Origin: Desulfobulbus propionicus DSM 2032 | GTDB lineage: Bacteria > Desulfobacterota > Desulfobulbia > Desulfobulbales > Desulfobulbaceae | Length of the DNA stretch: 32,000 bases | Assembly: GCF_000186885.1 (NCBI RefSeq) | Contig: NC_014972.1 | Coordinates: 1,290,001 to 1,322,000, forward strand | Direction of reading: 5' to 3' | Shown here: piece by piece, positions 1-32,000 of the stretch | Layout of the letters: every line of letters begins with the position of its first letter | Position numbering within the stretch: the stretch's first letter is position 1 | Notes under the pieces: generated by a model | Seen by the model: only the letters and a program-made list of their open reading frames with translations | What the model was told of the DNA's origin: nothing | The model's database searches: none | Program-made: the position numbers and the translations under genes

Positions 1-1974
1 GCTGTACAGCACCTGCATGTCGTCCAGGGTGGCGATGGACACGCCCGAATTGCCGATCTTGCCGTAGATGTCCGGCCGCTCGTCCGGGTCGCAGCCATAC
101 AGGGTCACCGAGTCAAAGGCGGTGGACAGGCGGATGGCCGGCATGCCCTCGCTGACCTGCTTGAAGCGGCGGTTGGTGCGGAAGGGGTCGCCCTCGCCGG
201 CGAACATCCGCGTCGGGTCCTCGTTTTCCCGCTTGAACGGAAAGACGCCGGCGGTGAAGGGAAACAGGCCGGGCACGTTTTCTTTCATCAGAAAGCGGAG
301 GATTTCGCCTTCGTCCCGGTAGCGCGGCAGGTAGACCTTGCGAATGGTCGAGCCGGAAAGGGAGGTCCGGGTCAGTTTGGTGCGGATCTCCCGGTCGCGG
401 ACCCGGATTACATGCTCCTCGCCGCCATACTGCCGGACCAACTCGGGCCAACCGTCGAGCAGCTTCTTGGCGTGAGGATCAATTTCACCTTCTTTCCTGT
501 CAAGCAATTCGTCGAAACTGGTCACCGGTTTGCCGCAGGTCCCGAACAGATCCTTGGCCATGGCGAGAGCCTGGCGTTCGCGCACCTTCTTGGCCTGGCT
601 ATCGACATGCGCATGGTAGTGGCGGACACAGTCGGCGATTTCGGCCAGATAGCGGGTCCGTTCTGCCGGAACGATGGCCCGGTCGTCGGAGGCCTTGGGC
701 ACGGCGATGTGGGGGAGTTTTCCGGACTTCAGCGCAAGGCCCAGTTCCTGCAAGGCCGGCAGCATGGCCTGGTAGAGGGCGGTGACGCCCTCGTCGTTGA
801 AGCGGGCGGCAATGGTGGGAAAGACCGGCATCTGCTCGGCCGGGGTGGCGAATGCCTCGTGGTTGCGCTGATACTGCTTGCGCACGTCGCGCAGGGCATC
901 CGCAGCCCCGCTGCGGTCGAACTTGTTGATGGCCACGAAGTGGGCGAAATCGAGCATGTCGATCTTCTCCAACTGCGAGGCAGCCCCAAATTCCGGGGTC
1001 ATCACATAGAGCGAGACATCGACATGGGGGACGATGGCGGCATTGCCCTGGCCGATGCCCGAGGTCTCGACGATGATCAGGTCGAATCCGGACAATTTGC
1101 AGGCCGCGATCACCTCGGGTAGGGCGGCGGAGATCTCCGAGCCGGTGTCGCGAGTGGCCAGCGAGCGCATGTAGATGTTTTCGTGCTCGATGGCGTTCAT
1201 GCGGATGCGGTCGCCGAGCAGGGCGCCGCCGGTACGCTTGCGTGAGGGATCGATGCTGATGATCGCCAGTTTCAGGCGGTCGTCCTGATCGAGGCGGAAG
1301 CGCCGCACCAGCTCATCGGTGAGCGAGGACTTGCCGGCGCCGCCGGTGCCGGTGATGCCGAGCACCGGGATGGTCCGTCCGGCCGCTTGTTCCCGGATTG
1401 CCTGGGTGAGTGCCGCCGAGGCCTCGCCGTTTTCCAGCACAGTGATCAGCCGGGCGAGCAGCCGCCGGTTGCCGGCTTGGAGTTGGTCAAGCAGCCCAGC
1501 TTCATCCGCGGGCAGCGGCGGCAGGTCGACATCTGCCAGCCGCACCACCTCGTTGATCATCCCCTGCAACCCCATCCGCTGGCCGTCCTCCGGGGTGTAG
1601 ATCCGGCTCACGCCGTAGGCGTGCAGTTCCTCCAGTTCCGCCGCCACGATCACGCCGCCGCCGCCGCCGAACACCCGGATGTTGTCGCCGCCGCCCGCTT
1701 TCAGCAAATCGATCATGTATTTGAAAAACTCGACATGGCCGCCTTGGTAGGAGGTGACTGCGATGCCGTGCACGTCCTCCTGGAGAGCGGCGGTGACGAT
1801 CTCCCGCACCGAACGGTTATGGCCCAGGTGGATGACCTCCACCCCGGTGGCCTGGAGAATGCGGCGCATGATGTTGATGGTGGCGTCGTGGCCGTCGAAC
1901 AGCGAGGCGGCGGTGACGAAACGGACCTTGTGGGTGGGGATGTCGTGCGCGGTGTGACCGGCGGGGAGGGGCAT
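1..1974 (-). CDS. icmF: Fused isobutyryl-CoA mutase (IcmF type); N-terminus at 1974, C-terminal part runs off the left window edge
   Basis: Hand translation of the minus strand from ATG 1974..1972 (SD GGAGA upstream) stays open to position 1. It shows MPLPAGHTAHDIPTHKVRFVTAASLFDGHDATINIMRRIL (B12-binding DxHxxG-type motif), then VLGITGTGGAGKSS (MeaB-like GTPase P-loop), then the start of a mutase domain. Absent from the ORF track because it has no in-window stop. Confidence 0.85.
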   Translation of the reverse strand, partial: MPLPAGHTAHDIPTHKVRFVTAASLFDGHDATINIMRRILQATGVEVIHLGHNRSVREIVTAALQEDVHGIAVTSYQGGHVEFFKYMIDLLKAGGGDNIRVFGGGGGVIVAAELEELHAYGVSRIYTPEDGQRMGLQGMINEVVRLADVDLPPLPADEAGLLDQLQAGNRRLLARLITVLENGEASAALTQAIREQAAGRTIPVLGITGTGGAGKSSLTDELVRRFRLDQDDRLKLAIISIDPSRKRTGGALLGDRIRMNAIEHENIYMRSLATRDTGSEISAALPEVIAACKLSGFDLIIVETSGIGQGNAAIVPHVDVSLYVMTPEFGAASQLEKIDMLDFAHFVAINKFDRSGAADALRDVRKQYQRNHEAFATPAEQMPVFPTIAARFNDEGVTALYQAMLPALQELGLALKSGKLPHIAVPKASDDRAIVPAERTRYLAEIADCVRHYHAHVDSQAKKVRERQALAMAKDLFGTCGKPVTSFDELLDRKEGEIDPHAKKLLDGWPELVRQYGGEEHVIRVRDREIRTKLTRTSLSGSTIRKVYLPRYRDEGEILRFLMKENVPGLFPFTAGVFPFKRENEDPTRMFAGEGDPFRTNRRFKQVSEGMPAIRLSTAFDSVTLYGCDPDERPDIYGKIGNSGVSIATLDDMQVLYS

Positions 1975-2220
1975 GGTGGATCTCCTTGTACAGGTTGAGG
2001 GGGTATCGGCTGGCAAAATGTCCGCCGACAGATCGACCAAACTTCAGGGAGAACACAAGAAAGTGGGGTGAGAGTAAAATACCCCGCTGAAATGAGCAAA
2101 ACAAATCGTATGGATTCGTGCGGAAAATTAAGCGGTTCTCTGGTAGGATACCGCCGGTGGCGGCTCGGTTGGACCGAACCGCGTCAACGGCTGGGCGAGA
2201 CACGAAGAGCGAGGACAACG

Positions 2221-3076
2221 GTGGCTAGCAACGGCAATCAACAGAATAACGGCGAAACGGTCCGGCTGACCCTGCCCGCAGCGTTTTCCGGCCTCCAGGT
2301 ACTGCACGCCCGCTTTCGCCGCCAGACCTTTCCCCGCCACAGTCACGAGGGCTATGGCGTCGGGGTGATCGAAGCGGGCGCGCTCGGTTTTTCCTACCGG
2401 GGCGAGAATCTGGTGGCCCCGGCCGGCCGGATCAACACGGTCAATCCCGGCGAGGTCCATACTGGCCAGGCTGCGGCCGACCAGGGCTGGACCTACCGGA
2501 TGTTGTATTTGTCGGCCGCGTGTGTCGAGCGGATGGCCGAGGCGGATCGCCGATCATCCATTACCCCTGCCGCTGCTGACCCGGGGCGTGATCGACGATC
2601 CCGAGCTGGCCGGCTTGCTCCGGCACGCCCATGTCCTCCTTGGCGATGGGCACGCGGCGCGGCTTGCACAGGAAACCGCGCTGCTGAACGTATTGGCCCT
2701 CCTGCTGGCCCGCCACACCTACGAGCCTCCGGCCATGGCGGCCGCCGGTGCGGAACCGGAGGCGGTCCGGCGGGTGATCGACTATCTCGACGCCCATTGC
2801 GGCGAAGATCTGGGCATCGATACCCTGGCCGGTGTGGCCTGCCTCAGCCCCTATCATTTCATCCGCGTCTTTGCCCGCCACACCGGCCTGACTCCCCACG
2901 CCTGGCTGATGCAGCATCGCGCCCGCAAGGCGCGGCAACTGCTCGGGCAGGGCGTGGCCATTGCCGATGTGGCCGCCCAAACCGGTTTTGCCGACCAGAG
3001 CCACCTCACCAAGACCTTCAAGCGATTCTTCGGTTATACCCCGGGCCAATTACGCAATTGCGTACAAGACGCCTGA
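2221..3076 (+). pseudogene. AraC-family transcriptional regulator with an apparent frameshift (or sequencing error) between the ligand-binding and HTH domains
   Basis: The N-terminal cupin-like part (HSHEGYGVGVIEAGALGFSYRGENLVAPAGRINTVNPGEVHTG...GWTYRMLYL) is in the frame of ORF 2068. The C-terminal part (VIDDPELAGLL...LSPYHFIRVFARHTGLTPHAWLMQHRARKARQLL...ADQSHLTKTFKRFFGYTPGQLR) is in the frame of ORF 2522. The frames switch around 2540-2565. Start GTG 2221 is a guess (GAGGA upstream). Combined length of about 285 aa is typical for the family. Confidence 0.6.
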
Positions 3077-3134
3077 GGCCGGGAACGGTACATTCTCCCG
3101 CCAACTGTCCACAATCAACCTGGAGGGAGACCAC

Positions 3135-3953
3135 ATGACCAACTATGTGCACGGCTATTCGTCCGAGGAGGCGAAGCGGCTCAAGGATCAGGCCACGACC
3201 CTGGCCGAGATGCTCTACGGCGATCTCCGTTACCCGGAGGGCGCGCTGGTATTGGAGGCCGGGTGCGGCACCGGCTGCCAGACGGTACATCTTGCCGGGG
3301 CCAACCCGCAGACCCGGTTCGTGGCGCTGGATCGGGCCGCCGACTCGTTGCGTATCGCCCAGCAGGCTGTGTTCGCCCATGGGCTGAGCAACGTGTGTTT
3401 TGAACGGGGTGATCTCCTGACGCCACCCTTTGCCGCGCAAAGCTTTGACCACGTCTTTGTCTGCTTCGTGCTCGAACACCTCGCCGATCCCGCGGCCGCG
3501 CTGCAAGCCCTGCGGCGGCTGCTCAAGCCAGGCGGCACGATCACGGTGATCGAGGGCGATCACGGTTCCTTTTACTGCCATCCGGAAACGGCTCGGGCCC
3601 GGCGGACGGTCGCGTGTTTGGTGCGGCTCCAGGCCGCGCTGGGCGGCGACAGCCTGATCGGTCGCCGGCTCCACCCTCTCCTGGATTCGGCGGGCTTTGC
3701 CGAGGTGCGGGTCGAGCCGCGCATGGTTTATGTCGACGGTTCCCGGCCGGCGTTGATCGAAGGGTTTGCCCGCAACACCTTCATCGCCATGGTTCGCGGC
3801 GTGCGCCGGCAGGCCATCGCCGGCGGCCTGATCGACGCGGCCGACTGGGATGCGGGCGTCCGCGACCTGGAACGGGCCGCCACCCGGGACGGCACCTTTT
3901 GCTACACCTTTTTCCGGGCACAGGCCCGCCGGGAGCACCTATTCGGCGGTTGA
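3135..3953 (+). CDS. Class I SAM-dependent methyltransferase
   Basis: ATG 3135 is preceded by GGAGGGAG. Motif I is VLEAGCGTGCQT, followed by the acidic loop VALDRA and LKPGGTITVIE. Confidence 0.85.
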   Translation: MTNYVHGYSSEEAKRLKDQATTLAEMLYGDLRYPEGALVLEAGCGTGCQTVHLAGANPQTRFVALDRAADSLRIAQQAVFAHGLSNVCFERGDLLTPPFAAQSFDHVFVCFVLEHLADPAAALQALRRLLKPGGTITVIEGDHGSFYCHPETARARRTVACLVRLQAALGGDSLIGRRLHPLLDSAGFAEVRVEPRMVYVDGSRPALIEGFARNTFIAMVRGVRRQAIAGGLIDAADWDAGVRDLERAATRDGTFCYTFFRAQARREHLFGG

Positions 3954-4056
3954 CGAATCCATCGGAACAGTGTCTTCTCGGCGAGCGCGCTGATTGTTGA
4001 GGCTACTGTTTCCGCTTGCCGGAAAAACCGTTTCCGCACCACCACCCGACACTGCC

Positions 4057-5121
4057 ATGTTCCGTTTCGTCTGCCTGCTGTTCTTTCTTGGCCCGCTGCT
4101 CCTTCTTGCCTGCACCCCAAGTTATTATCGCGGCCCGGCTTCCGATCATTTCGACGGCCAGCGATTCTCCAACCCCGGCAAGCCGATGCACAAAACCTTT
4201 TTTCAGGTGCTCAAATGGTACGCCACCCGCGAGCGCCAACCCTGGCCCGAGTACAGCTCCCTGCCGTTCACCGACCATCCGCCCCCGCGGGTGGCGGGCA
4301 ACGGGCTGCGGGTCGGTTTTGTCGGCCATGTGACCCTGCTCATCCAGACCCAGGGGCTCAACATCCTCACCGATCCGGTCTGGTCGGAGCGGGCCAGCCC
4401 CTTCACCTGGATCGGCCCCAAACGGGTCCATCCGCCGGGCATCCGCTTCGAGGACCTGCCGCCGATCGACCTGGTGCTGATCAGCCACAACCACTACGAC
4501 CACCTCGATCTGGCGACCATCGAACGGCTGTGGCAGCGCGACCGGCCCCGGATCATTGTTCCGCTCGGCAACGATACCCTTATCCGGCAACGGCTCCCCG
4601 GGGCATCGGTGGAGGCCCGCGACTGGGGCCAGCAGGTGGTGATTTCCCCCGCGTTGACCGTACATCTCGAACCCATGCACCACTGGTCGGCGCGCAGCCC
4701 CTGGGACCGCAACCGCGCCCTCTGGGCCGCCTTTGTCCTCGCCACTCCCGGCGGCAACCTCTATTTCGTTGGGGACAGCGGCTACGGCGATGGCGACAAT
4801 TTTCGTGCCGCGCGCAACAAATACGGTTCGTTTCGCCTGGCGGTGCTGCCTATTGGTTCCTACGATCCCCGCTGGTTCATGGCCTCGCATCACATGAATC
4901 CGGCCGAGGCGGTCCAGGCCTTTGTCGATCTCGGCCGGCCGCCCATGCTGTCCACCCATTACCGGACCTTTCAGTTGGCGGACACCGCCTACGCGACGCC
5001 GCTGCACGATCTGCGGGCAGCGATGCAGAGCGCGGCCGTGCCCGAAGACCGCATCCGGCCGCTCATGGCCGGCGAGCATTGGTGGGTGGCGGAAGCCGTG
5101 CCCGTCGAGGACGGTGACTGA
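4057..5121 (+). CDS. MBL-fold metallo-hydrolase (NAPE-PLD-like), probable lipoprotein
   Basis: HNHYDHLD metal-binding motif. The N-terminus MFRFVCLLFFLGPLLLLAC has a lipobox-like LLAC, so ATG 4057 is preferred over the track start 3994. Confidence 0.8.
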   Translation: MFRFVCLLFFLGPLLLLACTPSYYRGPASDHFDGQRFSNPGKPMHKTFFQVLKWYATRERQPWPEYSSLPFTDHPPPRVAGNGLRVGFVGHVTLLIQTQGLNILTDPVWSERASPFTWIGPKRVHPPGIRFEDLPPIDLVLISHNHYDHLDLATIERLWQRDRPRIIVPLGNDTLIRQRLPGASVEARDWGQQVVISPALTVHLEPMHHWSARSPWDRNRALWAAFVLATPGGNLYFVGDSGYGDGDNFRAARNKYGSFRLAVLPIGSYDPRWFMASHHMNPAEAVQAFVDLGRPPMLSTHYRTFQLADTAYATPLHDLRAAMQSAAVPEDRIRPLMAGEHWWVAEAVPVEDGD

Positions 5122-5179
5122 ACGCACCGGAAAAAAGGGGACTGGTGCGGGGATGGAAGGGAATGCGGGGGGAGCGCGG

Positions 5180-5557
5180 TCAGCGGCGGCGCTGTTTCCG
5201 TTGGGCCCGGCGGATGGCGTCGATCAGCACGCCCAGCTCGACGGGCTGGGGCAGGAGATCGAAAACGCCGTTTGCAAGACTGTTCATCGCCGCCAGGGTC
5301 GCGCCTTTGCCGGCGAGGACAATGATCTTCAGCTCGGGATGCCGGGTTCTGATCCATCCGAGGAGGTTCAGCCCCTCGCGGTTCCCGGCTTCGAGACCCA
5401 AAACCACCACCTCGGGGCGGGAGTGTTCAAGCCAGTCCATGGCGTCGGCGCAGCTGTTGACGGCCGTGGCCGCAAAGCCCCAGGAATTGAGTCGATCGGT
5501 GAGGATGGAGGTGAACTCTGCCTCCGGGTCGATGATGAGGATGCTGATGGCGGTCAC
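5180..5557 (-). CDS. Receiver-like (CheY-fold) protein lacking the canonical phospho-acceptor residues
   Basis: SILIIDPEAEF...EVVVLGLEAGNREGLNLLGWIR...KIIVLAGKG...FDLLPQPVEL aligns to the CheY fold. Gly replaces D57, Ala replaces T87 and Gln replaces K109. Start is uncertain (GTG 5557 chosen; no clear SD). Confidence 0.55.
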   Translation of the reverse strand: MTAISILIIDPEAEFTSILTDRLNSWGFAATAVNSCADAMDWLEHSRPEVVVLGLEAGNREGLNLLGWIRTRHPELKIIVLAGKGATLAAMNSLANGVFDLLPQPVELGVLIDAIRRAQRKQRRR

Positions 5558-5634
5558 GGTCAGGTGTCGATTGCGCGCCAAACCGGCGAAGCGCGGCGTG
5601 CAGTTGCGCTGGCGGTTCGTGCTGCGGGCTTGGT

Positions 5635-5970
5635 TCACTTGCTCATGGGCAGGATGGTTCCCGCCTCGAGTTGGCCGGCGATGGCCCGTTGCATGGCCAG
5701 AACGTGGGCGCCGATGATGTTGTCGAGGACCTCGATTTTCTTCCACTGGAAAAATTTGTGCAGGTTATCCTCGATTCCGCCGCAGATGACGCAGGTGATC
5801 CCTTCCTTGACCACCAGGTCGCAGAGGTCCTCCGCGCTTTTGCGCGGCAGGATGAGGTAACGCGGTTCGCCCCGCAGCCGGGAACGGTCGTATTCGGCGA
5901 TGACCACCTCGGTGGTGAGGTCGAACCGCGGCGCCACCTGGTCATCCTGCACGGTTATCAACAGTTTCAT
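5635..5970 (-). CDS. NifB/NifX-family (dinitrogenase FeMo-cofactor-binding domain-like) small protein
   Basis: 111 aa from ATG 5970: MKLLITVQDDQVAPRFDLTTEVVIAEY...ITCVICGGIEDNL...IEVLDNIIG, recalled as the NifX/NifB C-terminal-like family pattern. The upstream part of track ORF 5635..6390 overlaps the transporter gene and was discarded. Confidence 0.55.
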   Translation of the reverse strand: MKLLITVQDDQVAPRFDLTTEVVIAEYDRSRLRGEPRYLILPRKSAEDLCDLVVKEGITCVICGGIEDNLHKFFQWKKIEVLDNIIGAHVLAMQRAIAGQLEAGTILPMSK

Positions 5971-6056
5971 GCGATTCTCTTGCCGGTCATTGCTGTTCAG
6001 GGCGGGGAGGGCCTCCCCCCTCCCGATGCTGTCGGGGAGAGAGGAGGCCAGGGGGA

Positions 6057-7337
6057 TCAGTGGAACATGTTGTACTGCACGATATAGCAGACAATGCCTG
6101 CAAAATAGCCAAGCAGGGCCAGCGGTCCGATACGGCGGGCATACCAGAAGAATTCGATCTTCTCCAGGCCCATGGCGGCCACGCCGGCGGCCGAGCCGAT
6201 GATCAGGATGGAACCGCCGGTTCCGGCGCAGTAGGCCATGAACTCCCAGATAAAGGAGTCGGTGGGGAACTGGGCCAGGGGGTACATACCCATGGAGGCG
6301 GCCACCAGCGGGATGTTGTCGACCACCGCCGAGACCAGGCCAATGATGATGACGATGATCGACTGGTTGCCGATCATCGAATCCAGCCATTTGGCCAAGG
6401 CCGGGAGCATGCCGTTGGCCGACAGGGTGGCCACGGCCAGCAGGATACCGATGAAGAACACCGCCGAGGCCATGTCAATCCGGCGCAGGGCCTGGGTCAG
6501 GCGCAGATGCTCTCGTTCTTCCTCCGGTTTGTTGCGGTGGAGGATGTTGCCCACCAACCAGAGAACACCGAGAGAGAGCAGGATACCCAGGTACGGCGGC
6601 AGATGGGTGACCGCCTTGAAAATGGGCACAAAAATCAGGCTGCCCACGCCCATGAAGAACATCAGATTTTTCTCGAATTGACTGGTGGTTGAATTGCCGT
6701 TCGTTACCTGATCCGGCGGCACCACATTACCCTTGAGGAAAAAAGAGGCAAGGGCCACCGGAATGATCATGTTGACCAGGGAGGGGATGATCAGTCCTTG
6801 CATGATGTTGCCGGTGGTGATTTGGCCGCCGATCCACAGCATGGTGGTGGTGACGTCGCCGATCGGCGTCCAGGCGCCGCCGGCATTGGCGGCGATGACG
6901 ATGATCCCGGCAAAGAACAACCGCTGCTTGTGGTCCTTGAGGATCCGTTTCATCAGGGCCACCATGACGATGGTGGTGGTCATGTTGTCGAGGATCGAGG
7001 AGAGGAAAAAGGCGATGAAACCGATGATCCACAGCAGGCTGGAAAGTTTGGTGGCCTTGATCCGGCTGGTGATGACCTCGAAGCCGCCGTGGCTGTCGGT
7101 GACCTCGACGATGGTCATGGCACCGATGAGAAAGAAGACGATGGCCGCGGTTTCGGCCAGCTTTTCGGTCAACTGCTCGATAACGCCATGCACGCCCAGG
7201 GGGCTGGCGAACGAGTAGAGGGTCCACATCACGCCGGCGGCGATCAGGGCCACGGCGGATTTATTGATTTTCAGGGGGTGCTCCAACGCGATACTCGCGT
7301 AGGCCAGCACAAAGACTACGGCAACAAGGGACATCAT
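6057..7337 (-). CDS. NhaD/ArsB-superfamily ion transporter (Na+/H+ antiporter NhaD-like)
   Basis: 426 aa, polytopic and hydrophobic throughout. N-terminus MMSLVAVVFVLAYASIALEHPLKINKSAVAL is typical of NhaD-type permeases. SD AAGGAG lies upstream of ATG 7337. Confidence 0.7.
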   Translation of the reverse strand: MMSLVAVVFVLAYASIALEHPLKINKSAVALIAAGVMWTLYSFASPLGVHGVIEQLTEKLAETAAIVFFLIGAMTIVEVTDSHGGFEVITSRIKATKLSSLLWIIGFIAFFLSSILDNMTTTIVMVALMKRILKDHKQRLFFAGIIVIAANAGGAWTPIGDVTTTMLWIGGQITTGNIMQGLIIPSLVNMIIPVALASFFLKGNVVPPDQVTNGNSTTSQFEKNLMFFMGVGSLIFVPIFKAVTHLPPYLGILLSLGVLWLVGNILHRNKPEEEREHLRLTQALRRIDMASAVFFIGILLAVATLSANGMLPALAKWLDSMIGNQSIIVIIIGLVSAVVDNIPLVAASMGMYPLAQFPTDSFIWEFMAYCAGTGGSILIIGSAAGVAAMGLEKIEFFWYARRIGPLALLGYFAGIVCYIVQYNMFH

Positions 7338-7493
7338 GGGATGCGCACTCCTTTTATGACTGCCCGGCAGTCGTGAAATTCATTGGATGGAAGGCAGGGC
7401 CAGCGGTTCGATGCGCCGGAGGCGAGCCGCCGTTGCCGGCGGCCCGCGTTGTCCGGCCGCGGCCCTCCCGTGAACAGGTTTGGGGTTCTGGGG

Positions 7494-8978
7494 TTATTGC
7501 GCCGCGGCGAACACCTCCATGCCCATCATCGGCCAGACAAAGGCCACGAATCCCCACAGCACCACCATCAGGATGAGGCTGGCCATGACGCCGTACTTGA
7601 GGAACTCGCCGGTGGTGAATTGCTTGGAGTTGTAGGCAATGGCGTTGGGGGCCGCGCCGATCAGAAGGATGAACGGCATGCCGGCGGTGGCCAGGGCCGA
7701 GAAGAGGATGACCTGCGGGCCAACCCCCAGATAGGGAGCGATGACCAGGGCCACCGGCAGGCTGATGGCGATCGCCGCCACGTTCATGATGAAGTTGGTC
7801 ATGACGAGGACAAAGAAGGCCATGCCGAGAATGAAGACCACGGCCGGGGCCTGCTGGAACAGGACCAGCCAGTTGACCGCCAGCCACTTGGCCGCGCCGG
7901 TCTGCCACAGACAGAAACCAATGGACATGGCGCCGGCAAAGAGCAGGACGATGTTCCAGGGGATCTCTTCCAGGTCCTCGATGTTGAGGATGTTGAACAC
8001 GAAGAAGGCGATGGTCGAACAGAGGAGGATGCCGGTCTTGTCAAGGACGTCCAGGGCCGGCAGCAGACTCTTGAGCGCGATCATGACCACGGCGATGCAA
8101 ATGATGATCGCGGCCGTGATTTCGTTGCGGGTCATGCCGCCCAGCTCCTTGTACATGCGGGTGGCTTTTTCCTTCAACCCCGGGATGCGGTCTTTTTCCG
8201 GTTTGAGAAAGACCATGAAGAAGCCCCAAAGGATAAAGGTCATGATCCAGCCCAAGGGCGCCATGTAATAGGTCAGGTCCATGGGGGTCAGTTCCATGCC
8301 GGTCATGTCCTTGTAGAAGGCCAGGGCCACGGCGGCGCGGGCCGAACCGAGCAGGGTGATGATCGAACCGGCGCCGGCCACATAGGCCATGCCGATGAAC
8401 ATCGCCTTGCCGAACTTGGTCGGCTTGGTGTCGGTGGTGTACATGGCGTAAATGGCCATCAACAGCGGAAACATGGTGGCGGCCACCGCGGTATGGGCCA
8501 TGACGTGGGTCAGGGCCACGGTCATGAGGAAGCAGCCGAGCATAATAAGAGAAGTCTTCTCGCCGATGATGGAGAGCATCTTGTAGGCGATCCGGCGGGT
8601 GAGCCCGGTCTTGGTGAACACCATGCCGATGACCACCGAGCCAAAGATGAACAGCACCGAGGGGTCCATGAAGTCCTTGAAGGCCTCGGCTGGTTTGCGG
8701 ATGAGGAACAAGGCTTGCAAGGTGCCGATCAACAGGCTGGTGACGCCGATCGGCACCACCTCGAAGATCCACCAGGTGGCGGCCACGGCAAACACCGCCA
8801 GCGCGCCCTTGGCCTGCTTGGTGAGGACGAAATGCTCGCCCTTGGGATCAATGGCGTCCGGCCAGGCGGGGCAGTAATAGATAATGGCGAACAGGGCCAG
8901 GCCGAGGAGCAGGAACAGAGCGCGCTTCCAGTCGAACGGCGTCTTGGTCTCCGGAAGTTCTTGTACGGTTGCGGACAT
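7494..8978 (-). CDS. DASS/SLC13-family anion:sodium symporter
   Basis: 494 aa polytopic membrane protein. N-terminal region ...KGALAVFAVAATWWIFEVVPIGVTSLL is characteristic of divalent-anion:Na+ symporter family members. Confidence 0.75.
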   Translation of the reverse strand: MSATVQELPETKTPFDWKRALFLLLGLALFAIIYYCPAWPDAIDPKGEHFVLTKQAKGALAVFAVAATWWIFEVVPIGVTSLLIGTLQALFLIRKPAEAFKDFMDPSVLFIFGSVVIGMVFTKTGLTRRIAYKMLSIIGEKTSLIMLGCFLMTVALTHVMAHTAVAATMFPLLMAIYAMYTTDTKPTKFGKAMFIGMAYVAGAGSIITLLGSARAAVALAFYKDMTGMELTPMDLTYYMAPLGWIMTFILWGFFMVFLKPEKDRIPGLKEKATRMYKELGGMTRNEITAAIIICIAVVMIALKSLLPALDVLDKTGILLCSTIAFFVFNILNIEDLEEIPWNIVLLFAGAMSIGFCLWQTGAAKWLAVNWLVLFQQAPAVVFILGMAFFVLVMTNFIMNVAAIAISLPVALVIAPYLGVGPQVILFSALATAGMPFILLIGAAPNAIAYNSKQFTTGEFLKYGVMASLILMVVLWGFVAFVWPMMGMEVFAAAQ

Positions 8979-9015
8979 GTCGATACCTTTTATCGAGAGA
9001 TTGCGATTGAAAGAC

Positions 9016-9534
9016 TCACAGCGAACAGCTGGAGGCCAGGTTTTTGAACAGATCGATCAGCCGGATGACGCCGATCACCGCATTGCCTTCCACCACCGGC
9101 AGGCAGTTCTGGTTTTCGGTCATCATGATCTCGGCGGCATGGAGCGGATGCGTGTCGGCCTTGATCGACTTGAGCGGCGGGGTCATGTACTGGCTGACCG
9201 GCAACGCTCCCTGGCGCTTGCACTCGGTCTGGAAGCTGTCCTCGAGCAGGATGGCCAGGTCGGTGAACTTCTCCTGCTTGCCGGCGAAGATCGGCTTCTG
9301 GCCGCCGTCGAACAGGGTCGGGAAATAACAGGTGAGGATGGAGCGGATGGTCAGGCGGCCGACGTATTGGTTCTGGCTGTTGACCACCAGCAATTCGTCA
9401 TACAGCAGCTTGCCGGAACCGTTGACGGTGTGGGAAAAGAGCTGGGCCACGGCGCTGTGCACCGGTTCCTCGCTGCTCAGGTGGGGAAATGCGTCCAGGG
9501 GGACGATCAGGTCTTTGACAACTGTGTTGCTCAT
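9016..9534 (-). CDS. CBS domain pair protein
   Basis: 172 aa with two CBS-like modules (VKDLIVPLDAFPHLSSEEPVHSAV... and VSQYMTPPLKSIKADTHPLHAAEIMMTENQNCLPVVEGNAVIGVIRLIDLF). SD AAGGAGA precedes ATG 9534. Confidence 0.75.
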   Translation of the reverse strand: MSNTVVKDLIVPLDAFPHLSSEEPVHSAVAQLFSHTVNGSGKLLYDELLVVNSQNQYVGRLTIRSILTCYFPTLFDGGQKPIFAGKQEKFTDLAILLEDSFQTECKRQGALPVSQYMTPPLKSIKADTHPLHAAEIMMTENQNCLPVVEGNAVIGVIRLIDLFKNLASSCSL

Positions 9535-9567
9535 GCCGTTCTCCTTGTGCGGTATAGGGCCGGTGGC

Positions 9568-10008
9568 TTACCAGCTCTTGCTCTTGATGATCTTGCGCAG
9601 CTCTTCCTGGGACTGCTTCTGCAGCACCAGCATTTTCTTGCTCTTGGCCTCGCCGATCTTGTCCATCAGCTCGCTCAGTTCCACCGGCTTCTGGAGGAAA
9701 TCGCCGGCGCCGAGCTTCATCGCCTCCACCCCGCTTTGCACCGAGGCCTGGCCGGTGAGCATGATGATCTCGGCGTTGGGATTGTCGGCCTTGATCCGTT
9801 TGAGGGTTTCCAGGCCGTCGATGCCGGGCATGGCCAGATCGACGATGATGGCGTCGTAGTCCTGCTGCTTGGCCTCGGTCACCGCCTGCTCGCCGCTGGT
9901 CACGGCGCTGACCTTGAGGCCCCGCATCTCCAGGCGGCTGGACAGCGTTTCAAGAAAATCCTGCTCGTCGTCCACCAGCAGAACCTTGGCCTCCATTTCC
10001 TTTTCCAT
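9568..10008 (-). CDS. Stand-alone response regulator receiver (CheY-like) with a short C-terminal helical tail
   Basis: KVLLVDDEQDF...YDAIIVDLAMPGIDGLETL...IIMLTGQ...FLQKPVEL retains all canonical DD/D/T/K residues. ATG 10008 is preceded by AAGGAGAAGG, so it is preferred over track start 10041. Confidence 0.85.
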   Translation of the reverse strand: MEKEMEAKVLLVDDEQDFLETLSSRLEMRGLKVSAVTSGEQAVTEAKQQDYDAIIVDLAMPGIDGLETLKRIKADNPNAEIIMLTGQASVQSGVEAMKLGAGDFLQKPVELSELMDKIGEAKSKKMLVLQKQSQEELRKIIKSKSW

Positions 10009-10122
10009 ATCCTTCTCCTTTGCGGTGCTGTTCACAATCAATGGGTCCGCTTCCGCCGATGTCCCGATGGCATGGGCTTGTCCGGGGCATGAACAAAAGC
10101 GTCGGTTTCAGGTTTTGGGGGT

Positions 10123-10139
10123 AAGCAGGAGGCGTGCCA
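10123..10139 (-). promoter_or_regulatory. Sigma-54 (-24/-12) promoter candidate for the 10008..5180 minus-strand gene string
   Basis: The minus strand reads TGGCACgcctccTGCTT, with GG and GC spaced exactly as in the TGGCAC-N5-TTGCW consensus. It lies about 115 nt upstream of the regulator start, and an AT-rich tract (10140-10240) containing the small palindrome ACTGT-N5-ACAGT sits just upstream. Confidence 0.5.
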
Positions 10140-10646
10140 GCACCGATATTTTTAATTTTTAAACTGTAACTAACAGTATTTTTGATTTTTTAAATAAATA
10201 TTAGTGGAACAGGGGAGAAGTCCCGGGTTGAAACGCGTCAATTTGTTTCATGTTGAAACAGATTGACGTGTTGAGAGTTCCATTGTGTTTCATTTTGATC
10301 TATCGTGTGCCGATTTTTCAATGGAGAATGCGGGCGTCGTGGTCGCCGGGAGGGGAGGGGGAACGTCATCTGGGTGTGTCGATGCCCATGGCCAGGGCTC
10401 GTTCCCGCATGCGACAGCACACCTTGGCGGCAGTTGGTGTGTGCTGTCGACGAGGTCGTGTCTGCATATTGAAACGGGAAGGAGGAGAGGCGGTGGGCGG
10501 GATTTTCGCGTCCCGGGAAGCGGTGCAGGGAAAGCGCGGGTGGGTCGGGGGCTGGCGGCGTGGCACGCGGTCAGCCGATCTCCTTGCGGAGAGGGAGGAG
10601 GCGCAGGGCAGTGAAATGGTGATGGAGCTGATTGCCTGCTTGGAAA

Positions 10647-10684
10647 GAAAAAGCGGCGATAAACCGATTATCGGCTCTCGCCGC
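10647..10684 (-). terminator. Possible rho-independent terminator overlapping the 3-prime end of the HD-domain gene
   Basis: The minus strand reads GCGGCGAgagCCGATaATCGGtttaTCGCCGC followed by TTTTTC. The stem is imperfect and the stop codon sits inside the hairpin. Confidence 0.3.
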
Positions 10685-11231
10685 AAATGGGCAGGGCGCG
10701 CAGCGCTTGGCCGAGCGGGTTGTCCGGCACGATCCCTTCCAGGCTCTGCCGGGTGGCCCACTCGATCATCCGCGAATCCTTGGCCGCCTCGGTGCAGAGG
10801 CGGTGCGGATCGACGATCCTGCCCGTGCGGGCCAGATCGAGGCGGTCGGCGTCAAAACAGGTCTGTACCGTGACGTTATCAAAGGTCGGCGCGACGGTGT
10901 GCAGTTGGCAGGCGGCGAGCAGCAGGGCGAAAGGCGGATCGGCCAGGGAAAAATCGCTGCCCCGCAGCTGTTCGGCCAGCAGCGCCCCACGCGGGCCGTG
11001 TTCCGGATCGGCGTTTTCGTTCAACCGGCGGCTGTCGTGGAACAGGGCGAACAGCTCCACCACCCGGGTGTCGGCACCGGTGATCCGGGCCAGGCGCAGC
11101 CCGTTGTCGAGCACCCGCGCCCAGTGACCGAGGCCGTGGAGACCGCGCGGATCGAGCGGCAGCTGAGCGATGACGCGGGCGATGAGCTCGGCGGCCAGCA
11201 GCGTCGGCCCGGCGTTTGCGCAACCGTTCAT
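10668..11231 (-). CDS. HD-domain-like protein (putative metal-dependent phosphohydrolase)
   Basis: HGLGHWARV...LFALFHDSRR gives an H...HD signature. ATG 11231 overlaps the stop of the upstream flavoprotein gene (ATGA), suggesting translational coupling. Confidence 0.6.
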   Translation of the reverse strand: MNGCANAGPTLLAAELIARVIAQLPLDPRGLHGLGHWARVLDNGLRLARITGADTRVVELFALFHDSRRLNENADPEHGPRGALLAEQLRGSDFSLADPPFALLLAACQLHTVAPTFDNVTVQTCFDADRLDLARTGRIVDPHRLCTEAAKDSRMIEWATRQSLEGIVPDNPLGQALRALPICGESR

Positions 11232-11881
11232 GATCCGCCCGCCAGCCGCGCGCCCAGAGCAAAGGCCCGCTGGCAATCCTCGGGAAAGGCTTCGGTCCGG
11301 CGTGCCATCTTGTGGGCCGGGTCCATGTACTCCATCACCACCTTGGAATAGTCGGCGAACTGGCAGGTATCAAAGCAGCAGAGGATTTCCGCCGCTGTAC
11401 CGAAGTTGCGGCTCAGGGCGCCCTGGGTGGCGTTGAACATCGCCTCGTAGCCGATCTGGCGGCTCAGCTCCTCGGTGACGTTCATGGTGAGGATGACCGC
11501 GCTGGGCACCGTTCGCGGGAAAATCGAGCGCGGCGGCTGGCTGTAGACCAGCGGCGCGAACAGCAGCCGTTCAAAAAAAGAGCGCATCTCGCCGCTCATC
11601 TGCCCGAAATAGATCGGCGAACCGAGGATGAGGGCATCGACCTCGGTTTCGATTTTTTCCAGAATGGGACGTAACTCGTCTTGCATGGCGCAGCGACCGT
11701 TGCTCGGGCCGCCGATCATCTTGCAGGCAAAGCAGCTGGTGCAGCCCTTGTAGGTGAGGTCATAGAGATGAACCAGTTCGGTGACCGCCCCTTGTGAGGC
11801 GGCCCCTTCCAGCGCCTTTTTCAGCAGGGTGGCGGTATTCCATGTCTTTCTTGGACTGCCGTTGATGGCCAGGACCTTCAT
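11228..11881 (-). CDS. Flavodoxin-like fold FMN reductase / iron-sulfur flavoprotein family
   Basis: MKVLAINGSPRKTWNTATLL...YKGCTSCFACK...ALILGSPIYFGQMSGEMRSFFERL. SD GGAGAA lies upstream of ATG 11881. Confidence 0.8.
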   Translation of the reverse strand: MKVLAINGSPRKTWNTATLLKKALEGAASQGAVTELVHLYDLTYKGCTSCFACKMIGGPSNGRCAMQDELRPILEKIETEVDALILGSPIYFGQMSGEMRSFFERLLFAPLVYSQPPRSIFPRTVPSAVILTMNVTEELSRQIGYEAMFNATQGALSRNFGTAAEILCCFDTCQFADYSKVVMEYMDPAHKMARRTEAFPEDCQRAFALGARLAGGS

Positions 11882-11966
11882 TGTCGGTGTTCTCCGTGTT
11901 ATCGTGCTCGATTGTTTGCGGCCAGGGGGGCGGTGGATTGGCGACGCGGCGCTCGGGTGGGGTCTC

Positions 11967-12413
11967 TCAGACGAATTTGAGATTGGCCGTCACCCAGTGG
12001 GCCGCATTGGCGTAGACCTCGTTGTCCGCGCCGATGACCACGTAGTCGGGATGGCGCACCTCGATCTCGCCCTCGCGGGTCGCCAGCACCGCCACCACGC
12101 CCGGAGGCACCTGTACCAGCCGGCTGCGCGCCTTCTTGCGGTAGCGGCCGGGCGAGGCTTCTTCGTAGGTGGCGGCCAGGACCGTTTTCTTGATCGGGTA
12201 TTCCTCGCCCGAATCCTGGATGACCACCATATCCTCTCCCGCTGTCCCGGTCAAGGTTCCCCAGGAGGTGACAAAGGTCTCGACGCCCCTGGGCTCGCGG
12301 ATGGCCACGGTGGTGGTGCGGACCGCCTCGCGCGGCGGGCCCCACGCGGCCGGGATGTGACCGCCGTGGGCGATTGTCAGACGAACGGGCGCTGATGCGC
12401 TGCCGGTTGTCAT
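11967..12413 (-). CDS. Hypothetical small protein, possibly PGDYG-like
   Basis: 148 aa with SD GGAGGA. An internal duplication of a T.EG....GD.vvi....E.Y pattern (AGEDMVVIQDSGEEYPI / RHPDYVVIGADNEVYAN) is reminiscent of PGDYG-domain proteins. It starts 24 nt after the ATPase-TPR stop. Confidence 0.45.
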   Translation of the reverse strand: MTTGSASAPVRLTIAHGGHIPAAWGPPREAVRTTTVAIREPRGVETFVTSWGTLTGTAGEDMVVIQDSGEEYPIKKTVLAATYEEASPGRYRKKARSRLVQVPPGVVAVLATREGEIEVRHPDYVVIGADNEVYANAAHWVTANLKFV

Positions 12414-12437
12414 GCCGGTCCTCCCCGCCGCATGGTT

Positions 12438-14585
12438 CTATTTGACCAAGCCCTTGGTCAGTTCCTGGCTCAAGTTGATTACGGTGTCCATGTCGCCCAT
12501 TTCCTTGGCGGTTTGCATCAGCTGGCTCATGGCCAGAAGGGTGTCCGGATGTTTTTCGCCCAGCACCCGGCGGCGGGTTGCCAGCACCTGTTCCTGAAAG
12601 GGCCGAGCCCCCTCCAGATCGCCCTGATCATGGAGCATGGCGGCGAGATTGTTCAACGACAAGAGGGTCTCCGGGTGGTCCTGGCCCAAAAGACGGGCAC
12701 GAATCTCCAGGACCTTTTCCTCCAGGGTCCGTGCTCCGCTCAGGTTCCCTTGGTTCAGCAAGGTGCTGGCCAGGTTGTTCATGGCGGTCAGGGTATCCGC
12801 GTGCTCCTCGCCAAGAAGGCGTCGGCGCGTGTCCAGAACCTTTTCCTGCAGGGCCTGCGCACCCTTCAGATCGCCCTGCAGGTGCAGAGTGGTGGCGAGA
12901 TTGTTCATGGAAGTGAGGGTCTCCGGGTGCTCCTCGCCGAGGATGCGGCGGCACATCGCCAATTCCTGTTCCTGCAGGGTCCGGGCGCTTTCCAGATCGC
13001 CCTGACTGCTGAGGGTGAGGGCAAGGTTGTTCATGGCCGTGAGTGTCTCCGGGTGCTCCTCCCCCAGAACGCGCCGGCGGGTTGCCAAGACCTTTTCCTG
13101 CAGGGCGCGGGCCGCTTGCAACTCGCCGTTCCTCCATAACGCTTCGCCCACATCCTCTTCCGCGGCCAGAACGGCCGGAGCATCTTCCCCAAGGACCGGC
13201 CGCATGCGGTGCAGACCATGTTGCAGGGCATGCAGGGCCAATCCGTAGTCCCCGGCCCGCAGACAGATCCTGCCCGCGTCCACCAGCACATCCGCCACCT
13301 GCATCGGGTCGAGATCCTCGGCGCCCATCGCCCTGTCGATGGCCGCGCTCAGCAGCTTGGACACCATTTCCCGCTGGCGGGGATAGGCAGCCTGCGCCAC
13401 CTCGAGAATGGCCCGAGCCACCGGCTCGAACAGGTCGGGCGGCGGTTTGCGTTCCATCAGGCTGTAGGCGATGCGCAAGGCGGTGTCCAGATCGCCCGCC
13501 GCTATCCTGTCCTTGGCCTCATCGCCCAACCGCTCGATTTCCCGCTCGATCCGGACCAGGGCCAGGGATTCCCAGGGCGCCTGCAGTTCGGTGAGATACT
13601 CGGCAAAGGCGGCGTAGCTGCTGCGCAAGGACAGACGGGAATCGGTTTCTTCCAGCATGACCGCGATCGGTTCGCCAAAGGCGTAGTCCGGGATGTGCTG
13701 GAGCATGACCGTGTCGAAATATTCCTTGAGCCGGGTTGCCTTGCGCGCGAAGACTTCGTCGAACAACTGCTCGAACAGCGGCTGATAGCCGAGAAGATCG
13801 GCGGGCAGCCCCTTGGCCTCGCCGCCGCCCATTCGCCATGCCTCCATCAGGGCGGGACGCGCCATTTCGATCCGCGAGGGCAGGGGAAAGACAGTCAGCG
13901 GCCGTCCGTCCGGCGAGGATTTGCGGTAGGCGAGGGCCTTGCGGGTCAGCTCGTCGATACCGGTCAGGCTCTGCTGGTTGGGGGTGAACACCACCACCAG
14001 CTTGTCGGGCAGGAGCATGGTGCAGATGCCGCTGGTATCCGAGATACCGGTGCGCGAATCGACCAGCACGTAATCGTAGTGTTGACGCAGGTAATCGGCC
14101 AAGCCGGCGAACAGGCCGATGGTTTCCCGGAACAGCCGGTCCCACTGGAATTCGCTCACCCGCCGGCCATAGTCCGCATCGAAGCGGCCGGCCTTCATGA
14201 TCCGCAGGCCGGAAACCACGGTGGGCAGCAGGTAGCTGTCGAAATCCAGGTCTTCGAGCATCTGGCGGGCGTGGCCACGGTTGGCGACGAAGTCGCTGGG
14301 GTGAAATTCCCGGCGCTGGCCATCGAACAAGGTGAACAGATCCAGGCAGCCGGGCGCGGTCTCGAACCGGTCCTCGGCCGATGCCTCCAGGTAGGGGCGG
14401 AAATAACGGTGCAGGCCGGGGGCCTCGAAGTCCCAGTCCAGGGCCAGCACCCGTGGCGGTCGCGCGACTTCAGAGGGTGGCGCGCTGCCCAGCAGGCAGC
14501 CGATATTGGCCAGGGCCATGGTCCGGCCGGTGCCGCCCTTGTAGGAGTAGAAGGTGATGATTTGTCCGCTTTGCAAGGAGTTCAT
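12438..14585 (-). CDS. ParA/MinD-like ATPase with a KGGxGR variant P-loop, fused to a C-terminal TPR array
   Basis: N-terminus IITFYSYKGGTGRTMALANIG is a deviant Walker A with Arg in place of the P-loop Lys. Walker B is YDYVLVDSRTGISD. The C-terminus carries six 42-aa kinesin-light-chain-type TPR units (LGEEHPETLTAMNNLALTLSSQGDLESARTLQEQ...). The SD GAGGTG overlaps the TIR stop. Confidence 0.85.
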   Translation of the reverse strand: MNSLQSGQIITFYSYKGGTGRTMALANIGCLLGSAPPSEVARPPRVLALDWDFEAPGLHRYFRPYLEASAEDRFETAPGCLDLFTLFDGQRREFHPSDFVANRGHARQMLEDLDFDSYLLPTVVSGLRIMKAGRFDADYGRRVSEFQWDRLFRETIGLFAGLADYLRQHYDYVLVDSRTGISDTSGICTMLLPDKLVVVFTPNQQSLTGIDELTRKALAYRKSSPDGRPLTVFPLPSRIEMARPALMEAWRMGGGEAKGLPADLLGYQPLFEQLFDEVFARKATRLKEYFDTVMLQHIPDYAFGEPIAVMLEETDSRLSLRSSYAAFAEYLTELQAPWESLALVRIEREIERLGDEAKDRIAAGDLDTALRIAYSLMERKPPPDLFEPVARAILEVAQAAYPRQREMVSKLLSAAIDRAMGAEDLDPMQVADVLVDAGRICLRAGDYGLALHALQHGLHRMRPVLGEDAPAVLAAEEDVGEALWRNGELQAARALQEKVLATRRRVLGEEHPETLTAMNNLALTLSSQGDLESARTLQEQELAMCRRILGEEHPETLTSMNNLATTLHLQGDLKGAQALQEKVLDTRRRLLGEEHADTLTAMNNLASTLLNQGNLSGARTLEEKVLEIRARLLGQDHPETLLSLNNLAAMLHDQGDLEGARPFQEQVLATRRRVLGEKHPDTLLAMSQLMQTAKEMGDMDTVINLSQELTKGLVK
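12441..13196 (-). repeat. Six tandem 126-bp coding repeats (42-aa TPR units) inside the ATPase-TPR gene
   Basis: DNA blocks of the type gttgttcatggc(g/c)gt(c/g)ag(g/t)gt(a/c)tcc(g/c)(c/g)gtgctcctc(g/c)cc recur every 126 bp. In protein they read LGEEHPETLT(A/S)MNNLA.TL..QG(D/N)L..A..L(Q/E)E(K/Q)(V/E)L...RR(V/I/L). Confidence 0.8.
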
Positions 14586-14594
14586 CGGTGCACC

Positions 14595-15224
14595 TCAATG
14601 GCCGGGCATGGCGAATGCCTTGATGGGAGAAATGCCTTCCAGCCAGGGCCTGATCGCCTCCAGGTCGGGAAATTTGAAGGATTTGCAGGGCTCGGCCTGG
14701 ATCAGGCCGGCGTTGGTGAGGGCGCGGTACCGGTCGGAAATCTGTTTGGACAGGGCGTACAATTCCTGGTGGCACTCCCGGCGCTTGAAATCGCGTTCAT
14801 GGATCAGATGTTCGAAATTGAGGTAGTGGCGGCAGGTCTTTATTTCCTCGGGCAGGTCGTCGGCCCCCCGGTAGACGACCGGGAAGATCAGGCCCTTGTT
14901 CTGCAGGTCAGCCACGCCCGCGCCGAGGCGCTGCTTTTCCAGTTCGAGCATGGCCTTGTACTCCCTGGCGCAGTACGGATGGTTGATGTCGAAATGCAGG
15001 GGCAGGAAAAACATGACCATGCAGGCGCTGCGACACAGTTCAAAGGCCAGCTCCTCGTTGAACTGGTCGCCGACCTTGAGGCCCTTCTCGTCAAAATAGA
15101 CCGGGGCGTTGGGCAGCCACAGCTGCAGCTGGCGTTTCAATTCGTGGACAAAGGCCTGCACGAATTGCTGCGAGTCGGCCCCGGTGTGCCGGTAGCTGAT
15201 GAAACAGGCGTTGATGGAGTCCAT
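14595..15224 (-). CDS. TIR domain protein (209 aa)
   Basis: ATG 15224 with SD GGAGGA; the track's 372-aa extension overlaps the upstream gene and is Arg/Pro-rich nonsense. It has ACFISYRH (the TIR beta-A FISY motif), ACMVMFFLP, and HPYCAREY in the position of the WCxxE catalytic-Glu motif (E88). Confidence 0.8.
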   Translation of the reverse strand: MDSINACFISYRHTGADSQQFVQAFVHELKRQLQLWLPNAPVYFDEKGLKVGDQFNEELAFELCRSACMVMFFLPLHFDINHPYCAREYKAMLELEKQRLGAGVADLQNKGLIFPVVYRGADDLPEEIKTCRHYLNFEHLIHERDFKRRECHQELYALSKQISDRYRALTNAGLIQAEPCKSFKFPDLEAIRPWLEGISPIKAFAMPGH

Positions 15225-15262
15225 GGTGTCGTGCGTCCTCCGATACGGTTGGTGGGGGCCGG

Positions 15263-18200
15263 TCACGCCGGGGGGGCCGCCGGGTCGCTCGCCATCCCCT
15301 CGGCCAGTCGCTGGAGGGAGGAGCGGATGACCGCGTGGGGTTCTTCTTGCGGCAGCAGGGCAATGAGGAAGCGCAACTGGTTGGCGGTCGAATCCTGTTC
15401 GCGGCCGCTGCCCAGCCGCGTGAACAGGCCGTGATACAGGCCGATCAGGCGCTGGAGCTCGCCGTCCGCGGTCAGGGCCTGGTGCGTGCGGCCATCCAGG
15501 CAGGCCCACAGGCCATTGACCCGTTCCGCTTCCACCTCGGCCAGGGCGTGAAAGAATTGGCGGTTCTCGGCAAAGCGGCTGCGGCCGTTGTCGGCGGCGG
15601 CCGCGAGCAGGCCGGGCAGTTGCGGCAAGAGCTGATCGAAGCGTTCTCGCCGGCCCCGGACGGCGAGAACAAAAGCCGCGTCCAGGGCATTGAGCAGCGG
15701 GTAGTAATCCCAACTGCCGGTGCGCCGGTAGCTCAGCTCGGCCGCCTGCCAGTATTCGCTTTCCAGGTTGCTCAGCCAGGTGTCGGCTTCCGTGATGTTG
15801 CCCTGGGCCACGCCGGCCTGGGTCAGCCGCTTCCAGTACGAGCCGAGCAGCGACCGCCGCTCCACCGTTTCGCCGAGGGCCAGGAGCTGTTGCAGCCGCC
15901 GCCGGCCGGCCTTCATCAGGGCGGTGCCCCGGGCACGCAGCTCGGCGGTCTGCTTGTCGTCCTTGCCCGTGCCTTCCAGGAGGGTGGCCCCGTGGCGGAT
16001 CTCCAGGTTGGCCAGCTGTTCCACCGCGTGCAGGCTGAAGGCCGCATCCTCGAAGCCGAGGGCGGCGCGGTAGTGTTCGATGGCCCGTTCCCGGTCGCCC
16101 AGCTCGGCCCAGGCCGCGGCCAGCTGTTCCCGTACCCCGGCGTGGTGGACATCGGCGCCGCGCGCCGCCTTTTCGATCTGCTTAAGCTGTTTCGTGTAGA
16201 AGTTCGTGCGTTCGGCCGGGGTGACGTCCTTGAGACGGGCGCCGAGCATCTCCAGATCGGCGATCAGATGGCTGGGGTGGACGTATTGGGCGGGTTTTTG
16301 GTCGTCGTCGTTGTCCGCCACCGGGAAGCGGTAACGTTCGTCGCCGTAGGCCTGGAACGCGCCCCAGGTATTGGTCTGCGGGTGGTCGCGATGGGTGGCG
16401 GCGCGGGCCTGGAGCAGGGCCTGGCCAAATCGGCTCCCCTTGAACATGGCCTCGTAGAAGGTGCGGGCAAAGGTGGCCGCGGCCAGGTCGTCCACGGCCC
16501 AACCGGCGGCGATCACCGCCTTGCAGCCCATCTGGATGAACTCGGTGGCCAGGTTGGCGGCCAGCTCGCCCCAAGGTTGCTCGGCATCGCCCTTCATGCT
16601 CCCCAGATGACAGCAGTTGATGAACACGAATTCCGGCACCCGTCGCAGCTTGCTCACCTGGGCGGAGGTGAGAAAGGTGTCCGGGCCGAGCACCATGCCG
16701 GTGCAGCCGGTTTTCTTGTCCCGGACCACGCCGTGCCCGGCCAGGTGAATGAATCGGTAATGGCCGTTGAACAGGCCGTCGAACACATCCTGGGCCGGGG
16801 GTTTGTCCAGCCTCCTGACCCGGTATTCGGCGCGGGTGAAAAATTCGGCCACGGTGCGGCCTTCAGACTGGGCGCCGGGCAGATCCAGCATGCCGGATTC
16901 GGTATCGCCGACGATGAAGGCCTGCTTGTCCTGCACCACCGGCACCCGACCGCGTCCATGGGGTGTGGCCAATTGGCGCACCAGCTCGATCCGCGCGGTC
17001 AGCGGCGCCTCGCCGGCCTGGTCGGTGTCGCGCATCAACTCCCAGGGGTAGGCGGCGGCCTTGGCGTCCACCGACAGCATCAGGGTGCGCAGATCGGCCA
17101 CCGCCTCCTTCATGCCGTTGGGCACCAGCAGCTCGAACAGGGCGCGCGACAGGCCGGGTTGGTCCAGGGTCCGGCCGGTGGCGGTGCGGATCAGGCCGTC
17201 CACCGCCTGGCGCTGGTCGGGCTCGATGCTGACCTCGTTGCGCGCCCGGTCGGTGACCACGGTAAAGCGCAGCCGGCCCTTGTCGGCGACGATATGCACC
17301 CGGTACATGCCCTGCTGGCCGCCGCTGGCCTCGCAGCGGCCGCGATAGCCGCCCTGGCCGTCGCGCAGGCGGCCGTCGAACCGGACCACCTCGGCAAAGC
17401 GGCTCTCGCCGACCAGCTCGCTCAGGGCCTGAACCGTGGCTATGGCCCTGCCTTCGACCTCCTCGAACAGGGCCAGACTGCCGATTCGGGTCTTCATCCC
17501 GGATTGCTGCAACAGCCGGTTGGCCCGGCGCAGGGCTTCGACCAGGCAGCGCGCTCCGGATTCGAGGGGCAGGCCGGCAAAGCCGGTGCCCACCAGCAGG
17601 GAAGAAACCGCCAGCCGCTTGGGTTGCGACGGATCGGCTTCGCATTGTTGTTCCATGATCCGGGCATACTCGAGCAGTCCCTGGGTCAGGGCCTGGGTGA
17701 GGGTGCCGGGCAGCAGCTCGCCAATGGGACCCAGGCCGACGACGATGGCTCCGGCCGGTTTGGCGCCCGCCTCGGTCTGGCGGAAGACCATGGCGTCGCC
17801 GGGCTGGCACGGGTAGCGGCCGATGGCCCGGGCTCGTTCCATGCGGCCTTCGAGATGGTCGCTGAGGAACTTGGCGCTGCCGCGCAGCGGATCGCCGGCA
17901 TAGGCGCCGATCAGCACCGGGGCCTCGGCGCTGGCCAGACTGCCGTGGATGACCTCGATCACCACCGGGGCCTCGCCCTTGTGCCGGCTGCGGCGTCCCG
18001 GCCGGGCCCCGCCGGTGGCGGCGGCCAGCACCTCGTCGGCGCTGGGGTACAGGCCGTTGCCCGTAAGGCCACGCGCCTGGTAGACCACGGCGGTCTCGCC
18101 GCGCGCACCGACCCCGCTGCGGGCCAGCAGACGGGTGGTGCCGTGGTCGAGCAGTTCCCGGTAGGCGGTGAAGGCGTCCTCATGGGCGGCCAGATCGCCA

Positions 18201-20632
18201 TGAACGGCGTCCGCGTACCACACCGGCACTCCGGCAGGAAGACCGGTCTTCCACGGCACCCGGCCATCGCCCTCGCCGGTCCAGCCGATCTCCATCCGGC
18301 CACGTTCGCAGCGCACGGCGATCGGTGTCGGTGCCTGGCCGGCCACGTACAGGCAACACTCCGGATCGAGCCGGGTCTTGCTCAGCTCGGCGACCACGGC
18401 GCGTGCCGCGGCCAGTGCTCCGTCCTGCGGCGGTATCCACGACCGCTCCTTTTTTTCGTCCTGGTCCTGGTCGTAGAATGTCTTCCAGGTCTGCGGGCTG
18501 AAATAGTCAAGCCCGTCAATGGCCGCGCCGTTCTCGCCCGGCCAGGGCAGCATCTCCAGCACGCCGGGGAAATCGCGGACAATGGCGAGAAACTCGCGCA
18601 TGTTGTGCTTCCAATCCACCCACCGTTCGATGGTCTGGACAAAATCGTCCCGCCCGAGCAGCACTGCGGCAATGGAATGCGATCCGGCGTTGGGCGTGCC
18701 CAGTTGCAGCAGGCGGCTGCCGGGCAGGGCCTTGAAGGCCGACCAACGGCTGGCGAGCGCGAGCCGTGCCACCAGGCCGCCCATGGAGTGGGCGACGATG
18801 CGCACCGGTTTGCCGCGTTTGTGGGCCTCGCGCATGGCGGTATCCAGTTCGTCGCCGAAGCGGACGGCCGCCGTGCTGATCGACCGGCGCCAGTCGTAGG
18901 CAAAGGGCCGGACCTCGTGGGTTTCGGCCAGGAAGCGGGCCAGTTTTTCGTAGCAGCGGTCCAGCCAGCCGTCCGGGGTGACGTCCGGATGGTCGATGCG
19001 CAAGGTGTCCATGCCGCCGGCGCAAAGGCTGATCGGATCGAACCAGATGCGGTTGCGGCCGACCTGGAGATGGCTGCCCATGATACCGGGCACGAGCAGG
19101 ACAATCGGCGCCTTGTCGCGGCGCTTGATCTCGACGCCGCCGCGGCTGATGACGGCCTGCGACGGGCCGTCGAGCCGTTCAAACTCGCTGTCCTTCCCTT
19201 GAAGGGCGTCGAGCAGGGCATCGGCGCTCTCGTCGCGGCGGAAATAGCTGAGGTGATGGACCTCGGAGCCGGTGAACCGTTTTTGTTTGATCCCCTGGGT
19301 GCGGAAGGCGCCGCCGCTCATCGACGGCGTGTTGACCACCAGGTCGGTCTGGCCGCCGTAAAACACCTCGGACAGGCAGTCGCCCAGCCAGGGCAGCAGA
19401 CCGTCGCCCTGGAAATCGCCGGCCAGCACATGCAGGGGCGAATCGACGCGCACATCGGCGTCATTGAGCAGACCCACCAGCGGCGAGTCGGGCATCATCG
19501 CCTCCAGGCCGGGGAGGATGCGGGCATCGGTGCGCTCCTTGACCACGGCGAGCAGAAAATTCTGCAACAGGTCAAAGCCCTTGGCCACCGGTTCGAGCAG
19601 GGGCAGGGCCTTGGCGCCGACTGCAAAGCCCTTGCCCATGAGGTTGGTCATGACGCTCGCCCAGCGGTCGAGCTTGCCCGAGGCGAGCGTGGTGCCGCGC
19701 GCCGGGCAGGCGACGCGCACGAACCGTTCCACCCGGATGGCGCGCCGCCGCAGCTCCTGATTGAGCTCGCGCAGCCGGTCGGCGTCGGCCTCGAAGCCCT
19801 CGCGGCCCGTCTTTTCCCCTTGTTCGCGGAAACGGTGGATCTCGCTTTCGGTGAAGGGGTCGCGGTCGGTCCGGTTGGCCCGGGTCAGGAGTTCGCCCAC
19901 CATGCCGCCGCGCGAATGGCTGACCAGGTGCAATCGTGCGTTTTCGGGCAGGGCTTTGATCAGGTCGAGCGCATTGGCGATCGGGCTGTCGGTGAGGGTG
20001 CGGTGTTCGAAGGCAAAGATGCGGCTTCCATAGAGCGTGACCAGTTGCCGCAGGCGGCCGCCATGTTCCCACAGGCCGCCGAAGCTGCCTTCGGTGGACG
20101 AGGCGGTGCCGTGGAGAAAGAGCAGGACCGGTTCGCCCGAGGCGGGCATCTTGTCCACCCGGTGCAGGTCGAAGCGGTCGGTGGCGCAGCGATACAGGCC
20201 GTTGCGATGATCCAGCCGGGCATCCTGAAAGCTGCCGGCGGCGATCAGGGCGGTCATGCCCGCCGGGCCCCGGCGGAAGATGCGCAAGCCCTTGAGCACC
20301 CAGGCGCCGATACCCTCGCGCGACAAGCCTTCCGGCAGACGCGGGCCGGTGAGGCGCAGGGCCTGGCCGACGCTGATCTCGCCCGCCGTGCCCTCGCCCC
20401 GCCCCAACGGTGTGCCAAGATAGCGCTCCATATCGCCGGCCGCCACCAGCAGACGCATGCCGTTGGCCAGCTCCAATTCGACGACATCGTCGGCTTCCAG
20501 GGGCCGTGGCGTGGCGATGGCCTCGGCACCCCGCGCCGCCCCGTCAAGGCGGTAGGTTTCGGCCTCCCATCCGGCGATGTGTTCCTCTTGAACCGCTGAA
20601 CCTTCAATCTTGAGAGTGATGGTGTCGCTCAT
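15263..20632 (-). CDS. 1789-aa multidomain protein: N-terminal region, alpha/beta-hydrolase 1, LCAT/PGAP1-like alpha/beta-hydrolase 2, unknown middle domain, CHAT caspase-fold protease, C-terminal helical (TPR-like) region
   Basis: SD AGGAGG before ATG 20632. Hydrolase 1 (aa ~165-320): VLLFLHGTASSTEGSF...LHLVSHSRGGMVGELL, with S240 in an SHSRG elbow. Hydrolase 2 (aa ~505-700): PIVLLVPGIMGSHL...FAYDWRRS...VRIVAHSMGGLVARLA, with S616. CHAT (aa ~1160-1435): AYPWELM...YRFIHLAGHGV...EFVFINCCHLGS, a His1300 / Cys1340-1341 dyad. The tail (aa ~1450-1789) is helical. Confidence 0.85.
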   Translation of the reverse strand: MSDTITLKIEGSAVQEEHIAGWEAETYRLDGAARGAEAIATPRPLEADDVVELELANGMRLLVAAGDMERYLGTPLGRGEGTAGEISVGQALRLTGPRLPEGLSREGIGAWVLKGLRIFRRGPAGMTALIAAGSFQDARLDHRNGLYRCATDRFDLHRVDKMPASGEPVLLFLHGTASSTEGSFGGLWEHGGRLRQLVTLYGSRIFAFEHRTLTDSPIANALDLIKALPENARLHLVSHSRGGMVGELLTRANRTDRDPFTESEIHRFREQGEKTGREGFEADADRLRELNQELRRRAIRVERFVRVACPARGTTLASGKLDRWASVMTNLMGKGFAVGAKALPLLEPVAKGFDLLQNFLLAVVKERTDARILPGLEAMMPDSPLVGLLNDADVRVDSPLHVLAGDFQGDGLLPWLGDCLSEVFYGGQTDLVVNTPSMSGGAFRTQGIKQKRFTGSEVHHLSYFRRDESADALLDALQGKDSEFERLDGPSQAVISRGGVEIKRRDKAPIVLLVPGIMGSHLQVGRNRIWFDPISLCAGGMDTLRIDHPDVTPDGWLDRCYEKLARFLAETHEVRPFAYDWRRSISTAAVRFGDELDTAMREAHKRGKPVRIVAHSMGGLVARLALASRWSAFKALPGSRLLQLGTPNAGSHSIAAVLLGRDDFVQTIERWVDWKHNMREFLAIVRDFPGVLEMLPWPGENGAAIDGLDYFSPQTWKTFYDQDQDEKKERSWIPPQDGALAAARAVVAELSKTRLDPECCLYVAGQAPTPIAVRCERGRMEIGWTGEGDGRVPWKTGLPAGVPVWYADAVHGDLAAHEDAFTAYRELLDHGTTRLLARSGVGARGETAVVYQARGLTGNGLYPSADEVLAAATGGARPGRRSRHKGEAPVVIEVIHGSLASAEAPVLIGAYAGDPLRGSAKFLSDHLEGRMERARAIGRYPCQPGDAMVFRQTEAGAKPAGAIVVGLGPIGELLPGTLTQALTQGLLEYARIMEQQCEADPSQPKRLAVSSLLVGTGFAGLPLESGARCLVEALRRANRLLQQSGMKTRIGSLALFEEVEGRAIATVQALSELVGESRFAEVVRFDGRLRDGQGGYRGRCEASGGQQGMYRVHIVADKGRLRFTVVTDRARNEVSIEPDQRQAVDGLIRTATGRTLDQPGLSRALFELLVPNGMKEAVADLRTLMLSVDAKAAAYPWELMRDTDQAGEAPLTARIELVRQLATPHGRGRVPVVQDKQAFIVGDTESGMLDLPGAQSEGRTVAEFFTRAEYRVRRLDKPPAQDVFDGLFNGHYRFIHLAGHGVVRDKKTGCTGMVLGPDTFLTSAQVSKLRRVPEFVFINCCHLGSMKGDAEQPWGELAANLATEFIQMGCKAVIAAGWAVDDLAAATFARTFYEAMFKGSRFGQALLQARAATHRDHPQTNTWGAFQAYGDERYRFPVADNDDDQKPAQYVHPSHLIADLEMLGARLKDVTPAERTNFYTKQLKQIEKAARGADVHHAGVREQLAAAWAELGDRERAIEHYRAALGFEDAAFSLHAVEQLANLEIRHGATLLEGTGKDDKQTAELRARGTALMKAGRRRLQQLLALGETVERRSLLGSYWKRLTQAGVAQGNITEADTWLSNLESEYWQAAELSYRRTGSWDYYPLLNALDAAFVLAVRGRRERFDQLLPQLPGLLAAAADNGRSRFAENRQFFHALAEVEAERVNGLWACLDGRTHQALTADGELQRLIGLYHGLFTRLGSGREQDSTANQLRFLIALLPQEEPHAVIRSSLQRLAEGMASDPAAPPA

Positions 20633-20745
20633 GGTGGCCTCCTGGATGGGATGATCGTGTCGGTGCTATTGATGTTCAGCAAATTGTTAACGTGGTCGTG
20701 CCGTGATTGTCCGCCTCCCTTGGTGGAGTGATTGCATGGCCATGG

Positions 20746-22092
20746 TCAATACCGCACCGTCGCCATCACCATCCCGGCGGTCCAGTTCTCGTCGTCGCCA
20801 AAACGCTGCTTGGCGCCGTCGTCGGGCAGGGCGTAGGCGCCGACCAGGGAGAGGGTCAGGTGCGGGGTGGCCGTCCAATCGACAATCAGGTTCCACTCGT
20901 CCACATAGTCGTCGCTAGTCACGCCCATGGCCTGGGCATCGTGGAGGCTGAAGGCGTAGTGGATCAGGTTGACCGTCAGCGGTTCGGCTGGCTGCAGCTT
21001 GAGGCGCAGCATGTGCGAGTCGAGGTTCTCGTTGAACAGGTCGTACTCGCCGGTGATCTCGCCCTGGAACCAGGAACCCCAGTCCACGGCGCTGTAAAAG
21101 AGGACGTCGTAGTCTTCGTCGAAACTGGCGTAGCGGTAGGTCAGCTCCGGCTTCCAGGGCAGTTGCGCGAACTGGTAGCTGACCGAGGCGTACCAGCCGC
21201 TGCCGTCGTCCATGCCGTCCTCCCGGTCTTCGCGGACAAATTCGGCAGCGAATGTGAGCGGCTGCAGGGCGGCCGGCCCCTGGCCCAACTCGAACGGTTT
21301 GACGCTGCCGCGCAGATCAAAGAGGTGCATGCCGTCGCGGGAGGGGACGTCGGATTCGAGGGCGGCCATCGTGCCGCCGAGGGTGGCGGTCGGGGTGAAG
21401 GCGTATTCCACCGTGGCGCCGCCGGCACTGGTGTTGTAGGGAAAGAGGCTGTTGTTTTCGAAATAGAACAGATCGCCGGACCAGGGGCCGATTTTTATCC
21501 GGGCGATGGCCGCGTAATCGGCGCTTCGGCGGCCGCCGAGGTAGTAGGCGGCACGGCGGAAGCCTGCCCCGCCCTCGCTGCCGAACAGGAAGGCGGTGCC
21601 GGTGGTGTAGATCTGACGGCCAAAGGAGAGATCGAGGAAGTCGGTGCCCAGGGAAGAAAAGAGCGTGCCCGACCGCCAGCCGAGATAGGCCTTGTCGATC
21701 CCCAGCCAGCTGACATCGCCCAACTCGGCGTTGGTGAAGCTGGCATCGATGCCGCCGAAGGTGTTGGCCTGGACCACGTCGATCCGGCCGTAGATGGACT
21801 GGCTGTTGGCCAGGACAACCTGCCCTTCCAGGCCGGGACGGATCAACGATTCCGACCAGGAATCGATATCGGTGCCGAATTTCGCCCTGTCCGCGCCGTA
21901 CCAGGCGTTGTCCTGGCTGAAGTAGGCGTAGTCCACGCCCAGAGTGGCCTGGAGGTAGCTGCCGCGCGTGTCTTGGTAAAAGCGGAGCGGATTGGTGTCG
22001 CCCTCGCCGGCAAGCGGCGCTGCCGGCCAGGCGAGCGCGGCGAGCAAGGCGGCGAGGGCGGTGGTTCGTGGGGGAATGTGGTCCTGGTCCAT
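20746..22092 (-). CDS. Outer-membrane beta-barrel protein (porin / alginate-export-like)
   Basis: ATG 22092 gives the signal-peptide-like MDQDHIPPRTTALAALLAALAWPAAPLAGEG. Alternating aromatic/Gly-rich strands occur throughout, and the C-terminus ...GMVMATVRY ends in an aromatic residue as in OMP beta-signals. Confidence 0.6.
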   Translation of the reverse strand: MDQDHIPPRTTALAALLAALAWPAAPLAGEGDTNPLRFYQDTRGSYLQATLGVDYAYFSQDNAWYGADRAKFGTDIDSWSESLIRPGLEGQVVLANSQSIYGRIDVVQANTFGGIDASFTNAELGDVSWLGIDKAYLGWRSGTLFSSLGTDFLDLSFGRQIYTTGTAFLFGSEGGAGFRRAAYYLGGRRSADYAAIARIKIGPWSGDLFYFENNSLFPYNTSAGGATVEYAFTPTATLGGTMAALESDVPSRDGMHLFDLRGSVKPFELGQGPAALQPLTFAAEFVREDREDGMDDGSGWYASVSYQFAQLPWKPELTYRYASFDEDYDVLFYSAVDWGSWFQGEITGEYDLFNENLDSHMLRLKLQPAEPLTVNLIHYAFSLHDAQAMGVTSDDYVDEWNLIVDWTATPHLTLSLVGAYALPDDGAKQRFGDDENWTAGMVMATVRY

Positions 22093-22219
22093 GGAAGCAC
22101 TGAAGATCGGTTGAAGGTGGATGGGAAGGCGGCGCGGGGCCGATCGGTCGAGAGCCGGCTCCGCGCCGCGTAACAACGGGTTGCCGAAACCGGCCTTCGA
22201 GGCCGACCCCGGCGGGCAA

Positions 22220-23011
22220 TTATTGGAAGATCTTGAACCGCCGCGCTGTTTTCGTTCCGAAGATCTGCGGCGTTTGCGGCAGGCGGGTCGAGGGCAGATA
22301 GGCGCGGATGGCGTTGAACCATTTTTCGTAGCTGGTCGGCTTGGCCTCGCGCAGGGCCTTGAGGGCGTAGAAGGTGAAGGCGCCGTTGGGCCGGCCGTTG
22401 AAGCGGGTGTCGTAGCTGTATTCGGTGTCCAGGCAACCCGCCAACAGCAGGTCGCCGCCAGCCCGGGTGAAGCCGCCGCGCGGGATGGCGGCGCGCAGCT
22501 GCGCCGGCGGCAGGTCTTCCTTGGCCATCCATGCCTCGGGCGGCATGAAGCGGATGCGGGGCACGCCGGGATCGATATCCTCCTCGGAACCCCGGGTCAC
22601 CGAGCCCGAATGACAGCTGTCGGAGATGAGCACGATGCGCACCCCTGCCTTGCGGCGGCTGAACAGGGCGTGGATGTCGTCGTCAAGCAGGGCGCCCTTG
22701 GTGGCCAGATCATGGGGGCAGAGGGCCTCGTCGCGACCGTCGGGTTCGTCGCCGCTCCTGTCCGGTACCCAGGTGCCGTGGCCGGAATAGGTGAAGATCA
22801 GGCTGTCGCCCTTGGCCGCGCCGTCGATCAGACCACCGATGGCCGCGACCATGGCCGCCTTGGTGGCGGCGGCGTCGAGCAGTTTGTCGACCGTGAAGCC
22901 GCGCGCGGTCAATTCGGCGGCCCAGTCGTTGGCGTCGTTGACGCAGCCGGAGAGATCGTTTTGGGTGCCGGGATAGTCGTTGATGCCGATGCACAGTGCT
23001 TTTTTGCTCAT
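22220..23011 (-). CDS. Caspase-family (peptidase C14, metacaspase/orthocaspase-like) protein, 263 aa
   Basis: ALCIGINDYPG...LSGCVNDA...LIFTYSGHGT (catalytic His) ...VLISDSCHSGS (catalytic Cys). SD AGGAGG precedes ATG 23011. No signal peptide is seen. Confidence 0.85.
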   Translation of the reverse strand: MSKKALCIGINDYPGTQNDLSGCVNDANDWAAELTARGFTVDKLLDAAATKAAMVAAIGGLIDGAAKGDSLIFTYSGHGTWVPDRSGDEPDGRDEALCPHDLATKGALLDDDIHALFSRRKAGVRIVLISDSCHSGSVTRGSEEDIDPGVPRIRFMPPEAWMAKEDLPPAQLRAAIPRGGFTRAGGDLLLAGCLDTEYSYDTRFNGRPNGAFTFYALKALREAKPTSYEKWFNAIRAYLPSTRLPQTPQIFGTKTARRFKIFQ

Positions 23012-23106
23012 GGTAGCCTCCTGAAGGGGTGGGTGGGGGAAAGACTCCTTGCGCAGGGTGGAGAGGCGCGGGCGGCGTTCTGAATCGATGCCGGCGTCAG
23101 TGCTGA

Positions 23107-23135
23107 TTTTTACGTGAGATGATGGTGTAAGTCAA
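23107..23135 (-). promoter_or_regulatory. Sigma-70-type promoter candidate upstream of the caspase-like gene
   Basis: The minus strand reads TTGACT-17 nt-TAAAAA about 95 nt upstream of ATG 23011. An 8-bp hairpin (AAGGCTTT...AAAGCCTT) downstream of the helicase stop immediately precedes it. Confidence 0.4.
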
Positions 23136-23218
23136 GGCTTTTTCAGTATTTTCCCGAAAGCCTTGGCAGGGGGAAAGGTGGTTTTGCTTGGTCGTGGCCG
23201 GGAGCCGCGTCGAGCGAA

Positions 23219-25681
23219 TCAGGGACCTTCCCGATGCTGCAGATGGGCCAACACCAGGTTGATTTCGCCGTAGGTGTAGTCGTCGCCCAGGGCCTCCTTC
23301 ACGGCCTTGAGCGAGCCGGCCTGCACGGTGGCGAGCCGCTCTTCGAGCTCGCGCAGCCGTTCCTTGGGCAACAGGCCGTCGATGGCGAGCTCGCCCGCCT
23401 TGATGAAGTAGGCCAGGTGGCCCTCGACGGTCTGGGTGGTCAGGCCGCGCTGGGCGGCGATCTCGGCGATGGAGAGGCCATCCCGCAGCATTTCCAGGCT
23501 GGTCTTCTTGGTGTCTTCCCGTTTGCCCGCCTTTTTCCGCTCGCCGGTGGGACCGATGCTGTGGGGAAGGGGCAGGGTGACGCTGTCGATGCGGTGCTCG
23601 CTGCGATACGCGTTCACCAGGGCCACGATCTCGGCACCGTATTTCTCGGCCAGCTTGGCGCCGACGCCCTTGATCGTTCGCAGTGCCTTGAGGCTGTCGG
23701 GCAGGTGGACCGCGATCTGGATGAGGGTCTTCTGGTGCAGCACCTGAAACGGGGCAATATTGGCCGCCTTGGCCCGCTCGGCGCGCCAGTGCCGCAGTTG
23801 GCGGAACAGCTCCGGGTGGCCGACATCGGCCTCGGTGTAGATCGAGGTGGATTTGTCCGGACGCTGGTCCGCCTCCAGGAGCGCGGCCGACAGGGCGCGG
23901 AGGTAACGGCCCGGGGAAAAATCCTCGCCGCAGGCGACGATGGCCGCCAGCTTGGCCGCGCACTCCTGCCGGAGCTGTTTGATCACCTCATTGATCCGCT
24001 TGCGCACCTCCTTGTTGTCCGATTCCACCTCCAGTCCGTCGACGCAGGGTTTGAGCACGGTATCGAACTGCTCGCGGAAATAGCCCGCCGCCTTGGCCAG
24101 CCGTTCGCGGATGACCGGGTCCCTGGCGGGTTCCTTGTCCGCCTGAAACAGGGTGCGCAGCTGGCGGCGGAAGTTGTCGCCCACGGTGCAGATCGCTTCC
24201 TGGGTCGTGCGCTGCACGTCGAACAGATCGGCCCCGGCCGTTATCGTCACGATGCTCGCGTTGCCGCGCACCAGCCCCACCAGCCGGCCGAGCAGCCGGG
24301 CCAGGGTTTGGAAATCGTAGCACTGGTCGAGCAGCTGCTGCTGATAGCGGATCTTGGCCGTTTGCAGGGTGGCCTCGGTGGGGGCCTGGCTTTCGATGGC
24401 GGCGACGAAATCGAGCACCGCCGGATCGGTGCGGATGGCGTTGGCGACAATCGGCGAACTCAGCACCAGCCCCTCGAAGGTGCGGCAGCGGCTCAGGGCC
24501 ACATAGACCTGGCCGTGGGCAAAGGCGTCCTGGGCGTCGATCACCGCCCGGTCAAAGGTCAGGCCCTGGCTCTTGTGGATGGTGATGGCCCAGGCCGGCT
24601 TGAGCGGCACCTGGTTGAAGCTGCCCACCACCTTGGGCGAGATCTCGGCGGTGTCGGCATCGACCCGGTATTCAATGTTCTCCCAGGTGACCGGCTTGAC
24701 CTCGATGGTCTCGGGCTCGCCCGGACAGTCGACCCGGATGGTGTCGCGGCCGAGATGGGCGATGGTGCCGATCTTGCCGTTGAAATAGCGTTTTTCTGGT
24801 GAGGTGTCGTTGCGCACGAACATCACCTGCGCCCCCACCTTCAGCTCCAGACTGGCGGCGGTGGGGAAGGCGTATTCGGGAAAGCTGCCCTCGACCCCGG
24901 CCTCAAAGCAACGGCTGGAACCGGGCAGGGCGTCGAGCCTCTTGTGGTTGATGGCGTCGGCGCTGTTGTTGTGGGTGCACAGGGTGATGACCCCCTCGGC
25001 CTCCTGCGGGGAGAAATCGGGCCGAAAGCGGCTGTTGAGCGTCGCCAGGCTGGCCGCGTCGAGGCGGTTGTCGCGCACCCGATTGAGCAGGTCGATGAAG
25101 CGGCCATCCGACTGGCGGTAGATGTGTTTAAGTTCGATCGGGATCAGTTCAAGCCGCGAGAGCGCCCGGCTGCTGAAGAAGTAGGGCGAGGCGTACTGGC
25201 CGGCGAGCAGCTGCCATTCGTCCTCCTTGACCACCGGCGGCAACTGATGCAGGTCGCCGATCATCAGCAGCTGCACGCCGCCAAAGGGCAGCTCGGAGCG
25301 GCGGTAGCGGCGCAATACCGTATCGACCCCGTCGAGCAGATCGGCCCGCACCATGCTGATTTCGTCGATCACCAGCAGATCGAGGCTGTTGATGATGTTG
25401 CGTTTTTCCCGGCTGACCCGGTGCCGGCCGCCGTGCAGCTCGGTGCCGGGGAGAAAGGGGCCAAAGGGTAGCTGGAAAAAGGAGTGGAGGGTAACGCCGC
25501 CGGCATTGATCGCCGCCACCCCGGTGGGCGCGGTCACCACCAGCCGCTTGTGGGTCTGCTGTTTGATCTGGTGGAGGAAGGTGGTCTTGCCGGTGCCCGC
25601 CTTGCCGGTGAGAAACAGGCAGCAGTTGGTGTGCTCGACAAAGGCGTGCGCCAGGTGCAGTTCGGGGTTGGGAGGGCTCAT
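23219..25681 (-). CDS. Pif1/RecD-like superfamily-1 DNA helicase with C-terminal HRDC and HTH regions
   Basis: Walker A is LFLTGKAGTGKTTFL, followed by VVTAPTGVAAINAGGVTLHSFF and the DEISMV Walker B. An HRDC-like segment (LFRQLRHWRAERAKAANIAPFQVLHQKTLIQIA...IKGVGAKLAEKYG) is present. The C-terminus is LSIAEIAAQRGLTTQTVEGHL. Confidence 0.85.
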   Translation of the reverse strand: MSPPNPELHLAHAFVEHTNCCLFLTGKAGTGKTTFLHQIKQQTHKRLVVTAPTGVAAINAGGVTLHSFFQLPFGPFLPGTELHGGRHRVSREKRNIINSLDLLVIDEISMVRADLLDGVDTVLRRYRRSELPFGGVQLLMIGDLHQLPPVVKEDEWQLLAGQYASPYFFSSRALSRLELIPIELKHIYRQSDGRFIDLLNRVRDNRLDAASLATLNSRFRPDFSPQEAEGVITLCTHNNSADAINHKRLDALPGSSRCFEAGVEGSFPEYAFPTAASLELKVGAQVMFVRNDTSPEKRYFNGKIGTIAHLGRDTIRVDCPGEPETIEVKPVTWENIEYRVDADTAEISPKVVGSFNQVPLKPAWAITIHKSQGLTFDRAVIDAQDAFAHGQVYVALSRCRTFEGLVLSSPIVANAIRTDPAVLDFVAAIESQAPTEATLQTAKIRYQQQLLDQCYDFQTLARLLGRLVGLVRGNASIVTITAGADLFDVQRTTQEAICTVGDNFRRQLRTLFQADKEPARDPVIRERLAKAAGYFREQFDTVLKPCVDGLEVESDNKEVRKRINEVIKQLRQECAAKLAAIVACGEDFSPGRYLRALSAALLEADQRPDKSTSIYTEADVGHPELFRQLRHWRAERAKAANIAPFQVLHQKTLIQIAVHLPDSLKALRTIKGVGAKLAEKYGAEIVALVNAYRSEHRIDSVTLPLPHSIGPTGERKKAGKREDTKKTSLEMLRDGLSIAEIAAQRGLTTQTVEGHLAYFIKAGELAIDGLLPKERLRELEERLATVQAGSLKAVKEALGDDYTYGEINLVLAHLQHREGP

Positions 25682-25756
25682 CGATGCTCAGGAGGGCAGG
25701 GGTGGACAACGAAGCGGGCACTCTACCCCATTTGCCAGCCAGCGGCAAGGCCCGCC

Positions 25757-26173
25757 TCATTCAGGTTTGCGGCGCAGGGCCTTGGTGCGCGCATGACGCG
25801 TTTTGCTTTCCAGCCGCCGCTTGCGCGCCGCCAAGGTGGGCTTGGTGGGCCGCCGTTTTTTGCGGGTGGCGCCCGCGGCACGGATCAGTTCGAGCAACCG
25901 TTCCACGGCGGCCTCCCGGTTCTTCTCCAGGCTGCGAAACTCCTGGGCCTTGATCACCAGCACCCCGTCCTCGGTGAGGCGCTGGTCGTGCAGGGCGAGC
26001 AAGCGGGCCTTGATCGTTTCCGGCAGCGACGAGGCGCGGATATCGAAACGGAGATGCACGGCGTTGCTCACCTTGTTGACGTTCTGTCCGCCCGAGCCCT
26101 GGGCACGGATGGCGGTCAGCTCGATCTCGGCGGCGTCGATGCTCAGGGTGGGGGTGATGGGGATGGTCGGCAT
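25757..26173 (-). CDS. arfB: Alternative ribosome-rescue factor ArfB (peptidyl-tRNA hydrolase, YaeJ family)
   Basis: 138 aa with the GGQ motif (RAQGSGGQNVNKVSNAVHLRFD) and a basic C-terminal tail (RKKRRPTKPTLAARKRRLESKTRHARTKALRRKPE). Confidence 0.9.
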   Translation of the reverse strand: MPTIPITPTLSIDAAEIELTAIRAQGSGGQNVNKVSNAVHLRFDIRASSLPETIKARLLALHDQRLTEDGVLVIKAQEFRSLEKNREAAVERLLELIRAAGATRKKRRPTKPTLAARKRRLESKTRHARTKALRRKPE

Positions 26174-26261
26174 GGGTGTCTCAACAAATGTGAACTGGAA
26201 CCAGTAGGGAGCCGGTGAGCTGAATCGAATATTGCTGGTCGCGATTGGTACAACAATGCCG

Positions 26262-26294
26262 CAAAAAACAAAAGGGGCTTTTGCAAGCCCCTTT
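26262..26294 (-). terminator. Rho-independent terminator after the cytochrome gene
   Basis: The minus strand reads AAAGGGGCTT-GCAA-AAGCCCCTTT followed by TGTTTTTTG, about 20 nt after the stop at 26313. Confidence 0.65.
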
Positions 26295-26312
26295 CCTTGA
26301 TTTCCGATCTGT

Positions 26313-28220
26313 TTATTTCAGGCTGTTCGGGTCATGACAGGAGATCCCGCAGGAGTTCGTGTACGGGATGGGCATGGCCTTGTCCGGGTCCACGCCCTTC
26401 ACATACTTGTTGTCCTTGCGGGGGACGATGAGCAGGTGGGAAGTGATGTCGTTTTCCCAATAGTTCTTGCCATCGGCCGTCACCAGTCCTTTGCCGAAGC
26501 CTGCTCCGGTTTGGGCCGTCTTGAACTGATGGCAGTTGGTGCAGGTGATCTTGGTTTCCGGTCCGTGCGCCATGCCCACGGCGTTCTCGGTATGCTTGGC
26601 CATATCCTTCTGCGCGGTATGGCAGCTCTGACAGTAGGTGCTTCCCGGCGTGACCGCATCCTGGCGCATCTGATGCTTGAACGCTGACCCGCCATGAGGA
26701 TCGTGACAGGTGGTGCAGCTTAGGATCTGCTCAGCGTTGCGGTATTTTGTCGAACGGATAAAGTCGAGATACTGCTGATGATGCGACTTGGAATGGGATT
26801 CCCACACATCCTTGGGCGAGGCATCCTCACGGGTGGTGAAGTTGACCAGATACTCGTTCCGACTGATGCCCGGAGCCATCATCTTGTTGTCCTTGTTGAC
26901 CGGCTGGTCATTGTTGAGGAAACCCTGGGGCCGAGAATGGCATTGGCCGCAGATGACCGAGGCCCTTTCTGAAGCCAGTTTACCGGGACTGACAATGGTG
27001 GCAGCTTTTTTCGCGGCCGGTGCCTTGACGTGGGCCGATCCGGCACCGTGACAGGACTCGCAGCCGATGTTCAGTTCGTTGGGCACGCCGTCGCCGTCGA
27101 TGTCTGCCTCGCCGTTCGGATCATTGACCGCGCCGGCGATGTACTCCCCAGAATCCAGTTTGGTGAGACTGTATCCGGTATAGTGGCAGGAGGCGCATTC
27201 CTTTTCAAAGGACTTGGCGATAGGAGGGTCGGTGAGTTTCTTGGTTTCCTCGTTGAAGAACCAGTCCGCATGGTAGTCCCTGAACTGCTTCCGCGTCCGG
27301 TTACCGTACTCATCCTTGCCGTGCTCGTTGTACTGCAGGAACGGATAGAGGCTCTTGCCAACGTGCAGGAGATAACGCTGTTTATAGAGACCTCCGCCGT
27401 AGGTCAGTTCCACCGGATACTCCCGAGGGGGATCGGATGGATCCTTCAGATTCTGCATCTTGATCTTGACGTGTCCCTTGTCGTCGGCGGAGAAGGTGGC
27501 GCTCAGGCTGGCGGTAGTGGGATCTTTCGGCATTTCTCGGGCGACCTTGTACTTGTCGAATCCGCGTTCCTTGTCAAAATCAAAGAAATAGAAGGTTGCT
27601 CCAGCCTTGAGAATGTTGAGACCGTTGTCGATTTCAACAAACCGCGAAGAATCCTGGAGTTTGCTGTCCTTGCCGGCAACTCGGATGCCTAGTTTATGGA
27701 GGGTCATCTTTTCGGTGGCATAATCCTTGTGGCAGTTGAGGCAACTGGTCGTGCCCACGAAGGTGGCACCTGCGGGGGTATTGCCCGAAAGAAGAATTTC
27801 GACCGGCTTCCCCTTCAACGCTTTAGGGGAGATGGCGACATCAGCCTTGTTGCCACCGGGCAGATAGGTCGCATCCGCCGGGACGACGTAAAGGAAGTAT
27901 TTTGCCTCGGCGACGTCGGCAATCTTGAATTTGCCCTGCTTGTCGGAGACTCCTTTTTTGTAGGTATCTTTGTTGGCCGCTAGATTGTCCTCCAGCGGTT
28001 CATCATTAGCGGCATTTTTTTTGACCTCCAGCGGGGTTTTCGCCATTGCCGCCACGTCTGTGGCTGGAATCAGATAGACGGTAGCCTTGGGCACGACGTG
28101 TTTCGATGCATCCTTGACAACGCCGCTTATGGTGGTGCCGGCCATCAGTGGCCTGCCCGCCAGGAGCAACACTCCCAAGCTCATGACAAAATACGACACG
28201 ATTCTGTACCAATGTTTCAT
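26313..28220 (-). CDS. Multiheme c-type cytochrome (seven CXXCH plus one CX3CH) with signal peptide and N-terminal CarboxypepD_reg-like domain
   Basis: ATG 28220 with SD GGAGG gives MKHWYRIVSYFVMSLGVLLLAGRPLMAG. Heme motifs are CLNCH, CASCH, CESCH, CGQCH, CTTCH, CQSCH, CTNCH and CGISCH. The track's longer 728-aa version starts in the leader and was rejected. Confidence 0.85.
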   Translation of the reverse strand: MKHWYRIVSYFVMSLGVLLLAGRPLMAGTTISGVVKDASKHVVPKATVYLIPATDVAAMAKTPLEVKKNAANDEPLEDNLAANKDTYKKGVSDKQGKFKIADVAEAKYFLYVVPADATYLPGGNKADVAISPKALKGKPVEILLSGNTPAGATFVGTTSCLNCHKDYATEKMTLHKLGIRVAGKDSKLQDSSRFVEIDNGLNILKAGATFYFFDFDKERGFDKYKVAREMPKDPTTASLSATFSADDKGHVKIKMQNLKDPSDPPREYPVELTYGGGLYKQRYLLHVGKSLYPFLQYNEHGKDEYGNRTRKQFRDYHADWFFNEETKKLTDPPIAKSFEKECASCHYTGYSLTKLDSGEYIAGAVNDPNGEADIDGDGVPNELNIGCESCHGAGSAHVKAPAAKKAATIVSPGKLASERASVICGQCHSRPQGFLNNDQPVNKDNKMMAPGISRNEYLVNFTTREDASPKDVWESHSKSHHQQYLDFIRSTKYRNAEQILSCTTCHDPHGGSAFKHQMRQDAVTPGSTYCQSCHTAQKDMAKHTENAVGMAHGPETKITCTNCHQFKTAQTGAGFGKGLVTADGKNYWENDITSHLLIVPRKDNKYVKGVDPDKAMPIPYTNSCGISCHDPNSLK

Positions 28221-28471
28221 CTGGGCACCTCCTGCAAGAAGGGATGGGGCGAACCACAAACAAATCGAACCGTCAGCGCGGCCTTTGTTCATGGGGGGGT
28301 GCAGCGTGGAGGAAAGGTCAGTGGGAAAAAATGGATGAGGGGATGGACTCTCCCGCCGTGTGTCACGGTCGGTGCATAAGGGGGAATTGCAGAGCGCGTT
28401 CACGGACCGGGAGAGAGTATTCACGTGCAGCCCCCCTTTGTTTACCTTTTGGATGCTCAAACAATAAGGCA

Positions 28472-28499
28472 AAATTACAAATGATCGTATCGAAGTCAA
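28472..28499 (-). promoter_or_regulatory. Possible sigma-70 promoter for the cytochrome gene
   Basis: The minus strand reads TTGACT-16 nt-TAATTT in the only AT-rich patch of the 520-bp divergent intergenic region. This implies a leader of roughly 250-270 nt. Confidence 0.3.
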
Positions 28500-28741
28500 T
28501 CTATTTTTTTATGGAAATTTCGAAAGATACCTTGACATCAAGCCATCTTGTGTTCTCTTGAAACCAGACGGGTGGCGCAGCGAATCCGACCAGGAAAAAG
28601 AGGGGAGGGCAAGGCCCTTGTTGCGTATCACCACAAAGGGGGAAAGCAATGTGGGCCATCGGGCATTGCCGGGTCAGCATGTGACATCTTGAAGCCGATC
28701 ACTGCGGCGAAGACAGAGAACCATACAGAAAGGATCGAATC

Positions 28742-29530
28742 ATGGACTATTTGATCATCGCCCTTTGCGCTTTCCTGGCCTCCGGGTTGACCCTGTATTC
28801 GGGATTTGGCTTGGGGACCTTGCTCCTGCCGGTATTCGCTCTCTTTGTTCCGGTGGAGGTGGCGGTGGGGGCAACCGCTTTGGTGCACGGGGCCAACAAT
28901 ATCCTCAAGGTGGCCATTGTCGGCCAGCATGCGGACAGAGACCTGGTGCTCCGTTTCGGCATTCCGGCCGTGGTCGCCGCCTTTGCCGGGGCAGCGACAC
29001 TTGGCTATGTCGCCCATTTCGGCGCGATCTTCAGCTATGCCATCGGGTCGCGAATCGCCATCATCACCCCGGTCAAGCTGACCATGGGCACACTGATGTT
29101 CGTCTTTGCGTTGTTTGAATTGGTGCCAAAATTGCGGAGCCTGCGCGTTGACCGCAAATATCTCGTCCTCGGCGGACTGCTGTCAGGGTTTTTCGGCGGA
29201 TTCTCGGGACATCAGGGGGCCTTGCGCTCCGCGTTTCTCACCAAGGTCGGGATCTCGCCTCAAGCCTTTGTCGGCACCAATGCCCTCATCGGCTTCCTGG
29301 TCGATCTGGCCCGAATCGCGGTCTATGGTTCGGTCTTTTTCCTGACCGGAACAGGTGACGCCTTTGACCGCCACCAATGGTCAATGATCGCGGTCGGTTG
29401 CCTGACCGCCTTTGCCGGCGTTCTCATCGGTAAACGGTATCTGCATACACTCACCATGCGCACCATCCAAACCATCACCGGAACCTTGCTTTTGGGGATT
29501 TCAATTGCCCTGCTGGCGGGAGTGCTTTGA
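28742..29530 (+). CDS. TSUP (TauE/SafE, DUF81) family anion exporter/permease
   Basis: 262 aa polytopic protein. MDYLIIALCAFLASGLTLYSGFGLGTLLLPVF and the second-half repeat GGLLSGFFGGFSGHQGALRSAFL are typical of the TSUP two-repeat architecture. Confidence 0.85.
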   Translation: MDYLIIALCAFLASGLTLYSGFGLGTLLLPVFALFVPVEVAVGATALVHGANNILKVAIVGQHADRDLVLRFGIPAVVAAFAGAATLGYVAHFGAIFSYAIGSRIAIITPVKLTMGTLMFVFALFELVPKLRSLRVDRKYLVLGGLLSGFFGGFSGHQGALRSAFLTKVGISPQAFVGTNALIGFLVDLARIAVYGSVFFLTGTGDAFDRHQWSMIAVGCLTAFAGVLIGKRYLHTLTMRTIQTITGTLLLGISIALLAGVL

Positions 29531-29588
29531 TTGTTTCCACGCTGGCGCACGGGAACAATCGTCCGTTGCCGCCCAGCGGCAAGGTCCG

Positions 29589-29693
29589 CTATTCAGGTTT
29601 GCGGCCCAGGGCCTTGGTGCCTGCATGACGCGTTTTGCTCTCCAGCCGCCGCTTGCAGGCCGCCAGGGTAGGCTTGGTGGGGACGGTCGGCAT
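29589..29693 (-). pseudogene. Internally deleted arfB copy (34 codons: start codon plus C-terminal basic tail only)
   Basis: The minus strand reads ATG CCG ACC GTC CCC ACC AAG ... AAA CCT GAA TAG = MPTVPTKPTLAACKRRLESKTRHAGTKALGRKPE. Full ArfB begins MPT and ends with RPTKPTLAARKRRLESKTRHARTKALRRKPE. DNA 29566..29681 is about 90% identical by eye to 25732..25849. Confidence 0.7.
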
Positions 29694-29775
29694 GGTCGTT
29701 TGTGGTCAGGAGAAGCGTGGGGGATACGGACTGATCAAAAATCGACAATAACACGGATCAGCCCACCCGAGCCCG

Positions 29776-30400
29776 GTAGGTTGGGGTGAGGAACGAACCC
29801 CAACACCATCATTCTCTTTCGCCATAGCCCCTTCTTTCGTTGTCGCAAATTCCACCGCCCCAATCGCCATCAATCATCCCCGCCGCGACATAACGGTGGA
29901 TGCTTGAATACGGCCAATCCGCAGCACGGGTCGCATGGCCATGTTTCACCGGATTGAAATGGATGTACTCCACATGTCTGGCAAAGTCTCCTTCGTCTCG
30001 GATGAGATGTTCCCAATACCGGCGTTGCCAGATGCCGCGTTCTTCTTTGCTCGTCCGGCTGGCGTTCCGGCGTTCCCCTTGGGGGATATACCGCGAGAAT
30101 CCTGCTTTGATGAGCATCCACCGTCCGGGGTAGTCCGTGTCCCCTGGTGGTAGCGTCCACATCGCATGCAGATGTTCGGGTAACACCACCATGGCGTCGA
30201 TGGTGAAGGGATGTCGTTCTTTTACCACGCCGACAACCTGACGAAGGACGTCAATGTATTCCACCAACAGGGACCGGTGTCGTTCCGCAAGATTCACGGT
30301 GAAAAAAAGGTGCCGCCATCAACCCGCGCGCGCCGGTATCGCATTGCATTCCTCCGGTTTTACGACACAATGTTGGGGTTCGTGCCTCACCCCAACCTAC
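29776..30400 (-). mobile_element. RAYT unit: REP-associated tyrosine transposase gene flanked by an inverted pair of REP hairpins
   Basis: GTAGGTTGGGGTGAGGAACGAACCCCAACA (29776..29805) and its reverse complement with one mismatch (30371..30400) bracket the gene. Each copy is an 8-bp hairpin (GTTGGGGT/ACCCCAAC). Confidence 0.75.
29809..30344 (-). pseudogene. REP-associated tyrosine transposase (IS200/IS605 Y1 family, RAYT) with a frameshift in an A7/T7 run
   Basis: The body carries HUH (VLPEHLHAMW) and the catalytic Tyr region (VEYIHFNPVKHG). The true start ATG 30344 (SD GGAGGA) gives MRYRRARVDGGTFF and then hits a stop. One extra T in the T7 run (plus-strand A7 at 30302..30308) would restore GGTFFFTVNLAERHRSLL. 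Confidence 0.75.
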
Positions 30401-30550
30401 CTTGCTACCTTGCTCAACCAGGTATTTCTCACAAAAATCCAGATAGAAACGGAGCCACTTTTTGTAATGGATGTGATACGTGTCGGCAATGTTGTGGGCG
30501 AAAAGACACTCCTCGAAACGAGTCAGTAATGTAGCGGGAATTGAAATCAT
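30401..30550 (-). pseudogene. Truncated N-terminal fragment of a tyrosine recombinase, probably the integron integrase
   Basis: MISIPATLLTRFEECLFAHNIADTYHIHYKKWLRFYLDFCEKYLVEQGSK resembles the N-terminal SAM-like domain of IntI (recalled IntI1: [33 protein letters not shown]). It is divergent from the cassette and roughly 220 bp from the attI-like crossover. The reading frame runs straight into the REP hairpin at 30400. Confidence 0.45.
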
Positions 30551-30740
30551 AGGGAATCTCGAAGACGGGTTATCCTTCCAAATGGAAGGATATACAGAAA
30601 AGCGGGTATTCAAAAACCATCGATTTGTCAATGACAATCTTTATAAATACTAGTAAGTAAGCCATGATATCGGCCTTAAACGCAAGGGCAGAGGAATGCC
30701 GGCACGAAAAACTCATCCCGGCCCGCTCTGCAAATCTAGA

Positions 30741-30773
30741 TGTTATACAGATCAGCAGAATAACTTGTTAGGC
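30741..30773 (+). other. attI-like recombination junction (GTTAT...ATAAC TT GTTAGGC)
   Basis: GATGTTATACAGATCAGCAGAATAACTTGTTAGGC has the core GTTAGGC (GTTRRRY) at 30767..30773, preceded by an RYYYAAC-like GAATAAC. It resembles my recollection of attI1 (GATGTTACGCAGCAG...CCTAAAACAAAGTTAGGC). Confidence 0.45.
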
Positions 30774-31655
30774 CCATCACCGGGCAAAATCGCAAACTGT
30801 AAGTAAGGGGGAACTTCATGGCGATGACAAAGTGTAAGGAGTGCGGAACCGAGATCAGTACCACTGCTGACGCATGCCCCAAATGTGGCGCAAAACAAGT
30901 GCGAACCTCTGGCTGTGCCAAGGTTGTTCTTGGCGTTCTCGGATTCTTCGTTTTTGTCGCAATTGTCGGACAATGCAGCCGTTCTGATACGAGCTCGCCT
31001 TCAACGTCAGCAACCTCTGCAAGCTCATCGTCAGCTACTGCAAAGCCGGCAGCGGCGCCAACCCCGCCTCCTCCTCCCGCCCCAGGGTCACAATGGCGCT
31101 ACGGCCAAGACGAAGACCCGATGGGCAAAGGCACAACTCTGCTGGCTCAGGTAACAAGCACAAATGTAGTGCTGTTTGATTCGCCGTATGGCGGGCCTCA
31201 GCATGGAACACTTACTTTGCGCACCCATCCTCGTCACGGAAAAGACATCATTCTCGGCATTGAGCGCGGGCAGTTTCTTTGCCGCTCTTACGAGGATTGC
31301 AATGTTCTCGTGCGCTTCGACGATCAGAAAGCGGTGACTTACGCTGGTGTAGGCCCTGCAGACAATAGTACTGAGTCAGTTTTCATCCGTAACTACTCGC
31401 GCTTTGTCTCAAACATGCTCAAGGCCAAGCGGGTACGTATCTCAGCTGAGGTGTACCAAGAGGGGGCGCCCGTATTCGAGTTTGACGTTAGCGATTTCAG
31501 TGAGGCCAAGTACAAGGGCAAGCAGTGATTCTTGCATCACCGCGGGTGGGCCTAACAATTCGTTCAAGCCGAACTTGCTTCGTTACGGCAAAAGCGTGGC
31601 AGAAACAGCTTGCCACGCTTTTGCCTCCACTACGCAAGTCGGCTTAACTCAGGCG
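30768..31655 (+). mobile_element. Integron gene cassette (888 bp) with one ORF and its attC
   Basis: The cassette starts TTAGGC and ends ...CTCAGGCG. Circularising it gives R-prime GTTAGGC, the exact complement of the attC R-double-prime GCCTAAC at 31550. Confidence 0.75.
30818..31528 (+). CDS. Cassette-encoded hypothetical membrane-anchored protein (zinc ribbon, TM helix, Ser/Pro-rich linker, ~140-aa C-terminal domain)
   Basis: ATG 30818 follows GGGGGA. CKECGTEISTTADACPKCG is a CxxC-N11-CxxC zinc ribbon, VVLGVLGFFVFVAIVG is the TM helix, and SSPSTSATSASSSSATAKPAAAPTPPPPPAP is the linker. GC content is visibly lower than in the rest of the window. Confidence 0.75.
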   Translation: MAMTKCKECGTEISTTADACPKCGAKQVRTSGCAKVVLGVLGFFVFVAIVGQCSRSDTSSPSTSATSASSSSATAKPAAAPTPPPPPAPGSQWRYGQDEDPMGKGTTLLAQVTSTNVVLFDSPYGGPQHGTLTLRTHPRHGKDIILGIERGQFLCRSYEDCNVLVRFDDQKAVTYAGVGPADNSTESVFIRNYSRFVSNMLKAKRVRISAEVYQEGAPVFEFDVSDFSEAKYKGKQ

Positions 31656-31661
31656 TTATCC
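31550..31661 (+). other. attC (59-base-element type) integron recombination site, 112 bp
   Basis: R-double-prime GCCTAAC is followed by L-double-prime AATTCGTTCAAGCCGA. There is a central 15-bp perfect stem (31587..31601 / 31611..31625), then L-prime TCGGCTTAACTCAGGC and R-prime GTTATCC. The arms are almost identical to the aadA1 attC arms as I recall them (CTAACAATTCGTTCAAGCCGA ... CGGCTTAACTCAAGCGTTA). Confidence 0.8.
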
Positions 31662-31662
31662 C

Positions 31663-31765
31663 GTTTCTGGTTATCACTCAGTGTTTCCAGCTTGAAGGTT
31701 CACGATTTACTTTTTTAGGTTTTCGCTCCCTGGTTCTCATGCGGTTTTGGAGGATAACCAGAAAC
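31663..31765. repeat. 13-bp inverted repeat carrying core-site-like GTTATC/GATAAC motifs directly after the attC
   Basis: GTTTCTGGTTATC (31663..31675) is the reverse complement of GATAACCAGAAAC (31753..31765). It is flanked by the direct repeat CGTTATCCC (31654) / CGTTTATCCCC (31766). Confidence 0.5.
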
Positions 31766-31851
31766 CGTTTATCCCCTTTGCGTCATGCAAATGGGCTTGC
31801 GTGCATTCAGTATCGGGAATGAATGACCAGCCCCTCCTTATCGAGCAATTC

Positions 31852-32000
31852 CTAGATTCCACTGGGAAGCTTGTCCCGCATCATCTGCTTTCTCTCGATA
31901 GTTTGGCCATCGACTCTAAAGGTGCCGTCGCCCACGGCATGGAGCATTCTCTTCTCCGCGCGAGCATTGTCAACGTAGGCCGCGATTCCTCGCAGCACGA
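31852..32000 (-). CDS. Partial ORF (C-terminal 49 codons) entering from the right edge, unknown function
   Basis: Hand translation of the minus strand gives ...VLRGIAAYVDNARAEKRMLHAVGDGTFRVDGQTIERKQMMRDKLPSGI followed by TAG at 31854..31852. Orientation is opposite to the cassette ORF. There is no motif support. Confidence 0.3.
   Translation of the reverse strand, partial: VLRGIAAYVDNARAEKRMLHAVGDGTFRVDGQTIERKQMMRDKLPSGI

Follow-up and report, generated by a model that had tools for sequence, protein, structure and literature searches.

A locus of Desulfobulbus propionicus DSM 2032 encoding a 1789-aa multi-enzyme protein (hereafter the giant), a TIR protein and a ParA/MinD-like ATPase fused to TPR repeats resolves into two modules, one consisting of the TIR protein and the ATPase, the other of the giant and a caspase. 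We assign roughly even odds (a probability of about 0.5) to the reading that the two modules constitute a Thoeris-like, TIR-signalling abortive-infection system. The window analysed is a stretch of 32,000 nt (NC_014972.1, 1,290,001-1,322,000), to which all coordinates refer, and about 35 related loci were compared.

Gene organization of the locus

The three minus-strand open reading frames are intact and lie exactly where an initial annotation, made from the sequence alone, had placed them. The same products, including the 1789-aa giant, were obtained with an independent gene caller from contigs of four SRA sequencing runs. The genes are separated by 38 nt (giant to TIR) and 9 nt (TIR to ATPase), as had been annotated, and no terminator-like site was found within these spacings. 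The claim that each gene has its own GGAGG-type ribosome-binding site held for the giant (AGGAGG) and for the TIR gene (GGAGG), whereas the ATPase gene is preceded by just GAGGT. GC3 on the minus strand is 0.81-0.85, in support of this strand as the coding one. A 1754-aa antisense ORF was dismissed as a high-GC artefact.

When checked against Pfam and NCBIfam, the domain and active-site calls of the initial annotation proved correct throughout, and every residue named in it (S240, S616, H1300 and C1340/C1341 of the giant, E88 of the TIR protein and R21 of the ATPase) was verified. Its list of parts was incomplete in that it lacked the predicted TPR-S and Macro-fold domains of the giant, the fourth gene coding for a 148-aa protein, and the C14 caspase partner (Table 1).

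Table 1. Features of the locus, with positions in the 32,000 nt window
Feature	Position	Strand	Evidence
Giant, 1789 aa: N-terminal part unassigned, DUF7379, LCAT/PGAP1-like lipase, Macro-fold, CHAT, TPR-S	15263..20632	-	Pfam
DUF7379 alpha/beta-hydrolase (aa ~165-480), nucleophile elbow SHSRG (S240)	19193..20140	-	PF24096 E 3.4e-36
LCAT/PGAP1-like lipase (aa ~505-735), AHSMG (S616)	18428..19120	-	LCAT E 6.7e-7, PGAP1 E 4.1e-7, Abhydrolase_1/6
Macro-fold (aa ~890-1075), candidate ADP-ribose-derivative binder	17408..17965	-	AF2 + Foldseek, Pfam Peptidase_M17_N E 0.022
CHAT caspase-fold protease (aa 1162-1431), H1300 in GHG, C1340/C1341 in NCCHLG	16340..17149	-	PF12770 E 2.8e-30
TPR-S (sensor TPR) (aa ~1500-1780)	15293..16135	-	PF20308 24.4 bits, E 4.5e-5
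TIR protein, 209 aa (from ATG), predicted signal synthase	14595..15224	-	TIR_2 E 4.8e-9, above gathering score
ATPase–TPR protein, 715 aa	12438..14585	-	
KGGVGR-motif ParA/MinD-like ATPase domain (aa 1-340)	13566..14585	-	NCBIfam NF047398
Six 42-aa TPR_10/TPR_12 repeats (aa ~428-715), predicted sensor array	12441..13304	-	TPR_10 E 1.9e-69, TPR_12 E 2e-68
148-aa protein, conserved fourth gene of the giant-type cassette	11967..12413	-	GGAGG site
Gene for an outer-membrane beta-barrel-like protein, located between those of caspase and giant	20746..22092	-	signal peptide, C-terminal ...TVRY
C14 orthocaspase, 263 aa, SGHG / DSCHSG, candidate CHAT substrate	22220..23011	-	Peptidase_C14 E 7.6e-29

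The 148-aa gene begins 24 nt past the ATPase stop codon and is found, at 60-77% identity, downstream of the ATPase in three related loci (L005, L008 and L019). Its product matched no family in Pfam, NCBIfam or PADLOC, and an NCBIfam scan of the ThsI-like (see below), 148-aa, 194-aa and 452-aa proteins of the loci returned no matches.

Domains of the giant and its caspase neighbour

The giant combines two serine-hydrolase domains with a CHAT protease, a predicted Macro fold and a probable C-terminal TPR-S stretch. The TPR-S score of the giant (24.4 bits) lies under the Pfam gathering score of 27.6, and a precomputed PF20308 match is present in 12 of 14 giant homologs. When the region was aligned with the ThsI-like proteins, hhalign gave a probability of just 64% (E 6.6e-5). 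The Macro stretch was modelled by AF2 with a pLDDT of about 62-89 within a whole-giant model of pLDDT 60 built on a shallow alignment (8 sequences). Its best Foldseek matches in the PDB were macro domains, the LAP N-domain, YmdB and PARP14 (E 3e-7, TMt 0.6-0.74). The modelled domain is a candidate binder of an ADP-ribose derivative.

The CHAT motifs GHG and NCCHLG are conserved across the giant homologs. The giant of locus L034, 32% identical, aligns with that of the window from end to end and retains all the domains and catalytic motifs, the two elbows reading THSRGG (at S240) and AHSMGG (at S616). No Pfam match to a SAVED domain was found on the giant, and the PADLOC SAVED_CHAT profile matched with an E value of only 8e-4, over the CHAT part. 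We found no description of such an effector in the literature. The four effector modules counted by the initial annotation are present as catalytic domains; the TIR domain was probably miscounted among them, as it is more likely a signal generator than an effector.

The C14 caspase has its best PDB match in 3bij (E 3e-33). It adjoins the giant in the window and in L003, L004, L006 and L007, i.e. in 5/5 loci with known flanks apart from L034; in L006 the order of the two genes is inverted. The giant of L034 is flanked by a TIR–TPR protein and a 452-aa protein of no assigned family, and not by a caspase. The 476-aa ORF that separates the caspase gene from the giant in the window is barrel-like and had no match in Pfam or PADLOC. 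It occurs in L007 and is missing from L003, L004 and L006; judging from its barrel-like character and its absence from these three giant loci, it is probably not a component of the system.

The TIR protein and the KGGVGR ATPase

Orthologs of the TIR protein are 57-85% identical and more distant relatives 37-53%, and the glutamate E88 (PYCAxEY) is invariant in the orthologs. A phmmer search of the PDB with the TIR protein gave no match at E≤1.

The ATPase domain belongs to the NCBIfam family AAA_KGGVGR (119 bits, cutoff 90). The fusion of an ATPase to TPR repeats was described correctly in the initial annotation, the array being of variable length (6 to about 12 repeats among the orthologs); its ATPase family had already been named in NCBIfam. 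Although the single sequence gave only marginal MinD matches against the PDB, the AF2 model (pLDDT 90.5) has ParA, Soj and MinD as its top Foldseek neighbours in the PDB (TMt 0.65-0.72). The fold is therefore of the SIMIBI (ParA/MinD) class, as had been proposed, and a STAND-class reading was rejected. Invariant over 60 aligned sequences are K16 GGTG R21, D50xD52, S177-R178 and G180, with D176 nearly so. An arginine stands in place of the P-loop lysine (R21) in all 60 of these sequences and in 114/115 representatives.

Clustering at 50% identity splits the family into about 1,800 clusters. The KGGVGR domain always stands at the N-terminus, with TPR, WD40, LRR, nSTAND or TIR domains fused to it. 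As the KGGVGR domain precedes a true STAND domain (nSTAND1) in 9/58 relatives, it may serve as an adaptor or on the effector side and not as the switch. The MinD/ParA-like domains of conflict systems that Kaur et al. 2020 (PMC7159879) predict to be catalytically inactive appear to be the same family, and this prediction counts against the Thoeris-like reading. The term 'KGGVGR' was not mentioned in the literature searched, nor did the search yield a paper joining MinD/ParA-like ATPases to TIR anti-phage defence; the ATPase partner is undescribed there.

Two modules in related loci

The KGGVGR ATPase gene directly follows the TIR gene in 25/25 assessable loci, in hosts that range from Proteobacteria to Acidobacteriota, Caldithrix and Armatimonadota. 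At one extreme the two genes overlap by 4 nt, at the other they lie roughly 60 nt apart, 6-20 nt being typical. Fusions of the two also occur across the wider family, namely in about 35 of the best 120 matches and in 6/58 representatives. The three-gene operon of the initial annotation is not a fixed unit: TIR and ATPase are an obligate pair, and the giant is separable from both.

The separability of the modules lends weight to another explanation, to which we attach a lower but still considerable probability, namely that the transcription unit houses two neighbouring defence systems that work independently of each other. The ATPase–TPR protein would then sense the invader and activate the TIR protein as an NAD+-depleting effector without any diffusible signal, while giant and C14 caspase would form a separate proteolytic and lipolytic system whose TPR-S and Macro domains sense something else. 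Giant and caspase occur without TIR or ATPase genes within about 10 kb in L003, L004, L006 and L007, and the TIR–ATPase pair occurs without a nearby TPR-S gene, among housekeeping or other defence genes, in 11 loci (L014-L018, L020, L021, L024, L025, L032 and L033); each module is thus able to persist alone. Remnants of TIR or ATPase genes were absent from the giant-only loci with the exception of L008, where the C-terminus of an ATPase and the 148-aa gene remain downstream of the giant, which shows that this locus once held the cassette. Close relatives, at about 80% nucleotide identity, either carry or lack the TIR–ATPase–148 cassette, a pattern known from the flux of defence islands, and the ATPase–TIR fusions resemble self-contained sensor–effector proteins. 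Frameshifted genes in L003, L004, L007 and L008 were not read as pseudogenisation, since on some of these contigs neighbouring genes are fragmented too (the PIF1 helicase of L004, the caspase of L007), which makes assembly error the probable cause.

Against independence stands the distribution of proteins with the rare TPR-S domain, which adjoin the TIR–ATPase pair in 12/16 assessable loci of the close clade (TIR identity at least 57%); chance adjacency does not account for this. In the window, L019, L005 and L034 this neighbour is a giant, and the giants fall into two lineages with 32% identity. L034 belongs to the second lineage, and the TIR protein and ATPase linked to its giant are 77% and 73% identical to those of the window. 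In eight other loci (L001, L011, L002, L012, L022, L023, L031 and L009), from Bradyrhizobium and several MAGs, the neighbour is a ThsI-like protein, i.e. a DNPH1/CMP-hydrolase-like domain followed by TPR-S. Two unrelated effector architectures that have TPR-S as their common element are the signature of effector swapping in signalling systems. The link extends over both architectures and over both divergent giant lineages, and the spacings of 38 and 9 nt without a terminator-like site (see above) also argue for a joint system.

A second alternative, which we regard as improbable, is that the locus serves regulated cell death outside antiviral defence, or kin discrimination or development, with endogenous stress signals as the trigger. 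Aravind and colleagues (PMC7159879, PMC8195603) place CHAT, caspase, TIR, TPR and MinD/ParA-like modules in NTP-dependent conflict or apoptosis-like systems, and describe such systems in multicellular or aggregating bacteria. The wider surroundings of the locus in the window are of the housekeeping type (transporters, MeaB, cytochrome), without a large defence island, which fits this explanation. The related loci, however, have integrases, ThsB-type TIRs, NB-ARC, AbiEii, nSTAND1 and Schlafen-like helicases as neighbours, presence and absence shift rapidly between close relatives, and a role of TPR-S effectors in defence against phages has been validated. These defence-island contexts agree with the conflict-system function that the initial annotation had proposed.

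The idea that the TIR and ATPase–TPR proteins are FxsC/FxsT-type accessories of an FxSxx-COOH peptide-maturation (RiPP) system is effectively refuted: the NCBIfam matches behind it (FxsC_Nterm, 36 bits; FxSxx_TPR, 185 bits) are far under the cutoffs of 130 and 300 bits, the latter match is restricted to generic TPR repeats, and neither the window nor any related locus has a radical-SAM or precursor-peptide gene, even if Kaur et al. (PMC7159879) mention MinD/ParA-like domains near actinobacterial peptide-processing systems.

Relation to known systems

A search of PADLOC-DB v2 with all components and several relatives gave only weak CHAT and caspase matches and local P-loop matches to PDC-M28B, and no match at the level of a system, in agreement with the earlier statement that the gene combination was not recognised as any named system. 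The PADLOC candidate PDC-M28 was discarded as a local P-loop match (residues 8-60 to positions 129-174 of the 438 of the PDC-M28B profile); the PDC-M28A partner had no match at the locus. In one respect the earlier statement went too far. 'Not Thoeris' is too strong for a giant that probably ends in TPR-S and a TIR–ATPase pair that in relatives adjoins ThsI-like effectors of type VIII style.

Type VIII Thoeris consists of the TIR protein ThsB and of ThsI (CMP hydrolase, TPR); it is experimentally validated and responds to cADPR, and in the view of its authors the TPR is presumably the sensor (Yirmiya et al., 10.64898/2025.12.03.692087). The locus resembles it in that a TIR gene adjoins an effector with a presumed TPR-S-type sensor, and relatives such as L001, L002 and L009 have the ThsI architecture itself (DNPH1-like N-terminus plus TPR-S). 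In contrast to ThsI, the window effector has no CMP hydrolase; two hydrolases (DUF7379 and LCAT), Macro and CHAT take its place. The TIR proteins differ as well: the validated ones carry YTVFVSHSW... or YKIFISHSW..., whereas the window TIR falls in a different sequence cluster, and the window motifs NACFISY and NACFVSY are absent from the part of Table S1 searched. With Thoeris in general the locus shares a TIR with the catalytic glutamate. The Thoeris core, however, is TIR plus effector, whereas the window TIR clade always comes with the KGGVGR ATPase (25/25). The ancillary proteins listed for Thoeris are only Cap2/3 and Cap9-11 (10.64898/2025.12.03.692087), and a ParA-like ATPase–TPR protein is not among them.

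In type IV Thoeris, TIR is combined with the caspase-like ThsE, which is activated by N7-cADPR and causes indiscriminate proteolysis (10.1101/2024.10.24.620036). ThsE and the giant are alike, by architecture alone, in joining a caspase-fold protease to a C-terminal sensing domain, a predicted one in the giant. They are unlike in that the window protease is a CHAT domain inside a 1789-aa multi-enzyme protein with TPR-S, and in that the window has a second, stand-alone C14 caspase. Such a pairing of a sensor-fused CHAT gene with a stand-alone caspase gene recalls the known proteolytic cascade of type III-B CRISPR, in which SAVED-CHAT cleaves and activates PCaspase (Steens et al., 10.1101/2023.06.23.546230). 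There, unlike in the window, the sensor is SAVED and not the predicted TPR-S/Macro, and the putative signal source in the window is TIR and not Cas10 or a CD-NTase.

The ATPase–TPR protein has the layout of the STAND/NLR proteins (Avs, bNACHT, NB-ARC–TPR), i.e. an NTPase with variable C-terminal repeats (TPR, WD40, LRR) whose number evolves fast, and with associated TIR and protease effectors; its NTPase, having the ParA/MinD fold, would dimerise, in contrast to the oligomers of STAND proteins. The ATPase has the fold of ParA, MinD and Soj and retains their signature lysine (K16), DxD in switch I and DSxxG in Walker B/switch II. It departs from the deviant Walker A motif KGGxGK[ST] by the change of the P-loop Lys to Arg, and it has a ~100-aa insertion, a C-terminal helical extension and sensor repeats. 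A ParB/MinE-type partner is missing, and the TIR gene occupies its place. The vWA-MoxR (VMAP) ternary systems seemingly contain the same domain class, coupled to kinases, AP-ATPases and TPRs, but there the MinD/ParA-like module is treated as a predicted-inactive, effector-side component; the portion of this account considered (PMC7159879) makes no mention of an obligate pairing with a small TIR or of a TPR-S effector link.

Proposed mechanism and implications

In the Thoeris-like system that we favour, the TPR array of the ATPase would recognise an invader-derived cue, and the ATPase would license the TIR enzyme; a plausible means is dimerisation that depends on nucleotide, as known from ParA/MinD. 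The TIR enzyme would convert NAD+ into a diffusible ADP-ribose-derived signal, to be read by the C-terminal TPR-S of the giant and possibly by its Macro fold too. Reading of the signal would switch on CHAT and the two serine-hydrolase/lipase domains. CHAT may also cleave and activate the adjoining caspase, like SAVED-CHAT does PCaspase, and the predicted outcome is cell death or dormancy by proteolysis and lipolysis. These biochemical steps are predicted from the genes, domains, catalytic motifs and neighbourhood patterns described above.

A broader and more doubtful proposal is that the KGGVGR ATPases are a widespread class of immune switches, a dimerising SIMIBI counterpart of STAND/NLR proteins that licenses a dedicated TIR whose signal is read by TPR-S effectors. 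Thoeris would then have three tiers, in which an NTPase–repeat protein takes over sensing from the TIR, and this locus would feed a CHAT-to-caspase proteolytic cascade and lipases.

Should the two modules prove independent, TIR and ATPase, as an obligate pair, would even so make up a candidate defence system of two genes not described so far. If the link between them holds, Thoeris signalling would gain, as controller of its TIR, a dedicated ParA-like partner in which an NTPase is joined to repeats, and the switch-plus-sensor logic of NLR-like proteins would have arisen a second time, from an unrelated class of NTPase. About 1,800 clusters named only 'KGGVGR-motif variant AAA ATPase' would acquire a testable function. 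TPR-S would be a generic receiver that plugs into effectors from a CMP hydrolase up to a CHAT/lipase giant, and nucleotide signalling would have an additional way into a CHAT-to-caspase cascade, which would parallel, in bacteria, the co-operation of TIR and caspase in animal cell death.

Gene organization of the locus

The initial annotation had described three closely packed minus-strand genes, and all three reading frames were recovered at exactly the same positions, together with the intergenic gaps of 38 nt and 9 nt. Of the GGAGG-type SD sequence that it had assigned to each gene, AGGAGG was found at the giant gene and GGAGG at the TIR gene, whereas the ATPase gene has a weaker GAGGT. GC3 values of 0.81-0.85 show that the three frames are coding. 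An independent gene caller, applied to the contigs of four unrelated sequencing runs, reproduced the 1789-, 209-, 715- and 148-aa products, thus the genes are intact and recurrent. An antisense ORF of 1754 aa (15335..20599, plus strand) lying opposite the giant gene is almost certainly an artefact of the high GC content, because GC3 and all domain matches favour the minus strand.

Genes of the locus and its flanks (positions in the window)
Feature	Position	Strand	Size	Remarks
148-aa ORF	11967..12413	-	148 aa	Starts 24 nt past the ATPase stop; GGAGG site
ATPase gene	12438..14585	-	715 aa	
TIR gene	14595..15224	-	209 aa	Counted from ATG
Giant gene	15263..20632	-	1789 aa	
Outer-membrane beta-barrel-like ORF	20746..22092	-		Between caspase and giant; signal peptide, C-terminal ...TVRY
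C14 orthocaspase	22220..23011	-	263 aa	SGHG/DSCHSG, intact His/Cys dyad; best PDB match 3bij, E 3e-33
PIF1-type helicase	23219..25681	-		HRDC and HTH_40 domains; upstream of caspase; syntenic in L004 and L007

Conservation of the TIR-ATPase pair

Related loci (labelled here with L numbers) were gathered from genomes and metagenomes using the TIR as anchor, and contigs encoding homologs were added. In 25 of the 25 loci with an intact TIR gene and sequence downstream of it, the next gene encoded a KGGVGR-motif ATPase. The two genes overlapped by 4 nt at one extreme and lay roughly 60 nt apart at the other (6-20 nt in the typical case), and the pairing held down to 37% TIR identity, in Acidobacteriota, Caldithrix and Armatimonadota. 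This invariable adjacency shows that TIR and ATPase form an obligate pair. A decay product, in which the TIR breaks off behind residue 67 and runs into unrelated sequence (L030:10-213), stands outside the 25-locus count.

In the close clade, defined by TIR identity of at least 57% and comprising 16 assessable loci, a TPR-S protein was encoded beside the pair in 12 cases. Four of these loci carry a giant-type effector: the window, L019 (identical gene order), L005 (at a contig end) and L034. Over 1,766 columns the giants of L034 and the window share only 32% identity, yet THSRGG, AHSMGG, the CHAT His, NCCHLG, the motifs of the Macro region and the TPR-S core are all retained in L034. A 932-aa TIR-TPR protein (L034:1-810) is encoded upstream of this divergent giant, and a 452-aa lipoprotein-like protein of no assigned family (L034:7321-8679) sits between the giant and the TIR-ATPase pair.

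Eight close-clade loci have a ThsI-like effector beside the pair. These proteins are about 440 aa long, contain a clear TPR-S domain (63-95 bits) and match DNPH1 with their N-terminal domain in a profile search. This layout, 'CMP hydrolase and TPR', is that of ThsI, the effector of type VIII Thoeris. TPR-S is the sole element common to the giant-type and ThsI-like partners, a pattern that would be expected if the TIR product were read by TPR-S. In 11 loci the TIR-ATPase pair has no TPR-S gene nearby.

Directly upstream of the ThsI-like gene there is always a gene whose 170-194-aa product contains the motif CGGACGGD (L001:7239-7823, L002:7313-7825, L011, L012, L022); no family match was found for this product, which could serve as an additional effector or in processing of the signal. 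A profile built from ThsI-like proteins (alignment A5: L001:7848-9173, L002:7838-9175, L009:13800-15100) matched the regulatory N-terminus of human ASK1/MAP3K5 (8qgy, E 3.6e-10) and Pfam MAP3K_TRAF_bd (up to 140 bits) as well as DNPH1, which hints that the ASK1 N-terminus may have descended from a bacterial ThsI-like effector architecture.

The ATPase belongs to a ParA/MinD-like family

The 715-aa protein scored 119 bits against the NCBIfam model 'KGGVGR-motif variant AAA ATPase' (curated cutoff 90) and carries six 42-aa TPR_10/12 units. In an alignment of 60 sequences K16, G17, G18, T19, G20 and R21, D50 and D52 of switch I, and S177, R178 and G180 of the DSRTG Walker B/switch II motif were invariant, and D176 nearly so. 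KGGxGR was present in 114 of 115 representatives of the family and KGGxGK in none. The AlphaFold model (pLDDT 90.5) has ParA, P1 ParA, Soj, MinD, FlhG and McdA as its nearest solved structures. Structural neighbours and motif pattern together identify the ATPase as a derived ParA/MinD protein and not a STAND protein, in agreement with the SIMIBI assignment made initially.

Scanned in full with HMMER, 1.84 billion representatives yielded 1,788 clusters at E<=1e-30, with the KGGVGR domain N-terminal in every case, in proteins of 447-1584 aa. Among 58 sampled proteins the domain was followed C-terminally by TPR (19), nSTAND1 (9), TIR (6) and WD40 (4), and about 35 of the best 120 word-based matches had a fused TIR. 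Orthologous ATPase-TPR proteins vary from 715 to 980 aa as the array grows from 6 to about 12 repeats (the window, L009:10643-13585, L010:872-3676, L019:2931-5837), a variation that fits a rapidly evolving sensor surface. Predicted-inactive MinD/ParA-like modules of conflict systems, presumed to be of the same domain class, are reported in Kaur et al. 2020 (PMC7159879). A literature search found no experimental work on the KGGVGR family.

Domain structure of the giant protein

Pfam searches identified DUF7379 (E 3e-36), an LCAT/PGAP1-type lipase domain and CHAT (E 3e-30) in the giant, and TIR_2 (E 5e-9) in the 209-aa protein. The hydrolase and CHAT domains had been recognized in the initial annotation, which missed TPR-S and the Macro fold; its catalytic residues were all in place (S240 in SHSRG, S616 in AHSMG, H1300 and C1340/1341 of the giant, TIR E88 and ATPase R21). 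The last 340 residues matched TPR-S (PF20308) with 24.4 bits, slightly under the gathering score, and 12 of 14 homologs of this region had a precomputed PF20308 match. Profile-profile comparison with the ThsI-like TPR-S proteins aligned the core ER..LLGSYWKR...YYPL.NAL (probability 64%, E 6.6e-5).

The AlphaFold model of residues 886-1202 was confident only between about 890 and 1075. This part resembled macro domains (TTHA0132, macroH2A, YmdB, PARP14) and also the N-domain of leucine aminopeptidase, which is macro-like (E about 3e-7, TMt 0.6-0.74), and a weak Pfam match to Peptidase_M17_N supports its designation as a predicted Macro-fold domain.

The giant-caspase module and flanking genes

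A C14 caspase gene flanks the giant homologs, upstream in the window, L003, L004 and L007 and downstream, in inverted order, in L006; by analogy, the CHAT domain may have the caspase as its substrate. The neighbourhood of all three genes proposed initially held for TIR and ATPase; giant and caspase, however, occur with neither of them within about 10 kb in four loci (L003, L004, L006, L007), where a search for TIR or ATPase remnants found none. In L008 the giant is followed by 115 aa left over from the last ATPase TPRs (L008:3507-3893) and by the retained 148-aa gene, which points to loss of the cassette by deletion in this lineage.

Every giant-type cassette (the window, L005, L008, L019; 60-77% identity) has the 148-aa ORF after the ATPase; the ORF is missing from ThsI-type loci and had no match in Pfam, NCBIfam or PADLOC. 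It is probably the fourth gene of the giant-type cassette. The beta-barrel-like ORF, for which no family match was found, is present in L007 (58% identity) and not in L003, L004 or L006. The PIF1-type helicase gave weak PADLOC matches to PDC-S68, PDC-M16A, DpdF and RecD-like models.

Genomic context

Relatives of the locus were seen in defence-island contexts. In Bradyrhizobium CP182470 (L001, 1..22187) an integrase-flanked island surrounds the TIR-ATPase pair and holds at least eight TIR-domain genes, including ThsB_TIR, TIR-NB-ARC and CAP12-PCTIR_TIR, besides patatin, two TPR-S proteins and QueC/Ogg-like genes. nSTAND1 and AbiEii were also seen beside relatives, as was a Schlafen-like helicase. 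In the window, G+C falls from about 0.65 to 0.51-0.58 across 26000..32000, a region that contains a gene for a 728-aa multihaem cytochrome (26313..28499) and has a strong bidirectional terminator hairpin (26270..26295) at its boundary; this segment may have been acquired horizontally.

Comparison with known systems and proposed mechanism

PADLOC v2 returned no matching system, in keeping with the initial annotation, which did not recognize the gene combination as any named system. Type VIII Thoeris (TIR and ThsI) protects against phage, is triggered by canonical cADPR, and the TPR of ThsI is presumed by the authors to be the sensor (10.64898/2025.12.03.692087). In SAVED-CHAT/PCaspase a sensor-fused CHAT cleaves and activates a stand-alone caspase (10.1101/2023.06.23.546230). 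Judged by analogy, the closest counterpart of the locus would be a combination of Thoeris types VIII and IV with a CHAT-to-caspase cascade, yet it differs from each of these in defining features. Its effector is not ThsI, its TIR comes from another sequence cluster as far as the accessible part of the Thoeris study goes, and its core does not consist of two genes; moreover, the sensor of its CHAT protein is not SAVED, and in contrast to STAND/NLR systems its NTPase is not STAND. The only ancillaries given in the Thoeris survey (10.64898/2025.12.03.692087) are Cap2/3 and Cap9-11, plus an unspecified candidate 'ATPase' partner class in Table S1.

The best-supported model, to which we give a probability of about one half, pictures a Thoeris-like pathway extended by one tier. 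The ATPase-TPR protein would sense the invader and license the TIR, which would make an NAD-derived signal. Binding of this signal by the TPR-S of the giant, and perhaps by its Macro domain, would switch on CHAT together with both lipase-type hydrolases; the C14 caspase may then be activated by CHAT. Protein anatomy and neighbourhood statistics were observed directly, and from them we infer every biochemical step. The main rival takes the TIR-ATPase pair as a self-contained, NAD+-depleting sensor-effector unit that merely adjoins an independent giant-caspase system. We hold this to be a real possibility, if a less likely one. The occurrence of each module alone speaks for it, and the recurrent association of the pair with the rare TPR-S domain, beside two effector types unrelated to each other, speaks against it. 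It is improbable that the locus is a programmed-death system without antiviral function. An FxSxx-type RiPP system is very improbable, as the matches were sub-threshold and no radical-SAM gene was found.

For the family as a whole, the most far-reaching idea, a tentative one that we hold less likely than not, is that KGGVGR ATPases might act generally as ParA-fold immune switches in TIR signalling.

Follow-up and report, generated by a model that had tools for sequence, protein, structure and literature searches.

A single gene in the 32,000-nt stretch of Desulfobulbus propionicus DSM 2032 DNA analyzed here (hereafter, the window) encodes a 1,789-aa protein comprising, in order, an N-terminal beta domain, alpha/beta-hydrolase 1, alpha/beta-hydrolase 2, a macro-fold domain, a CHAT protease and a TPR-S-like solenoid. 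We consider the chances about even that the product acts in the cytoplasm as a single-chain, protease-gated lipase effector within a biological-conflict system, most probably one mediating abortive infection against phages. The protein belongs to a widespread family adjoining caspase and TIR immune genes, which makes a signal-gated cell-suicide effector its most likely role. The original prediction had read it as either a suicide effector or a proenzyme processed by its own CHAT domain; judged by analogy, that reading agrees with the gene's surroundings and with published precedent.

The multidomain gene (15263..20632, minus strand) is a genuine ORF, as had been predicted, with a Shine-Dalgarno-like AGGAGG motif 7–12 nt 5' of its ATG. 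An opposite-strand ORF (15335..20599, plus strand; 1,754 aa) was rejected as a high-GC shadow: Pfam matches and homologs were obtained for the minus-strand translation only. The motifs on which the original prediction was built lie at the residues it gave, namely LVSHSRGG at 236–243, VLLVPGIMGS at 511–520, FAYDWR at 577–582, VAHSMGG at 613–619 and, for CHAT, HLAGHG at 1296–1301 and FINCCHLG at 1337–1344. All of the domains it claimed score above the Pfam gathering threshold (DUF7379, PGAP1, LCAT and CHAT), and the Ser, His and Cys residues occupy conserved positions in an alignment of 70 sequences, made up of the window protein and 69 species relatives, that underlies the conservation counts given below. 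Across the family alignment, the catalytic residues of all three centers are conserved down to 34% identity. The original prediction had overlooked the macro-fold domain, the TPR-S-like character of the tail, the likely partner caspase and the link to TIR genes.

Searches of the 1,789-aa protein against NCBIfam returned no match, and the PADLOC models gave a single weak match, to SAVED_CHAT (16.4 bits, E 8e-4), which covers aa 1347–1454 and thus the CHAT part only. That neither resource lists the protein as a defense component counts against the protease-gated effector reading. The PDB, searched by sequence with either the protein or a whole-family profile, yielded only marginal matches to LCAT, TPR proteins and TTHA0132.

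The N-terminal beta-rich domain (aa 1–165; 20138..20632, minus strand), delimited by AF2 secondary structure, has no Pfam match at E≤10 and was not found in proteins encoded by neighboring ORFs. The same search of neighboring ORFs, meant to show homotypic adaptor coupling, found none of the other domains of the large protein either (both hydrolases, macro, CHAT and TPR-S).

The first hydrolase domain (aa ~166–500; 19133..20137, minus strand) combines an AF2 lipase-like fold with a strong Pfam match to DUF7379 from aa 170 onward (E 3.4e-36; 125.4 bits vs. a cut-off of 33), a family of which we found no mention in the literature searched. Its oxyanion motif is HGTASS and its nucleophile is S240, within SHSRGG, for which D430 and H460 are proposed as the other triad members; S240 and D430 are present in 69/70 sequences and H460 in 70/70. 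The domain carries a long helical insertion that includes a highly conserved loop of low AF2 confidence (residues 311–331, ARGTTLASGRLDRW). The second hydrolase domain (aa ~505–835; 18128..19120, minus strand) is LCAT/PGAP1-like, with Pfam matches around aa 571–659 to PGAP1 (30.4 bits vs. a cut-off of 24.3) and LCAT (29.3 bits vs. 21), and Foldseek comparison of its model retrieved LPLA2 (4x92, E 2.6e-9) as well as LCAT. It shows the oxyanion motif PGIMGS, the nucleophile S616 within AHSMGG (62/70 sequences, with G or A in the remaining 8), D789 within GDGRV (69/70) and H811 (70/70), the Asp and His being assigned from motif order and conservation. With the LCAT/LPLA2/PGAP1-type lipases it shares the fold, the AHSMGG nucleophile elbow, the FxYDWR motif and the GDGxV Asp motif, but identity is only 14–19% and the domain sits inside a giant cytoplasmic multidomain protein. 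Both Ser-Asp-His hydrolase domains are intact, and lipase activity is predicted from likeness of fold and motifs.

The folds of these domains are akin to those of secreted bacterial lipases in Foldseek, and a weak Pfam match to Tle3 (E 0.16) could suggest a toxin exported to attack other bacteria, resembling T6SS Tle lipases or polymorphic toxins and armed with lipase and protease warheads. We regard this as highly improbable. The Tle3 match reaches 11.9 bits, far under its cut-off of 27; neither a signal peptide nor a transmembrane segment was found in the protein; PAAR, Rhs and VgrG domains and any recurring immunity-like gene were sought and not found, and there are no secretion genes near the large gene. 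The secreted-toxin reading was dropped on the absence of signal peptide, transmembrane segment and secretion genes.

A flexible linker (aa 836–888; 17969..18127, minus strand), defined by low pLDDT and by the alignment, follows the second hydrolase. It contains the conserved residue R844, the motif LYPSxxEVLAAAxGG and the basic patch RPGRRSRHK, and we infer that it is a candidate protease cleavage region. Two further arginines lie within or beside the first hydrolase: R312, at the start of the conserved flexible loop (53/69 sequences, with the following G313 in 69/69), and R497 (61/69, with G498 in 42/69). In the family alignment, the linker Arg residues are conserved in some cases only. The published hydrolase zymogen is cleaved at R-G; in this family such dipeptides are neither enriched nor conserved, the nucleophile elbow excepted, and their lack of statistical enrichment argues against a protease-gated effector.

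Between the lipases and CHAT, the region at aa ~889–1080 (17393..17968, minus strand) has a macro fold according to its structural model. Foldseek matched it to macroH2A1.1, TTHA0132, MacroD1 and the N-terminal domain of leucyl aminopeptidase (E 3e-5 to 1e-3), the macro matches, which include MacroD1/2 and trypanosome macrodomains, having a Foldseek probability of 1.00 and a TM-score to target of 0.6–0.74. Profile searches matched the region to 3jru (E 4.8e-5) and 2dx6 (E 6e-3). Pfam Macro (PF01661) gave no match at E≤10; Pfam returned only Peptidase_M17_N, at 17 bits and under the cut-off of 23.4, a profile that was matched in 12/17 family members (best E 2e-5). A conserved second loop, LLVGTGFAGL, aligns with LLGTGVGGL of TTHA0132; the NAAN motif is not conserved, nor, in distant members, is the glycine-rich first phosphate loop. 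The domain is a candidate small-molecule sensor; against a sensing role stand the missing Pfam Macro match, the poor conservation of the first loop and a sequence closest to the leucyl aminopeptidase N-terminal domain, which does not bind ligand.

This sequence likeness bears on a possible, if rather doubtful, alternative, in which the protein is a self-contained sensor-effector. Direct binding of a phage protein, of the kind done by Avs/STAND or Craspase-type repeats, would then fall to the TPR-S solenoid or to the N-terminal beta domain, the macro-like domain would be a spacer of the aminopeptidase N-domain type, and the nearby TIR genes would be unrelated residents of the same defense island. 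The macro-like region is indeed nearer in sequence to Peptidase_M17_N than to true macro domains, whereas the conservation of the LLGTGxGG phosphate-loop motif of true macro domains, which aligns to TTHA0132, speaks against a mere spacer.

The CHAT (caspase-fold) protease domain (aa 1162–1431; 16340..17149, minus strand) matches nearly the entire Pfam CHAT profile (PF12770; positions 4–289 of 289, E 2.8e-30, 106.2 bits vs. a cut-off of 24), and Foldseek matched this region to the separase fold. The catalytic residues are H1300 (codon at 16733-16735, minus strand) and C1341 (codon at 16610-16612, minus strand); H1300-G1301 is present in 70/70 sequences, and C1340 and C1341 are each present in 69/70. 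This dyad aligns collinearly with YSGHG and DSCHSG in the neighboring caspase, each local E-value being non-significant. The original prediction had placed the dyad ~700 aa from the C-terminus, but the actual distance is ~450–490 aa, and CHAT itself starts 627 aa from the end.

Its estimate of a ~340-aa helical tail was accurate: the C-terminal alpha-solenoid spans ~345 aa (aa ~1445–1789; 15266..16300, minus strand), and AF2 models it as all-helical from aa ~1453 to 1781 with pLDDT >90. The tail is TPR-S-like, the TPR-S profile (PF20308) scoring 21.5–24.4 bits on the window protein, under its cut-off of 27.6, and passing the cut-off in relatives (e.g., 46.7 and 53.6 bits); PF20308 is precomputed for most homologs. 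TPR-S was reportedly defined in a 2020 paper by Burroughs and Aravind. The putative sensor role of TPR-S derives from its Pfam name and a literature citation. Pairwise BLAST between the tail and the TIR-like/TPR-S protein encoded next to the large gene gave no useful information.

The combination of domains on one chain had been called unusual; it instead defines a large conserved family, and the pairing of caspase and alpha/beta-hydrolase is already published. More than 120 clusters of full-length homologs, at 49–80% identity, have a domain set identical to that of the window protein, which is far beyond chance, and at least 592 species genomes encode the architecture over its full length, with identity as low as 34%. 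The macro+CHAT module is found in 1,387 representatives at 50% identity (E≤1e-30), mostly of ~1,800 aa and with the module in an unchanged position. Shorter macro-CHAT-TPR-S relatives were considered as modular variants and set aside, at least some being truncated gene calls (P0138 begins within the PGIMGS motif, and P0132 begins 120 nt from a contig end).

A stand-alone C14 caspase of 263 aa with YSGHG and DSCHSG motifs (22220..23011, minus strand; Pfam Peptidase_C14, E 7.6e-29) is encoded near the large gene in the window. A C14 caspase gene lies within 5 kb of the large gene in 26/60 loci with full flanks. All 79 loci together hold 30 such genes, 18 of them within 1 kb and 16 of these 18 co-directional, and caspase density falls from 12.7 per 100 kb within 1 kb to at most 0.8 beyond 5 kb. 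This link persists in relatives at 35–40% identity, and the caspase of the window is likely a functional partner of the large gene. Among the 53 loci with good flanks, 22 (~40%), including all Janthinobacterium and Zoogloea loci, have no caspase, TIR, TIR-like or nSTAND gene within 5 kb; any partner signal is therefore optional or encoded elsewhere. These 22 loci, having neither a TIR nor a caspase neighbor, favor the self-contained sensor-effector.

A 209-aa TIR-domain protein (14595..15224, minus strand; matched by Pfam TIR_2 and NCBIfam FxsC_Nterm, both below cut-offs) is encoded just downstream, its gene starting 38 nt past the large gene's stop codon. It is followed, after 9 nt, by a gene for a KGGVGR-type AAA ATPase with TPR_10/TPR_12 repeats (12438..14585, minus strand; NCBIfam AAA_KGGVGR at 119 bits, above cut-off; FxSxx_TPR below cut-off; PADLOC PDC-M28B). 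The TIR protein is possibly a signal generator, or part of a separate system, and the ATPase is probably its sensor or switch partner. The two genes occur together in one relative (L030) and are both missing from the closest genome (L005), and the pair may constitute an independent neighboring system; its coming and going among close relatives independently of the large gene again favors the self-contained reading. Across the family, TIR ORFs lie within 5 kb in 25/79 loci, with no TIR gene in that range in the other 54, and their density is 5–9.5 per 100 kb within 3 kb vs. 1.1 at 5–10 kb (a 5–9x difference). Most of the TIR genes share the direction of the large gene and very short gaps separate them from it; in one relative, a TIR domain is fused at the C-terminus and TIR genes flank the gene. 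The steep fall in density with distance, the co-directional, closely spaced arrangement and the natural fusion all weigh against TIR genes as unrelated residents. There are 12 loci that encode TIR-like proteins with TPR-S near the large gene, and in 9 the two genes are immediate neighbors. The TIR neighbors are heterogeneous (PASTA, NB-ARC-TPR, Patatin, SIR2 and FxsC-like), and the self-contained reading draws further support from adjacent TIR proteins that have effectors of their own (Patatin-TIR and SIR2-TIR).

The gene might also be a regulator unrelated to phages, governing programmed cell death, membrane remodeling or development in bacteria of multicellular or filamentous growth (relatives of Desulfobulbaceae, Zoogloea and Sphaerotilus) and responding to signals of endogenous stress or of ADP-ribosylation. 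Members are often found in filamentous or aggregate-forming lineages, such caspase and hydrolase systems have been linked to a multicellular habit (Kaur et al., PMC7159879), and in Janthinobacterium the gene occupies a conserved housekeeping context, adjoining Ppx-GppA and GGDEF genes. We nevertheless judge this explanation quite unlikely, given neighbors typical of defense islands (TIR, nSTAND-WD40, SIR2-TIR, Patatin-TIR and PDC-M28-like genes), flanks of the large gene that differ between close relatives, and a GC content of 63–71% in the segment at ~12–26 kb of the window vs. 51–58% to its right.

The preferred reading of a protease-gated effector can be set beside several characterized or predicted systems. 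The pairing of caspase and alpha/beta-hydrolase was predicted computationally (Kaur et al., 2020, PMC7159879), every caspase-superfamily domain of the VMAP (vWA-MoxR-associated protein) ternary conflict systems having an alpha/beta-hydrolase gene alongside, and was established by experiment in the two-gene module LcCaspase/LcHydrolase, where a caspase-like protease activates an alpha/beta-hydrolase zymogen via cuts between R and G at two conserved sites on either side of a lid segment (Evans et al., 2025, PMC12642450). Like the LcCaspase/LcHydrolase modules, the window family genetically couples a caspase-fold cysteine protease to a lipase-like alpha/beta-hydrolase death effector and occurs in defense contexts with varied sensors; the genetic linkage of protease and hydrolase described by Evans et al. 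(2025) is present here as the fused CHAT and the adjacent C14 caspase. It differs in fusing CHAT, two different hydrolases, a macro-fold domain and a TPR-S tail in one chain, in often having an extra stand-alone caspase adjacent, and in that the R-G cleavage motif is not clearly conserved. In a type III-B CRISPR cascade, ligand-activated SAVED-CHAT cleaves PCaspase (Steens et al., bioRxiv 10.1101/2023.06.23.546230); there too a sensor-type domain lies N-terminal to CHAT and a separate Peptidase C14 caspase is encoded in the locus, but the window protein lacks SAVED, has a macro fold at the sensor position and two added hydrolases, and its gene has no CRISPR context. Among Thoeris systems, a macro domain senses His-ADPR in type II, type IV combines TIR, N7-cADPR and a caspase-like protease, and the TPR domain of the type VIII effector ThsI is a suspected cADPR sensor. 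The window family resembles these in that TIR genes adjoin an effector with a putative sensor of macro-fold and/or TPR-S type and a caspase-fold protease, and differs in a facultative TIR link (25/79 loci) to heterogeneous neighbors and in a highly divergent macro-like domain.

Published precedents exist, by analogy and in separate proteins, for each step of the mechanism that we propose. In the resting state, the hydrolases and CHAT would be auto-inhibited inside the large chain. The macro-fold domain and/or the TPR-S solenoid would read a signal, which could be an ADP-ribose-type nucleotide from the neighboring TIR protein, and the signal would turn on CHAT, probably via oligomerization. CHAT would then cut conserved Arg-containing flexible segments, with candidate sites between R312 and G313, at R497, at R844 and in the basic patch near residue 880, and would also process the partner caspase, which has no sensor. 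Cleavage would free both lipase-like domains to act on membrane lipids and the caspase to degrade proteins, and the infected cell would be killed or arrested. In its most elaborate form, which we think unlikely to hold in full, this would be an undescribed three-tier immune cascade within one operon, passing from a TIR-made ADP-ribose-type signal through the divergent macro-fold domain (and/or TPR-S) to CHAT as initiator, with release of two lipases by self-cutting and activation of a minimal executioner caspase. If true, such a cascade would unite Thoeris-like signaling, a caspase cascade and membrane lipolysis in one bacterial pathway.

Protease-gated death effectors and TIR signaling are central themes common to bacterial and eukaryotic innate immunity. 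Here they concern a family spanning hundreds of species that combines, in each chain, two lipase warheads with an initiator protease and a putative sensor, often in the company of executioner caspase and TIR genes. Such single-chain packing and frequent caspase and TIR association make the family a compact system in which to ask by what means a caspase-fold protease switches on alpha/beta-hydrolase effectors, whether TIR-made nucleotides are signals for macro-fold or TPR-S domains, and what the substrate of caspase-linked hydrolases may be, a question left open by the sole experimental study of such hydrolases.

The large gene is a minus-strand open reading frame (15263-20632) encoding a 1,789 aa protein. 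Since family matches and homologues were found only for the minus-strand product, the plus-strand open reading frame of equal length opposite it is, on sequence grounds, a high-GC shadow. Pfam searches identified a DUF7379 domain from aa 170 (E 3.4e-36), for which we found no mention in the literature searched, hydrolase signatures of the PGAP1 and LCAT types near aa 571-659, each exceeding its curated cut-off, a CHAT domain covering the full profile length at aa 1162-1431 (E 2.8e-30), and a TPR-S match that stays below threshold (aa 1515-1650). The original prediction of two lipase-like alpha/beta-hydrolases and a CHAT protease on one chain, whose quoted motifs were all located at the residues given, is thus confirmed as an observation, although the CHAT His/Cys dyad lies ~450-490 aa from the C-terminus, and not ~700 aa as proposed.

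The protein was modelled as two halves with a 40-sequence alignment, yielding mean pLDDT values of 77 (residues 1-850) and 80 (residues 851-1789). In the model, a beta-rich domain (aa 1-165) with no match to anything precedes two alpha/beta-hydrolase folds, and a Foldseek search of the PDB with this N-terminal half placed lysosomal phospholipase A2 and LCAT on top (E 2.6e-9), followed at later ranks by bacterial and monoglyceride lipases. The C-terminal half, which includes separase among its fold matches, opens with a macro fold at residues ~889-1080 that the original prediction had overlooked. Top Foldseek matches for this region (E 3e-5 to 1e-3, TM-score to target 0.6-0.74) were macroH2A1.1, Thermus thermophilus TTHA0132, MacroD1/2, trypanosome macrodomains and the macro-like leucyl aminopeptidase N-domain. 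A profile built from 17 sequences of the region found 3jru, an aminopeptidase N-domain, at E 4.8e-5 and TTHA0132 at E 6e-3, and a LLVGTGxxGL loop conserved in the family aligns with LLGTGVGGL of TTHA0132. Pfam Peptidase_M17_N was matched in 12 of the 17 members and Pfam Macro in none; from these fold and profile matches, without a match to Pfam Macro, the macro fold of the modelled region is firm and nucleotide binding by the domain is not. Between the macro fold and a high-confidence alpha-solenoid of ~345 aa, the model places a small beta subdomain and then CHAT; the solenoid agrees with the predicted helical tail of ~340 aa. Because the protein contains neither a transmembrane-strength hydrophobic stretch nor a signal peptide, it is predicted to be cytoplasmic.

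Catalytic residues are kept both in 114 full-length sequences (49-80% identity) and in 70 aligned sequences comprising the window protein and relatives from 69 species genomes, with identities as low as 34%. The Ser, His and Cys residues of the original prediction fall on conserved positions in the latter set, with triads and dyad maintained: S240 (69/70), D430 (69/70) and H460 (70/70) in the first hydrolase, S616 (62/70), D789 (69/70) and H811 (70/70) in the second, and H1300 (70/70), C1340 (69/70) and C1341 (69/70) in CHAT. The S616 position is G or A in the remaining eight sequences, and the second hydrolase centre is therefore sometimes lost within the family. FINCCHLG and HLAGHG line up with DSCHSG and YSGHG, respectively, of the caspase encoded nearby, making C1341 the likely CHAT nucleophile. 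Glycines G909, G961, G968 and G1015 of the macro region are each present in 69-70 of the 70 sequences.

The combination of hydrolases and CHAT on one chain, initially deemed unusual, is not rare in genomes. At least 592 relatives were confirmed among 600 pattern matches listed in species-representative genomes; the relatives belong to Beta- and Gammaproteobacteria, Desulfobulbia, Acidobacteriota, Nitrospirota and Acidimicrobiia, and the closest genome among them is that of an uncultured Desulfobulbus (76% identity). An exhaustive HMMER search with the macro and CHAT part returned 1,387 representatives at 50% identity (E<=1e-30); in most of these, the module occupies the same place in a protein of ~1,800 aa.

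In the window, the large gene belongs to a row of six minus-strand genes: a PIF1/HRDC helicase (23219-25681), a 263 aa C14 caspase (22220-23011), an outer-membrane-protein-like gene (20746-22176), the large gene, a 209 aa TIR gene (14595-15224) and a KGGVGR-type ATPase with TPR_10/12 repeats (12438-14585). Successive gaps measure 207 nt, 43 or 127 nt (according to which start codon the outer-membrane-protein-like gene uses), 113 nt, 38 nt and 9 nt. The only promoter-like consensus near this run immediately precedes the caspase gene, and is weak evidence at two sites found versus 1.5 expected. The PIF1/RecD-like SF1B helicase carries C-terminal HRDC and HTH_40 domains, matches helicases of several PADLOC candidate systems (PDC-S68, PDC-M16A, DpdF), and is also directly upstream of the caspase gene in relatives' loci L005 and L016. 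The outer-membrane-protein-like product is beta-barrel-like: its N-terminus after the methionine at 22092 resembles a signal peptide, it ends in ATVRY, and it matches Alginate_exp weakly. Its gene separates caspase and large genes only in Desulfobulbus-type loci (the window, L005 and L016), the two being adjacent elsewhere. The TIR and ATPase-TPR pair (12438-15224) is similar to FxsC/FxsT and to PADLOC candidate PDC-M28B, the FxsC-like TIR gene lying 9 nt from the FxsT-like AAA ATPase gene, and looks like a two-gene candidate defence system of its own. The pair adjoins the large gene in L030 and L017 and is absent from L005, the closest genome, which otherwise has the same order (helicase, caspase, outer-membrane-protein-like gene, large gene, FMN reductase); it may hence be an independent module. 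GC content is 63-71% across the helicase-to-ATPase segment (~12-26 kb) versus 51-58% rightward of ~26 kb, a drop that fits horizontal acquisition of the segment; no integrase or tRNA for it was seen in the window. The low-GC part (~26000-32000) encodes a multihaem cytochrome c (26313-28499) and a TauE exporter.

Clustering of all open reading frames within 5 kb of the large gene in 79 genome loci revealed a small caspase as the only widely shared neighbour. Of the 60 loci with full flanks, 26 carry it within 5 kb, in most cases as the immediate neighbour on the same strand; it is retained beside relatives at 35-40% identity, and reaches a density of 12.7 per 100 kb within 1 kb, versus at most 0.8 beyond 5 kb. 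TIR domains are the second enriched neighbour (within 5 kb in 25/79 loci), at 5-9.5 per 100 kb within 3 kb versus 1.1 at 5-10 kb; the direction of the large gene is shared by 27 of the 32 TIR reading frames within 3 kb. Several loci (e.g. L007, L028, L050) show the order TIR-X, caspase, large gene, TIR, separated by 34-120 nt. The TIR neighbours are heterogeneous (TIR-PASTA, TIR-NB-ARC-TPR, Patatin-TIR, SIR2-TIR, ThsB-like); the Patatin-TIR and SIR2-TIR fusions adjoining family members (L028, 7002-9101; L055, 15403-16761) combine TIR with effector domains of their own. A ~650 aa protein with a weak TIR-like N-terminus, TPR-S and MAP3K_TRAF_bd is encoded nearby in 12 loci and directly adjacent in nine of them (L012, L013, L015, L078 and L081 among others); the TPR-S domain common to this protein and the large-protein tail hints at a common ligand or homotypic coupling. 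In one relative, P0249 (2,058 aa), a C-terminal TIR (TIR_2) is fused onto the hydrolase-hydrolase-CHAT architecture, alone among 268 proteins checked. It is encoded on two independent contigs (L084, 3163-9339; L085, 3173-9349) flanked by stand-alone TIR genes, with a 240 aa TIR gene upstream in both and a 136 aa TIR gene after it in L085; IS66 transposase genes follow in L084.

The main rival to the mechanism proposed below holds that the repeat tail directly senses a phage protein, the macro-like domain being purely structural and the TIR genes unrelated neighbours. The many stand-alone loci favour this reading: of 53 loci whose flanks extend 3 kb or more in each direction, 22, including all from Janthinobacterium and Zoogloea, lack caspase, TIR, TIR-like and nSTAND genes within 5 kb. 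The decay of TIR density with distance and the TIR fusion in P0249, however, count against it.

Elements joined here on one chain are known from separate systems. In VMAP (vWA-MoxR-associated protein) ternary systems, the caspase-superfamily domain always has an alpha/beta-hydrolase gene beside it, and the two have been proposed to work jointly (Kaur et al. 2020, PMC7159879). An alpha/beta-hydrolase zymogen becomes a death effector when a caspase-like protease cleaves it at two R|G sites close to the lid (Evans et al. 2025, PMC12642450), and ligand-bound SAVED-CHAT cleaves and activates PCaspase, a Peptidase-C14 (Steens et al., bioRxiv 10.1101/2023.06.23.546230). Among Thoeris systems, a macro domain senses His-ADPR in type II, N7-cADPR switches on a caspase-like protease in type IV, and in type VIII a TPR domain that Aravind's group predicted in the effector ThsI is suspected to sense cADPR. 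The logic of the large protein thus has published precedents, and its original reading as a suicide effector or proenzyme is partly supported and incomplete; neither the single-chain form with two hydrolases, macro fold and TPR-S tail nor its caspase partnership or TIR link is described in the literature searched.

We propose that the macro-fold domain and/or the TPR-S solenoid would read a signal, which may be a TIR-derived ADP-ribose-type nucleotide, and that this would activate CHAT to cut conserved, flexible, Arg-bearing segments of its own chain as well as the sensor-less partner caspase. Candidate sites are R312|G313, R497 in the linker between the hydrolases, and R844 with a basic patch N-terminal to the macro domain; because the R-G dipeptide shows no statistical enrichment, these are leads only. 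R312|G313 starts a loop in the first hydrolase, ARGTTLASGRLDRWASVM (aa 311-331; window 19640-19702), that is near-invariant down to 34% identity at an AlphaFold2 pLDDT below 50; candidate roles for this conserved flexible element are those of lid, autoinhibitory segment and cleavage site. Licensed by cleavage, the caspase and the lipase-like domains would then bring about cell death or arrest.

Follow-up and report, generated by a model that had tools for sequence, protein, structure and literature searches.

A probable sedentary chromosomal integron remnant in Desulfobulbus propionicus DSM 2032, with a truncated integrase gene and one cassette ending in an aacA7-type attC

Elements with a single attC site are commonly set aside as potential false positives or ascribed to insertion at a genomic site. 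By the IntegronFinder 2 default, a CALIN has two or more attC sites and no integrase (PMC9024848). The locus described here lies in a 32,000-nucleotide stretch of the Desulfobulbus propionicus DSM 2032 chromosome (the window), and is found in at least 23 independent contigs, metagenomic or genomic. With chromosomal integrons bearing an inactivated intI and with CALIN and SALIN elements (PMC4889954; PMC9024848; 10.1101/2022.09.11.507474) it shares divergent intI and attI, a G/TT crossover, a cassette that closes with a structured attC and a lost integrase, but only one cassette is left and the break lies at a REP/RAYT element and not at an IS or transposon. It also differs from about 95% of CALINs (10.1101/2022.09.11.507474) in that a recognisable intI remnant and attI are still adjacent. 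We consider it very likely (probability of about 0.9) that the locus is the remnant of a sedentary chromosomal integron, composed of an intI stub, an attI and one intact cassette carrying the gene Despr_1166; this kind of element is already known and ordinary, and the locus is a further example of it. The preliminary description had distinguished three parts (the cut-down N-terminal piece of an integrase, an attI-like junction and an entire cassette ending in a canonical attC). Each of them was verified independently, and every named sequence feature was found in its place.

The intI remnant (30407..30550, minus strand) preserves codons 1-48 (MISIPATLLTRFEECLFAHNIADTYHIHYKKWLRFYLDFCEKYLVEQG) of a long-form integron integrase; the rest, which in intact relatives amounts to about 400 codons, is absent. 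An HMM of the N-terminal domain, built without the window sequence, detected it as the sole match in the six-frame translation of the window (65.5 bits, E about 1e-19, HMM positions 1-48 of 85), and alignment to IntI proteins gave a 43-aa match of 63% identity (E = 4e-13) with the N-terminus of IntI from a Desulfobulbus sp. Its homologues are TIGR02249 integron integrases, the full-length relatives scoring 384-400 bits on this model (cutoff 265). In these proteins an extra N-terminal domain (about 85 aa) that resembles PF13495 (phage integrase N-terminal SAM-like domain) is followed by a low-complexity linker of 55-130 aa and the canonical core. The long-form relatives thus resemble IntI1 and VchIntIA (TIGR02249) in passing TIGR02249 and in sitting divergently beside attC arrays, but add the PF13495-like domain, of which the window keeps 48 codons, and the linker. 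By homology, the remnant is the first half of this extra domain and not the ordinary IntI N-terminal domain. The fragment had been read as 50 codons of an IntI N-terminal domain; the HMM and the homologues uphold its origin from an integron integrase, whereas its length is 48 codons and it derives from the extra domain.

Direct queries of the fragment against Pfam, NCBIfam and PDB sequences gave no match, and a word-indexed protein search returned two relatives only, both equally truncated; the long-form homologues were reached by exhaustive phmmer with a longer relative (P0002). No second IntI remnant was detected in the window or in L001, and no catalytic or core region in the window and the adjoining 10 kb on its right. 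Of the intI gene encoding a tyrosine recombinase that a complete integron possesses, only the 48 N-terminal codons remain.

The truncated end of the remnant is abutted by a REP copy (30375..30400, plus strand), in agreement with the earlier view that the fragment is cut off by a REP hairpin, and the same REP-intI' junction occurs in a related species (L011-L013). A second, inverted copy (GGGGTTCGTTCCTCACCCCAACCTAC; 29776..29801, minus strand) lies on the left flank of a RAYT gene (29809..30297, minus strand; NCBIfam NF047646, E = 1.2e-49, 167.9 bits, cutoff 80); the two copies differ by one mismatch, and shuffles give 0 expected chance matches. The RAYT gene is intact in other strains (178 aa) and frameshifted in DSM 2032, where comparison with L002 showed that its first 16 codons were lost through a 1-nt deletion at 30308. 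A RAYT gene between two inverted REP copies is the arrangement of described REP/RAYT systems, from which this one differs in that an integrase gene breaks off at one of the REPs, an arrangement of which a literature search found no report. The REP/RAYT element may have caused the truncation of intI or may be a mere deletion endpoint.

The ATG of the remnant, at 30550 on the minus strand, is divergent from the crossover and lies 217 bp from it, where about 220 bp had been proposed. The intergenic region between them (30551..30767, no strand assigned) ends at the crossover G30767 and contains a perfect 10-bp hairpin (30571-30580 / 30583-30592), a conserved palindrome TTGTCAATGACAA at 30625-30637 and direct repeats TATACAGA..AGC at 30591-30603 and 30744-30756, the left half of attI reading ...AGAATAACTTG. 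Five contigs aligned here, which represent two D. propionicus strains and a related species, agree up to ...AATAA(C/A)TTGTT, and beyond TTGTT show four different, unrelated continuations. By these comparative breakpoints the junction, adjoining and divergent from intI and with a GTT crossover that takes cassettes, is identified as an attI site. A crude sigma-70 consensus scan of 30300-30820 for a cassette promoter (Pc), not tuned to Desulfobulbus, found no plus-strand site between intI' and the ORF.

The right flank (31656..31851, no strand assigned) lies between the last attC and a convergent flavin-reductase gene. Its start, TTATCC..., is presumably the original right half of attI, and the predicted core of the empty site would be ...AGAATAACTTG joined at the crossover to TTATCCCG.... 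An R' box GTTATCC was found in none of the 115 distinct members tallied of the attC family treated below, as expected if TTATCC is non-cassette DNA. The right flank also contains an inverted repeat (31662-31675 with 31753-31766); the possibility that it is a second, degenerate attC was rejected, its order being GTT...AAC and not AAC...GTT, with no match to the attC covariance model (CM). A drop in GC content had been noted over 30.5-31.9 kb. It was recovered in part, with 0.43 at 30350-30800, 0.50-0.57 in the cassette ORF and 0.48-0.52 at 31.55-32.0 kb, against 0.55-0.61 upstream; the dip is mainly limited to the intI'/attI segment.

The attC site (31550..31661, plus strand, 112 nt) was matched at exactly these coordinates and over the whole model by the CM (46.9 bits, E = 1.3e-9), which was built from six trimmed attC sites, without the window site and aacA7, and is not fully independent, one of the six (aacC1) having the same end motifs. 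The site displays the full architecture that had been attributed to it: R'' GCCTAAC (31550-31556), spacer AATTC, L'' GTTCAAGCCG, a 15-bp central stem (31587-31601 with 31611-31625), L' CGGCTTAAC, spacer TCAGGC and R' GTTATCC (31655-31661). R'' fits RYYYAAC, and R' deviates from GTTRRRY in its right half, as expected for DNA past the cleavage point, which is predicted between G31655 and T31656. Joining G31655 to the first bases of the cassette (TTAGGC, from 30768) recreates GTTAGGC, a perfect reverse complement of R'', as the preliminary description had pointed out; GTTAGGC itself stands at 30767-30773. When both strands of the site were folded, none of 200 shuffles was as good (z = -5.9), and in the bottom strand two bases, one T and one G, are left unpaired (...AAG[T]TCGGCTT[G]AAC), an arrangement that we take to be that of the extrahelical bases of the aadA7 cassette attC. 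As a positive control the CM was run on 80 long-form-intI loci, where 30 of 30 matches lay on the strand opposite intI and all matches listed were upstream of intI. A scan demanding a paired R box in the unconstrained MFE missed the window attC and several known attCs, and Rfam at gathering thresholds gave no match in the whole window.

At E <= 10 the CM found no other attC in the 32-kb window and the 10 kb to its right, where housekeeping genes follow. The CALIN-like state that had been suggested is not borne out, since one attC is below the CALIN threshold; formally the locus is a SALIN, having a single attC and no functional integrase in its vicinity, and the intI remnant and attI that adjoin it distinguish it from most SALINs. 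A lack of attC sites beyond the right edge had been named as a finding that would speak against an integron. That lack was observed over the 10 kb, yet the interpretation stands, because the platform can be recognised from the intI remnant and the attI breakpoints, and a lone attC does not refute integron origin.

The gene cassette (30768..31655, plus strand, 888 bp) extends from the TT of the attI crossover to the G of its own R'. Local homology to a cassette of another array, L124 (positions 420-1308, reverse complement), spans 30767-31656 of the window exactly, and in L124 a 60-nt attC precedes the cassette where the window has attI; an ORF with an attC thus occurs in different contexts, with homology ending at the G/TT points, as expected of a gene cassette. 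Despr_1166 (30818..31528, plus strand) encodes a protein of 236 aa with a Zn-ribbon, one TM helix, a Pro/Ser linker and a beta-rich C-terminal domain weakly similar to the IalB fold (3dtd, E = 5e-4, TM 0.55). The AF2 model has a pLDDT of 78 overall and above 90 in the C-domain, and the 666 homologues have a full length of about 235 aa.

In its best matches the window attC is 90.2-90.4% identical over 112-114 nt to the attC of aac(6')-Il (aacA7). The first 37 and the last 34 positions up to GTTA are identical and the differences in the stem are mostly compensatory, so that by homology of sequence and structure the site belongs to the aacA7-type class. The window site and the aacA7 attC (Ghaly et al. 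2021, PMC8352920) have the same 112-nt architecture and the same unpaired bases, but the cargo is an unrelated membrane protein instead of an acetyltransferase and the host is Desulfobulbus and not a member of the Xanthomonadales; R' reads GTTATCC in the window because this is the last cassette. In complete chromosomes, 99.4% of the attCs of this "Xanthomonadales-like" class reportedly come from Xanthomonadales (PMC8352920).

The environmental family of such attCs comprises at least 115 distinct 112-nt sites, and some metagenome members match the central region of the window site at all positions but one. Among 102 distinct sites, the fraction of cells that pair is 94.9% (slid controls, at most 43.5%), 9 of the 15 central-stem pairs have changes on both sides, and double-changed cells number 280 (slid controls, 8-49); helix 2, fixed by the search pattern, gives no covariation information. 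The family occurs in large arrays, two of which adjoin intI genes 52-55% identical to IntI1, whereas the attCs of long-form-IntI arrays and of the sister species are of other types than the window attC. These comparisons show the cassette to have been imported from an environmental pool that uses the 112-nt aacA7-type attC and not to be of the Desulfobulbus lineage.

By the established integron mechanism, a long-form integrase would once have been transcribed leftwards from 30550 and would have recombined the folded attC bottom strand of a circular cassette with the double-stranded attI, cutting G/TT. The 888-bp cassette (Despr_1166 and its attC) would thereby have been placed between G30767 and T30768, and the original right half of attI (TTATCC...) would have ended up behind its attC. 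Later, intI lost all beyond codon 48, with the break at the REP beside the RAYT gene. The present locus should be unable to move its own cassette, and, short of a compatible integrase supplied in trans, Despr_1166 would in effect be fixed in the chromosome.

It is possible, although we think it unlikely, that the platform is decayed and not dead, the orphan attI gaining and losing cassettes through a compatible integrase acting in trans, encoded by a mobile integron or by a second one in the genome. Such activity would account for the different first cassettes among carriers of one and the same truncated intI: all five aligned contigs have the same REP-intI' truncation, yet GTT is followed by four different sequences among them, and in the sister species a 54-bp deletion within intI' is common to L012 and L013 while their cassettes differ. 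However, attI sites are reportedly recognised by their cognate integrase only (PMC2095811), no compatible integrase was found for the D. propionicus genome in the window and the 10 kb to its right, and the SNPs of L011, L012 and L013 form a mosaic, L013 being equal to L012 on the left and to L011 near the junction. This mosaic indicates that strains have exchanged DNA by homologous recombination, a process that could redistribute both the cassettes and the truncated allele with no integrase involved, and the argument that cassette exchange after the truncation proves a trans-acting integrase was downgraded for this reason.

Integrase-mediated insertion at an ordinary genomic site (attG), producing a SALIN where there had never been a resident integron, is very improbable. 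Such insertion has been shown experimentally (10.1101/2022.09.11.507474), it would fit the single attC and the housekeeping genes on the right, and a homologous cassette with a single 60-nt attC stands alone in another genome (L225). However, the N-terminal remnant of intI lies 217 bp off in the divergent orientation typical of integrons, and the junction is kept in two species and then followed by four different cassettes, which is the behaviour of an attI and not of a one-off target. A chance palindrome, a transcription terminator or contamination by a clinical class 1 integron, to which the position just past the stop codon and the roughly 90% identity to a clinical attC might point, can be dismissed given the R/L box architecture matching the CM, the lack of a T-tract or terminator call at attC, the independent contigs, a 10% divergence from aacA7 that is largely compensatory, a cassette ORF that is not a resistance gene and the absence of attI1, intI1 and 3'-CS sequence.

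The remnant of a sedentary chromosomal integron does not overturn the current understanding of integrons, but the decay of a resident integron can be read here directly as the source of a single-attC element, because the intI stub and attI survive. It also bears on movement across phyla: a cassette with an attC type thought near-exclusive to Xanthomonadales, and also carried by the clinical aacA7, was captured in a cultured anaerobe by an integron with a very different type of integrase. The locus is therefore a concrete test case for cross-phylum cassette flow and for the attC range of long-form integrases, which are found in anaerobic Desulfobacterota. It is also possible, although unlikely, that the integrase-less attI of D. 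propionicus is a working dock, served in trans by a long-form integrase that uses attCs of the aacA7-type family, to which a clinical aminoglycoside-resistance cassette belongs; if so, decayed integrons would be lasting capture loci, and sediment anaerobes would be linked to the clinical cassette pool.

The attC site described at 31550..31661(+) carries the boxes R'' GCCTAAC (31550-31556) and R' GTTATCC (31655-31661), and a repeat search recovered within it the 15-bp central stem reported in the preliminary description. When both strands of 31545-31666 were folded, energies of -31.7 and -34.2 kcal/mol were obtained (z = -5.9, with none of 200 shuffled sequences as good), and the bottom-strand fold left one T and one G unpaired in ...AAG[T]TCGGCTT[G]AAC, a pattern that is the extrahelical-base arrangement of the aadA7 cassette attC. 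An Rfam search gave no match at the attC. We built a covariance model (CM), R1, from six end-trimmed attC sites with their R box and L box pairs supplied as structure, excluding both the window site and that of aacA7; five of them (blaOXA-10, blaVIM-2, aacC1, aacA4 and blaVIM-1) belong to class 1 integrons of plasmid records L014-L016 and the sixth to a sister-species cassette (L012). R1 recovered all known sites and, in a scan of the window, matched exactly 31550..31661(+) across the full model (46.9 bits, E = 1.3e-9), with the caveat that aacC1 and the window site have their end motifs in common, which leaves the model not fully independent. In a control on 80 loci at long-form integrase genes, 30 out of 30 matches at E <= 0.01 were on the strand opposite the integrase gene and, among the matches listed, all were upstream of it, as integron geometry demands. 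At E <= 10, R1 detected no second attC in the 32-kb window or in the contig extending 10 kb past its right edge, indicating that the array consists of a single cassette. Absence of further downstream attC sites had been proposed as evidence against an integron; none was found in this range, and the integron interpretation is nevertheless supported.

A BLAST search of plasmids with the attC matched 4,310 records, 218 of them covering at least 80% of the query at ~90% identity, and the annotated regions place the matching sequence directly 3' of aac(6')-Il (aacA7) in class 1 integrons. The window and aacA7 sites do not differ at any of their first 37 positions or of the last 34 counted up to GTTA, and their central-stem differences are mostly compensatory. 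A metagenome scan requiring the inner L-box extensions alone identified at least 120 contigs; the matches listed comprise 136 sites, whose central regions take 101 distinct forms, and 115 distinct 112-nt attC sequences were extracted from these contigs. In 102 of these sequences 94.9% of the cells were paired, against at most 43.5% with slid partners; both sides had changed in 9 of the 15 central-stem pairs, with 280 double-changed cells versus 8-49 in slid controls. The 112-nt aacA7-type attC is a large environmental family with textbook compensatory covariation, and several members differ from the central region of the window site at a single position. The family occurs in large arrays mixing 60-, 107/108-, 112- and 117-119-nt attC classes (154 CM matches in 163 kb), and two such contigs, one of 1.02 Mb, carry a short-form intI 52-55% identical to IntI1. 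The aacA7 gene itself was present in one of the 120 listed contigs (L097-L216; examples L135, L144, L149, L190). The aacA7 attC was assigned to a 'Xanthomonadales-like' class by Ghaly et al. 2021 (PMC8352920), who reported that Xanthomonadales accounted for 99.4% of the sites of this class present in complete chromosomes.

At the boundaries of the cassette (30768..31655), GTTAGGC lies at 30767-30773, and G31655 joined to TTAGGC (30768-30773) restores the exact complement of R'', as had been pointed out. Two metagenome contigs, L124 and L097, contain homologues of the cassette ORF (66% nucleotide identity) with the same attC type, and the local alignment to L124, where a 60-nt attC precedes the cassette in place of the attI of the window, covers window positions 30767-31656, from G|TT to G|TT. 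A unit that occurs in two contexts and whose homology stops at the crossovers bears the classical mark of a mobile cassette, and the cassette appears complete, as previously described. The R' sequence GTTATCC is absent from all 115 distinct family members tallied, most of which end in GTTAGGC; this agrees with TTATCC being non-cassette DNA, i.e. the original right half of attI, and also with the Despr_1166 cassette being the last and sole one. When 30757-30767 (...AGAATAACTTG) is joined to 31656-31665 (TTATCCCG...), the sequence around the crossover becomes a short, perfect palindrome, ATAAC-TT-GTTAT, which is plausibly the reconstructed core of an attI that was once empty, in the ancestor.

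Scaffold L003, from a D. propionicus strain that has diverged slightly, is identical up to ...AACTTGTT and then continues with different sequence (GTGTGTAAAAGG...), which encodes a methyltransferase-like fragment followed by a scaffold gap. In the sister species the short palindromic repeat (REP), the intI remnant (83-85% identical) and the intergenic region are all likewise present, and ...TTGTT is followed by two more unrelated cassettes (192 aa and 324 aa), of which the latter has its own attC (ATCTAAC...GTTGTCC). Four different continuations past one conserved junction would make this junction (G30767|T30768) a recombination site, in agreement with the attI-like character ascribed to it. 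Between the start codon of the intI remnant and attI there are also a perfect 10-bp hairpin at 30571-30592 (TATCCTTCCA..TGGAAGGATA) and a 13-bp palindrome at 30625-30637 (TTGTCAATGACAA), both kept in position in the sister species, which are candidates for regulators of the integrase gene, e.g. an operator.

The cassette ORF, Despr_1166 (ADW17336.1, 30818-31528), has 666 homologues, and because these conserve a full length of ~235 aa, the 236-aa reading is correct and the 135-aa RefSeq protein (WP_043769719.1) is not. The conserved 236-aa form includes an N-terminal zinc ribbon and a TM helix. The AlphaFold model (pLDDT 78, above 90 in the C-domain) comprises a Zn-ribbon, one TM helix, a disordered linker and a beta-rich C-terminal domain predicted to resemble weakly Bartonella IalB (3dtd, E = 5e-4, TM 0.55, 10-12% identity). 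Some homologues lack an attC and are ordinary genes of the chromosome. Another isolated cassette (L225, 4187-4976), in a different genome and adjoining phage- or integrative-element-like genes (Prim-Pol, serine recombinase), consists of a 72%-identical homologue followed by a single 60-nt attC (47.5 bits), so that members of the family have been packaged in cassettes whose attC sites are of more than one type.

The 51-aa fragment proposed to be an integrase N-terminus had no Pfam, NCBIfam or PDB match. An exhaustive phmmer search with its 69-aa sister-species version retrieved 1,132 proteins at E <= 0.001, the long ones having integron integrase (TIGR02249) as their best family; in these the query-like part corresponds to residues 1-65 and the integrase profile begins at residue 142-217. 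The architecture consists of an ~85-aa N-terminal domain, a Pro/Ser-rich linker, and the canonical PF13495 and catalytic domains; the match of the ~85-aa domain itself to PF13495, the N-terminal SAM-like domain of phage integrases, is weak, scoring 25 bits where the gathering threshold is 27. Intact examples are a 453-aa ORF of Syntrophus buswellii DM-2 and a 502-aa ORF of a Desulfobulbus sp. MAG (384.5 and 400.1 bits on TIGR02249, cutoff 265). With the window and its close relatives excluded from its construction, an N-domain HMM had 30407..30550(-) as its sole match among 652 six-frame window pieces (65.5 bits, E about 1e-19, HMM positions 1-48 of 85), which upholds the truncated integrase N-terminus; by this homology, the surviving piece is identified as the first half of the extra N-terminal domain of a long-form IntI. 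No further remnant was detected in the window or the extended contig by tblastn with full-length integrases.

Candidate genome stretches with long-form IntIs (median about 470 aa, with the N-domain and a low-complexity linker before the canonical IntI core) number at least 579 and belong mostly to Desulfobacterota, Nitrospirota and anammox Planctomycetes, with some Gammaproteobacteria (loci L017-L096, e.g. L075, 10001-11362, and L026, 10001-11509; window 30407-30550 is the stub). Our literature search found no published description of them. Among 81 N-domain motifs in the 80 loci, 49 lead in frame to the catalytic box and about 30 run into an early stop, although a few may just carry a variant box; truncated long-form intI genes thus appear to be common.

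As previously noted, the fragment is cut off at a REP: the remnant stops 6 bp from a 26-nt copy at 30375-30400. A second, inverted copy lies at 29776-29801, with a gene for a REP-associated tyrosine transposase (RAYT; NF047646, E = 1.2e-49) between the two, and the junction between REP and intI remnant is common to the window and the sister species, in which 64 intI codons are left in one contig and two others have an additional 54-bp in-frame deletion. The intI gene is broken at the REP, and REP/RAYT activity may have caused the truncation; no published report of such an event was found in our literature search. The extra deletions in the intI remnant differ in their left junctions between the window and L012/L013 but share a right endpoint (before CTCAACC), and the window has a tandem CTACCTTG duplication at its deletion site (30401-30419). 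At 30308 the window has one base fewer in an A-run than contig L002 (GAAAAAAAGG vs GAAAAAATAGG), which removes the first 16 residues of RAYT (MRYRRARVDGGTYFFT) from a gene now at 29809-30297 and reaching about 30345 in other strains; this is either a type-strain pseudogene or a sequencing error.

Four proteins encoded in the window are identical to proteins of D. propionicus DSM 2032, in which the TauE/TSUP gene is Despr_1165 and the HRDC helicase Despr_1162. At least 23 contigs from metagenomes or genomes contain the same locus, with 98.9-100% identity. All features named in the preliminary description lie where it placed them, and the GC dip reported for 30.5-31.9 kb is real but narrower (0.43 across 30350-30800, 0.50-0.57 in the cassette ORF). 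On the 3' side of the attC there are 190 bp of non-coding DNA, followed by a convergent flavin reductase gene, a CitMHS transporter, isochorismatase, NAPRTase and further housekeeping genes. This spacer contains a 13-14-bp inverted repeat (31662-31675 / 31753-31766; CGTTTCTGGTTATC / GATAACCAGAAACC) that begins exactly one base past the R' box, encloses 77 nt, is surrounded by GTTATC-like motifs and has no other copy within the window; it was rejected as an attC, since the CM does not call one there.

Taken as a degenerate integron, the locus is best read, with a probability of about 0.9, as a decayed sedentary integron: the cassette would have been imported from the aacA7-type pool and inserted at attI by a long-form IntI, the integrase would later have been lost, and the cassette would now be fixed. 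Other types of attC occur in long-form-IntI arrays and in the sister species. Alternatively, attI could still be served in trans, which would account for differing cassettes behind one truncated allele. We consider this unlikely, given that L013 has the SNPs of L012 in its left part and those of L011 close to the junction, a mosaic that suggests homologous recombination between strains inside the attI region, able to yield the same pattern, and that PMC2095811 reports that attI sites require their cognate integrase. Direct insertion at a genomic attG site is very improbable, being contradicted by the intI stub and the multi-cassette junction, and a chance palindrome, terminator or contamination can practically be dismissed in view of the recurrence of the locus, the CM score, the lack of a terminator call at the site and the family covariation.

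The CALIN-like state initially proposed holds in that no integrase is left, but CALINs have at least two attC sites and a single attC without integrase is formally a SALIN (IntegronFinder 2 usage, PMC9024848). Unlike the usual SALIN, this one still has an intI stub and attI alongside; according to a figure that Loot et al. quote (10.1101/2022.09.11.507474), ~95% of CALINs have no recognisable intI pseudogene nearby. We found no paper on any D. propionicus integron. The locus itself is a case of ordinary integron decay, of a known kind and moderate interest, and the two side findings worth follow-up are the aacA7-type attC in a Desulfobulbus and the widespread family of long-form integrases.
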